The notes under the pieces are model-generated. The model had not been told where the DNA came from and searched no databases. It saw nothing but the letters and a program-made list of their open reading frames with translations. This document shows positions 1 through 64,000 of a stretch of DNA of 64,000 nucleotides, in pieces. A program made the position numbers and the translations under genes. Every line of letters starts with the position of its first letter. Within the stretch, counting starts at the first letter, position 1. This DNA comes from Macrostomum lignano (taxonomy: Eukaryota): contig NIVC01001034.1 of the NCBI GenBank assembly GCA_002269645.1, forward strand, positions 34,060-98,059. Reading direction: 5' to 3'.

Positions 1-1026
1 CTACTATAAACTCACATGTACGATGTACATTACATTAGGCCCTACACTGATTACAGCCACGCCACAGGTATGCACGTCTGTTATCTGTATAAAGTTAGGC
101 CTAACACCAACCATTTAGGCTAGCCAGGGTATCCATTCCTTTTTGTGCCTCAGTTTGCTTTTTGTTGCCTAAATTCTAAATTATAATTCGACACAAAAAA
201 AGAAAAAGTAAAAAGTGAGCCCTAATTTAACAATTAACAATAGCTAAGTGCTTTGAAGTACTTTTTACTTTAAATAATTAAGGACCTTAGGACTTTATTA
301 GTTACCTTAGTAAGGTATTATTAATTTTCTTAAGCCAGCACTGATTTTTCAAAAAAGACAAACTATGCATACTAATTGAATATTTTTAATTTAACCAATA
401 TATTTGCATCTGTTTGATAGAACTTAGCCAAGCATACTTTCTACCTTAGGAATTTTTTATAGGCCTACTTATAAATAAAGTGGTAATATACTTTTTGGAA
501 ATTTGACACTTTGGGAATAATTTAAAATTATTCTTAATCTCTATAAATGCTATGTTATCCACAGATACTATAAACACTAGATAGGCCACTCCAGCTAATT
601 TTCACAACACGACAGTTTACTCTACTTTCTGCTTAGTAGTAGGAAAAACATTTTAGCTTGATTATTTATATTTTTTTAAAATAAAAAAAACAGATAAATG
701 CAATTTGCAGCAACTGTATTGATTTTTTTGCAAAAAGAAGCTTATGATTATACTTTCCACAATGCAAAGCAACATTGTGAATGCTTTAGATTGCATAGAA
801 GGCTATATTATTGCAGTCAACTATTGTATATTTAGCAAATACGAGCTATATCATATACTCCATAATCCATATTCGTGTAGCAAAATAGAAAGATTTCTCA
901 TCTTAATCAGCTCATCTGTTTGTGAAACTCGCAGCGTGCTGTCGAAGAACAGGGTCGCCAGTCGCCCTTGTTCAGAGGCAGCATTCAGAAGGGCCCAACA
1001 GATAGCCACGCCTCCACAGTCCATGG

Positions 1027-1669
1027 CCATAGTCAGGAAGGTGGCAGAGTGTGCGCCGGAACAAATTTTGGCCTCTCCCAAAATTGTGCACCGTGCGCCG
1101 ACACAAAAACCCTCGTGTGCGCCGTTGTGCGCCCACCACTACCTGCCTTGCGACAATAAAAGACCTTTTTTTACAACATAGCAACAATTTTTGTGCGCCA
1201 ATATTTTCAATAAACCCTACCCCTATAATATTTCTTATAGTTATTACTATGGTACAGGCATTCAAAGTAAAAATATATTTTTTAAAACAAAACAAACTTA
1301 AAAAGTAAGCAAATGGCAAAAACAAAGGTAAAAAGGAAAACGAAAATATTTTATTTTATTTTTTATTTTTTGGTAGAATGCAGTGTTACATTAGATAGAA
1401 CAGTGAATAGTGTACTGTAACAAGTAACGACTTACATTGTTACATGGGATCGCCACAAGGGTAACGCTGCATGTGGCGCGGCGCCTGCCGCACCGCGCCG
1501 CCATGCGCCGGTGTCCTCTGGTGTGCGCCGTTGTGCGCCGCTGTGCGCCAGTGCGCCGCTGTGCGCTGTTGTGGCGCGCCGCTGTGCGCCGTTGTGCGCC
1601 GTTGTGTGCCCAAAAAGGGCTTGTGTGCGCCGGAATTTTCCGACCAAACTGCCACCTTCCTGACTATGG
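1027..1669. mobile_element. Non-autonomous cut-and-paste DNA transposon (hAT/P-like), 643 bp
   Basis: Terminal inverted repeats CCATAGTCAGGAAGGTGGCAG (1027-) and CTGCCACCTTCCTGACTATGG (-1669). Exact 8-bp target duplication GTCCATGG at 1019-1026 and 1670-1677. Many subterminal GTGCGCC motifs at both ends. No transposase ORF. Confidence 0.85.
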
Positions 1670-1719
1670 GTCCATGGATGCACGACTGCGCTGCACTTGC
1701 CTTGACCATCGAGAGTTGC

Positions 1720-2098
1720 TGCTGCAGCCGCTTGATTCGCCTATCGCTTTCGGAATTGCCGCTGCAGCCGCTTGATTTGCCTGTCGCTTTCGGTATCGTT
1801 GCTGCAGCCGCTTGATTCGCCTGTCGCTTTCGGGATTGCCGCTGCAGCCGCTTGATTTGCCTGTCGCTTTCGGGATTGCCGCTGCAGCCGCTTGATTCGC
1901 CTGTCGCTTTCGGGATTGCCGCTGCAGCCGCTTGATTTGCCTGTCGCTTTCGGGATCGTTGCTGCAGCCGCTTGATTTGCCTGTCGCTTTCGGGATTGCC
2001 GCTGCAGCCGCTTGATTCGCCTGTCGCTTTCGGGATTGCCGCTGCAGCCGCTTGATTCGCCTGTCACTTTCGGGATCGTTGCTGCAGCCGCTTGATCG
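1720..2098. repeat. Minisatellite of ~39-40 bp units (GCTGCAGCCGCTTGATTCGCCTGTCGCTTTCGGGATTGCC-like), ~9 copies
   Basis: Direct tandem copies visible; explains the repetitive part of ORF 1741-2295. Confidence 0.9.
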
Positions 2099-3249
2099 TT
2101 GCCTCTAGCACTTGGAACCCGCGAATCGGCTGCAGAGGTGAGAGCTTTCAGCCGCAACAGCTGTTCTCGGCGCAGAATCTGGTAGCCGAAGGTTGCTCTG
2201 CCACAGCACTGGCAGCAGGCAAGTCGCAGGCTCGGCTGCAGATAGATTGCTAATTGGCCCCAGCACTGGAGGGTACATGTCGTCTGCCTCTTCATCGTTT
2301 ATCAGTCCTTTGCACAGAGGGTAGCTGGTCTATTTGAACGAGCCGAGGCAGCATCAACTCTTGGTGTGGGATTGCGTCCCAGCGAAAACAGATGTCTTGC
2401 ACATCCGTGGCACTTTGTAAGGCAGCAGTAGGCCTCGTCGATAAAGTGCAAGCTGAACACACATAGGCCCTGTGATTTAATTGTTTATAAAGGTGAATAT
2501 CCACGCTCCTGCAGTAGCTGCTGCCAGCGCTTCGCCAGTATCATCTTTTGGTAATTTATGCATTCGCAGCGGATTTTTCTTTCTCGGATGTTAATAGCAC
2601 TAGTACAAAGCTCGTGCAAGTGGGAGTACAGCAGTGGTTCGAATCAAAACATTTCTCGAGTACGAGATTAGATAGAAAAGCTAGTATGCACTCGAACTTT
2701 CTTTAACTCTGACTCTTGTCCTGTTTATCTAAATAAGCTTGTATTTAAGCACGATTTGCCACCCCCAAATTTTCTAAACCACAACCTCTCAATCCCCACC
2801 CCTAATCCAGGCTAGCTATGTGCAGTCCTTTATTTTCTATCCCACCACCAGTGGGCCTAAATTATCGATCCACTCACCCTGCCTTATACGAAACTGATAT
2901 TAACCCTATTCCAGACTACCCCCTTCCTCCACTTTGAAAGATAGCGGCATTGTACACTGTCTGTCGCGTCTTAATGTACACCATTACTGCACAAAACAAG
3001 TTAGTTGTTTATGGCGTTAGCGAAACGATGTCTTAAAAACAGTCACTCGATTTGTCTAATTTAGCAAATAATACTGTTGCTTCCTTTCATTGCTACTAAG
3101 CAGAAAGTAGAGTAAAAATCTTGCCCAGAAAATTAGCCTGAGTGGCCTATCTAGTGTTTATAGTATCTGTGATGTTATCATTCTATTCTAGCTTTCTAGA
3201 CCAAGCTTGCTTTGACATTACAAATGACATTACATAGGGTTTTTCTTCA

Positions 3250-6200
3250 ATTCCACCACTTAGCTACCAACTATGGTAGGGATGCTTCTTCTCACTATAA
3301 GTAAGTATTCTAAAAGGCTGCTACCAATGTTGTTAAAAGGCCAAACTTCTCTCTTTAAATCTTAATTGCTGTCACTAAAAGGTATCTACTAGGAGCTAAT
3401 TTATAATTTATATCTTTTGGGATGATCTTACATTCTTACAGCTATCACCAAGGTTGTTCTAATAATTCCTAGTACTTAGGGCCTATTTATAGTTTCATAT
3501 ATATTGCATGAATATTTTGATGGTATGGTATATTTATTTATTTACAGGCCTAAGCAGTCTTATGGCACTGTTTGCCCTATTAGGCTATTTTTATATTTCT
3601 ATTTTACTCCTTAAAAGGGTTCTTCTTTCAGTCCTAGGCATTGCTAAGATTAGAGGGTCGTAGCTTCTAAGCATTTTATTGCCCTGGGGCAATTTACTAC
3701 TCTAAGGCAATTTATTGCTCTAAGGTGATCTTTCTCACTCTACTTAGGCCCCCCTAGGCTAGTAATTCTTGATTTCAATAGTTCTAATTCTCCCAACTTG
3801 GGTTTCTTAGGCCTAATCCTTTAGAAATGAATAAGCTGAATCAACCTCACTGAACAATTTTTAGGATTATTAGAACTATTCAAAAGTAAGAGAAAGCTCA
3901 TAAAAAGAATAACTTTCTTGGTTCTTTTGGGCTTTCTATTATTTTGGGAACAAGTGTTATAGGCCTTTTGGCTCTCTATGAAATCCTACCGCTGCCACCA
4001 AGCTGTTATAGGCATTTTGGCTCTCTATGAAATCTCAACTGCTAACACCAATGCTGTGCTTGTGGTGCTTCTTCCTACTTTTATCAATTTTAATCCCACT
4101 AAATGCTACTAAAATCTGTCGTAGGGGATACTTCCTTCTTAATAATCTTACTGGTTATTATTTGCCTTTTACTAGTACCGCATGTACTTCTATTGGTGGT
4201 GCATGTACTTTTATTGGTAGCATCTGTACTTTTATTGGTAGTGTCTATACTTCTATTGTACTTTCTGGCCTAAGCGGTCTTTTTTTTGGCACTGTCTATC
4301 CTATCCCTATATTCTAAAGATATTATTCTCAGTCCTGGGCATTCCCAGGATCAGAGGGTCACAGTGTACTTTGCTGGGTATTCTGCCCTAAGGCGGGTTT
4401 CTCAGACTCTGAGTCCTGTGGTAGGATCTCTGCCTTCTAAATGTGGGTTACTAGACTCCTAAGTCTAGGATCTCTCTTTCTCTGAGAACGGATTGAACTC
4501 CCAATCTTGGGGCAACTCCAATGTCACTATCCACTACTCGAAATAAGTAACACAAGTGATCACCAGCCCAAGGCTGATTTAAAGCTTGATCAATGTTCGA
4601 AACAATGGTACAAGACCAACAAACAAGAAATGGTTCACAAGATTACTTATTTTGGCTCCCAGCTGACTCCTATTTATAGTAAAATTTTCCTAGTATTTAA
4701 AACAAAGTATTAATACATAGAATATTCAGAATATTTTGCATATAAGAAATATTTTTAATATTCGCATGGTATAACAATAGTACATTTTTTTTAAATGCAA
4801 CCTTTTCTAAGAAATTGTTATAAAAACTGGAGGCCTATTATACAAGTATTAAGCAAATATATCCAGAAAATATTATCTCATATTACAACATTAAAACAAA
4901 ACATTTTAGCAGAAATTTGAACATTATTTTTTCTAAGAAAAAAAGTTTTAATTATAGAAAAAGAAAATACTATAAAACAAATATTGTAATATTATAAGTA
5001 CACTACATCACTGACTATATTTATTTTTTTCAGTGCCAATATGAATATCAATCCTTTAGTAAGCAGCAATTTAGCTAGCTAAACTCACAAATTTATAATT
5101 TCCAATTTTACAATTTTGCAAAAAAACCTAATAGGACTTATCAAGATAATTCAATTTGCACTTAATTACTCTTTTTTGACCATTGACTTTAACTATTGAC
5201 TCTCCTTTTGTTGTTAATTAGTAGTGACACAAATCTCTAACTATAAAAAAAACAATATGTTTTTATGTCTGTCTGTATACAAATTTGTTTACTATGGCCT
5301 TTGGTATAGATTCCTAAACTGCTCAACCAAATTACACCAACTTTTGCACCTACCCTAAACTCATTATGGAGAATGTCTTTATGTCTTAGGCTACTATTAG
5401 GCTATTATAAAATTTCTTCAATCCAAGTCTTTCTTCCTATCTACAAGTAAAAGCATAAAAACTGCTAAAAGTATGATTTTTTCTAAATCCTTTATATCCA
5501 TAGCATTGCTCCACTTTTACCAATCCTCTTCAAATTTGACACAAGCAATCTTCAACTACTTTGACACAATTGTATAAAATGTTGAGTCTCAAAGTTAATG
5601 CTTAATGGCACTGTGCACTTTCAAAGTTAGTCTGCTTTTTGTCAGCAAGATAGCCACCCCAAACCTGTGCCTCTTTCCCCTTCCCTTATCTTATCTAGCC
5701 AGTGGCCAGATTACCTTTTGGCTATCATGTTTGATCCATATAAAGCAATTGACTTCAAACCTGATACAAAACCTTATTGACTCTTTATGTGTTTAAATAG
5801 TCTCACTTCCTTCATGTCCTATGTATATTAGAAAGCAAAATAATTGCTCTGCAATAAACAAATAGCTGTCTGTCACTTACCACTCTAAAAGCTTATTGGT
5901 TCACAATATAACTATTCAGACCTTTGGAATTAACATTGAGAGTTAAACAAGTTGATTGTTTGGGCAGGGGATTCTAAGAGAATTTACTAAGAGTATTGCC
6001 ATGACCCTCTAATCTTGGTAATACCCAAATTGGAAATCAGTGCATGCTTTGGCCATGATACATTAGTCACTAATAGAAGAATACTAAGACCAGAGTTAGA
6101 AAGTGCAACCATAGAAATTAAAGTTTAGTAGAGAAAGTAGATCTGGAACAACTTAGGTGGCAGCTCTTTTCTAAGATAAAGGTATATTGCCTGTCATAGC

Positions 6201-6300
6201 TGATATTAAATGAATCATTCTTAAGGATAGAAGATAAGAGCCATAATAATAGGCTCTATTGTTTCATAAAATAGCAAATTATATGAATTTTAAGCCTATA
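3250..6300 (-). mobile_element. Heavily decayed retroelement-like sequence upstream of the GAB coding region (probably its first intron)
   Basis: Three diverged copies of GGCATTCCCAGGATCAGAGGGTC at ~3630, ~4335 and inverted at ~6002; they read DPLILGMP-like on the strand beginning GACCCTC. Possible LTR end TGACA followed by a PBS-like TTGGAGTTGCCCC on - near 4525. Frames are stop-riddled and CpG is almost absent. Family not identifiable. Confidence 0.3.
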
Positions 6301-6440
6301 GGTAGGCTAAGGCTAACAAAAATTGGATTTCCAATTTATTAGTACATATTACTACTAAGTATGCTATAAAAAGAATAAATTATATTTTTATTGTAAATAT
6401 TTAAATTTTATATTATAAAATTTCAGAACTGAAAATCTGC

Positions 6441-9400
6441 ATGGATGACAAATCAATTGTCATTAACAAAGGGTGGCTAGTAAAGTCACCACCTGATTTA
6501 AATCGAAGTATTTTCAGGCACATTAAGAGGCCAAAAAAGTTGTTGCCTGTAAGTACACAAATGTATTTTAATCTGTTTAATGACTTATTTAATTAGTTAT
6601 TGCAGAAATGGATTATTTTCTGTTTCTTAATTTTTAATTATTATTCAGCTGATAAATTGATAATCTATTATCATGAGAGCCTTGTATTATATAAAAACAT
6701 TTTAGGCAGTAAAAATAGCTTTGAATTTTCTATTTTTTACTTGATCACTTTGCAGTAGGCCTGTTGCCAGTTGCCCTCACCAGTAGCCACCACTGATCTA
6801 TTTGTAGGCCTAGTAGTCTACTCAGTCACTTTTTCAGTGGGGCAGTGGGCATAACAACAATTCAAGGCCGTAATTGGTGTGCAACCAGCTGGCCACTAAG
6901 CACACTTATACGAAGTACTATTCAAATAGAAGGATAGAAAACTGCATTTCTTGAAAAACTTTAGAGGGCAGGTTTTACTGAAAATAAATCATAATGGACA
7001 TAAAAGGCAAACCCAATGCTCATATTTTGATATTTCTTATAGCTCTATTGATGTTTATAAAACTTTTTTATTTAGAAAATTATGATTCTTATAACCATAA
7101 AATCATAAAAATGACACAACTCAACTCATTGGTTTTTATTAATTTATTTTATTATTCTAAGCTCTGTGACTGTGCAACAAATGTGTAACAGAATGATAAA
7201 ATAGATTCATAAATAATAGTGAACCCTGCCTCCTAAAATTTTCTAAGAAACGGTAGTTTCACGTCTTACTTAAGTAGTCCTTGACTTACACAAGACGTAC
7301 AGCAGCCCTGGTTTCTGCATACTTGTTGGGTAGCGGGAACTCTACGCCTTGGGTGTTGGCTCTCATGGACAAATATCAAATTAATGTGTCTATGCATGGA
7401 ATCAAACTTGAGGGAAAGGTATACATTGGCACTGGACTCAGACGCGTTTTTAGAGGCTTTGGGCTGTCTCACAACTAACGAGATACGTTACTGCCCATTC
7501 CACTGACTCCAGTGCAGGCACACTCACACAGGAGTGTACAGCGGCCCTAACTTTTTTCATCGTTTATGGCATGTACACTTCACTGTCTTTGGTGGTTTGT
7601 CCTCAAGGGTGTTTATGGCGCGAGCAGAGCCAAGCCGAGATTTCAAATCAGCCCCAAATTAATGTGACTGCACTAGGAATCGAGCCTGGGTCGCTGGCAC
7701 ATCAGAGCGCCTGTGCTTGACCACTGGGCTACGGCCCCCTACATGTATTTTTCAATAAAGACAGCTTTTTATTCTAAAAAATTAAAAATAATCTGACTCC
7801 CGTTTTAAACAGAAATGGCGCCGGCGCTACTTTGAACTGACAATATCTGACAGTGGCCGCTCGCTTGCCTACTACAACAAGCCCGCCAGCAGCGCCGGCC
7901 CCAACGAGAAGTCTTCAGCTCGTAGTCATCGTCGTTTGAAAGGCAGCATCGATCTGGCCCGTGTGCGCAGCGTCGCAGTTCGTCATCGTCCGCCTAGCAA
8001 CGCCATGGCAACGCTGCCAACTAATCTCATACCGTGTCGACCGCGTCGCCAAACCGGCGTTGGCGTCGATAATGACGCCTACAGCGAGGAAGCTGTGTCG
8101 GATTCGGTTGCAGACTATTCAGAGGAGGCCGACTGGCTGCAGAGGTTATTGACCATCTTTTGCTTTCCATTAGGTTTTGAGTTGAAATCATCATTGTAAG
8201 ACTGAACTTCCCCATTTTTAGAGTCGAGATCCTATCGTTGGAGTCGAAATCTCCATTGTAGAGTCGAAATCCCCATAGAGTCTAAATACCCATTGAGTCA
8301 AAATCCCCATAGTTAGAGTCGAAATCCTCATTGTTAAAGTCGAAATCCTAATTGTCAAATTCGAAATCCCCATTGTTAGAGTCGAAATTCCCATTATTAG
8401 AATCGAAAATCCCCAATGTTAGAGTCGAAATCATCATTGTTAGAGTCGAATTCCCCTTTTTAAGAGTAAAAATCCCCATTATTAGAGTAAAAATCCACAT
8501 TATTAGAGTAAAAATCCCCATGCTTATAGTCTAACTCCCCATTGTTAGAGTCGAAAATCCCATTGAAAAAGTAAAAATCCCCATTGTTAGAGTAAAAATC
8601 CCCATTATTAGAGTAAAAATCCCCATACTTATAGTCCAATTCCCCATTGTTAGAGTCGAAAATCCCATTGAAAAAGTAAAAATCCCCATTGTTAGAGTAA
8701 AAATCCCCATTATTAGAGTAAAAATCCCCATACTTATAGTCTAACTCCCCATTGTTAGAGTCGAAATCCCCATTGTTAAAGTCGGAATCCCCAATGTTAG
8801 AGTCGAAATCCCCATTGTTAGAGTAAAAACATCCCATTTTTAGAGTGGAAATCACTTTCTTGAAGTCGGAATCCCCAATCTTAGAAAAGAAATCCTCATT
8901 CTTAAAAGCGGAAGGCCACATTCGAAGAGTCGAAATCCTACAGTTACAAGTCGAAGTACCCATTCATTCATAACTAATAAGAATCTTTTTGTCTGAAAAT
9001 TCTCCTTCGCAATCAAAACACGCTCACGCAGGTGCGCTTTCTCCGTGCTAGTATCCGGCGATCCAAACAGAAGCCGGTGCGACCAGCGGCGCTATCATTT
9101 CCTAGCCGACAATCCGGCCGCCGCTACGCGCTGGGTCGAGGCGCTCTGCCGAGCCTGCGGCCTGCACTCAGCCGTAGATCTTGGACCAGCTGGCCTGGCG
9201 GCGCCTGTTCTAGCTGGCGCCGCCGCCGCCTCAGCGCCGTCAAGCTCAACTGAGGTCGCAGCGGCAGCTTCGGAGGATTACATATACTTGTCAGCTACTA
9301 CTACTAGTGTATTCTCGTCTGCCGCTTATGCTGGTAGGAATCCTGGCATAGATTCTTGCGATGCTACTGCTAGTAGTAGTAGTTTCCCTGTAGCTGAAGG

Positions 9401-9662
9401 CTACGTCAATATACCGTCCGAGCGGGCTCCTGTGGCATCGGCTACTACTGAGCTTCGTCAGCAAAACAACGACGTAGAAAAAGACGAATCTATTGGCCTT
9501 GGCCATGCTAACGGTCTCAACTGCGATGGGGACGCCGGCGATAATTCACTGCCGTTGCCGCGCCGACGACGCGATACAAAATCTACTTCGTCGAATTCTT
9601 CGGCACCGACTGATAATGACGGCGATGAGATCGACACTGTCGGTGGCCTCCAGTTCCCTGTA

Positions 9663-9703
<41 letters not shown>

Positions 9704-9753
9704 GAGCGACAGACAGACAGACAGACAGAAAGACAGACAGACAGACAGAGAGC

Positions 9754-9823
<70 letters not shown>

Positions 9824-9858
9824 TACTAATACAGACAGACAGACAGACAGATACTAAT

Positions 9859-9915
<57 letters not shown>

Positions 9916-10277
9916 TACTAATACAGACAGACAGACAGAAAGACAGACAGATACTAATACAGACAGACAGACAGAAAGACAGACAGATACTAATACAGAC
10001 AGACAGACAGAAAGACAGACAGATACTAATACAGACAGACAGACAGACAGATACTAATACAGACAGACAGACAGAAAGACAGACAGATACTAATACAGAC
10101 AGACAGACAGAAAGACAGACAGATACTAATACAGACAGACAGACAGAAAGACAGACAGATACTAATACAGACAGACAGACAGAAAGACAGACAGATACTA
10201 ATACAGACAGACAGACAGAAAGACAGACAGATACTAATACAGACAGACAGACAGAAAGACAGACAGATACTAATACG

Positions 10278-10310
<33 letters not shown>

Positions 10311-10629
10311 GCCAAGACTGTCAAGGAGTTGGCTACTGTCAGAGACAAAGCAGACATAGCATTGGGCCAGTCAGTGTGATGTAGAAAATCTTCAAATATT
10401 TTCTGTACTACTGTTTCTTCAACTACACAATAAACTGCCATCCCAGGCTAACTATGCCCAGTTGGACATCGGCGAGATGCGGCACGCCTCGGCCGAGGCT
10501 CTGGCTGTCACTGCCGCTTTGTCGTCTACCCTCGGAGGTGCCAAGACGTCGGTTGCCATGCCAACTGTGGAATACGCTACCGTCGACGCGATGCGCACGC
10601 TGGCCTTGGCCGAGATGACGAGTAGCTAA
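6441..10629 (+). CDS. GAB: GAB/Daughter-of-sevenless family PH-domain docking protein, ~416 aa
   Basis: Exons 6441-6548, 7813-8144, 9032-9659, 10447-10629 are GT-AG bounded and phases sum to 1251 nt. N-terminal PH motifs [24 protein letters not shown] and YHFLAD...[11 protein letters not shown]-terminal tandem Tyr motifs NYAQLD...VEYATVD..RTLAL resemble the GAB1 SHP2-binding pair. Confidence 0.85.
7425..7740 (-). mobile_element. tRNA-headed SINE copy
   Basis: On -: A-box TAGCCCAGTGG and B-box GGCTCGATTCC, followed by the core AGGGCCGCTGTACAC shared with copies at 31.7, 43.8 and 44.7 kb. Confidence 0.75.
8205..8960. repeat. 21-bp minisatellite (GAGTCGAAATCCCCATTGTTA) in GAB intron 2
   Basis: Tandem units; source of spurious ORFs 8352-8963. 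Confidence 0.9.
9666..10310. repeat. (GACA)n microsatellite with periodic GATACTAATAC interruptions, GAB intron 3
   Basis: Directly visible. Confidence 0.95.
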
Positions 10630-10664
10630 CGCTTTAGTTAATGGGTACCTTCTCGTATGCTTCA

Positions 10665-10930
10665 CCTAATGGGTAGATAAGTTTTACCTAATGAGTAGAT
10701 AAATTTTACCTAATGGGTGGATAAATTTTACCTAATGGGTGGATAAATTTTACTTATAGGTAGCTAAAACTTTACCTATGAGTAACTATTGCTTTAGTTA
10801 ATAGGTAGCTGATAGCTGAAGCGTTACCTATTAATAGCTAATGCTTTACCTAATCGGTAGCTAAATTTTATCTAATGGGTAGCTAGTAAACCTATTTTTA
10901 GCTAATAAGTAGTTGATGAGTACCTAATAA
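10665..10930. repeat. Degenerate ~21-bp repeat (TTTTACCTAATGGGTAGATAA) just after the GAB stop codon
   Basis: Four to five good copies, then decaying copies. Confidence 0.7.
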
Positions 10931-13900
10931 GAACCTAATGCTTTAGCTTATCAATAATAAGTAGCTACGAGTAGCAAGATAAGCCATTTACTGAGTACGC
11001 TAAACCGTACGTCTACACCTTTAGCTTACAAGCAGCTAATCAGGTTGGCTAATAAGTACCTTTCTTTTATCTGATAAATTTCTAATAGTTTGTCTAATTT
11101 CTGTATTTTAGTGAGTGATGATTTCAATTATTAGTATTCTAAAAGAATTGCACAAGATGTTTACTGATTTTCTATTTTTTAATTGTAAATTATAATCATG
11201 GTAAGAGACAAATACATGTACTTTTTGTGGGTTTTTTCAAAATCGTGTTTTTGATGTAGAAGAGATTTAATTATGAATTTTGTATTAATAATTTACTGTA
11301 AATTGTAATCTTTATTATCGCTTCTATTTTTGTAAAGTAACTATTGGACCATACGAGCGTAGTTTTAATATTTTGTCCGTGTTTAACAAATTATATTTTG
11401 ACTGATTTTGCACCCTTTTCTAAATTTACATTTACTGAATAAAATGTTTTATTGAAAGCTATATTGTTACTCTAGCACTGCTGCTGCTTGCTTCTAATTT
11501 ATACAGCTGTTTTGTATTATTAAATTGTTAGCGCCAAGCGTAACTTTGTTTTCTTCATTCATTTCTGGTTGTTTTTTCTTGCATGGCCATTTTTGCTTAT
11601 AACAGTTGTTATTTATATGCTTGGCTAATTGATTCGTTTGCTTTTAGTTTACACGCGCTTTTATGCATCTATGTTATGCGCATAGACGAAAATTTGTTTT
11701 ACTTCGTCTGCTAACACAATCTTCGCTCCGTTGCTAGTGTGTCTTGTCGGTGTGTCTTTCTGGTGTTGATATTTTAAAAAGAATACTCCAAAAATTTATA
11801 ATACATATTTTTTATTACAATGTGTTTGATCAGATATAGTAAACGACTGTTGTTTAAAGGTATTTCACTCGAATAATATGTGCATTCAAAACTTAGATTA
11901 AAATATTGGTTTGTACTGTCACAACTTCTAGGCTACTACTCATTAGAGGGTTCTGTGCATTTTGCGTTATGATTTTAATTTGTTTGCCGCGTCAGTTGCT
12001 AAACTTTAAACTTATATAATTATTCGTGCTACAACCAACTTTTAATTTTAATTATATTAGATTGCTCCTCTTGACGGCTTGCTTCGTCTCATCCTTTTTT
12101 TGAAAAAACTTCGCTTTTTATTGTTTGTTCAATCAATAAAACCTTTGTGTAAATGTATTTTTATTTGGCCATGCAAACCTACTTTATCAAAATTAAATCG
12201 TTTTAATCGTACGGTCACAAACTCGTTGCCGATATTGTCTTTTAAGTCTTTTAAAGTAATTAGGGTAAGTAGGCTAACGTTGCGGTTATTAAGAAACTAA
12301 GAGTAATGGGCGGCCTGCCACAGTCACCAAAATGAATCAAATCGGATTACGATTTGTAAGTTAACACATTGCATGTAGTACAAAAAAGTAATAGCAAAGG
12401 TGTACGTGTACTGTGTACGACATTTTGGTTAGTTTTTAGCGAACGTTCCATTTATGCTGAAGATAAGTGTTATCATTCACCGTTCGCCTTCCATGCGCAA
12501 ATGGAAAGAACTTTTCTGACATGCGGGCACAATACGTTGTATTGCAAAAAGCGGCACTCCTGTGTTAACAACAGTAATAACGCAGACATAGAGTACGTAA
12601 AGATTTTTTACAACCTAATACCTTATTAAAAAAATTTTAAAACATCAAAGTAAAGGTTTTATTTTAAATTTATCTAAGCATAAGGAATTTTATTAGTTTT
12701 GTTATAACTCTTTGAAACGGTTTTTGTCCAATCTGCATTGGCACTTTTAAAAGTCAATTGCGCTCCATTATTCATTTTGCTTACGATAAGTGTAGTGGCC
12801 TATTGTACACAGTACAAGCGTGTCCTATAATCTACACGCTGATGTGTTTGAACCTTAGCCCTTGATTTCAGTAACTCAGAAGACCAGGTAGGACTGACGC
12901 CCATGTCAGTCTGCGTGGCCGAAATTTATAAATAATACAGATGTTCAAGTTTCAACTAAGCTAGGCCTATCCTGCCATGTTAAACCTATTTTCTAGTTTG
13001 CAGAATTAATACCACTTGCACTGTTGCAGTAGGTCCGCCCAGTGAGCCTAAGCCTAGCTGCTTAGTTAGCTAGTTAGGCTAACATTACACATCGTCTACT
13101 TAGCTTATTTTAAATCACTTTGCCTAAAACAGCCTAAGCCTACTAGCTGGATTAAGGGTGTGGTGACATTCGTCTAGGGCTGGGCATATAGGCCTAATTA
13201 CATTTCTAAGTATTCATTAATAGCCCATCTAAAAACAATATATCTACTATAGTATATGGATCATATTATTAGATAGAAGCATAGGCCTACTGCATTTGTA
13301 ATATATAAAGTGCACCCTTGACCCTTCACCCTTAGGGCCTTAGCTTAATGGCCCAAATGCATTATTTAACAATTTTGTCTTGACTCGAGTTTGGTATTAG
13401 GTATTATTTCTGTTAGTTATAAAATGTAAAAGAAATTAAGAAATTTGCAATATATATTAGTATAGTAGGGCCTATATTTAAATTATAAATATAATAAAAG
13501 TTGGCCCCTATAAGAATTATAACTTATAGGCCTACACTATTCCACTTAGGCAATTATTATTAGTGTCATTAGTAAATTGTATATAATTATATTGTAATGC
13601 TTTATTATGTTATTATATTGCAATGCAATGCCATTGCCATTGCCAATAATGCAACTAGAAATTTGTTAAGGTGGGGTAGATTCTTAAACTTAAGGTAAAG
13701 ACTTTAAAAAATGAGAGTTAGAAGCAGTGGCAGAGGAGATAGCTTTGTAACCTTTCTGTTTTGGGAAATAGTTTGCTTTGTCCCCACTTTTAATTTCTTA
13801 GGTCTCTACCTTAGGGGGAGATAAAATCTTCCCTTGCTAGGGTGTATCTTACATATCAAGTGCACAAAGAAATGGCATTCTTTCATTTTACAATCACCTA

Positions 13901-14062
13901 GCACTGTCCCTATGGGAGTCGGGACTTTTGTTATACAATCCCCCACCCACAGAGAACAGAAAATTGCTCTTAAAATTGAACTTCAAAATGGGACCACTTC
14001 TAAGTGTGTCATTTTAACAAAAAATATTGTGTCTTATAGAAGTTAGAAGCCTGTCCTTACTC

Positions 14063-14713
14063 CTTATATTCACTTTCAATGCAATCATTTAAATGGTGAA
14101 GTTATATATAGATGATTGCAAGACAAAACCGAAAGAGCTTGTAGATTTTAAGTTACAATCACACCAAAAGTAAAATTGTATTGGAGGGATTGTATGACAA
14201 AATGGTAGGAAATTGTTGCTATAATAGACATTTCAACCAAGCAATCAATTGCAGCCTCTAATATGTCCGCGAACCAAAAGCCACCCACTTTTTATATGGC
14301 TCTTTTTGCACGGCCTTTTTGGGCGCCAACGCTACCCCATGCCCCCCCCTCACTTTTGTCATACAATCACCACTCGGTATAATACATAGGTCCAATGAAC
14401 TGGGGGATCGTATGACAAAAATGAGGGGGCGGCGCTTGTGAATCTTATAATGAATACAATTTCATTCTTGAACCCTATAGATTTTTTATGGAGATCGATA
14501 TAGCAGTTTGTATCCAAAGCTGCTGTGAACTGGTGCAACTTTGCCAGGGATATAATGTGTAATCCATTCACTTTTGTCATACAATCCCTTTAATACAATT
14601 CTACCAATGTGGTGATCGTAATTCAAAACCTACAAGCTCTTTTGGTTTCGTCTTGCAATCATCTACATATAACTTCACCATTTAAATAATTGTATAACAA
14701 AAAAGAATATAAG
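14063..14713. mobile_element. Fold-back/MITE-like element with ~150-bp diverged terminal inverted repeats
   Basis: 14063-14215 is the reverse complement of ~14565-14713 (e.g. ATTTAAATGGTGAAGTTATAT..AGATGATTGCAAGAC). No clear TSD. Confidence 0.65.
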
Positions 14714-16144
14714 CTACATGCTTTCATAACTAATGCTACGCCGACAATCCTCAAGTTGACTGAAAAGTGAGTTGCAGTGATAAATTAGGTTGACTGGAAA
14801 GTGAGTTGCAATGATTTTGTTCTTGGAAAATAAATGTGAAATGTACTTTTTTGTTAAACTAGAGTGTCTTTTCGACTCTTTTTTAATGGAGATCGTAAGA
14901 CAAAACTTGACCTGCTCAGGGATTGTAAAACAAAAGAATGCCAAAAATTTGACCAAGAAAATTACACAAAGGATTTTTGCTAGAAAAGTGCATATAATAT
15001 ACTATTGAATTTAAATGAAGCAATGATAATACTATTACCAATATTGATTTACTAAAGCTTCAAAGCCATAGTTTAGATATTGTATTAGTATATGCCAGAT
15101 CTAATGCCAGAAAAAGTTACAAAACTTTGTTTATACACTTGATCTAAAAATGTATTATTGACAATATTTTTTTTATTGTATCATGAATGCTAGGATATAC
15201 TAACATATGCCAAAAAATGACAAGTTCCCTTGTTGTATACTCAGAAATATTGGTATATATGTTGCCTATACTCTAGATCATGTTGGATACATACCACAAT
15301 ATATACCAAGGAGTTTTTTGTTTGCACACTTATTGCTTGCCATGCTGACCAATTACATGCCATGTATGCCATTGACAATAATTAACAATAGGTTTACAAA
15401 CAAAAGCAAAAAATACATGCAAACATTATGTTTTAAAAATGCAGAAAAAGAACAAGGCTTGAAAAAATGTATAACCATAGGTATTTAAGCTCCTGAATAT
15501 ATTAAAAATAAAAAAGATGAAGTAGATTTTATGAGACTGTGAGTATTTTCAGAAATTTTAAAAGACTGCCCCACTATGATTATATCATACCACATGCACA
15601 TTCTATGCCATCAATCTATTCCATGACATAGGGCATAGGGCCAATATGCCACATACCAAAATGCATGCCAGAAAATTCCAATTGTGATGTATGCATTCCA
15701 GAGTATGGCATGTATGGCCTTCTAAACTATGTCCTTAGAGCCAAAGAAGAAAAGTTCTGAAGTTTTGTTGAATTTAATTAGGTAAATACATTAGCAGAAA
15801 AAAAGTAATTTAGCATTTCTTTAATTCGGCTGGCTTTGCTTAAAGTTTTAAATGGTTTTATATAAAGGCAAGCTATGCTTGTCTTTTATTTGGTAATTTT
15901 AACCAAATATCAAAAATTCTATTACTTATTACTTGCATGATTTAAAAGTCTACCACAAGTTACTAAATAAAATTCTGCAGAATTAGAGTCGGTTTCTAAC
16001 TTCTACACAGCTTGTTATCTGATTTCCCTATTATCTACCCCTCCAAATTTGGCTTAGGACAAGCCAGAGTTTGTTTCTATTGTTACAAATCAGCAACAGG
16101 GATCACGAGTTACTGCCGTTTCACCGGCCTGTTTGTCACATTTT

Positions 16145-19100
16145 ATGGAAAGTGTTAAGGACGGTGAGTAGTTTTATAGTTATCTGTCTTAGTTTAACTA
16201 AAGTGAATGTTACATACATACATGTCCATTAATTACAGACCTCAAGCGCTCCAATATGGATCACACTAATGAGCCTCCAAGCAAACGCCAGTTCACAGGT
16301 TCTAGGATTGAATTGCGCTTCTTGATACCATCCAAGGTTAGCTTTAAAATGATTTATGGCTGGATTGTTGCTTTGATTGACTTAAAGAGTAAAAGAGTCA
16401 GTAATGACGAACCATATTAAAATTAAAATAATTGTTAATTCCACTTTAGATGGCCGGCGTTATCATTGGCAAAGGAGGCAGCAATATTAAGAGAATGCGC
16501 GAGGAGGTAAGACAAAATTCTTGATCTTTTATTTCATTTTATTCGAATCGTGATTACATTTAAAGAGCCTTGAATCTTTCAGTTTAGTTTTGAAAAATTG
16601 GGTTTTTTAGTTCATGTTTTAATGCCAATCTGAAGTAAAGGCATAGAACTCGCTAGTTAGCATTTTTAGTCTACTAATTTGGTAAGAATTGGTGTGTTAA
16701 TTGTCCGTGTACGAGTATTTACCATCGGTTTATTTGTATTACCAATATTGATGATTATTTATCCACCAGTGTCGCAGATTTTCATCAAACTACAGAATCC
16801 CTTTCTCAAATCTAGTAGAGCAGAGAGCACAGAAGCTCGTGTTTGCCGACGTCCCGGTCCCGTCTACCAGAAGACTTTGGGGGCTGACTGGGTGACCGAT
16901 TGAATATTATTCCTGTCAGTCGCCTTGTTCCGCAACCGTTCGGTCCACCACACCTGACTGGCAGCGCCTGTTTACTCCTATCTGCCTGGCCTACGTTTTG
17001 ACTTGACCATCGGGCCTTTTATAACCTCCCTGTGGGTTTCCGGCCCGTGTACATACGAGCGCGCGACTCGCAGCTACATGACAGCTCTTGCGATCAGTGG
17101 CCAACCTAATTAACTAACTTGACCGTTTTGTTAAGATTTGCATTTATTCTATATAATGCAATTATTGCAAAACTCGCTCTATTCAAATAATTCCAGGGGA
17201 CCTATTGACTAATTGACTTATTTAAATGCCTATTTTTGGCTCCTTAAGGGAGCCCACCTGCGCCTGTCAGCTACTGCCCGCGGCCGCCGACCTTAATAGC
17301 CTCCTGCCATCTCCGCCCCGTTTCTCCGCTTTCCAGTACTCCGCCAAAGTGTCCGTACCCGATTCCAATGGCCCTGAACGGTACTAGTCCCCTATTTGTT
17401 TTTTTGTCTGATATTATTTTGCATACCATGTGTTTTCATAGCAATTGTCCATTCTCTGCATCTGTTTCCCTCAACTAAGAAGCAAACATATCTCTTAAGT
17501 AAGATAAGATTAAAAATCACTCAGAAATCTAAATTCACAATCACTGGTTTTCGCTTATTGAGTTCTTCTTAAGCAGACTTTCTTCCTCGCAACTGCTACT
17601 TTCCATCTCGCAATTGAGTCATACTGTTGAGTAGCTTTAAATTATTCCTTTATGCAATTGAATTCGTCTAAAATGCGAAAAAACCTGTCGTCCGCTAATA
17701 CTTTCCTAATTTATGGGAGCTAAATTTAGATAACGCAATAGACAGCTGCGTTCATAGTTTGCTAAACATTCCGTCCGAGTCTTGATTTATTCAAAAGCAA
17801 AGCATTTGTGGACAAGATGTTTTGCAGTTTCGACGAATTCAACCGCGAATGGGTACATTAAAAGCTATTTTAAGCCACCTAGTTCACTTATCCCTATTAC
17901 TGATAAGAATAAGATTAGGTCCAAGCCGAAGAAACTCCCGTTTATAGACTACTGTAAGTAAATTAACAAACCACATATAAGTCGATAATAGCTATAAGTA
18001 GAATTACCACCGGAGTTAATAGTAGAAAAATCTTGTTACTCGTCAATGTTATAAGACTTACGCTTATCCCCCCCCCAAAATTCACCGACTCTCCGAATGT
18101 TCAGCGTGTTCACCCTGGAAGGCGAGCCCGACACTCTGCAGAGCATTCTGCGCGATCTATTCAACGCTTTATTGGAGGAATCTGCCGGACGCGACTCGCA
18201 TCAGGGCGCCGTTAGTAGCACCGGCGAGATCGACATGCGACTATTGGTGCACCAGTCTCAGGCTGGCTGCGTTATTGGCAAAGCTGGCGCCAAGATTAAG
18301 GAACTGCGAGAGGAGTCGCGTCTGCGAGCCCTTAAGGTTCGTAGCTTAATGTATCTGTATTCATTTTTTTCGGTCGCAGTGTAATTATCTGGTCATAGCT
18401 TCTAATCATGAGAATCGCTCATCAAGCCAGTCTAGCCATTGCCATTGAGAATCGCTCAACAAGCTAGTCTAGCCATTGGCATTGAGAATCGCTCATCAAG
18501 CCAGTCTAGTCATTGCCATTGAGAATCGCTTAACAAGCTAGTCTAGCCATTGGCATTGAGAATCGCTCATCAAGCCAGTCTAGTCATTGCCATTGAGAAT
18601 CGCTCATCAAGCTAGTCCAGCCATTGGCATTGAGAATCGCTCATCAAGCCAGTCTAGTCATTGCCATTGAGAATCGCTCATCAAGCCAGTCTAGCCATTG
18701 GCATTGAGAATCGCTCATCAAGCCAGTCTAGTCATTGCCATTGAGAATCGCTCATCAAGCTAGTCCAGCCATTGGCATTGAGAATCGCTCATCAAGCTAG
18801 TCCAGCCATTGGCATTGAGAATCGCTCATCAAGCCAGTCTAGTCATTGCCATTGAGAATCGCTCATCAAGCCAGTCTAGCCATTGGCATTGAGAATCGCT
18901 CATCAAGCCAGTCTAGTCATTGCCATTGAGAATCGCTCATCAAGCCAGTCTAGCCATTGGCATTGAGAATCGCTCATCAAGCTAGTCTAGCTATTGATAA
19001 TCGCCCTTCAGAGGTTCGATTATAACAATGGTCTGTTTTAGATAATCTTTATAACTGACCGACCACCACTGCCACAGGTGTACTCGAACCCCTGCCCGGT

Positions 19101-20656
19101 GTCCACCGATCGGGTTGTACAGCTGGTTGGCGCGCCTGAAGAGCTGCTGAAATCCATCCAGATGGTGTTGGAACTGCTGGAGCTGGCTCCGCCTAAAGGC
19201 CAGGTGGCCAACTATGATGCCAGAAATTTCGACGAATTTAACTATGAACAGTATGGCGGCTGGATTGGCGGCGGCCAAACTCGATCCGTCCGGCCCGATG
19301 GCATCGGCAACATGGGCGGCCCAGTTGGCTACGGCGCTGCTCCGCCCCACCACATGGGCCGAGGCGGGATGCCGCCGCAGCCGGCCGCGCCTCAGGCTAT
19401 GCAACGGGGCGGACCGCAGCTTGGCGGTCCTCCGATGGGCGGCGCTATGCAGCCTGGCGCTCCGCCTCCGCCGCCTGGCGCATTCGGCGGTCCGAGGCCA
19501 GGAGCTCCGCGCGGTATGGAGACAACCCAGCAGGTGCGTAATCAATTAGGAGTGAGTAATGAGTCAACCAACTCTGGTTGTCATTGGCTCATAGATAAAC
19601 TGCTATTGCTACTGATGAGTAGCATATTAAACCGTTCTGTTTCATTGCAAAACCCAAACTTGAATTAACCCAGGTATCGATCCCAGACTCGCTCACCGGC
19701 TCCATCATGGGCCGAGGCGGCCAGCGGATTAAACAGATTCGCATGGAATCTGGCGCCGATATCAAAATTGACAAGGGCGAGCCAGGCCAAGATCGGATCA
19801 TTACTATTAGGGGATCGCAGGAGCAGATTCAGAATGCTCAGTACCTGCTGCAGATGTGGTAAGTGTGTTATCTAGCTTTGCTGTTCACCGTTTATTATAA
19901 GCTGTCTTTGTATATTGTATGCACGTGTTGTATGCTGTCTATATGTTGTGTACCGTTACTAAAATGGCTATTTGTTTGCACCTGACCCTCCAATATCCCC
20001 ATATTCCCCCGAGTACCATATGGCTAGCCGGGCGTGGAAGACCAGTGTTTGTTGTCCCGCTGTGATATCTGACGAGAATAGAAGGAGGAAAGAAAAGAGG
20101 GCAAATTTAATAGACAATGCAGCAAATTAGTTTTGGTTTGCAGTTATCCAACTGTGCTTGTCCCGTATTTATATTCCAGTGCTGCCTTTATATTCACCCC
20201 AGTGTGATGACGGACTGAAGCATGTGTGGTGTGCTAAGTTTTGTACTCTTTCTGTGCAATCATCATTACTGTTATTTGCTTGCTAAATTATTTTTGTTTT
20301 TTTCTTTCCCTTTTCTATTCGTTCGTTTTGGGCCAACAATTACTGTCTTCCGCGTTTGCAGCCCCTGATCATCGAATAAGATTATTGCTCTCCCTCAGCT
20401 GTCACGCACTTGCATGTTAGCTGTTGTACTGTCAATTAACAATTAACATACATCAGTCATTAGATTTTGCGCAATGCAAGTTAAGCAGATTTGGCCGTGG
20501 TTAGTATGAACTGCTAGAGCTGTCTTGGACTGCATGGCCACCTTGCGTATTTTATATTTCAGTTCATCTCACACCTCGATAATCCTGCTTAATCCCAAAA
20601 AATCGACCCCCCCAATCTTCACTTGCAGCGTGAAGAAGTACTCCGGACAGTACTAA
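16145..20656 (+). CDS. HNRNPK: Heterogeneous nuclear ribonucleoprotein K (3 KH domains), ~372 aa
   Basis: Exons 16145-16163, 16239-16336, 16450-16506, 17337-17380, 18105-18336, 19078-19533, 19674-19858, 20629-20656 (1119 nt, phases consistent). KH motifs [46 protein letters not shown] and [30 protein letters not shown]. Ends [18 protein letters not shown], like vertebrate hnRNP K. Confidence 0.93.
18410..18992. repeat. 37-bp minisatellite (GAGAATCGCTCATCAAGCCAGTCTAGCCATTGGCATT), ~15 copies, hnRNP K intron 5
   Basis: Directly visible. Confidence 0.95.
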
Positions 20657-22929
20657 GTCGGGATGCTGATATCCCTCAGTCGCTGGATGAATTTGATCGA
20701 CTTACGAATACACAAACCGTGCGACTCTCGTATGACTAAAATCGATATGATCAACTGTTTTCATTGCATTCTGTGACTGTTTTGGTTCTCTAATCCATTT
20801 TCCCTAAAATATTCAATAATCGTTACTTAAAAACAGGATCACACTGCAATCTTCGCGTTTTTGGGAATCTGGGGATCTTTAAACCCTTTTGGTATGTCGG
20901 TTGTGCCTGTTTAACTTCTCGTTCCTTTTGTTGCAAATATTCATTATGCTATATATTTTTGCGTACAACTTTTATTACGCGTGTATTTTTATATAGCTTA
21001 ATAATAACCATTTTACTAGGCGGCTATGTATGTTGTAAATTATTTAGCTAGCTACTATAGTAAACCAAGCCTCTAAATTCGGGAAAATTGTGCGTAAATC
21101 CCTCTCCAACCAAACCCCCGTTTATACTAGCTGTTTGTTTCTACTTATTGTCACTTCTATAAGTAGTATAGTAAGTCCCATTTTCCCCTTAACTTTGTTT
21201 CGCAACAGCAAATATACTACCAATTTATTAAGCTGACTCCTATTCATTGTTTAGTTCTTATAATAAATCCAAAAGTCTTCAAATAGCAACAGCAAACAAA
21301 TTCACTTCGTTGTCTTTTTTCGATTTGCGTTAAAGCGACTTGACTTACTGAACTTCGCGGGAGGAGGATGCTCCTGTCAAAATGGTGATGAGGTGTCCAA
21401 TTAGTATCAAACCTATCTGACTGCCTTGGCAGAGAGTGAACATGCATTGTACACTTCTATTGCGCAGGAGAGCGTACATCTCTTGGCATTTTCGCGGCCG
21501 TGGCCAGTCACCGCGATGCCCAGATTATAAAAAAACGCGGTTATTAATAATACAGCTAGCTCTAAAATTGGATACACGTGTTGTATTTTAATTATAGTTC
21601 TCTATTAATGTCTGACAAAAAATTTGATCGACTAAACGCAGTAATAACTATTCCTACGGCATATCTGCTTGCTGTATCAGTTCGATGTCTGACAGCCGGC
21701 TTGTGTACGTAGCTAGATATATAGTTATTATCGAGAATATCATTGTACTTCAGACTGGTAGATACCAAGTTCCGATCCTATAGTCGACTAGTGATTATTT
21801 CATTTCTATAAATTTGGGAAATTGCTAAATTTGGTGCCTACGGCTTGCCCCGCAACGATGCCAATACTGCATGTAACAGTGTAGAAGACAAGTACATGGT
21901 CGCATGATATGTGTGTACTGTTTTAATTTCTGTTTATATCCTAATGTATTACCGGTACATGATTACATTTACAAACATGGTACATTTTTATGTAACTTAC
22001 TGTAAATGTATGTAGCTCTTTCTTGTGAACTGATATAATGTACATGTAAAACTTTCTCGTTATTACACTTGTTTTATACCAGTGTAAATTACGAAAGGTT
22101 ACATAGTCCATATACATGTTACATTTAGGATCTTGAGGCTTATAAATTGAAACTGATTCAAATTGAAAGTGATGCTAGCATGTCAGATATTTTTTTTAAA
22201 TAATTCAGATCATTAAAAGAGCCAATTGGCTTTCACAATTAAATACGAGCGTGTTTGTATTTTAATGGTTACAGTGAGACTATATATAACTATTTTTAAT
22301 TAGTACGTTTAATAGATCAAAATATGAAATTAGATGCGCAATGCAATGTGACATACATTATAATGTGAAGCTGTACATGTATTAACATTTGCTTGTCAAA
22401 TACTACTCAAATTTTACCGAAAAATTACATTACGAAGATAGAAGGTTGTCATTTTTTCATCACAAAAATTGTTGTTGCTTTTGATAGGAGGGCCGACCCA
22501 ATGTTCTGCATCTTTATTATAAGCTCTATATATTGATATTCATATACAGCTTTCGTTTTTATAAAATTATGATTCTGCACATACAGAACTAATTTTCTAA
22601 ACGAAAAGTATTATGAATATCAATAGATCGAGAGCTATAGATAGGAAAGGCAAGACATATCAAAAGATGAACACTGGGTCTGCCTCCTATCCAAAGCAAT
22701 AACATTTTTTGTGCCGAAAAATGAAAACCTAGCTCCTATCTCCGTAGTGTATTTCCGCGGTAAAAACCTGCCTCCTAAAAATTTCCAAGAAATGTACGTT
22801 CCCGTCCTACTTGAGTAGTCCTTGGTACATAAAGAGAGACACGCATATGCACATATGCAACGACTATATTTAGCTATTAGTAATGCGTTTACATTATCTA
22901 CATCATTGAAATTACATGTATATCAGCTG

Positions 22930-23380
22930 TCAAGAAAAAACTGTCAACTCCACTTTCCATGGACTTAATTGGACTTTCGATTTCGATGATGCCGACTCGC
23001 CGATGCGCTGATTGACAGCTGCAGGCGACTCTCCTGTAGCATCCTCGGTCCGTACACATTCCTGTTCAAGCCGGATTCGCTTACTGATGTCCTGATGGCC
23101 GGATTCAGGCTGCCGAAGTTCAACTGAATCACTCGATGATGATGAGCGTTTTTGTTGGGCGCAATGCTCGCCAATCGGCTGATCGCGACTGTGTCGCTGT
23201 GGAGGGCTCGCCGTTGCCGCCAGTCTCACCAGCTGGTCTCGAGCTCGGCCGGCCATACCGGCTATCAGTAGGCTGCGTCTCAAATCAATTCCGCTGCGTT
23301 TGCGTCGCTGCTGGAGGGCCTTAGCAACCGACAGCTGTAGAAGTCCGCGAGCTACCGCCACGGCCGAATGGTATCGTTGG

Positions 23381-23415
<35 letters not shown>

Positions 23416-23466
23416 CGGCTTCTCACTACCATCTTCATTGTTCATGATTTCTGTCTGTCTGTCCAT
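22930..23466 (-). CDS. IER5: Immediate-early-response (IER2/IER5/IER5L-like) protein, intronless, 178 aa
   Basis: LLQLSVAKALQQRRKRSGIDLRRSLLIAGMAGRARDQL resembles the IER N-terminal helix motif (LSVWK..SR.QRGGLRLHRSLL..SARELY, recalled). C-terminal LSPWKVELTVF resembles the IER5 ending LSPW..AIVAF. Single exon with an upstream TATA. SERTA-domain proteins are the alternative assignment. Confidence 0.68.
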
Positions 23467-23553
23467 AAGTTGAAACCAATTCTAATGGCCGGCAGCTTAG
23501 TTCAGCTTTTTGAAGAAGTCAGCTGGCGGTCTACAATTCCCATAAACGGTAAA

Positions 23554-23561
23554 TTTTTATA
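23554..23561 (-). promoter_or_regulatory. Candidate TATA box (TATAAAAA) of the IER-like gene
   Basis: About 90 nt upstream of the ATG on -, inside a GC-rich upstream region with CCAAT motifs near 23858 and 23976. Confidence 0.45.
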
Positions 23562-24427
23562 CCGAATGGGGGGGCGGTCGGTCACGGTCGCAGCTTTAAT
23601 AAGCCCAGACGGCCAGACCCTCTCTTTAATTATAGACCTCGCTGCAGTGAAGGCTAAAACTGCCGTGTGCCAGAAAACCGCCCACTCGATTTCTGCCCCC
23701 ACTTCAATTGCACCCACCCCCACTGTGCGCGAGTTTTATTCATCCATGGGTGGGTGGTGTTGGCTTCGTCTGAGCTAAAAATAGAATCGCCGCGGCCGAA
23801 ACAACAACCCCGCCGCCTGATTGTCCTGATATTAACTAAACTGTGCTAAAAATAGCCACCCAATGGAGGGATTCCCCTTCAGCCACCAACCCCCTCCGCG
23901 CCCAGCCCTCTCAATCCAAATGCGGGGGTGTGAAAAACTAAAAAGTCGGTTGGTTCAAGCCTTGACTGCTGTCAGCCAATTTCCATTCACAGTTAAATGC
24001 TGGCTGGGGGCATGGGGGCGGCACGGCGGACTGAAATGAATTATTCTGCACGGACTTTGCTGCTCAAACGGGCCGCGGGCGCTATATTATTGTTTTCGCC
24101 ACATTCAGCAGTTCGTTTCTGGTGCGCTAATTTATAGTTGGATATGCGAGTGTTTCAAAAGCAAATTTTTACCATCTTCAATCACTGTATAATACGTACT
24201 TATACAGTACTTATACAGTTCTTATACATGTACTTATACAGGCTGCGGAATACCTATTTGGTATTTAGAAACGCACTTAATCTGTTGTTATACTAAACAG
24301 ACGTTTACATGTTAATACTTCCAATTCTTGCCTTGGCCATCAGACATACAAGGATTATCCAAGGAGAAAATCGAGATATCATATCCAAAGTATTCTATCA
24401 TTGGAGAGCAGCAACGCTAAAAAATGT

Positions 24428-24697
24428 ACAGTTTTACACTTTACAGTTTACAGTTTACAGTTTACAGTTTACAGTTTACATTTTACAGTTTACAGTTTAC
24501 AGTTTACGAGCGTACAGTTTACAGTTTACAGTTTACAGTTTACAGTTTACAGTTTTCAGTTTACAGTTTACAGTTTACTGTTTTACAGTTTACTGTTTTA
24601 CAGTTTACAGTTTACAGTTAACCGTTTACAGTTTACAGTTTACAGTTTACAGTTTACTGTTTTACAGTTTACAGTTTACAGTTTTACAGTTTACAGC
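24428..24697. repeat. (TTTACAG)n heptamer microsatellite
   Basis: Directly visible. Confidence 0.95.
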
Positions 24698-24799
24698 AAA
24701 CTGTATAAACCGCTTGCTGGTTTCATTTGGAATGATTCATTTGGAATTTGGAAGTCTTTAAAGCTGAATGAAATATTAGGAATTTCAGGACTGAAAAAG

Positions 24800-25190
24800 T
24801 CAGCCCAGCCCGCACACAGATTAAAAATGGAGAACTATTGAAATTACATATTTCCTGTATTCTCTCAATTTTGTTAAAATTGATACGCTTGATTCATCGG
24901 ATATCCCTTATAATTGATTTCCAAAAATGGTACACTCGATGTCGCGGCTCCCACGCAGATGCGCATCATTTATCCTGCCTCCTACACGATAACTAAGCTT
25001 TAAGCCATCTAACAAATTATTATAATCTTCGGATGATTGCAGAATTTACAGTCGGCAATACCCAAATATCAGCTATTACCCAGAAATTATTTTAGAATCT
25101 GCCTCCCTGGCCTCTCTTAAAACGGATTTGAATTGGAACTTAATTAATTCTTGAAACCGTACTGTTAACTATATTTTTCATTTAATAAAA
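24800..25190 (+). mobile_element. Possible decayed 3' end of a CR1/L2-type LINE ORF2
   Basis: SAIPKYQLLPRNYLESASLASLKTDL resembles the ORF2 C-terminal pattern (I..WN.LP..V..A.SL..FK..L), followed by AATAAA. Frames are disrupted. Confidence 0.3.
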
Positions 25191-25427
25191 AGTTATGACC
25201 ATACAGTTACTTTTCTTTTTGTTAAGATGCGCCACATCTCTCAGTCGGTCCAAACGAACCGATAAAATGTCAATGCGCAGTCAAATTTTTCTGGGCTTTA
25301 AAAGATTAAACAATATAATGAGTTCCGCATTGTACATAAATAGTGATACTACTAGCAACTATCGTAAAAGTAATAAGTAGTAAGAATGGGGCCGCCCTCG
25401 CCAGGGGCGCCAGCGCGATCCAAGCGG

Positions 25428-26425
25428 CGCCATCCAGGGTCACCATCCAGGGTCACTATCCAGGGTCACCATCCAGGGTCACCATCCAGGGTCACCATCC
25501 AGGGTCACCATCCAGGGTCACCATCCAGGGTCATCATCCAGGGTCACCATCCAGGGTCACCATCCAGGGTCACCATCCAAGTGCGCCATTCAAGGGTGCC
25601 ATTCAAGAGCGCCATCCAAGGGTGCCATCCAAGGGTGCCATCCAAGGGTGCCATCCAAGGGTGCCATCCAAGGGTGCCATCCAAGCGGCGCCATCCAGGG
25701 TCACCATCCAGTGTCACCATCCAGGGTCACCATCCAGGGTCACCATCCAGGGTCACCATCCAGGGTCACCATCCAAGTGCGCCATTCAAGGGTGCCATTT
25801 AAGAGCGCCATCCAAGGGTGCCATCCAAGGGTGCCATCCAAGGGTGCCATCCAAGGGTGCCATCCAAGGGTGCCATCCAAGCGGCGCCATCCAGGGTCAC
25901 CATCCAGGGTCACCATCCAGGGTCACCATCCAGGGTCACCATCCAGGGTCACCATCCAGGGTCACCATCCAGGGTCACCATCCAGGGTCACCATCCAGGG
26001 TCACCATCCAGGGTCACCATCCAGGGTCACCATCCAGGGTCACCATCCAGGGTCACCATCCAGGGTCACCATCCAGGGTCACCATCCAGGGTCACCATCC
26101 AGGGTCACCATCCAGGGTCACCATCCAGGGTCACCATCCAGGGTCACCATCCAGGGTCACCATCCAGGGTCACCATCCAAGTGCGCCATTCAAGGGTGCC
26201 ATTCAAGAGCGCCATCCAAGGGTGCCATCCAAGGGTGCCATCCAAGGGTGCCATCCAAGGGTGCCATCCAAGGGTGCCATCCAAGGGTGCCATCCAAGGG
26301 TGCCATCCAAGGGTGCCATCCAAGGGTGCCATCCAAGGGTGCCATCCAAGGGTGCCATCCAAGGGTGCCATCCAAGGGTGCCATCCAAGGGTGCCATCCA
26401 AGGGTGCCATCCAAGGGTGCCATCC
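25428..26425. repeat. 13-bp satellite with two unit types (CCATCCAGGGTCA / CCATCCAAGGGTG) in higher-order blocks
   Basis: Directly visible; source of ORFs 25343-26539. Confidence 0.95.
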
Positions 26426-26706
26426 ATGAACGTCAGCCAGAAGCGCCGATCCCGGGTGCGCCATAACAGGGCGCCATTCCCAACGAGCGCCAAAGCTGCT
26501 GCAAAAGACACGCCACATGCATTTGCCATTCCTCAATAGAGGGAGTCAGCAAGGCTTCTTAGTCCTAAAAACTGCGCTCTTCAGTGGTGGAATAGCTAGG
26601 AAGCAAGGCATTCAAAAGTTCTTTTATACTGTTATTCAAGGTCCTCTTAAACTTTTATACTCATTAATTTAAGCTAATTTATAGCTCGTATGTAGCTGAC
26701 AGTAAA

Positions 26707-26727
26707 GTACTACTACTACTACTACTG

Positions 26728-26759
<32 letters not shown>

Positions 26760-26778
26760 GCTACTACTACTACTACTG

Positions 26779-26816
<38 letters not shown>

Positions 26817-26817
26817 G

Positions 26818-26912
<95 letters not shown>

Positions 26913-26925
26913 GCTACTACTACTG

Positions 26926-26983
<58 letters not shown>
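26707..26983. repeat. (CTA)n microsatellite
   Basis: Directly visible. Confidence 0.97.
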
Positions 26984-26986
<3 letters not shown>

Positions 26987-27462
26987 GGCAGACACAGAAA
27001 TAGCAAATTTCTATAATTAACAGAAGCGTAACAGTGCCATCAATCAAAACCTCTAAGCTTCTATTTAGTAAAAAAGAATCATACTTTCTATATCGTCAAT
27101 GGCTATTCTTCCACACGTAGGGGCAACGCCCTTATGAGCCTCCAACGCTTAGAGTGCGCGCCACTAAATTAAAAGAGTTTTGACTGCTTGCTCTGGTTTA
27201 GAGTGACTAAATTTGGGTTGTTATGCAGAGAGTATTACAGAACTCGGAGAAGAGATGAATGTCGGTGAGTGCAGTAACCCTGGTCAATGCGCGATGTTTC
27301 TCCAGGCGTAAGCAATTAACACACAGCCAGGCATTGTACAGATTTTCTGGTTAATAACCCTCAGCATCTGAAGCTGCACAGAGCCGAAGCGACAGGCTTG
27401 AGCTGAGAGAATAGCTCTCGTACAGTCACTGGACAGATGCTTTTAAGACGCACTCAGTTCTG

Positions 27463-27476
27463 GTTGCCATGGCGAC
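27463..27476. promoter_or_regulatory. RFX X-box GTTGCCATGGCGAC upstream of stomatin A
   Basis: Matches the X-box consensus GTTNCC-AT-GGNAAC/GAC, 90 bp before the predicted ATG. Confidence 0.6.
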
Positions 27477-27565
27477 GCACAGATAGCTGCAAAAGCTTGT
27501 GTAGAAAAACAGTATTTATTTAGACGACCAAAATACCCCGTGACCAGCGCCCCCCCCCGCGCTTC

Positions 27566-30500
27566 ATGTCAACTGGGAGCCTGGCCGAGTTCACAGCAAA
27601 AGCCAGCCGACAGGACCCGCAGCAGATTAACGAATCAGAGTTCATTGGCACGCCCCGGCAAAGTCAGGCAGATCGATCCCAACAGCAAGCCAGTGAGTAC
27701 TTGCAACACAGTTGAATTCTAATCAAAATTATATTGTAGGTTTGCTTACAACATTTTTATTGTCACCAAAGCTCACAACTGGCTCCTGTTAGGATCTCTA
27801 GCTAGGCTACGTCGCATACTAAAGAAAACATCCGTGAAATCGAAACAAATTCGTACAGAAGCTATAGCCCAAGAAATAGGTGCTTATAGTGTAAATTTTC
27901 AAGGGCCAGCTATAGCACCTGTTTTCTGAAAATCGAGTGCCAAAAATGTGCTTGCAATAGAGGAGTTTTACACGTGTTTGCTTGATTTACAATTTTTAAC
28001 CTCAAATTTAACGTCTTTCTATTATAAATGTCTATAAGTTTGGCAAAAGTCCTTGAGAAAAGATGCTTGCTTGCCCTGTTAAATATGAGTGCTCAATAGA
28101 ATTTAGTAGAATTTCAATTTCGAAGCGATAAAATTACGCCCTCGTACTACGTTTAGTAACGATTAAATATATCAGTAGTATCCAATAAGTATAGTTATGT
28201 CTATGTCTAAAATTACTTATGTGCCAAGGTTTAGTCTGTAGAAAAAACGCTTTGCACACTTAGGCTGTGAATAAGTTCACGCTCCGATTATCAAATTGCA
28301 GGCTGAATGGCATCAGTTTGGACCATAGACTATAGTTTTGTCAACTTTTCATTCAAGCTGAATTTCGTATCTATGAATTAATTGAAAGCTCCTAGGATCT
28401 ACGCTCGTACTTAGGCGGAAAATGCTATTCTTCATCACTTGTTGACTGACATTCTTCCTTACCAGAGATGCGACAGCAGCAACCGCACCAGCAAGAAGAA
28501 ACGCCACCGAATGGTTGCGGATGCTGCGAGTGCCTGCTGAAGTTCATCAGCATCATACTCATCATCCTGACCTTCCCGTTCTCCTTGTGCGCCTGCATCA
28601 AAATTGTGCAACAGTACGAACGCGCGGTCATCTTCCGACTCGGCCGGATTCAAGGCGAGCCTAAAGGTAGCTCGCGTCCGATGCTTTTTGACAACTTTTT
28701 CTTGTGGAACAGGTTAACCTACATTCAATGCAAAAATTAATATTTCTCAGGAAATTAATTTAATTAATTACAAATTTAAAACCAGTTCGGCACAGTTTAC
28801 CACGAAGTTGTTTATAAAAGAATCTGACTGTCAATGCAATTCTTGGCCTTGAACAGTCGCTATTGTTTGTTAATGATGTATTGTCACTATAGATTTAGTG
28901 TATGTGAACTAGCGCCCTCTGCCCTCAAGGAGGGGGCGTTCGAATGAAGTCCTCAAAGTCATATATGACGATACGAGTCAGGCTCGTTTCCGCTCTATGG
29001 TGCCCCGATTGACGAACCTAATAAATGTAAAAAAATTTCGCACCTAAAACCACCGAAATCAAATAATTCGTTTCATAGGTCCCGGTCTGTTCTTCATCAT
29101 GCCCTGTATTGACAAGATGCAAGTGATGGACTTGCGCACGCTGACTTTCGACGTGCCGCCGCAGGAGATTCTCACCAAGGACTCAGTCACCGTAGCCGTG
29201 GACGCCGTGGTCTACTATCGCATCTTCGACCCGATCAGGGCCACGGTGGATATCGAGGATGTGCACCGAGCGACGCGACTGCTCGCTCAGACCACCCTGC
29301 GCAACACTCTGGGCACGAAGACGCTGCATGAGGTGCTGGCCGAGCGAGAGATCATTGCTCAGACGATGCAGGAGGGTCTGGACACTGCCACGGATCCGTG
29401 GGGCGTCAAGGTAAGCGAGAAAGTCGATTAGATTCATGAGCTCTAAAATGTGTTGATTCTAGTCTAGTTCAAGTAAGCAATTGAAGTTCATTGTGGACTA
29501 CTGATTTGAAGTAGGCTACTCAGGAAGAATACCAGTTTGCCTAGCGTCATTTGGCATTTCATGTCAAGGCCATGAAAGAGTAGAAAGAGTATCAGGATCA
29601 GCCATTTAGCAGAAAAGTCTGACTTCGAAAGAAAGGTTGCAACAGTACTTGCCTGAGATGGAGGAACTCGCGATCTTTGAAATGAAAAAATCTAACATCA
29701 TCGAGGTTACCTTTTGTGGTTCTTTCTTGCGTGTTAGTGTCGACGTGAATATGAGAAACTCTTTCAAGAAGAGAAAGTATTGAGTATGGTTGCTACTGCC
29801 ATCGCAGACACAAAGTCAAGAGAGAATGACACGATTTCTGTACAACTGACATTTGGAGGTTTTTAATTCGCAATGTGATCAGCGTTTAGCGAGGAAATAA
29901 TGGCGCATTAATTAATTAAATCTATTCCGAGCTTTATGCAGTCGACAAAACTAAAAATTGCATATTACTAAGCTATAGTTGCATGGAAAAACTAACTTTG
30001 ATGTATTTTTTAATTTTAATTAGTAATCACAGTATTGAATTTTCCTACAAATTATCCAAATGTGCTAAATAGGCATGCACGCTCAAGTAGGAATTCTTCA
30101 GAGTTCAGAGAGCGCGACCAATTGCGCTAGTCGGCTAAAACTCGTAAAATTGTTACGCAATTTTATAGACGCTGGATTCATAAAATGTTTCCTATTTTTA
30201 ATAGAACGTGGGGGTTGTGGAAGGCGCTATAGTTACGAAATTAGGACGAGTTTCGACGCAGTTCACCATGCAGTTGCTTATTAAAACATCCGATTATTAA
30301 TATTAATGCAATTCTATGCAACATACACGCAGTAAAGATTTAGTATATGTGACTAGCATTCTGTGCCCCCCGTTAGGGAGGCAACTAAAAAATAAATATT
30401 TTTTGAATAAACCACAATTTAAGGTTTTGACCTTGAACAGTCGCTATTGTTAGTGAATGATGCATAGGTTTAGTACACATGTATGTTAAATATAGCGCCC

Positions 30501-31157
30501 TCTGCCCCCAAGGAAGGAGTTCGAATGAAGTCCTGAAAGTAATGTATGAATTTCAGCAGTTTGTGCCAACGGAAAATGATAGGAAACACAACTGTCCATC
30601 ACAATTTTTCACACTTACACAATAACACTGAGACAACCCTAAGATATTTATTAAAACAAACTACACAACTATGACATACAAAAACATACAAGGCTTTTGC
30701 AACCACCTTGTGCATTGCTGTCTCAGGGTTCCTGCATAAGCCCGCACGCTGGTGTTCTCGTATAAATAATTCAAACATGGCAAAGAGTTAGAATTGAAAA
30801 CAAAGCACTTTACCAGAGAAGAATTTGTCAGTTCTTACTCCAGCACCTGACCATGCTTTCAATTATCTCCCCCAGGTGGAGCGCGTCGAGGTTAAGGACG
30901 TCCGGCTACCCGTCCAGATGCAGCGCGCCATGGCGGCCGAGGCGGAGGCGCTGCGCGAGGCGAAGGCCAAGGTGATTGCGGCTGAGGGCGAGCAGAAGGC
31001 TTCCAGGGCGCTGAAGGAGGCCGCCGATGTGATCGACGAGTCTCCAGCGGCTCTGCAGCTGAGGTACCTGCAGACGCTGAACTCCATTGCGGCTGAGAAG
31101 AACTCCACCATCTTGTTCCCGCTGCCAATGGAAATGCTGAGGGGGATTAAAAGATAA
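27566..31157 (+). CDS. STOM: Stomatin / band-7 (SPFH, MEC-2-like) paralogue A, ~313 aa
   Basis: Exons 27566-27692 (first exon inferred from phase), 28466-28666, 29079-29410, 30876-31157. Hairpin [67 protein letters not shown] and [10 protein letters not shown]. Confidence 0.93.
28840..28975. repeat. Dispersed repeat, second copy at ~30425-30550; possibly Helitron/Helentron-derived
   Basis: CCTTGAACAGTCGCTATTG...TAGCGCCCTCTGCCC.CAAGGA..GTTCGAATGAAGTCCT occurs in two introns of stomatin A. Related ACTAGCATTCTG.GCCCCC starts at ~30352 and ~37866. Confidence 0.55.
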
Positions 31158-31734
31158 AGAGTTGCTATCGATAATGTTGCTGGAGAACTTCTACTTTGGT
31201 TGAAATGGTTTAACTACAAGCCTTCTAAATAGGTTTCAAAGACGCACGTGCTTACGGTTTTTCTAACCATGCGAAAGAGTAATCTAACAATCTAACTAAT
31301 CTAACAATTAACAAGTTTTTTTAATCAATAACTCTGTTTCTCATTTAGTTTCCAAGAAAAAATTCATGCACAAAATACCTATTCAGTTTTAATCAATCTT
31401 CTTACCTTCAATCTGTGTGTATTCGAACATGTAATTAAATTTCGCCAAAATTTGTCTATATCAAAACGGCTCAACACACTCGCACAATTTATTGTTAGTT
31501 TTTGAGTGGCGTCCATTTATTGAAAAGCTGCAACGTTTGAAACTGTCGAGCCGGCATGTGATTTAACGAAACATTAAATTTTTCAAGCACCCGGAGTAGT
31601 GGAACTGTGGCGTAAGCTGCTGTTCTCATTTGTACCCGGAGCACATTTTTGGCCTCTATCTAATTTCTCTTATTTGAGCTAATATTTTATAAGAAATTAT
31701 GAACACAAGTTATTAAACACCACTGACTACGATA

Positions 31735-32110
31735 CAGAGATGTAGATATTCTCTGGAGAGCTGTGGGCACCCTGGCGTGACGCCTCCTGCGACATTGTCT
31801 CACAAGCCACAACCGGTGGCGTGGCAATTCTGCCCATTCCCATGACTCCTGAGCTGTACTGTACGATACTGTACGCAGGTACGCAGTCATACACACGCTC
31901 ACACAGGGTGTACAGCGGTCCTGACTTTCATGTAGTTTGGCATGTAGACTCATGTGTCTTGGGAGATTGGCCCTCATGGCTGTGAATTGCGCTTTTCGTG
32001 AATTTTCAAATTTTCGTGAACAAGGCCCAAATGAATGCAGCCGGCACACGGAATCGAACCAGGGGTCGTCGTGGCGCGAGAGTCAGACGAGTTTACCACT
32101 AAGCTACTCT
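31735..32110 (-). mobile_element. tRNA-headed SINE copy with a different head
   Basis: On -: A-box TAGCTTAGTGG, B-box GGTTCGATTCC, core AGGACCGCTGTACAC and a tail GGAGTCATGGGAATGGGCAGAATTGCC shared with other copies. Confidence 0.7.
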
Positions 32111-32657
32111 ATTCCTACATTACAGGACCTGAAACTCTACCTATCAAAGAAATGTACTACAGAAACAGTTTCTTCTCGGAAAGCTTCTGAATATTTCCTG
32201 GATGACTACGTGTACATGGGAAATATGTGTTTCGACTAAATTGGCAAAATTATGGTTATTTTCGAGATACATAAAAACAGAACAAACTGACCCAGATCTT
32301 GGCCAATCAAATTTGAAGACCTGTTTTGACTCTCAGTGAATTTTCCTTTTCATATTTTTCAGCTTTAGTAGTACGCGATACATGTAGGCATGATACAGTT
32401 CGGCCGCTGTAAAAATATAAATATTTATCCGTTTGCATAAATTAGCCCGAGTGCCAGTCAACATAGCATGACAAAGATAGACTCAGGCTGAGTCATGCAT
32501 ATTTAGCGTCAGTCGGGCGGGCTAAAAAGCTAATTAGACGGCTTTTGCAGCTCATTTAACAGAAAGCAAAGGTAGAGAGCGAACGGTGAAGAAGAGACGG
32601 GCTGCCTTGAAACGCTCTCTCTCTTTCTCTCTCAAAACAGCGATTTACTTGCGGCAC

Positions 32658-32671
32658 GTTGCCATGGAGAC
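32658..32671. promoter_or_regulatory. RFX X-box GTTGCCATGGAGAC upstream of stomatin B
   Basis: Consensus match about 217 bp before the predicted ATG. Confidence 0.6.
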
Positions 32672-32887
32672 GAAGATGAAGCATAGACGAAAGTATAGCC
32701 TATCCGAGCACAGAGCCGTACGCTGGCAGATGAGGCCGATGCCTGGCTGAGAGGTGAGAGAGTAGCTAAATAAAGCTTTAGGACAATAAAATACCCACCT
32801 CAAACAGCACTCAACCCGCTGCCCTGCTCTATAGCCAAGAGACCGAACCCAAGCTCCAAAACAGAAATTGTGTTTGAGTCTTCTCAT

Positions 32888-35800
32888 ATGTCTAACGACA
32901 GTCTGTCTGAGTACAGGCCCAGAGACAACGACAAGCACAAACAGCAGGGAAGGCGGCAGCAGCAGCGGCAGCAGCAGTTAGTAGACGCAGATCAAGCCGA
33001 GGCAGTTGCCCCAGTTGAGGTCAGCAAATTCAGCGTGGAGGCGCCAAAGTACGACAGTCCGAACTCCTCTCGTCAGGAGGTTCGCGTTGCCGCAGCGGGA
33101 GCAGCTTCGTCATCGCGATTCGACGACGAGAAGCGATCGACGCCAAAGCAAGCCGAGGACGGCAGTCAGAACAGGCGGGAAATAAAGGAGGAGCGAGGCG
33201 GTGCCACTTATAGTGAGCTCTTATACCTAAACGCATATTTGACACAATAGTTTAGGGTACAAGCAGGTACTTACCTTAAATGCACGATAGAGTTTGTTAT
33301 AGCTTTTTGCGTTCTAGTTTGGACTGCGGGCTTTTAATTTGGACACAGAGTTGAGCAAAGCCCAGAGAATGCTGGCTAGTCTATGGCACAAACCAGAAGC
33401 AACTGACGGGCTTTTAAATTCGACAGCGGGCACAAATTTGGACAGTCTTTTCCTTCCCCTTTCTCTTGCATGTTTTTTCTTGAGCCAGCGCACAAAGTAC
33501 ACGACGAGTTTTTTAGAAGGAAGAAACAGGCTCTGACAATGCAAGAGTCTTAAAGTTTAAAGTTTTAGAAAATTGTATCTAACGGTTTGGATAAGTTCAA
33601 TGTTTGGGTCAAATATACAGACTCATGACCTACCCTCAAAAACTGATTACTGTCGTTCTTAACTTTGATCTTCTCGTCTTCTGTGTCCAAATTTGTGCCC
33701 GCTGTCGAATTTAAAAGCCCGTCAGTTGCTTCTGGTTTGTGCCATAGACTAGCCAGCATTCTCTGGGCTTTGCTTAACTCTGTGTCCAAATTAAAAGCCC
33801 CCAGTCCAAACTAGAACGCAAAAAGCTATAGTAGGCTTTTCAAGTCACTGAGCTTTTAGGCGTGCCCGACAATGCGTCTATGGCAGGGGTCGGCAAATTC
33901 CGGCACGTGGGCCACATGCGGCCAGCCAAGCGTCTTTATCCGGCCCTCAGGTCCTTTGAAACTTCACAGTAGCAATCCAGCTAGCTCAGGGTTTGTCTCT
34001 CTTCTCAGCTGTCTTATCTCTTCTCTCATCTCCCTTCTCTCCTCGATACGTCATCACTGAACACAAGGGACCTCTCTGCTGATATAAGCTCAGTCTTCTA
34101 ATATTTTCTGACAGTTGATCATTGAAACACTTTTCAAAACGAGTTCCTATACATGCATGTCTCTCTCTCTCTTCCCTCTTATCTTATTTACTGTCTCAAA
34201 AATTTTCTTGATGAAAATTTGTATATTGTTAGTAGGCGTTACCGTAGATATTTCCCGCTGTTAGCGGAGGGTGCGGGAAAGAGTCCTATAGGAGTGTGGG
34301 GGGGAAGCCCCACATTCAAAACTTGGACAAATTTGCAGTTTTCATGCGCAATAATCAGGTTTAGCACTAATATAATTATTTTTGCTGCAGATTAACAATT
34401 ACTCAAAGATGCGTACAAGTACGCTCGTACTTGTGGTAGCGATTGTTGCACTCATTAGCTTCACTGACACCCTTGAGGCTCTATTGCATCCATTAGCGTG
34501 AAGTGGCTTAGGCTACAAATCTGACTGTATATTATCTCAGTTTATGACATGTATATGTATATTTTGCGTCACATTTGTAGCCTTACAACGTGCAGTGTGC
34601 AATAACATAGGAACACTGTACATCAATATGCTAGACAAGACGTCTATAACCTCATACTTGAAACTCATTGTGTAGATAAACACAGCACTCACATCGCCAT
34701 CTATGCACCCCCAATAGAAGCCGCCCCAGTGTCAACCGGAGCCATGCAACAGCAGCAAACTCCAAGGCAGAGAGAGGAAGAGCCTTCGAATGATTGCGGA
34801 TGTTGCGAGTGCCTGCTGAAGTTCATCAGCATCATACTCATCATCCTGACCTTCCCGTTCTCCTTGTGCTCCTGCATCAAAATTGTGCAACAGTACGAAC
34901 GCGCGGTCATCTTCCGACTCGGCCGGATTCAAGGCGAGCCTAAAGGTAAAGAAACGTTGCTGCCTTAATTGCAACTTCTTTATTGCTGGGAAATACTCAG
35001 ACATTTTTCATAGTGCCATCAGCATTTATAAGACCCTAAGACCTTGAACAAATAGCAGTAAGACCAATTAATCGGCATCAATGTAGCCGACGTTGATGTG
35101 ATCCATTTATCCCAAGCTCTAAGTCTTATTGTGTTGAATAATATTTGGTGAACAATTACATACAGTTAGCACCTATCTGCTTCCCCTCAATACAATTCCT
35201 AATAGCAATTGGTATGGAAGACTTACATTGAAGACTTACCGTACGTTCAACAAGTTTATGACGCTAACTTAGGAATGGCGGTAAAGACTTACTTTTAACT
35301 ATGCTTGAAAGCAAATACTTATATATCAATTTTAAAATTCATTAAAAAGGTCCTGGCTTGTTCTTCATCATGCCCTGCATCGATAAGATGCGAGTTATCG
35401 ACCTGCGCACGCTGACTTTCGACGTGCCGCCGCAGGAGATTCTCACCAAGGACTCAGTCACCGTAGCCGTGGACGCCGTGGTCTACTATCGCATCTTCGA
35501 CCCGATCAGGGCCACGGTGGACATCGAGGATGTGCACCGAGCGACCCGACTGCTCGCTCAGACCACCCTGCGCAACACTCTGGGCACGAAGACGCTGCAT
35601 GAGGTGCTGGCCGAGCGAGAGATCATTGCTCAGACGATGCAGGAGAGTCTGGACACTGCCACGGATCCGTGGGGCGTCAAGGTAATGATCAGACAACCTC
35701 CATGGCTTTGAAGATGAAAGTATCGCTTTTGTAGGAATCCATTTGCTAGTCACGGAATCGGAGATACAACTCTGAATCACGCTATGACGCTTTGTATTCT

Positions 35801-36965
35801 CAAGATGCAGCCATTGATGATGCTTTTGCAGAGCAAACACGTGATTGTAGCGTTCCACGCGATTCGCTTTGATGTGTGCAGCTTGGGGAAGGCAATGCTG
35901 TTTGCTGATTCTCAAAGCAAAGGCAAGAAATAAAGTCCTAAAATCCTGAAAAGCCTAAAAACCTCGAGATGGCTTATGAAACATTTTCGACCATTTACGA
36001 CCAGATACGCAGAGACCTCCCGTACTGGTCAATCCCAAGGGGTTCCAGAGGATGAATCCTGATAATCAATTCGAATTTCGAAACGATTCGTCCCGGAGCT
36101 GGACTTCAGGGACCCCATCGCATTGCAAATGCCATCATCGTACAAATCGGAAACCTCTGCCGCCGCGAGTTACCATTTCCACTTAGTTTATTTGATACCG
36201 AATTTATATGCGGTCTCATTGAGCATGATTTATTTTTATGTAGAAACACAGTAACTACTTCTACTACGTTGATAAGTTCAACACACACGCAGTACACATT
36301 TAAGTTCGAGTTCTTGAATAAACTTGAATAACTCGAATAATTCAAGTTCGAAGAAAATCGGTTGAGCAATATATGTAAATCAACATGTTCACAATGACAA
36401 TGTTCACAATTACACAATAACACTGAGACGGACCCTAAGATATTTACTAAAACAAACTACTATGACATACAAGGCCTCGCAATCACCAAACACCAATCAA
36501 ACACCCTTCATGCATTGGTGTTTCAGATTCATAAGACTTGTCACTCCGAGCTCGTATTTTATTATAAATAATTCAAACATGGCAAAGAGTTAGAATTGAA
36601 AACAAAGCTCTTTACCAGAGAAGAATTTGTCAGTTCTTACTGCAGCACCTGACCATGCTTTCAATTATCTCCCCCAGGTGGAGCGCGTCGAGGTTAAGGA
36701 CGTCCGGCTACCCGTTCAGATGCAGCGCGCCATGGCGGCCGAGGCGGAGGCGCTGCGCGAGGCGAAGGCCAAGGTGATTGCGGCTGAGGGCGAGCAGAAG
36801 GCTTCCAGGGCGCTGAAGGAGGCCGCCGATGTGATCGACGAGTCTCCAGCGGCTCTGCAGCTGAGGTACCTGCAGACGCTGAACTCCATTGCGGCTGAGA
36901 AGAACTCCACCATTTTGTTCCCGCTGCCAATGGAAATGCTGAGGGGGATGGGGGCCAAGCGCTGA
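32888..36965 (+). CDS. STOM: Stomatin / band-7 paralogue B with long N-terminal extension, ~390 aa
   Basis: Exons 32888-33212 (inferred from phase), 34718-34945, 35350-35681, 36678-36965. The core is nearly identical to paralogue A. Confidence 0.92.
33301..33827. mobile_element. MITE, ~527 bp with ~145-bp TIRs, in stomatin B intron 1
   Basis: Starts AGCTTTTTGCGTTCTAGTTTGGAC and ends GTCCAAACTAGAACGCAAAAAGCT; flanked by AT on both sides. Near-identical inverted copy at 57.5 kb. Confidence 0.92.
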
Positions 36966-39389
36966 GAAACTGTATAGGCTTCTTCGATGTGAAGAAACAT
37001 GAAATACAGGTGCCGTTTGAACTTAACAATAAACAGCTAACCGAACTGAACCTTATTATTGTAGAAAGTGATCTCTTTGGTGTTTATTCCAGCTGCTTTA
37101 GCTCGTAAAATAACTTTTTTGTTTGAAGCATCCAGTTTTCATATCGTACTCGTAGCTTAGCTTTAATCTGAAAGAGATATTTGTAATTTTTTGCGCGTAA
37201 TTTTTGTAAATCACTTTGGTAATTTACTTGTACGCTCGTATTTCGTACGTTCTAGCTATTTATTTGTACCACTTAGACTGATATGGATATCTTCGACTTA
37301 AATGGTTTGTGCTGTGATTTTGTAGTTTACAGCACCACAGCTTTCTTAGCGAGCACATTTTGCCATGGTCTTTAAATTTTTATTTACATGTACGCGTCCG
37401 GGAGTGATTCTTATTATTATTTTTTACTACAATTTGTCTTGTTCTAGCCAGTGCTTTTTCAAGGACTTTTTCGAAATACATTGAAATTATAGCGATTAAT
37501 TGAGTAAAATTATTATTAATCAGTGGTTACACACGTATTATTTTTTCCTGAGCTTTGAACGAAGAAAAACGCTATTGACTGACGCGTAAACAGGAAGAAT
37601 GTTTGAAATCGATTTTCTTTTTTAGTTACAAAACAACATTTTTGGCACAGGGAAATGAAGTTTTGACTTTTTTATCCATAAAGTTTTTTACCTCGCAAAA
37701 TTTTGGATAAGAAAGGAAAACATTCAAAAATTAAATTTTTCATTTGCTTCGTCTTTTTTACAACTGCAGACTCACAGAACTTACAAACCGTGTTTCCGAA
37801 ACTGATTTTTCACTAGGTAGTTACTGAGCAGGTACCTTCAACATCTTGGAATTTTTAGACAATAAACTAGCATTCTGCGCCCCCTTTGTGGACCTGTACA
37901 AATACCCCGTTTAGCAGTTTGTATTGCACCTGAAATTCGAATTGAATTCTATCTGTACACGCGGAAGAGCCTGAGTGAGTACTTTTTACATAGTCAACAA
38001 GCGAGAGTTAACCACTATTGCTGTGCATTTCAACCAGTCACGTGGGAGATCCATAGGATGATTAAAGGCTCCCATTTCTACCTGAAAAACAGCCGATTAT
38101 TTTACTTTGTTAGGATTAGCTAGTTAGTCATGGGGATGCTGTTTAAACGCAAGGAAATGGACGAAAAAATTGGCAAAGTCGCGTTTGCTGTCAACGAAAG
38201 AAAAAACTGCGCTTATGGTTCGTGGAGATGTTGCCCTTCCTGTAACCCTCCGCCGTTCGCATTCAAGGTCAACCCATGAACTGCAGTCTCCTCCGAGGCA
38301 TCTGGCAGTGTTTACTTCTTGACAGGGAGAAAGTGCTTGTCTAAAGTTGGAATGCGGTGCATAATATAACCTTCCAAGCTGCATAATAGTTGCTATTGAA
38401 TGAATCGAAGTTGGTGAACCGAAAACCAAGTAAAATTCAAGTCTAAGTGTCTAACCGTTTCAATGAATAGATATGCTTTAGGTTAAGGCAAATATCTTTG
38501 GACAAAAAAGCCCGATAACCTACTAAATATCACTGCCAATGGTTGAAAAATATTGTTCTAAATCATTGCTTGGTCCAACCAACATATGGCAGAAATCTGA
38601 CCTTGCACACACATGATGCACAGATTGGGGCGAGGTTACAATGGGATCACAAGGCCCTGGTCTGGCTATATACTGCTCCCAACATTATTTTAGGATAACA
38701 TTTGCCTTCCACCTTAATTTCTGCGGCTAATTGAAGGTCTTGTAGAACTGCTGTTCTTAGAGTTCAGTTGAGTGATACTACAAGGCTTAGAGGAAGGCTA
38801 ACTACATGTAGCAGCGAAGGTCGGTGTAATGCTTTAAATTAGTTATTAATAAATGACTACAACTAGATGAATTCGATTGCCTAATTCAATTGCCTAATCA
38901 AAAGAAGTAATTTCGATCGCCTTGGGATAGCTTTCAAACTTCAGATCGGATTAATGAGGCGCCATCTGACAGAAACTTGATGAGATTTATTTAACAGTTT
39001 TTTTGCATTGCAGTAGTCCAGTCACAGTCCAGTCCTAAATTTAGGAACAACAGAGATCAAGTTTTTTAAAGCAGTTGAACACTACGATGGACTGTTGCCA
39101 TGAAGTAGTCAAGGACTAGCAAAACAACACAAATGGACTATTCTGTAAAATTGGCTGTCTTTATCATAACTATTCCTGTGATGGCGCATTTAATCTCTTC
39201 GCCACTTTGCAGAGGCACTTAGCAACCGAAACCGCTTGAGTTGAAAAGAAAAAATCACAACAGAGTTTAAACGTAAGTTAACCAGACCAACAAAATTCAA
39301 AAACCGAAGACGCGAATTCAACCAGGGGAAATCGATATTCACTCGAGGTTTCGAAACCTATCTTTAGTGCCTTTACTGCATCGCTGCAA

Positions 39390-39925
39390 CATAGACCATA
39401 GACCATAGACCATAGAACATAGACCATGGTGACCGTATAGACCATTGACCCTAGACCATAGACCATAGACCACAGACCATAGACCACAGACCATAGACCA
39501 CAGACCATAGACCACAGACCATAGACCACAGACCATAGACCACAGACCACAGACCATGGACCACAGACCATAGACCACAGACCATAGACCACAGACCACA
39601 GACCATAGACCACAGACCATAGACCATAGACCATAGACCACAGACCACAGACCACAGACCACAGACCATAGACCATAGAATATAGACCATAGACTACAGA
39701 CCATAGACTACAGACCATAGACCATAGACCATAGACCATAAACCATTGATCATATTTACGATAACACATTAGACCACAATTCAGACAGTGCCATATACCA
39801 TAAACCATAGAACGTAGAACATAAAACATAGACCATAGACCATAGAACATAGACCATGGTGACCGTATAGACCATTGACCATAGACCATAGACCATAGAC
39901 CATAGACCATAAACCATAGACCATG
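39390..39925. repeat. (CCATAGA/CCACAGA)n heptamer microsatellite
   Basis: Directly visible. Confidence 0.95.
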
Positions 39926-39962
39926 GACACAATCAACTATAATTCAGATGAGTTAGAACTGA

Positions 39963-41291
39963 TCAAGGCTGATCGGTCAGATGAACAACAGCATCTTCTT
40001 GATCAGCCGCGTTCACAACAGTTTCAGTCCGTCTGGCTTTGCTCCAGCGCAGCTGCAGATTGGCAGCGTCGCTTGCAGATCTGGCTACCACCGAGTGCCG
40101 ATGCCTGACGCATCGCATTGTGACCAAGCTGCGAAAGCAGGCCTTAAATTTGGAGCTAATCAGTACTAAACAAATCGGATTGATGGCGCTATTCGCGTAT
40201 CCTAGCAACAGAGCTATGGGCAGAAGCGTCGTCACCAGATAGTCCTCGGTAACCGCTGTCGGCACAGGCGTTGCTGGTGTTGTCGGAGTCTCCGAGCTCG
40301 AGTTGGCTGCCGCCTGCCGCAGGTCGATGAGAATGTTCACCACGTGATAGGGCAGCCAGCAGATGGAGAATGCAGCCAGTAGAACCATCACCACTTTGCT
40401 GGCCTTCACTCGACCCTGGGTCACCGAGTTTTGCCCGGCCTGATCGCGCGAGAAACGGGCGGTGGACACGAGGCGGCGGCTGAGCTTCCAGGAGAACACG
40501 GACATGGCTAGCAGAGGCAGCAGGTACAGCAGACCGAATAGACAGACGGTGTAGATGGTCTTGCGACTGGGGTGCTGGTGCCAATGCTCAACGCAGGTGT
40601 GCATGGTCACTAGCCAGAACACCTGGGCCTCTCGGACCTCGTACACCATGGGTATGGGGCTGCACACGAGCAGTGACAGCAGCCAGATGCCCCCGACCCA
40701 GAACCCCATGCGGGTGTTGGTCAGGGCCTCTTTGGCAGCCAGAGGGTAGCGCACTACAACGAAGCGTTTCACCGACAGCGAAGCCAAAGACCAGACGCTG
40801 ACGGAGATGGACAGGCCCTGGAGGAACGGCGTCAGCTTGCACAGAACGGAGCCGAATATCCACTGCAGGTGCAGGACATTGTAAATTGTCAGCGGTAGGC
40901 AGATCAGAAAGATCAGCATGTCGCTCAGGGCCAGGCTTAGTAGAAACAGATTGGTTCGGGAGCGCATTTCTGGGAACACGGTGATGCTGAGGATTACCAG
41001 GATGTTGCCAATTAGTCCAATTAGCAGCAGCAGGCATGAGATAACCAGGATAGGTATTTTAAGCATCTCATTTTTGCTGCTCATTTTCTGTTCGATGAAG
41101 TCGCGGCAGAATTGCATATTCTGCCTCACCAGCTCCTCGGTCAGGGTGCACAGGTAGATGCCCAGCATTCGGTCGCTTACTTTCGCATCTGGAGGCAGGA
41201 AGCCATCAGAGCCAAACATGCTGGTGCTGTTGAAGCTCGACCTGCTTTGGTTAGCGGTTGGCATGTCTTCGCCGAGCATGTACTTTTGCAT
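39963..41291 (-). CDS. Rhodopsin-family (class A) neuropeptide GPCR, orexin/allatotropin- or RFamide-receptor-like, 442 aa
   Basis: Seven hydrophobic segments: GLIGNILVI, MRSRTNLFLLSLALSD, WIFGSVLCKLTPFLQG, CSP, CVEHW, CWLPY, YANSAINP. Single coding exon. An acceptor (TTTCAG on -) at 41329-41334 suggests an upstream exon, so the N-terminus may be longer. Confidence 0.92.
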   Translation of the reverse strand: MQKYMLGEDMPTANQSRSSFNSTSMFGSDGFLPPDAKVSDRMLGIYLCTLTEELVRQNMQFCRDFIEQKMSSKNEMLKIPILVISCLLLLIGLIGNILVILSITVFPEMRSRTNLFLLSLALSDMLIFLICLPLTIYNVLHLQWIFGSVLCKLTPFLQGLSISVSVWSLASLSVKRFVVVRYPLAAKEALTNTRMGFWVGGIWLLSLLVCSPIPMVYEVREAQVFWLVTMHTCVEHWHQHPSRKTIYTVCLFGLLYLLPLLAMSVFSWKLSRRLVSTARFSRDQAGQNSVTQGRVKASKVVMVLLAAFSICWLPYHVVNILIDLRQAAANSSSETPTTPATPVPTAVTEDYLVTTLLPIALLLGYANSAINPICLVLISSKFKACFRSLVTMRCVRHRHSVVARSASDAANLQLRWSKARRTETVVNAADQEDAVVHLTDQP

Positions 41292-42469
41292 GTAGTAAAC
41301 GCAGCACCAGGCCTGATGGTAGTAGAGCCTGAAAGAGGGAGAAGGCAGTTCACGGTCTGACTTCTGTGAACGATTTTCAACTTGTCAGACTGTCAGAGAA
41401 AGTTTTACTAAGCCAGGATTTTCCTTTTTCGACGGAATGGACCAACTGGAAAAGCACTTCTCCATCAAATAGAATTATTATTCAAGAGAGAGAATTTAGT
41501 CACGCAACCTGAGCGAAAGAATTCAATTTTCAGATGAAAATTGACATCCCAATGTAACCGTGATTTGATTAAAAGATTTTGATTAAAGAGAAAATTGATT
41601 GCAGCTTTTATCAGTTATTCCTGCTTCTTCCTAGATTTTGCTAGTTAGCGCCTGACTCAGGTAATTCGAATTTAGAAATCGCATTAGTTCAGTTAGTCGC
41701 GGGAGAAGACCTCAACTCAATGGTCTTAGCAATTACGAGTAGCAGAAGAAGTGAGTTAAGCTTGGTGCTGCGGCGCTGTCAAAGCAACCGGCTCTCGACA
41801 CCGGCCCTACGCAGCAACTGTTCGCACGCAATCGCCTCTTGTGACTTCTGTTGCAGAAAAACACGAATCTATACTCGTTCGCTCTGCGTCACTGCAGGCG
41901 GATGGTTTTAAAAGAAAGTCGCCTAAAAAATAGAATCAAGAGGGAGAAGTACCGACAGCAGGAACACGGAGAGGCTTTCGTTAAGAAGAAGAAGAACTCG
42001 TAGAAAAAGATGAGATTAGGAGCTGAATAAATTGAATGCTTCGCTGAGGCACTCAAATCCATTCTCGATTGGAACTCTGTCATCCTCCAAGCTCCCGCGC
42101 TGGCTTACAAGTCGGAAGAGTGTGCTGGACCTCGACCAGTGAATAAAGTGGATCGAATTCAAGTGCCAAGAGAGAGAGAGAGAGTAGAGAAGTTAAAGAA
42201 TGATTTTTACTCTTAAATCAATTATTTTATAGCCAACCTTCTCCTACTTCTCCGAGTGAGGAGATGAAAGAATCGAATGGTATTGATGATGGAGAGCGGG
42301 CGTGTGAGAAACAGAACTTGGGTAGAATATCTGACCCGAATCGCGTCTTAGATTTAGACAGCGACATGCAGACAGACAGGGGAGGAGGAGACAGGGAAGA
42401 GGGAGACAGGAGAGAGGAAAATAGAAGAGACGGAAATAGCGGAGAAGGAGACACGGGAGGGGGAGATAG

Positions 42470-42471
42470 GA

Positions 42472-42524
<53 letters not shown>

Positions 42525-43420
42525 AGGAGCAGATAAGGGAGAGGGAGACAAGGGAGAGGGAGCCAGCGGAGAGAGAGACAGTGGAGAGAGAGACAGCGGA
42601 GAGAGAGACAGCGGAGAGAGAGACAGCGGAGAGGGAGACAGCGGAGAGGGAGACAGCGGAGAGAGAGACAGCGGAGAGGGAGACAGCGGAGAGGGAGACA
42701 GCGGAGAGGGAGACAGCGGAGAGAGAGACAGCGGAGAGGGAGACAGCGGAGAGGGAGACAGCGGAGAGGGAGACAGTGGAGACGGAGACAGCGGAGAGGG
42801 AGACAGTGGAGACGGAGACAGCGGAGAGGGAGACAGCGGAGAGGGAGACAGCGGAGAGGGAGACAGCGGAGAGGGAGACAGCGGAGAGGGAGACAGCGGA
42901 GACGGAGACAGTGGAGAGGGAGACAGCGGAGAGGGAGACAGCGGAGAGGGAGACAGCGGAGAGAGATACAGCGGAGAGAGAGACAGCGGAGAGAGAGACA
43001 GCGGAGAGGGAGACAGCGGAGAGGGAGACAGCGGAGAGGGAGACAGTGGAGACGGAGACAGCGGAGAGGGAGACAGTGGAGACGGAGACAGTGGAGAGGG
43101 AGACAGTGGAGAGAGAGACAGCGGAGAGAGAGACAGCGGAGAGGGAGACAGCGGAGAGGGAGACAGCGGAGAGGGAGACAGTGGAGAGGGAGACAGCGGA
43201 GAGGGAGACAGCGGAGAGGGAGACAGCGGAGAGGGAGACAGCGGAGAGGGAGACAGTGGAGAGGGAGACAGCGGAGAGGGAGACAGCGGAGAGGGAGACA
43301 GCGGAGAGGGAGACAGTGGAGAGGGAGACAGCGGAGAGGGAGACAGTGGAGAGGGAGACAGCGGAGAGGGAGACAGCGGAGAGGGAGACAGCAGAGGGGG
43401 AGACAAAAGAGGGGGAGATA
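42470..43420. repeat. (GA)n followed by 15-bp purine-rich minisatellite GACAGCGGAGAGGGA
   Basis: Directly visible. Confidence 0.95.
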
Positions 43421-43769
43421 TGGGAGACAAAGGAGAAGAGTAAGGTGCAGAATAGAATTGCCAGACAGCCAAAAGCAGGCAGAAATCCAATCCGCCTTCC
43501 CATTAACACGAAATAGTTCAAACAAAGAGACAGGCGGCCCAGAAAGCAATATTTGCACTGACCATATAGCTATAGTTAAACCCAGTCAGCCACTAAATAT
43601 CGAATTTCATTAATTCATATCGAAAAACATTTCAACTCCCCACGCTCTGGAGTGTTCTGGACCATTCGGTGAAAGTGAAAATTTGATTATATGAATTAAA
43701 AATTCAACAGGTCTATGTGACTAGCCACAGAGAGAGAACTGGAATGATTTCATGTACGAGCCTATCGTA

Positions 43770-44150
43770 GGGGCCGTAAACCCGTAGCCCAGTGGTCCAG
43801 TGCGGCGTTCTGATGTGCCAGCGGCCCGGGCTCGATTCCAAATGCAGTCACATTGATTTGGGATGCATTCGAATCTCGGCTTGGCTCTCTGCTCCTGCAG
43901 TTAACGGCCTTGAGAGCCAACCCCCAAGGCACAGTGAAGTGTACATGTACATGAACGATAAATAAAGTTAGGGCCGCTGTACACCTGCGTGTGTGTGTGC
44001 CCGTGCGTATGACTGCGTACGTATCTGCGCGCTTGTGTGCCTGCTCAGGGGAGTCGGCGGAATTAGGCAGCAATGCCTCTCGCCGGTTGTGTGACAATGA
44101 CGCCTAAAGTGCGCCAGAGTGCACACGGCCCCTCCTGTCTTTTATTTATG
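43770..44150 (+). mobile_element. tRNA-headed SINE copy, near full length
   Basis: A-box TAGCCCAGTGG, B-box GGCTCGATTCC (43829-43839), core AGGGCCGCTGTACACC and an AT-rich end. The head matches the copy at 7.7 kb. Confidence 0.78.
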
Positions 44151-44659
44151 TATGCTCGTTGATTGCTAGTTTCAATTCTAAAATTTCCATTCGTTTTTCT
44201 ACTTACAATAACCATTGCGTTTCTTTCTACGAGCAGAGACAGCTGAGACAATAGGCAATAATTAGCGATCTTAATTAACTTACCTTTTTCACTGCAGAAT
44301 GAATTGCTTGGGTAAGGCAGCCCCTAGACAGCGCTCTGCTGTGTGGAAAGTTTGCCACAATGTTGATAACAAAACAAGGCAGAAGCTGCAGGGCAGGGAC
44401 AACTGAAGCGCAGCCGGGGATTCGGGAAGCCGCACTGGCTTTAAGCTTCCCCTACCGTTTGGCGATGTCTAGAATTGGCCCTGACAACCAATGAACGAAT
44501 TCTCCCATATGGGGAAGAGAGAGGCAGGAAGTTGAATTGGATGGACCGAGTCGGACCGAGGCAAGGACATCTCCAGTTAGAATCTGGAGTTTTCATGGAG
44601 TCGGAGCAGCTCAGTTGTAAACGGTTTTGACTCTCCTAAAACTCCTGCCGATTAGAAAG

Positions 44660-44850
44660 TGAAAGGGCCGCTGTACAAGCTGTAAATGAGTGCGTGCCTG
44701 TGTGCAGTTTTGCTTTCAGCGCGCCTACATGCATGTGCTCGGGAGTCAGAGGAATTGGCAGAATTGCCTCACCGCTACTTGAAGTAGTTGTGGGACGATG
44801 TCGCCAAAGGCGTTGCTAAAACTTTCCTGCAAATATTTATTTATTAAGGA
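44660..44850 (+). mobile_element. 5'-truncated copy of the same SINE family
   Basis: AGGGCCGCTGTACA core plus GGGAGTCAGAGGAATTGGCAGAATTGCC tail, ending TTTATTTATT. Confidence 0.6.
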
Positions 44851-45754
44851 ACTTTAAATGCACACCCACGAGCTTGGCTGTTAATGGCTGGGCACATATG
44901 CTTAGTAAAACAGCTTTCTACTTTCAGTTCAGTAGCAAAGAAGAATACATAAGCTATTTTATAAAAATATAATCAGCTGAAGTGACTTTGATAAGTTTAG
45001 AAGCCCAAAGGTTGCAGGCGTAAACAACTTGCTAATTGGTTGAGCAATAATTTACATTATCCAGTCCACTGAAATGTACATGGCAGCTTGAGACTGGAAT
45101 TCCGAGAAAGCCAATAAAAATTGGGGCGGGCGGTGGGGGGGGGGTAGAGTGGAAAGGCGCGGTTGGAGGGTTTAAGCTTGGGGGAGGGGTAAGAGCCTAC
45201 GAGTAATACACGAGCCTCGGCTTTAAAGTACATTAAAATGCTTCTTCTGTTTATCTTCTGAACTACGAGTAAAAGTAGCTTACACGCAAATGTGCTGAGT
45301 GGCTCATCTGAGTGGTTTCGTCTCAATTCTTGATTAAAAATTTATATTATCCTTTTTCTCTCAAGTTTATGTACAATTCGGATTTAAATTCAAATTCACA
45401 GATCTCCTTGCTCATTCACAGCCAAGCGCGAGAATGAAAATTCGTGACAAAGGGAAAAACCAGCGAGTCGTACCTCGATAAGGAGAGAAGCGAAAGAATG
45501 AGTGCTCCAGATATGGAAGCGAAGAGTTTACGGTCCTTTGAATATGATAAATGGGAGATTTTTCCACGCAGCGCGATTGCCCCAGCACTGACTGACGAGA
45601 CTGGTGGGATTGAAGTGTCTCACGGGAAAAGTTTTATGCGACCTCCCTGCAGAGCTCAGAACTGACTGAGGAGTAGCGGGCCTCGGTATTGGGGGATAAT
45701 ATTCCCATGTCAAGTCACTCTCTGTTAATCAATCAATGACAGCGGCTTCTTAGA

Positions 45755-46740
45755 TTCCTGGAATCCCAGATTCCCAATATTCCACAGATCGCCAGCTTTC
45801 CCATACTTCCCATAATCTCCAGATCTTTCATCCTCATGCTCTCAGGATTCCCCACATTCCTCATGCTCTCAGGATTCCCCACATTCCTCATGATCTCAGG
45901 ATTCCCCACATTCCTCATGATCTCAGGATTCCCCACATTCCTCATGATCTCAGGATTCCCCACATTCCTCATGATCTCAGGATTCCCCACATTCCTCTTG
46001 CTCTCAGGATTCCCCACATTCCTCATACTCTCAGGATTCCACATATTCCTCATACTCTCCAGATTTCCCATAGTCCAGATTCCCCAGATTCCCCATACTC
46101 CCAGATTCTCCAGATTCCGTATATTACCTAGATTTCCCAGATTCTCAAAAAATCCAAGATTCCCCAGATTCCCCAGATTCCCCATATTACTCAGATTCTC
46201 CAGATTCCCATATTACCCAGATTCCTCAGATTCCCCATATTACCCAGATTCCCCAGATTCTCAAAAATCCAAGATTCCCCAGATTCCCCATATTACCCAA
46301 ATTCCCCAGATTCCCAGATTCTCCATAATCCCACATTCCCCAGATTCCCCATATTGCTCAAATTCTCCAGATTCCCATATTACCCAGGTTCCTCCGATTC
46401 CCCATATCACCCAGATTCCCCAGATTCCCCATATTACTCAGATTCTCCAGATTCCCATATTACCCAGATTCCCCAGATTCCCCAGATTCCCCATATTACC
46501 CAGATTCCCCAGATTCCCCATATTACCCAGATTCCCCAGATTCTCAAAAATCCCAGATTTCACAGATTCCCCATATTACTCAGATTCCCCAGATTCCTTA
46601 TATTACCCAGATTCCTTAGGTTCCCCAGATTCCCCAGATTCCCCAGATTCCCCAGATTCCCAATACTCCCATAATCCCAGATTCTTCAGATTCCCCAGAT
46701 TCTCCAGATTCCCCAGATTCCCCAGATTCCCCAGGTTCCC
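45755..46740. repeat. Composite satellite built on ATTCCCCAG, including a 30-bp higher-order unit
   Basis: Directly visible. Confidence 0.92.
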
Positions 46741-46923
46741 GAGAAACAAAGAAACTGATTTTTTCATTCAAATAAAAACTTATTTTGCTCCAACAGAACT
46801 TCTGCAATCGCAATCAATGCTTTCTCTGCGCATTCCCTCTATCCTAGCCTAAAGCAAAAATCTTTGAGGAGGAAAAGAATATCTAGTTAACACTTGCAGA
46901 CGGGAAGCTTAGTGCCATTGAAA

Positions 46924-46962
<39 letters not shown>

Positions 46963-47221
46963 GAAAGCCGTGAGCAGAATTTCATATCGATCAATGACTA
47001 TTCCCATTGCCAGCCCAACCATCAAGGAAGGCATTTTGATATACATGTACTTCGTATTTGAAGTCCCTTAAGGATTGTCTAATCTTCCTATGTGAAGCTT
47101 CTGCGCTTTTTTCGGTTCAGCTTATAGCTAACCATTAGGATTACAGCTTCGATTTTGGCCTTTCCGTCGATGATATTGACAACTCGCAACTGGTGGCTTT
47201 GGGTTTGATTGCTTCTGGGAA

Positions 47222-47848
<627 letters not shown>

Positions 47849-48169
47849 GCCGCAGACATGGCGAGCAAGTTCTGTCATCTGTGAAATTGGCACATTAGTG
47901 AGAATGGAGATTGGGTCGCAACTACGGCAGGCGGAAATGAGGTCTCGCAATGGCGCCGGCTGAACTAAGTTGATTTTAGGAGCAGAGTAGAAGACACCTA
48001 AGCAATACGAAGAGGCTATTAGGCAATTTTCCAGCAGCCGAAGATGGCAATGATTGGATAGAGAAATCCACAAGTCGCTGCACTGGTTGCTCCACGCACT
48101 TGTTGGACTGCCTTACCAACGTAGCTCCATGTGCGATAACTACAGACACATGGAGCTACGGTTTTGCCG

Positions 48170-48395
48170 GTTGGCGCCACAGGTTTGCATTTTTGCGCCA
48201 CAGGTTTGCATTTTGGCGCCACAGGTTTGCATTTTGGCGCCACAGGTTTGCATTTTGGCGCCACAGGTTTGCATTTTGGCGCCACAGGTTTGCATTTTGG
48301 CGCCACAGGTTTGCATTTTGGCGCCACAGGTTTGCATTTTGGCGCCACAGGTTTGCATTTTGGCGCCACAGGTTTGCAGTTTGGTGCCACAAGTA
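48170..48395. repeat. 21-bp minisatellite GGCGCCACAGGTTTGCATTTT, ~10 copies
   Basis: Directly visible. Confidence 0.95.
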
Positions 48396-48889
48396 GGCCC
48401 ATTTTTGGCTCCACAGATGCATATTTTGGCACCACAGATGCCAGTTTTGGCACCAAAATATTTTTCGCTAATTGCAATTTCGGATTGTTTGCTTTACTTA
48501 CCCTTTTGGTGACAATATTTACTGTAGGCAAATGCATCAATTTTTATTAAAGTACAGCAAGTTTCACAAAAAGTGAAAAAAACATTTCCTATAGAAACTG
48601 AGCCAAGCAAACAGTTCCGGCAGGTAGATTGAAAATTCCCATTTCTCTTCTTACATTTTCATCCCTGTCTTTTTTGAGGTTCTGCTGATTGCAAACAGGG
48701 GAGCAATTGCTTTTTAAGCGCAGCTTCTTTGGTGGGCAAGGGAAGATATGACGTGGGTTGTGTACTCGTAGCATGCGAAATATGAATAGAAAATGGCGTA
48801 ATGGAATAGGAAAGCAAGTAGACAGACAGGTACGCCACATTTTAATGCGAATGAGTGAGAAAGTGAGTGGAGTAGAGATGAGAGACGGA

Positions 48890-49230
48890 GAGAGTATGAG
48901 AGAGGAAGGGATTAGTAGAGAGGTATTAGTAGAGATGTGTACTAGAGAAGAGATTAGTAGAGAGAGATTAGTAGAGAGGGGTAGTAGAGAGAGATTAGTA
49001 GAGAGGGGTAGTAGAGAGAGATTAGTAGAGAGGGGTAGTAGAGAGAGATTAGTAGAGAGGGGTAGTAGAGAGGGATAGTAGAGAGGGGTAGTAGAGAGGG
49101 GTAGTAGAGAGGGGTAGTAGAGAGAGATTAGTAGAGGGGTAGTAGAGAGGGGTAGTAGAGAGGGGTAGTAGAGAGGGCAGTAGAAAGGGGCAGTAGAGAA
49201 AGGAAGTAGAGAGGGTAGTAGCGAGAGTTC
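48890..49230. repeat. Purine-rich GTAGAGAGGG / GTAGAGAGAGATTA satellite
   Basis: Directly visible. Confidence 0.9.
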
Positions 49231-49684
49231 AGAGGGGAGAATAGAGTGGAGAAAGGTACGAGAGAGGCGAGCTGCAGGAAGATATATATGGAGTCGCGAA
49301 GAATGACAACGAGAAGTTCTCATCCAAGAATCGAATTCAAGCTGAAGAAATGAGCTCCCAGAATAATGGCTGACAATCTTCGGTGACTCGCTGATGAAGC
49401 ACCTTACGCCTGCACTCCTGGTTGCGAGAATTCCAAACAAATTTTGACGAATCTCAACCGATAAAAATCCCCACTGCACTACTACTCTAACTATTGTGAG
49501 TAGCAAGTAGGGAGAGAGATGGCTTAGCGTTTCACATTGTCTGTACTCACCTGTCTTCTGAGCTCAGGTTCATCGAATGGCTTTGAGTAGTCATTGTGCC
49601 AGAATGAGTCGTTGTCACCTGTTCTGTTAAATTATGATAGGGCATAATTATTTATTTTGTACTACTACAGGTGAGGGTAAATGA

Positions 49685-50090
49685 GGGAGAGAGATAAGAG
49701 GGATGATTAAGACTTACCTGTAGATATGAGAGTGATAAGGGGGATGATTAAGGCTTACCTGTAGATCTGAGAGAGATAATAGGGATGATTAAGGCTACCC
49801 GTAGTTATGAGAAATAGGGGAGATGATTAAGGCTAACCTGTAGATGCGAGAGAGATAATAGGGATGATTAAGGCTTACCTGTAGATGCGAGAGAGATAAG
49901 GGGGATGATTAGTGCTTACCTGTAGATGTGAGAGAGATAAGAGGGATGATTAATGCTTACCTGTAGATGTGAGAGAGATAAGAGGGATGATTAAGGCTTA
50001 CCTGTAGATGTGAGAGAGATAAGAGAGATGATTAGGGCTACCTGTAGATGCGAGAGAGATAAGGATGATAAAGGCTGCCTGTGGAAATAG
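49685..50090 (-). repeat. 41-bp minisatellite, ~10 copies; unit on - reads GTAAGCCTTAATCATCCCTCTTATCTCTCTCACATCTACAG
   Basis: Directly visible; see findings. Confidence 0.92.
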
Positions 50091-50589
50091 GGGAGATTTG
50101 ATAGGATTCGAGGAGTTCAGTTAGCAAAAAATAATGAAAAACTCACTCCGTCACAAACACCAATTTGTTAGGATCGCTTACTGCACTTTTAATTTCCTTT
50201 CGGGGATAGAACTTTAACTTTGGAGATAGAAATAATAAGAACCTAATCGAAACGAAGTGCTTTTTATAGTGGAGTCTCAGTACTTCTGGCTGACAGATTG
50301 CTCTTGTAAAAGGGCTTCTATTGGATTATACGAAGCTCCATCCACCTCATAGCAGCTGTATAGCAGATGAGCTTCTTATTTTGTGTCTGATCTGAGTCCA
50401 AGCGAAATTCGCTAAGTACCAATTTTTACTTAGAGAAAATTGAAGAATCAGTTTTTCCGCACGCACACAGTTTTTGGTGCAATATTTCAGAATTTTGTAT
50501 GGGTGTGCTTGAGCGTATTTTACAGATTTTAAAATCCTTTTACTTGCATTAAGCACGCGAAAACAGCAAGTATTGCGAAAATGGAAGCC

Positions 50590-51055
50590 CTTCCTCACCC
50601 TCCTCTTCTATCCTCCTCCATTGCCATCCCTCACCCTCCTTCCTCCCTTTCTCTCCCTCACCCTCCTCCCCCTTGCCATCCCTCACCCTCCTCCCCTTGC
50701 CCTCTCTCACCCTCCTCCCCTTGCCCTCTCTCACCCTCCCCCTTGCCCTCCCTCACTCTCCTCCCTTGCCCTACTACCTCACTCTTTTCCCATTGCCCTC
50801 TCCCTCACTCTCCTCCCCTTGCCCTCCCTCACCCTCCTCCCCTTGCCCTCTCTCACCCTCCCCCTTGCCCTCCCTCACTCTCCTCCCTTGCCCTACTACC
50901 TCACTCTTTTCCCATTGCCCTCTCCCTCACCCTCCTCCCCTTGCCCTCCCTCACCCTCCTCCCCTTGCCCTCCCTCTCCCTCACCCTCCTCCCCTTGCCC
51001 TCCCTCACCCTCCTCCCCTTGCCCTCCCTCACCCTCCTCCCCTTGCCCTCCCAAT
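50590..51055. repeat. Pyrimidine-rich ~24-bp satellite (CCCTCACCCTCCTCCCCTTGCCCT)
   Basis: Directly visible; G-rich on -. Confidence 0.92.
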
Positions 51056-51709
51056 CCCTAACAGTTTTTCTGTGCAAGTCTCTCAGCACTTTTGAGCGCA
51101 CCCGCGGGCGCTCGTACTTATTTGCCTGGAAATTTGACAATTATGATGGTATTATGCAGTAGCGTGACGCGCATTAATTAGAAGGCTCTATTTAGCTTGC
51201 TTAATGATAGGATAAGATTGTAAATCTGTGTATCGGAAATATTCTTTGATGTCGCCAGATGGAAAAGGCGGTGCTTTGCATAATCATTATAGCTAGCATC
51301 GCTTGGATGAGACTAATTACGGAGTAAATTCGCCTTTAGAATTGATTAGATAGGAGGACATGTCGACAGGTTTTGGGACACCTGATTAATTAGCAAAGTT
51401 GATAGATAATCAACTCTGGTGACAGTGGCTGCTGCAGCAGTGAATGGCAATTCTCAACTATTAGCTTCACTGACAAAAGCAATGCTTTCCATACTTTTAC
51501 AGACGCATTCAGATTCACAGTATTCAAAATTCGAATAATTGCTATGGATGATGGATGAAATAAATGATAGAGTAAAACATTTAAAATGCCAAGTCAATTA
51601 TTTTAAAAGGTTTTTTCGCTTTCTAATAAAGCTGATTTTCTGTCAGGGTTAATTAAAATTCTATATTTTTTGCTTTTTATCTACAACTGCCACTGCCAGA
51701 CGGTTGTAG

Positions 51710-52430
51710 GAAGGACTGCAGGATAGTGTAGGATAGACTGCAGGATAGACTATAGGATGGTGTAGGATAGACTGCAGGATAGACTGTAGGATAGACTGCA
51801 GGATAGACTGCAGGATAGACTGTAGGATAGTTTAGGATAGAATGCAGGATAGACTGTAGGATAGTGTAGGATATACTGCAGGATAGACTGTAGGATAGTG
51901 TAGGATAGACTGCAGGATAGACTGTAGGATAGTGTAGGATAGACTGCAGGATAGACTGTAGGATAGTGTAGGATAGAATGCAGGATAGACTGTAGGATAG
52001 TGTAGGATAGACTGCAGGATAGACTGCAGGATAGACTGCAGGATAGACTGCAGGATAGACTGTAGGATAGTGTAGGATAGAATGCAGGATAGACTGTAGG
52101 ATAGTGTAGGATATACTGCAGGATAGACTGTAGGATAGTGTAGGATAGACTGCAGGATAGACTGTAGGATAGTGTAGGATAGACTGCAGGATAGACTGCA
52201 GGATAGACTGTAGGATAGTGTAGGATAGACTGCAGGATAGACTGTAGGATAGTGTAGGATAGACTGTAGGATAGACTGTAGGATAGACTGAAGGATAGTG
52301 TAGGATAGACTGTAGGATAGACTGTAGGATAGACTGAAGGATAGTGTAGGATAGACTGAAGGATAGTGTAGGATAGTGTAGGATAGACTGTAGGATAGAC
52401 TGTAGGATAGACTGAAGGATAGTGTAGTAT
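51710..52430. repeat. AGGATAGACTGT/C and AGGATAGTGT satellite
   Basis: Directly visible; an inverted copy lies at 53200-53470. Confidence 0.95.
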
Positions 52431-53029
52431 AGACCATATCGACTGTTGCAAATAGTATATGGTAACGAAGAATATTGAGTTGGTTTATCTCTGCACTCTT
52501 TCTGCAGAAACTAAACTTATAAAAAACCACAATGGTTAACACAGTACAGTAGCTATTATTTAAAAGTGCTTTCCGTATAACTTCAGCTTCCAGAAGTTCG
52601 AGCTGCTAATTTTTTTTCTATCACGCAGTACAAGTGGAGTCTTTCCAACCATTTAAGTACAATTCTTCAATGCGTTTAGCACAGAGAATCGTCATCGCCA
52701 GCCAGCTAATTGGTCGGCCGCTCCTCTCCCGCTGTGACACACGAATTATAATTAACACTTAATTAAACCGCAATTATCTGTAGGGCAATTCAAAAACACC
52801 AGATTAAATTATTCACGCCCAGAGTAAAGAATACATTTTTATGTACCGATAATAATCTTGTCCAATATTTGCCTAGCTAAGGGGCAATTTGCCAACTTAG
52901 TAAACAGTTTAGTTTATTAGTGTTAAATTGTATTTGGTGAGAATGTTGTGCCTGTATAAATAGGCGAGTCGCATTAAATGGGGCTTGAGAAGTTCTAATG
53001 TTTCTATTACCTTAGCTATAGTTGTAAAA

Positions 53030-54853
53030 ATGAACCACGATGAAATTCGAGAACTGCAGATGGAAGCGAACCCATTCTTGGACGCTTTCATTGCTATTGA
53101 TGCCCATGAGAATGAGGTCATCGGCACTGCGGAGCTGCGGCAGCGACTCAAGCTGAGCACTTTTGTCAGTGACTCATTTGCTAAGGTAATTATTGTATTA
53201 TCCTACAGTCTATCCTGTAGACTATCCTGTAGTCTATCGTGTAGTCTATCCTGTAATCTATCCTGCAGTCTATCCTACACTATCCTACAGTCTATCCTAC
53301 ACTATACTACACTATCCTACAGTCTATCCTGCAGTCTATCCTACAGTCTATCCTGCAGTCTATCCTACAGTCTATCCTGTAGTCTATCCTGTAGTCTATT
53401 CTATAGTCTTTCCTTTAGTATATCCTGCAGTCTATCTTTCAGTTTATCCTACAATCTTACAATCTATCGAATAGAAAATCGTACTACAGTCTATTATGAT
53501 ACACAGTAGGATAGAATTGAATGCTCTAAAGACTGCAATCGTTTCTTTGAAATTTTTTTAGAGATGGCTGACAATTTTTGACTTAAACAGGAATGGCGCC
53601 ATCACTCTTGAAGAGTTCTGCCAAGTGCTCGGGCTCAAGGTTAACACTGCGTGAGTGATGTGGCACCTTAGCTCCAATCTGGCACCTCCAATCTGGCACC
53701 TAAGCTCCAATCTGGCACCTCCAATCTGGCACTTTAGCTCCAATCTGGCACCTCCAATCTGGCACCTTAGCTCCAATCTGGCACCTCCAATCTGGCACCT
53801 TAGCTCCAATCTGGCACCTCCAATCTGGCACCTTAGCTCCAATCTGGCACCTCCAATCTGGCACCTTAGCTCCAATCTGGCACCTCCAATCTGGCACCTT
53901 AGCTCCAATCTGGCACCTCCAATCTGGCACCTTAGCTCCAATCTGGCACCTCCAATCTGGCACCTTAGCTCCAATCTGGCATCTCCAATCTGGCACCTTA
54001 GCTCCAATCTGGCACCTCCAATCTGGCACCTTAGCTCCAATCTGGCACCTAAGCTCCAATCTGGCACCTCCAATCTGGCACCTTAGCTCCAATCTGGCAC
54101 CTCCAATCTGGCACCTTAGCTCCAATCTGGCACCTTAGCTCCAATCTGGCACCTTAGCTCCAATCTGGCACCTTAGCTCCAATCTGGCACCTTAGCTCCA
54201 ATCTGGCACCTTAGCTCCAATCTGGCACCTTAGCTCCAATCTGGCACCTTAGCTCCAATCTGGCACCTTAGCTCCAATCTGGCACCTTAGCTCCAATCTG
54301 GCACCTTAGCTCCAATCTGGCACCTTAGCTCCAATCTGGCACCTTAGCTCCAATCTGGCACCTTAGCTCCAATCTGGCACCTTAGCTCCAATCTGGCACC
54401 TTAGCACGCATTCGCATGTACACTAAATCTTAAAAAAACTTTTTAAATCCGTGATTCCGCAGCCGAGCTTACAGGCGTCAGCGTCAGCTGGGCTCCTCTT
54501 CCAGCCAATCAAAACTCCGACACCGGCAACGAAATGGAAGCGCGGCGAAAACCGAGCCGGCTGAATCGATTGCATCCTTGATCAGCTGCAGTGCTGCTCC
54601 GGACACCGAGTCAGTTATTATTAAAACTATAACTGAATTAGTGACATCTCGGGATTCTCTGCTCGAATCAGACACCGACTCTGAACTGGCTGATGAAGCC
54701 AAGCGGCAGCTGGAAAATTGTCTCGGTCGAATTTGGCACGTTGTCATCGTCAGAGGCGGATACTCGGCGAGTTACAGTCACGTGACCGGCTGCTCAGCGC
54801 GCTTTCGATGCGGCGATAGAATATTTCTCGTTTGGAAGACTCCGTCTGGGTGA
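53030..54853 (+). CDS. TAL: Tegument-allergen-like (TAL) protein: two EF-hands plus dynein-light-chain-like domain, ~211 aa
   Basis: Exons 53030-53185, 53562-53650, 54463-54853 (636 nt). [72 protein letters not shown] and FLVWKTPS parallel the Schistosoma Sm22.6/TAL motifs as recalled. Confidence 0.9.
53200..53470. repeat. TATCCTACAGTC satellite in TAL intron 1 (reverse complement of the 51.7-52.4 kb array)
   Basis: Directly visible. Confidence 0.9.
53660..54405. repeat. CTCCAATCTGGCAC(CTTAG) minisatellite in TAL intron 2
   Basis: Alternating 14- and 19-bp units switch to pure 19-bp units after ~54120. Confidence 0.95.
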
Positions 54854-54869
54854 CACGATGCTTGCTGAG

Positions 54870-55110
54870 CTGCTGCCAGCCAACGTAGATGGGGGGGGCG
54901 GATGACAGCCAAAGGATGGGGGCGGATGACAGCCAAAGTAGATGGGGGCGGATGACAGCCAAAGTAGATGGGGCGGATGACAGCCAAAGTAGATGGGGGC
55001 GGATGACAGCCAAAGTAGATGGGGGCGGATGACAGCCAACGTAGATGCATGGGGGGGGGGGGCGGATGACAGCCAACGTAGATGGGGGCGGATGACAGCC
55101 AAACTAGATG
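54870..55110. repeat. ~26-bp minisatellite GGGGGCGGATGACAGCCAAAGTAGAT just after the TAL stop codon
   Basis: Directly visible. Confidence 0.9.
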
Positions 55111-56784
55111 GGGGCGGAGCAACGACCTCACGACCTTAGCACCATGTCATAATGATGAAGTCGAGGGTAGCGCAGCAGCAGTTTCCCATTACAATCTGTC
55201 AGAGGTCATCTGTCTGCTCCAGCAATGTCGAGGGTCTTTTGAAGCATTTTAAAAAAACAGAATATTTGAAACGCGAACAACAGTGAAAAGTGAAAATTCT
55301 TTAAACTCAGCAAAACAGAATTTTATTCAAGGCGAACTCTGATATTCCCCTCCTGAAAAAGGAAATTTTTTTCGCTTTTGACCAATTTGACCTTACTTAT
55401 GCATTCCGTTTTGCATCAATGTTTAATTGTTGAGTTCATTTACAACATTACTTGTATCGCGCTTCTTTGATCGTTAGTTTTAATAATTCTTTTCGTACTA
55501 CTTACAATAGACGGGTAAGTAGTTTGAAAACAAATGCATCAATTTTTTTTTATGTTTCGTAAAGCTGAGTTTGAAGCGCTGGCGAATATTAAAATAATTA
55601 CAGGAGAGCTGCATGGGGAACCCTGGCCCAAAACCTCAGCGCCGAGGCAATTCTTTATGCCTCATAATGTTTTACAATGTGTACAATGTTTGATTACAGG
55701 AGGACAAGTGAGAGGGAGAGTCTGCCAAACTAGCCAGGTTTGAGTCCGTGCTCGGACAGATTAATTTAAACAAAAATTCGATCGTTTGAACAAGGCAAAT
55801 GCAATTAGCTCGTACTTGTAATAAAGCTTACTCTCAGCTGCGTACAAACATGACATATATAGAATGCGTCAGCATGGCCTTATTTGTCATTTAGCTAGTA
55901 TTTTATAATCTTAATTTATTAATTAATAAAGGTTTAGTCTGCTTGGATAAATATGAGAAATGTTATCTCGTACTTTTTGGTGCGTCATTATTGACCTTGC
56001 CGTCTTCGCCGAGCAACCTCGTTGAATTGAAGCGGCATGACTCAAGTTTGCATTCAGCATATAGCTGGGTGGGTGTCTTCAGTTTTAAGTGCCAGCGATG
56101 GCTCCTCTATAACTGTACTTTATTGTGCTTCAATTTCTTGGAAACTGTTTTCATAGCGTGGGGGGCAGGGTCCGAGCTATTTTATGAGAGTTTTTTTTTA
56201 CAAAATGGAATTTCGTGTTGAAGAAGAATCGCTTAGACTAAAAATGCTTTTAAAAACTCTTCGGGGCATTACTGGCACTGCGAAGAAGTGTGTGTGCGAG
56301 AGAGAGAAGTTGGGTAGCTGCGAGCAGCGCAGATACCCTGCGGGAGTGCCGTCTCGAGCTTGCACGCTGTCACACACAGGCGACACTCGAGGGTTTCTTG
56401 GGGAGATTCGGGACACCCCATCTGGTATTGTATTTGCGCTTGCTCCGTACTTGCGCATTTTCGGGGTTGATCATCACTTGCAGACAATGTGCCAGCAGCT
56501 GAGAGAGAGAAAGAGGGTTAGAATGAATTATTTATCTATAGGCCAGCACAAGTTTTAATGGCAGCTAAGTCTCGGCTGGGTCACGTGATTCAGTCTGAGG
56601 AGGGCCATTGGTCAACTGTTTTCAAGTTCTTTCTCTCTGACAGTCTCAGTAGATCGCATCTCGTAAAGTTCAGTTAAAGGTGACTCATGCTCTGTGAGAC
56701 GGCCTAAGGCAGCTGCGACACCGAGACAGACAATAACCGAAATCGTAGCCCAATATCGTAGGCGCGCCTCATCATTTCGGTGCT

Positions 56785-56792
56785 TATAAAAA
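56785..56792 (+). promoter_or_regulatory. Candidate TATA box of the myosin gene
   Basis: TATAAAAA about 70 nt before the ATG at 56863. Confidence 0.35.
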
Positions 56793-56862
56793 CCCAGTGT
56801 TGGTCTGCTTTGCTTGCTGCGAGCATGAGGCATAGCAACTAGATTATCGAAACATCAAAATC

Positions 56863-59800
56863 ATGCAACCTTCGGCTGACATCTACGACTTGGCCTCCCT
56901 CACTGAACTCTCCGAGGAGGCGATCGGCAAAGTGCTGCAGGACAGGTACAACGGAGATCGAATCTACACCCTGGTCGGAGACATTCTTGTGTTCTTGAAC
57001 CCCTTCAAACCTGTCAATGTCTACACCGAGAAGGAGTTTTCGTGTCTGTCAAGGCCAGACTGGAGCGGACCAGTTGCCGTTGGCAACGAAGTCGGATCCA
57101 GTGCTCACATTTACACTGTGGGCACCGCAGCCTTCAACTTGGTTGGCAAGGACTCGACTATACTGATCAGCGGCGAGTCGGGCTCGGGCAAGACTGAGAG
57201 CACCAAGCTGTTGTTGCAGCAGTTCGTCAAGATGGCCAGCTCGTCGCAACTGAATCGAACTCGAGTTGCCGAGTGTCTTCTAGCGGTGAGTATTAGCTTC
57301 TTGCATTCGAGCTTTTAACACTGATTTCACATTACGCATTCCTGTACGGTTTCAACATTAAGTGCTACGTTCATAAAATGTAAACTTTGCTTACTTAAAT
57401 TTCCAAATATTGTTAATTGGCTGCGTGTCAATGTAACAATAAAGTGCGACGTTTTTTATGCACAAATAGGCCCTGCTTGTTCCTTATTTCATTAAATATA
57501 GCTTTTTGCGTTCTAGTTTGGACTGCGGGCTTTTAATTTGGACACAGAGTTGAGAAAAGCCCAGAGAATGCTGGCTAGTCTATGGCACAAACCAGAAGCA
57601 ACTGACGGCCTTTCAAATTCGACAGAGGGCACAAATTTGGACACAGAAGACAAGAAGATCAAAGTTAAGAACGACAGTAATCAGTTTTTGAGGGTAGGTT
57701 ATGAATCTGTATATTTGACCCAAACATTGAACTTATCCAAACCGTTAGATACAATTTTCTAAAACTTTAAACTTTAAGACCCTTGCGTTGTCAGAGCCTG
57801 TTTCTTCCTAAAAAACTCGTCGTGTACTTAGTGCGCTGGCTCAAGAAAAAACATGCAAGAGAAAGGGGAAGGAAAAGACTGTCCAAATTTGTGCCCGCTG
57901 TCGAATTTAGAAGCCCGTCAGTTGCTTCTGGTTTGTGCCATAGACTAGCCAGCATTCTCTGGGCTTTGCTCGACTCTGTGTCCAAATTAAAAGCCCGCAG
58001 TCCAAACTAGAACGCAAAAAGCTATCATGAGCTGTGTAAAAATGTGTGCTGTTTCTTTTGATGGCTGCTCTGCAGCCACAGTGGGTTTTCTCAGAGTGAG
58101 TGGCAGGGTGCCGCTGGTGCTGCCCAAAGAAGATCATTTCTTCCCCACTTGGCTGGGCTGTGTCTGTCTATGGTTCAATGCTTTTTCATTTCTTTGGCCG
58201 GGCCTATCATTTCTTTGGCCCGGTCCAAGTTTGGAAGAAATATATTTTTTCCGTTTCTTTCTGTCTATGGCCCAAAGTCCCCGAACTCAAGTTCGTCAGT
58301 AGTCTGTGCAGTGAATTCATCATTCTTAGTTCAATTGAGTAGCTTTTTAATTAATTCTTTTATTTTAATTGAGTTTTATTCAATTCTCAAAAAAAGCGTC
58401 TAAGCTACTGAACTCAAAATTTAAGCAACCCATGTCGTTTTTTTCGCACAAGTGACGAAAAACAGCGGTCGCGCTTTCCCTATTGCCGCAATACAAAGTG
58501 GCCTATCTAGGGAATATTAGATCTACGGTGCTGTCCACAGACTGCAGAGCAGCCAGCGGGTTTGAGGGTGGTAAACTTTAAAGTTATCTCATAGGGCCAT
58601 CCTTACCACCATGGCTACGCCCCGATTGACCTGATCACCAACCGGTTCATGAACTCCTAAGGGACAGATGAATGACTTTGCTTAACTTTTGTCTGTGATG
58701 CCTTGGGGGCTTTAGCTGTTGCCGAACATGCCTGTACATTAGTTCATAAGCAAACTCGTTTCTCCCCAAACTCACCAAATCAGGCCAATCCGATCATGGA
58801 AGCTTTCGGCAACGCTCGCACAGTGATGAACCACAACTCCAGCCGATTCGCCAAGTTCGTCTCGCTAGGCCTCCAGGGCAACGCTTTGGTGTCCAGCGAA
58901 ATTCGCACCTACATGCTGGAGAAGTCTCGACTACTAAGCGCCACCGAAGACGAAGGCAATTTTCACATTTTCTATTACATGTGCCTTTCTAGTAACAGCT
59001 TCTTCAAGGATGTCAGGCCGCTAGGACCGTTGAGTTTGATCAGCAATGCTGAGACGCTTGGCAGGCGATACACAGATTTAGAGGCCAAAGCCACGGAGGT
59101 CTTGGACGCATTCGACAAGCTCAGCTTCACTGCTCAGCAGAAGGAGGGCGTGTTCCAGATCCTCTCAGGCCTGCTGCTCCTGGCCGATGTCGAGTTCCGA
59201 TCCGAGGAGCAGAACCACACGGTGTGCCCCTCGCTTGATCCCAAATCGGAGACGACTTTTAAGCTGGCCTGCAAACTGCTCGGCCTCAAGGGCAAGGATT
59301 CGAGGCGTCGTCTGCTCAAGACTCTGACTACAAGTAAGCTGAAGGTCAACGACGAAGACATCTACTCCCTGTTTCACGAAGAAAAGACGCGGGTGGTGCT
59401 AAACGGCTGCATACGGGCGATTTACACGAAACTGTTTGACTGGATTATCCAGCGAGTGAACGACATCCTGGCCAGCACCGGCCGCACGGACCCCGGCACC
59501 AGAGTTCGACAAATCGGCGTGCTGGACATCTTCGGCTTTGAATCGTTGGCCATAAACTCGTTTGAGCAGCTGTGCATCAACCTGGCGAACGAACAGCTCC
59601 AGTTGTTCTTCACCCACCACGTGATTCAGCTGGAACAGGCCGAGTACCAGTCCGAAGGTCTGTCCTGGGTTGAGATTCCATTCGAAGACAACCAGGTGAC
59701 TCTGAACCTATTTCTAGAGAGGCCGCTTGGAGTTCTGTCTCTGTTGAACGAGGAGAGCAGCCTAGCCTCCGGAACGGACGAGAGTCTGTATAACAAGCTG

Positions 59801-61072
59801 ATGAAGCATTTGGTGGACAAGCCGAAGTTGCAAATCTCGGCTAAGAATCCTGCCGTGTTCACCGTGAATCATTACGCCGGAGCTGTCACCTACACCATAC
59901 CCGGTATGGTTGAGAAGAACCGAGACAAGGCTCCGGAGAATACGATGGAGGTTCTGGCCTCCTCTAAGTTGAAGCTGTTGACCGAAATGATCAACAGCCA
60001 CCACGGCAGCAAGGCGAAGGCTGGCAACGGAAAACAGCAAGCATCAGCTGGCCTGCAGCTGGCTGTTCAATTCCGCAGCTCGTTGGACTTTTTGCTGGCC
60101 AAGCTGCGCGAATCGCAGCCATTTTTCGTGCGCTGCATCAAGCCCAATAGGGATAACGCTGCGAACAGTTTCGACCAGGAGTACGTTCGGCGACAGATTC
60201 ACTACTGCGGGATAGCCGAAGCGGTGCGAGTCCGTCAGGCCGGCTTTCCGGTGAGGTGCACCTACGGGGAGCTGCACCTGTTGTGTCCGGTGCTGAGCTT
60301 CCTGTACGGCTCTGGCCGGCTGGAAAGCGACGCAGCCCGCATTCGAGCCGTGTGCCGACAGGCCGAGCTGCCAGCAGAGGAGGTTGCCATGGGCAAGACG
60401 AAAGTGTTCATGGGCGTGAACGCCAGCCGCTTACTTGCCAAGGAGGAGCGGCGCTACTGCGGACGCGTGGTAACCTGCCAGAAGGTGATTCGTGGCTGGC
60501 TGCAGAGGCGCCGCTATCTCAAGTTGAAGGCTGCCGAGATCGAAAGGCGTAAACGAGCCGCGCTGGCGTTGCCGATCACTCCTACGGCGCCGCCACCTCC
60601 GGAGGAGTTGAGAAAGTCGACAGTCAGCGTTGGCGAAGAAGGCGAAGAAGGAGCACAAGTGACTCGATCGGAGACAGTGCTCTGGTTCAAGACTACGCAG
60701 AAGGACCAGATCATGCAGACTCGCGGCTATGAGACCTGGTTTCACGGCATCATAACGCGCAACGAGGCCAACCAGCTGCTCGGATCCAAAAACACCGGGA
60801 GCTTTCTAGTCCGAGTCAGCAACAGCCAGCTTGGCTTTGTGCTCAGCTTCAAGTCGAGAAACGGAGTCCGGCACTACCTGATTGAGCAGCTCGAGCGCGG
60901 CAGATTCAACGTGCTTGGCGAGAAGCAGGTTCACTCAAGCCTGGGCAAAATTATCGATTTTCACAAGGCTAACGGCTTTCGTAACTGCGATGTTCGGCTG
61001 ACAACACCGGTGGGACAGCCAGATAAGGAGCCAGATTATGAGGAGCTGTTGTGCAATGCTCCGGCGCTATGA
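56863..61072 (+). CDS. Myo28: Unconventional myosin with one IQ motif and a C-terminal SH2 domain (class XXVIII-like), ~903 aa
   Basis: Exons 56863-57285 and 58784-61072. P-loop GESGSGKT, NPIMEAFGNA, switch I NSSRF, switch II DIFGFE, FEQLCINLANEQLQ, FVRCIKPN and GKTKVF. IQ motif CQKVIRGWLQRRRY. SH2 WFHGIITRNEA..LL....GSFLVRVS..HYLI. Confidence 0.93.
57500..58023. mobile_element. Second copy (inverted) of the long-TIR MITE, in the myosin intron
   Basis: Same TIRs and interior as 33301-33827 in opposite orientation; AT on both flanks. Confidence 0.92.
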
Positions 61073-64000
61073 TATGAGCTTTGACGTTATTGAGTCTCAG
61101 TGATAAGACACTCGTACCCTAACGTATATTCGTGTCGAAGATCTACGGATTATAAAGATTTAAAAATATTTTGTCCTTACAGTCACATCTGTTCAGACTG
61201 AATAAGGCTGCATAAAATGTAAACTTTTACATCTTTATAATGTAAAAGTACACTACTGTTGATAAAAATCGCATTATCCTGTTGTCGGTAATTCTTCATC
61301 AAACTAAATTAGCTCTTACATGTAACTCACAATTATAACGTTACCAACTCAATGGTGGGAGTGTTTAAAATTAATTGGTGAAAAACTTTTATTAGCCAAG
61401 TAAAATCTATCGACACTATAAAAGTAGAACTTCCGTACGTGATTGTTACTGGCAAGCTCTGTCATTTTATTATTATAAATTTGCATTAAAAATTGTTCTC
61501 ATATTGTTTAACTTTTTTTAACTTTTTATCAATATATATATGAGCTAGGTCCAATGTGAACCACTGAAAAATCATCAGTTTTCCTGATGATGTCCACTTA
61601 CGATTTGCGTTGGTAAACGATTTTGAAAGAAGCAAGAACTGCATGTTTTTGACGTTCTGTTTTTAATACTCTACTTTTGTCGAGCAACGTAGTACACTCC
61701 GCAAGCCTACTTTAAGTAGTACTAAGGACCACTATAAGTAACGGTGTTTCAACGTCAACATTTAGTGATCCAAAATGTATTTGCATACGGAGCAAAAAGG
61801 TCTAAAGTTTTGCAAAAAAACGTTTGACATACTTTGCAGTCGTACATGAAGTATATATATAAAGTCTGTATTTGACTAATGCAATGACTAAATTTTCTAC
61901 GCTATAAATTATTCTATCCCGTTTCTACTTAATAAAAGCAAGCTATATATTACCAGTGCTCCGCTAGCACTATGAATCGTAAAATTTTATATTAAGAGCA
62001 ACGCCATACAAGTCCAAATTATGCATACGATATGTAAAATGATGTTTTAGCCCACGACGCAGGTAAGCGACATTTTATAAATAAGATATAAAATTATATT
62101 CTGACTTTTAAAACTGTGCTTAGTAAGTAATTAAAATTAGTAGCGTAAAAAGTAGAAGCTAAAATGTTTTTGTTTACATGTTTTGTTTCACTGCGTTGAA
62201 TGTAAGAGTTTTTTTTAAATGCTCGTGCCAACAGCTTGTTAAGGTTATAAATATGAATATAAATTAATTATTTGGAAATTGAGATGTTACAAGCGATAGC
62301 GAAGAGCTTGTTAAATGTTAGGCCTATGCTCAGATACAATTCAAATCTTCCACCCGAAACCGGTGGTCATTTTTTCTCAATCTCACCCCATCACTGTGTC
62401 CGTGTTTGTGATAAAATTTGTTCACAAGGCAAGCCGGCCCTAGCTTAGGCCTAACTTAGCCAGTTAGGCCCTAGCCTTAGGTTAGGGCAGGGGCTAGGGC
62501 TAGGGCTAGGCTAGCCGCTAGCTCTAGCCTGGTGAAGACCAAGGAACTGTGGAGAGTTTTTACTAGAGTTTGATTGAAGCCACCCACTTGTTTGGAGGTG
62601 GAAACTTGAAATTTTGCTTAGGCCCCTACTAATAGTTGTACTGAACACTGATGTTTCATCCCTATTCCCTATATGTCAATATGGTATAACATACATATAA
62701 CTATAACTAATGTATGTGTAATGTATAGTCTAAGTCTAAATAATGAATTACAGGTAAACCATGAAATTTGTCATTTACTACCCATATTCCTCCAAAATCA
62801 ATCTACCATGAGCTACCATATTAGGATATGATGGCCATAGGGCCTAATTAGGACATTTTTGTTCCCTTGCTTCCATCCCTGTTTGGCCACTTTTAATGCC
62901 CTTTAAGAAACTTTTTGGCCCTTTTTGCACTTGCTACTAGCATTTTTGAACTTTATTTTTTGACAAAAATATATATTTGAGTTCTCTTAGATCAATTCAG
63001 CTCTTGGATCAAAAGATGGAAAAAACTTATAAAGTCAGAACAAGAAGGCCAACAATGGATAGTGCTTTTTTCCCAAAACTCTGGGACCACTTTGTCTTAG
63101 CCAGCTTATATGTATTTTTATAAATGTCATATTCATTTATAAATGTCATAGGGTTAGTGTTAGGGATAATTATTGTTGTTTTCCAATGATGACTAAATGG
63201 CAAACAAACTAATATTTAAAAAATACACAAAATCAAACAGCATTCTTTCATTATAGAAGACCCAAAAATGCGTGACTTTCGTAATGGAAGACCCATGGAA
63301 AAGGGGAAGAAATCAATAAAAAAACGAGCATTCATCTCTGCCTAGCTTCAGGGTGCCGACGGAAGCCTTGAACCATTCGCACATGATGTCACGCGAGTAA
63401 TTGGACAGTGGCCTCACTCTCTAGTTGGTACATCGTCATCAGCGACCTACATAGGATAAATATGGATGAAAGATACTTGTACGAGTACGAAAGATTCAGA
63501 AACGCATGAAAGCAGCGTGCGTATGCACCCCCCCTCACCTTCAAAAAAGAAGACCCAACTCATTTCACCTAAATATTTACAACACGGAGGTCTTGCATTA
63601 CGAAAGTAAGAGACCTTTATGTTAAACTTACTTCTGCGGAACTTACTTCTGTGGTCTTACTCTAGAGTCTAGACCACAATAGATTGCTTTTCTTCCATAT
63701 CCCCTACTTTCGTTTCAAAAGACCTTTAATGGATGCTTAAAATTGTCAGTCTTTTAAAACGAAACTGTATATATCAGACGTTCATAGGAAATGTACCCAA
63801 AGGCTGACACAGGAAAACAAAATCATCTAAACCCTACGTTTCTGCAGCTTTTGTTGCTGCCACCCCTATTACCTTCGTTTTGGAAGACCTTCAATAAAAT
63901 AGTAGCTTGACGGTCTTCTAAAATGAAACTGTAATATAAACTGCAATAAAGGCACACAAAGTCATTAAGAAAAACAAACAAAATAATAGACAACAATATG

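Follow-up and report, generated by a model that had tools for sequence, protein, structure and literature searches.

The window analysed here is a stretch of 64,000 nucleotides of Macrostomum lignano DNA, and its + strand carries a myosin gene that runs from an ATG at 56863 to a stop codon ending at 61072. The two exons of this gene encode a spliced product of 903 aa with, in order, a myosin head, one IQ-type motif, a disordered Pro-rich linker, an SH2 domain and a DYEEL motif. Specifically, exon 1 (56863..57285), which is backed by tblastn, supplies the start codon and motor residues 1–141, and exon 2 (58784..61072, 2289 nt) supplies residues 142–903 and the TGA stop codon at 61070–61072. The sole intron (57286..58783; 1498 nt, GT..AG) falls in phase 0 between A141 and A142, in agreement with the single intron and 2.3-kb exon given in a preliminary description of this DNA. 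Exon 1 ends in ECLLA followed by GTGAGT, and splicing restores the canonical myosin motif ECLLA-ANPIMEAFGNART.

As judged from its coding sequence, the gene is intact and is evolving under purifying selection. Compared with a second M. lignano copy, on NIVC01000413.1, it shows 24 synonymous changes, 20 non-synonymous changes and zero indels (dN/dS 0.25), and the annotated M. lignano hypothetical protein BOX15_Mlig012024g2 is 98% identical to the product. No further copy of the gene was found within the window by tblastn. With respect to the 3′ end, a tblastn comparison of 14 orthologue tails with 61001–64000 revealed no extra exons, the DYEEL region alone being matched, and NCBI's independent gene model for the other copy stops at the same C-terminal end. 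The amphioxus class-28 myosin gene has an intron at the same position and phase (Q146/V147, phase 0), although its introns number ~30 as opposed to the single one of M. lignano. Related intron patterns are found in classes 3, 16, 28, 36 and 80 (PMC5583752 supplement, from whose species Macrostomum is absent), so the intron shared with amphioxus is not class-specific.

Motor domain, lever and linker

All features described below lie on the + strand. The motor domain (56887..60412, interrupted by the intron; residues 9–684) matches Pfam Myosin_head with an E value of 5e-160 and is the most divergent among 164 myosins compared. As read from the motif columns of the alignment, the P-loop GESGSGKT (residues 104–111, nt 57172–57195) and switch II LDIFGFE (residues 388–394, nt 59522–59542) are intact relative to the consensus forms GESGxGKT and DIxGFE. 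Switch I, NHNSSRFAKF (residues 157–166, nt 58829–58858), reads NHNSSRFAK where the consensus is NxNSSRFGK and so carries a replacement of Gly164 by Ala that is unique to this protein, Gly being invariant at this position in 119 orthologues and 163 other myosins (n = 282). This replacement could impair ATPase activity. The residues that contact nucleotide are all kept, namely K/T of the P-loop, S/S/R of switch I and D/G/E of switch II. By prediction, then, the motor is divergent yet catalytically complete in these residues, save for the switch I Ala.

A motor that is decaying or catalytically dead, in a protein whose sole role is to bind actin or pTyr as a scaffold, would account for the loss of an otherwise invariant Gly and for the number of changes at near-invariant sites, which is the highest in the set (8 of 85, against a set mean of 1.06). 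We regard this reading as extremely improbable, as the eight changes are all conservative and the AF2 model shows a motor that is well folded with confidence. A pseudogene or dead motor was rejected in view of the dN/dS value, the lack of indels and stop codons in the two copies and the intact catalytic residues.

Beyond the motor, a single long helix predicted by AF2 (residues 686–735) forms the lever and contains the IQ-type motif CQKVIRGWLQRRR (residues 706–718, nt 60476..60514). The core of this motif fits IQxxxRGxxxR, and the corresponding Pfam IQ match (703–719) scores 16.8 bits, under the cutoff of 20.3. The Pro-rich linker that follows (residues 737–765, nt 60569..60655), with PITPTAPPPP at 738–747, is disordered (AF2 pLDDT <50). 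The stretch from the IQ motif to the WF helix preceding the SH2 domain measures 58 aa, against an orthologue median of 125, and is the shortest among 120 sequences. Given an AF2 helix that stops at 735 and a linker of under half the normal length, the short coiled coil described for class 28 is probably missing from the M. lignano protein.

The SH2 module and its C-terminal tyrosine

The SH2 domain, including its last strand, spans residues 793–886 (nt 60737..61018), with FLVRVS at 815–820 and the last strand, LTTPVGQ, at 880–886. The Pfam SH2 match covers residues 793–868 (E 9e-16), and the last strand falls outside its boundary. All four residues of the pTyr pocket are present, specifically R800 (alphaA2 Arg), R818 (betaB5 Arg), S820 (betaB7 Ser) and H838 (betaD4 His). 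Across 119 orthologues neither R800 nor R818 varies, H838 is kept in 118, and position 820 is either Ser or Gly, which bears out the earlier view of this SH2 as intact. The domain is confidently folded in AF2 (pLDDT ~90), and binding of pTyr by the predicted SH2 can be expected with good confidence.

The domain is flanked by two class-specific tail motifs. One is a WFxxTQ helix 17 residues N-terminal of the SH2 (residues 769–784, nt 60665..60712; here WFKTTQ, with W775, F776, T779 and Q780 invariant), and the other is LTxPCGQ-x5/6-DYx(E/D)L following it. The latter ends in D892-Y893-E-E-L896 (nt 61034..61048), part of EPDYEELL at residues 890–897. The preliminary description had placed this Tyr about 25 residues past the SH2, a figure that holds when counted from the Pfam boundary; since the last SH2 strand extends past that boundary, the true spacer is 8–9 residues, and the D-Y-x-(E/D)-L motif is fixed at this distance across the class. 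The tail tyrosine, whose conservation had been singled out beforehand as decisive, is indeed conserved. Y893 is found in 107 of the 119 orthologues, D892 in 113 and L896 in 116, and the flanking columns are variable. The motif is conserved from corals to fish, with an identical EPDYEEL in the latter. In rotifers the Tyr is displaced by two residues, and because these animals keep an invariant pocket despite the shift, we infer that the SH2 must bind other ligands. The M. lignano protein ends soon after the motif, which lies ten residues from the C-terminus with 7 residues after L896, against an orthologue median of 111.

In terms of structure, AF2 assigns a pLDDT of 78 to residues 881–890 and of 64 to residues 891–900, and models E894–L896 with moderate confidence as a helical turn. 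The structure prediction proposed earlier as a check gave confident folds for the motor and the SH2, and it did not show the segment in the extended form of a bound ligand. The acidic E-x-D-Y-E-E-L context is typical of Src/Syk-type kinase substrates, and on balance Tyr893 is probably functionally phosphorylated.

The closest solved SH2 is that of HSH2D (ALX; 2cs0, E 2e-21), followed in the PDB search by the SH2 domains of SYK and ZAP-70, with the SH2 region of PLC-gamma1 among the weaker matches. Tarsier HSH2D aligns end-to-end with the M. lignano module at 40% identity over 130 aa (E 6e-31), and it likewise has a Pro-rich lead-in, WFxHTQ, SH2, LTxPCxQ and DYEEL at the same spacing. This canonical sequence (P0295) was the one usable return of a search with the HSH2D SH2 from the PDB alignment, which otherwise gave mostly alternative isoforms with frameshifted ends. 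Whereas HSH2D is a small adaptor without a motor or IQ, the M. lignano module is the tail of a 903-aa myosin. By sequence, the M. lignano protein is related through its module to the SH2D2 adaptor family (SH2D2A/TSAd, HSH2D and SH2D7, of which HSH2D alone was compared) and is not a member of it. Because the module occurs end to end in motor-less HSH2D, the tyrosine motif appears to be a property of the SH2 module and not a motor-specific clamp, which suggests a role for the Tyr in the mechanism of the module itself.

Against a class-28 module HMM from which the query was left out, the tail module scores 151 bits, compared with 138 for HSH2D and 89–127 for choanoflagellate SH2 myosins. Pairwise, the query module scores a median of 111 bits against class-28 modules. 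A database search with the 135-aa flatworm SH2 module alone gave zero matches, the word index being too sparse for so divergent a query.

Class assignment

The 119 best non-self database matches of the product all combine a motor with an SH2 (PF00063 and PF00017; E 1e-157 to 1e-139). As the preliminary description had claimed, the motor, IQ, Pro-rich linker and SH2 largely match the class XXVIII architecture defined by Odronitz & Kollmar 2007, in which the tail has an IQ, a short coiled coil and an SH2 and for which the criterion of membership is the phylogenetic grouping of the motor domain (PMC2375034). The likeness to class 28 takes in a motor without an N-terminal extension, the IQ-type motif, the linker, the C-terminal SH2, the WFxxTQ helix and PCGQ-x5/6-DYxEL (PMC2375034, PMC5583752). 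Compared with the class, the M. lignano protein is the shortest seen (903 aa versus ~1060), and the distal Pro-rich motifs are all gone. The class had earlier been called rare, a view that does not survive the present sampling of animals, in which it forms >119 clusters at 90% identity across many phyla. These comprise cnidarians, molluscs, an annelid, a brachiopod, rotifers, echinoderms, hemichordates, amphioxus, hagfish, sharks, fishes, amphibians, crocodilians and birds; mammals have no class-28 myosins, and neither do any of the arthropods covered by PMC13520260.

With respect to the motor alone, ML placement (BLOSUM62-derived rates with gamma) favours class 28 with an LWR of 0.88 and a RELL of 55%. 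Placement in the kinase-bearing class III clade is 17 lnL worse (RELL 0.5%), and placement outside the III/28/choanoflagellate supergroup is 21 lnL worse (RELL 9%), the sampled motors for the latter including a class IX representative and none identified as class XVI. In an NJ tree of 164 motors and 653 columns, the query is basal within this supergroup on a long branch (BS 72); its interpretation as a new class was set aside, the position being treated as long-branch behaviour. Clade HMMs score the query motor at 626 bits for the generic profile, 589 for the choanoflagellate-type group, 574 for class 28 and 535 for class III. True clade members gain ~70–180 bits with the HMM of their own class, and the query motor, best matched by the generic profile, lacks a class-28-specific signal. 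The motor phylogeny called for in the preliminary description has thus separated this protein from class III and pointed to class 28 by LWR, whereas the RELL value, the basal NJ position and the profile scores leave that placement weak. The class assignment rests mainly on the tail. Class III and class 28 motors do fall in one supergroup, and NCBI calls the orthologues 'myosin-IIIb-like'; unlike class III myosins, the M. lignano protein has no N-terminal kinase domain. Classes 3, 16, 28, 36 and 80 together have been termed the 'class-28 cluster' (PMC5583752 supplement).

The motor data would also suit a protein that is not a true class-28 orthologue, in which an HSH2D-like SH2 tail was added independently to some other or orphan motor lineage. 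Several holozoan myosins outside class 28 bear SH2 tails; choanoflagellate, filasterean and sponge 'myosin III-like' proteins also join a motor to a C-terminal SH2 (PMC3942036), and the SH2 myosin of Didymoeca costata has EYAELF after PFGQ. The class-28 profile score of 574 bits, against 589 and 626, the basal NJ position and the RELL of 55% point in the same direction. Nonetheless, we consider independent gain of the tail very unlikely. The choanoflagellate, filasterean and sponge SH2 modules score 50–81 bits against the query, below the class-28 median, the choanoflagellate ones also scoring lower than the query in the HMM comparison, and most are without DYxEL or its spacing, whereas the WFxxTQ and PxGQ-x5-DYEEL motifs of M. 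lignano and their spacing are identical to those of class 28. Moreover, the best ML placements lie within class 28, the intron position is common to the amphioxus gene, and changes at 8 of 85 near-invariant sites fit a long branch. Taken together, we hold the class-28 (Myo28) identity of the locus to be highly probable, and the M. lignano protein is a new, stripped-down member of this already known class.

Possible roles of Tyr893

The literature searched yielded no phosphorylation, binding, motility or other functional data for any class-28 myosin. The reading that we prefer is that of a Myo28 orthologue acting as a pTyr-recruited motor with Tyr893 as an SH2 ligand, in trans rather than in cis; as a whole, it falls a little short of an even chance. 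The SH2 would tether the single-headed motor to tyrosine-phosphorylated partners, giving a phosphotyrosine-recruited actin motor. Tyr893 would itself become phosphorylated and then be bound by a same-family SH2, a role that we advance tentatively. In its favour, YEEL fits the pY-hydrophilic-hydrophilic-hydrophobic class in which the SYK/ZAP-70 SH2 domains, the next-closest solved ones, are placed (PMC9783222 table); against it, HSH2D, with the closest SH2, is listed under pY-x-N specificity (PMC9783222), and YEEL departs from that pattern. Binding in trans would take the form of a reciprocal, STAT-like head-to-tail pairing through which a monomer becomes a two-headed motor. The build of the protein is monomer-like, with a lever helix that stops at 735 and the shortest IQ-to-SH2 linker among 120 sequences. 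In STATs, too, one conserved Tyr motif lies shortly after the SH2 of its own chain; the two differ in that there is no sequence kinship past the SH2 fold and that the STAT spacer between SH2 and Tyr is longer. We slightly favour trans over cis binding because of the short, fixed spacer and the absence of the longer helical region that orthologues have.

Binding in cis would amount to a Src-like clamp, in which phospho-Tyr893 folds into its own SH2 and thereby occludes it or locks an inactive form; dephosphorylation or a competing ligand would then turn on cargo binding by the motor. The intact pocket and a Tyr motif conserved at fixed spacing are consistent with such a clamp, and in PLC-gamma1 a pTyr shortly past an SH2 does bind in cis. 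In both the Src pY527-SH2 clamp and the PLC-gamma1 cSH2-pY783 pair, moreover, the Tyr lies on the SH2's own chain, as here. The Src likeness drawn in the preliminary description stands insofar as YEEL resembles pYEEI, but it is loose, since this Tyr sits ~9 residues from the SH2 and the module is also found in HSH2D, which has no motor to regulate. In Src, by comparison, the Tyr lies beyond the whole kinase domain. A spacer of merely 8–9 residues from the last SH2 strand speaks against the clamp, as the C-terminus of an SH2 points away from the groove that takes the ligand and the spacer of the known cis example is longer, and AF2 gives no extended-ligand placement of the segment. We therefore regard the cis clamp as distinctly unlikely.

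The motif could instead serve other proteins as a docking site, for instance a Src/Syk-type kinase SH2 or an adaptor, and not act as a self-ligand, which would make the myosin both a reader (through its SH2) and a written substrate (through YEEL) in a phosphotyrosine relay. Src-family SH2 domains have their optimum at pYEEI, ITAM-type motifs are YxxL, and SH2D2-family adaptors act by being phosphorylated and then bound by kinase SH2 domains, which counts in favour of docking. The acidic E-x-D-Y-E-(E/D)-L consensus resembles pYEEI (class IA entry, PMC9783222). With a listed preference for pY-x-N (PMC9783222), HSH2D would have better ligands than its own DYEEL, which likewise favours docking. 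Simple docking, however, needs no strictly fixed spacing to the SH2, and we rate it as rather unlikely.

Fixed spacing, together with conservation on par with the SH2 core, would be explained if DYxEL were not phosphorylated and simply extended the structure of the SH2 fold, its Tyr and Leu being packed against the domain and conserved for stability. The pLDDT values of the segment and its short helical turn at 894–896 are compatible with this view, and the joint conservation of DYxEL and the N-terminal WFxxTQ helix suggests an extended domain. Against it, pLDDT declines on approaching the motif, phosphorylation motifs typically have such an acidic context and YxxL pattern, and the rotifer Tyr is displaced with the SH2 unchanged. 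Such a purely structural role appears improbable to us.

Building from the preferred reading of Tyr893 as a ligand in trans, WFxxTQ-SH2-PCxQ-x5/6-DYEEL may be envisaged as an ancient self-recognising phospho-switch. Tyrosine phosphorylation would pair two single-headed Myo28 motors in trans, in head-to-tail fashion, to form an on-demand processive dimer at tyrosine-kinase signalling sites, and the vertebrate HSH2D/TSAd adaptors would be motor-less descendants of the Myo28 tail. This larger scheme is speculative, and we give it a low probability; if it is true, the flatworm protein, ending directly past the motif and lacking the usual linker, would offer the smallest natural construct for proving it. 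M. lignano, for which RNAi and transgenesis exist, carries a naturally minimal Myo28 whose linker is short and whose distal tail is missing. The homology of the tail module with the immune adaptor HSH2D connects an orphan class of motors with a signalling family that has been studied. If the Tyr–SH2 pair governs oligomerisation or cargo binding, tyrosine-kinase signalling would be coupled directly to an actin motor.

Gene model, genomic copies and neighborhood

The myosin gene lies on the forward strand in two exons. Exon 1 runs from the ATG at 56863 to 57285, where it ends after codon 141 at a GTGAGT donor (57285|57286), and exon 2, by ORF reading, extends from an AG acceptor (58783|58784) to the TGA at 61070-61072. 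The spliced exons (2712 nt) encode 903 residues, and the splice junction rebuilds canonical myosin sequence (..RVAECLLA|ANPIMEAFGNART). Every minus-strand ORF over the locus is shorter than 105 aa, and tblastn detected no other copy of the gene within the window. The preliminary description of a motor, an IQ motif, a Pro-rich linker, an SH2 domain and a tyrosine-containing tail motif proved accurate. Specifically, Pfam places Myosin_head at residues 9-684 (E 5e-160) and SH2 at residues 793-868 (E 9e-16), the latter model ending short of the last SH2 strand. The IQ motif (703-719) scores 16.8 bits against a cutoff of 20.3, and its core, CQKVIRGWLQRRR (706-718), is a good fit to IQxxxRGxxxR. PITPTAPPPP occupies residues 738-747, FLVRVS residues 815-820 and EPDYEELL residues 890-897.

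The top database match, BOX15_Mlig012024g2, is a Macrostomum lignano protein, also of 903 aa, that differs by 20 substitutions and no indels (98% identity). Because its locus on NIVC01000413.1 is collinear with the window (97.3% over 9.2 kb, intron included), the window copy would represent a second allele or homeologue. On a broader scale, window 50863-64000 is collinear with and ~97% identical to NIVC01000413.1:132294-148504 (86-93% in the upstream repeat region), a level that fits a second haplotype or a homeologue of a partly duplicated genome. The two coding sequences differ by 24 synonymous and 20 non-synonymous changes (dN/dS 0.25) and by no indels, versus 11 gap positions in the 1.5-kb intron. 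The gene is thus constrained, under purifying selection, and by its sequence appears expressed. A 438-aa public model from M. lignano (P0121; UniRef A0A1I8GQC5), which omits ~43 internal residues (~324-366) and ends prematurely, is a faulty prediction from this same locus.

With respect to the surroundings, a ~530-bp MITE-like element with ~146-bp terminal inverted repeats occurs within the myosin intron (57498-58025) and at 33299-33830; the two copies are 96.8% identical, and the intron of the NIVC01000413.1 copy contains the element as well. A ribophorin II gene lies ~4.5 kb downstream of the myosin on that contig and would fall just past the window end. About 16 kb upstream of the myosin, an uninterrupted 442-aa minus-strand ORF (39963-41291) encodes a full rhodopsin-family 7TM domain (PF00001, E 7e-51) and probably represents a GPCR gene without introns. 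Between the two, 42374-55118 holds a dense series of unrelated tandem arrays: a 15-mer repeated 68 times (AGACAGCGGAGAGGG, 42374-43405), which explains why GC and AT skew are extreme in that interval, a 9/27-mer (45846-46744), (AGAT)n (47222-47848), 12/34-mers (51705-52434; the unit recurs in reverse complement at 53199-53457) and a 19/33-mer (53661-54405). Long ORFs in this region gave no Pfam matches and were rejected as repeat artefacts.

Family membership

The next 119 matches (E 1e-157 to 1e-139, 31-38% identity) all combine PF00063 with PF00017. These proteins occur in corals, gastropods, bivalves, a brachiopod, an annelid and bdelloid rotifers; in crinoids, urchins, sea cucumbers, brittle stars, hemichordates and amphioxus; and in sharks, many non-acanthopterygian fishes, coelacanth, a salamander, an alligator and many birds. 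A hagfish member surfaced in the search for representatives. The architecture of IQ, short coiled coil and SH2 was defined as class XXVIII by Odronitz and Kollmar (PMC2375034), and the class has been traced back to Capsaspora by Kollmar and Muehlhausen (PMC5583752); it is missing from all arthropods examined in a 2026 survey (PMC13520260). The class named in the preliminary description thus has the right architecture, but its supposed rarity does not hold, as the class is widespread across animal phyla. No functional study of any member was found in the literature searched. The NCBI pipeline labels the orthologues "myosin-IIIb-like", and entries P0002-P0120 are auto-named "myosin-IIIb-like", "myosin-IIIa-like" or "non-specific serine/threonine protein kinase", even though none contains a kinase domain. 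This systematic misnomer hides the class in databases.

The motor was compared with 26 class 28 motors and 137 other myosin representatives from an exhaustive HMMER search. Several of the latter could be assigned by Pfam scans and source names: a class IX myosin (RA, C1, RhoGAP), one MH2-tailed myosin, choanoflagellate myosins with PH or WW tails, and SH2-tailed choanoflagellate and sponge myosins. A clade with motors beginning near residue 290-360 was, from that offset, taken to be the kinase-bearing class III; no class XVI member was identified among the 164 motors sampled. In a neighbor-joining tree (164 motors, 653 columns), the flatworm motor forms a very long basal branch of a class III/28/choanoflagellate supergroup, with 72% support for the supergroup including it. 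Clade HMMs score it at 574 bits (class 28), 589 (choanoflagellate-type group) and 535 (class III) against 626 for a generic profile, whereas left-out true members, rotifers included, gain ~70 to 180 bits from their own class. Maximum-likelihood placement on a fixed backbone (BLOSUM62-derived exchange rates, four gamma categories, alpha 0.7) put the motor on the rotifer class 28 stem, with likelihood weights of 0.88 for class 28, 0.07 for the WW-tailed choanoflagellate pair and 0.05 for the supergroup stem. RELL gave 55%, 17% and 16% for these, respectively. Class III identity is excluded (17 lnL worse, RELL 0.5%), and placements outside the supergroup, that of the class IX representative among them, are disfavored (21 lnL worse, RELL 9%). 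The class assignment of the motor is therefore favored by likelihood but tempered by the RELL value and the basal neighbor-joining position: the motor sequence is compatible with class 28, membership not being proven by the motor alone.

No other motor among the 164 diverges as much as this one: at 85 positions conserved to at least 95%, it shows 8 changes (mean of the others 1.06, maximum 6). In switch I, NHNSSRFAK, all three M. lignano sequences have Ala at residue 164 (window 58850-58852), which is the Gly of SSRFGK in all 119 orthologues and in 163 other myosins compared. The nucleotide-binding residues are otherwise complete; the seven further changes are P81A, Q98S, L185M, G275A, F422I, L613I and F638L. 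The sole intron falls between A141 and A142 in phase 0, and the amphioxus orthologue (~30 exons) has a phase 0 intron at the homologous Q146|V147. Since classes 3/16/28/36/80 have related intron patterns, this shared position supports common descent within that cluster and is not class-specific.

The class 28 assignment draws its support mainly from the tail. Against a class 28 module HMM built without it, the SH2 module (770-903) reaches 151 bits, compared with 138 for the adaptor HSH2D, 135 for one further relative, 127 for Salpingoeca rosetta and 125 for the hagfish member. Pairwise, it scores 93-124 bits to class 28 modules versus 50-81 to choanoflagellate and sponge SH2 myosins. W775, F776, T779 and Q780 are invariant, in a predicted helix exactly 17 residues ahead of the SH2.

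The tail tyrosine and its module

Although the tail past the SH2 is mostly unalignable across the 119 orthologues, D892 (113), Y893 (107) and L896 (116) are exceptions, and the consensus is E-x-D-Y-E-(E/D)-L, with an identical EPDYEEL in cyprinid fish. The twelve sequences lacking an aligned Tyr are eight rotifers (Tyr two residues upstream, SQYDHESL), two truncated isoforms and two birds. Conservation of this residue, set beforehand as a refutation test, is accordingly borne out. The distance of ~25 residues first given between the SH2 and the Tyr requires correction: as the Pfam model reaches only to 868 and leaves out the last strand, the spacer in structural terms amounts to ~9 residues, and 8 or 9 residues separate the Cys/Val of the LTxPCGQ strand from the Tyr in nearly all sequences. 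The SH2 has an intact pocket, with all phosphotyrosine-pocket residues present (R800 and R818 invariant; S820, Ser or Gly in orthologues; H838 in 118/119). Among SH2 myosins outside class 28, P0136 (Didymoeca costata; PFGQ-x14-EYAELF) and P0199 (a Logan assembly sequence; PCGQNVDDNGYEENDLEELY after the SH2) carry Tyr-x-E-L-type motifs at different spacing, a hint that the Tyr motif is older than animals.

The nearest solved SH2 is that of human HSH2D (2cs0, E 2e-21), followed by those of SYK and ZAP-70. A review table lists HSH2D under pY-x-N and SYK/ZAP-70 under pY-hydrophilic-hydrophilic-hydrophobic (PMC9783222); given these preferences, YEEL may or may not suit the cognate SH2. Canonical tarsier HSH2D reads ..PPPLPPRLDWFLHTQ..SH2..LTHPCRQKDPANADYEELF.. 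and aligns with the flatworm module at 40% identity over 130 residues (E 6e-31), spanning the WFxxTQ helix, SH2, LTxPxxQ strand and DYEEL at the same spacing. Because this motor-less adaptor has the whole module, the SH2-plus-DYEEL unit is both older than and independent of motor attachment, which argues against a Src-style clamp evolved to regulate a catalytic domain. Whatever its nature, the role of the Tyr would belong to the module.

A compact form and its possible regulation

Among the sequences compared, the flatworm protein is the minimal member of its class. Its motor (674 aa) is close to the orthologue median of 669, whereas only 58 aa separate the IQ from the WF helix (median 125, minimum 68) and 7 aa follow L896 (median 111). 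The protein lacks every distal Pro-rich motif present in other phyla, and no downstream exon for them was found. In orthologues the distal tails carry conserved, lineage-specific motifs, namely RPLPKxPEEAYxRLLxNQ (molluscs, annelid, brachiopod), FPRLYPSIRLAMREIQQ (vertebrates) and PPLPxRNY (several phyla), which look like SH3 ligands and further Tyr motifs. AlphaFold2 (63-sequence alignment, mean pLDDT 78.8) predicts a well-folded motor, a single continuous helix (686-735) comprising the converter exit, IQ and a short charged stretch, disorder at 737-765, a helix at 769-784 and an SH2 at ~90 pLDDT; values then fall to 78 (881-890) and 64 (891-900), E894-L896 forming a helical turn. The short coiled coil described for the class is probably absent, and the heavy chain by itself therefore looks monomeric.

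In terms of mechanism, the SH2 may recruit the motor to tyrosine-phosphorylated partners, and Tyr893 may be a kinase substrate that, once phosphorylated, would be read by an SH2. As to the reader, we would rank a self-family ligand in trans first, ahead of docking for other SH2 proteins, then a cis clamp and finally a purely structural extension. Phosphorylation-driven pairing in trans is attractive because the spacer is short and fixed and a dimerizing region is missing. The Src-like gating originally proposed for the tail Tyr is unproven and, on present sequence comparisons, somewhat weakened. The flatworm gene adds an unusually compact new member to a known class that has gone unstudied, and its main value is as a tractable minimal system for asking whether tyrosine phosphorylation controls a myosin.
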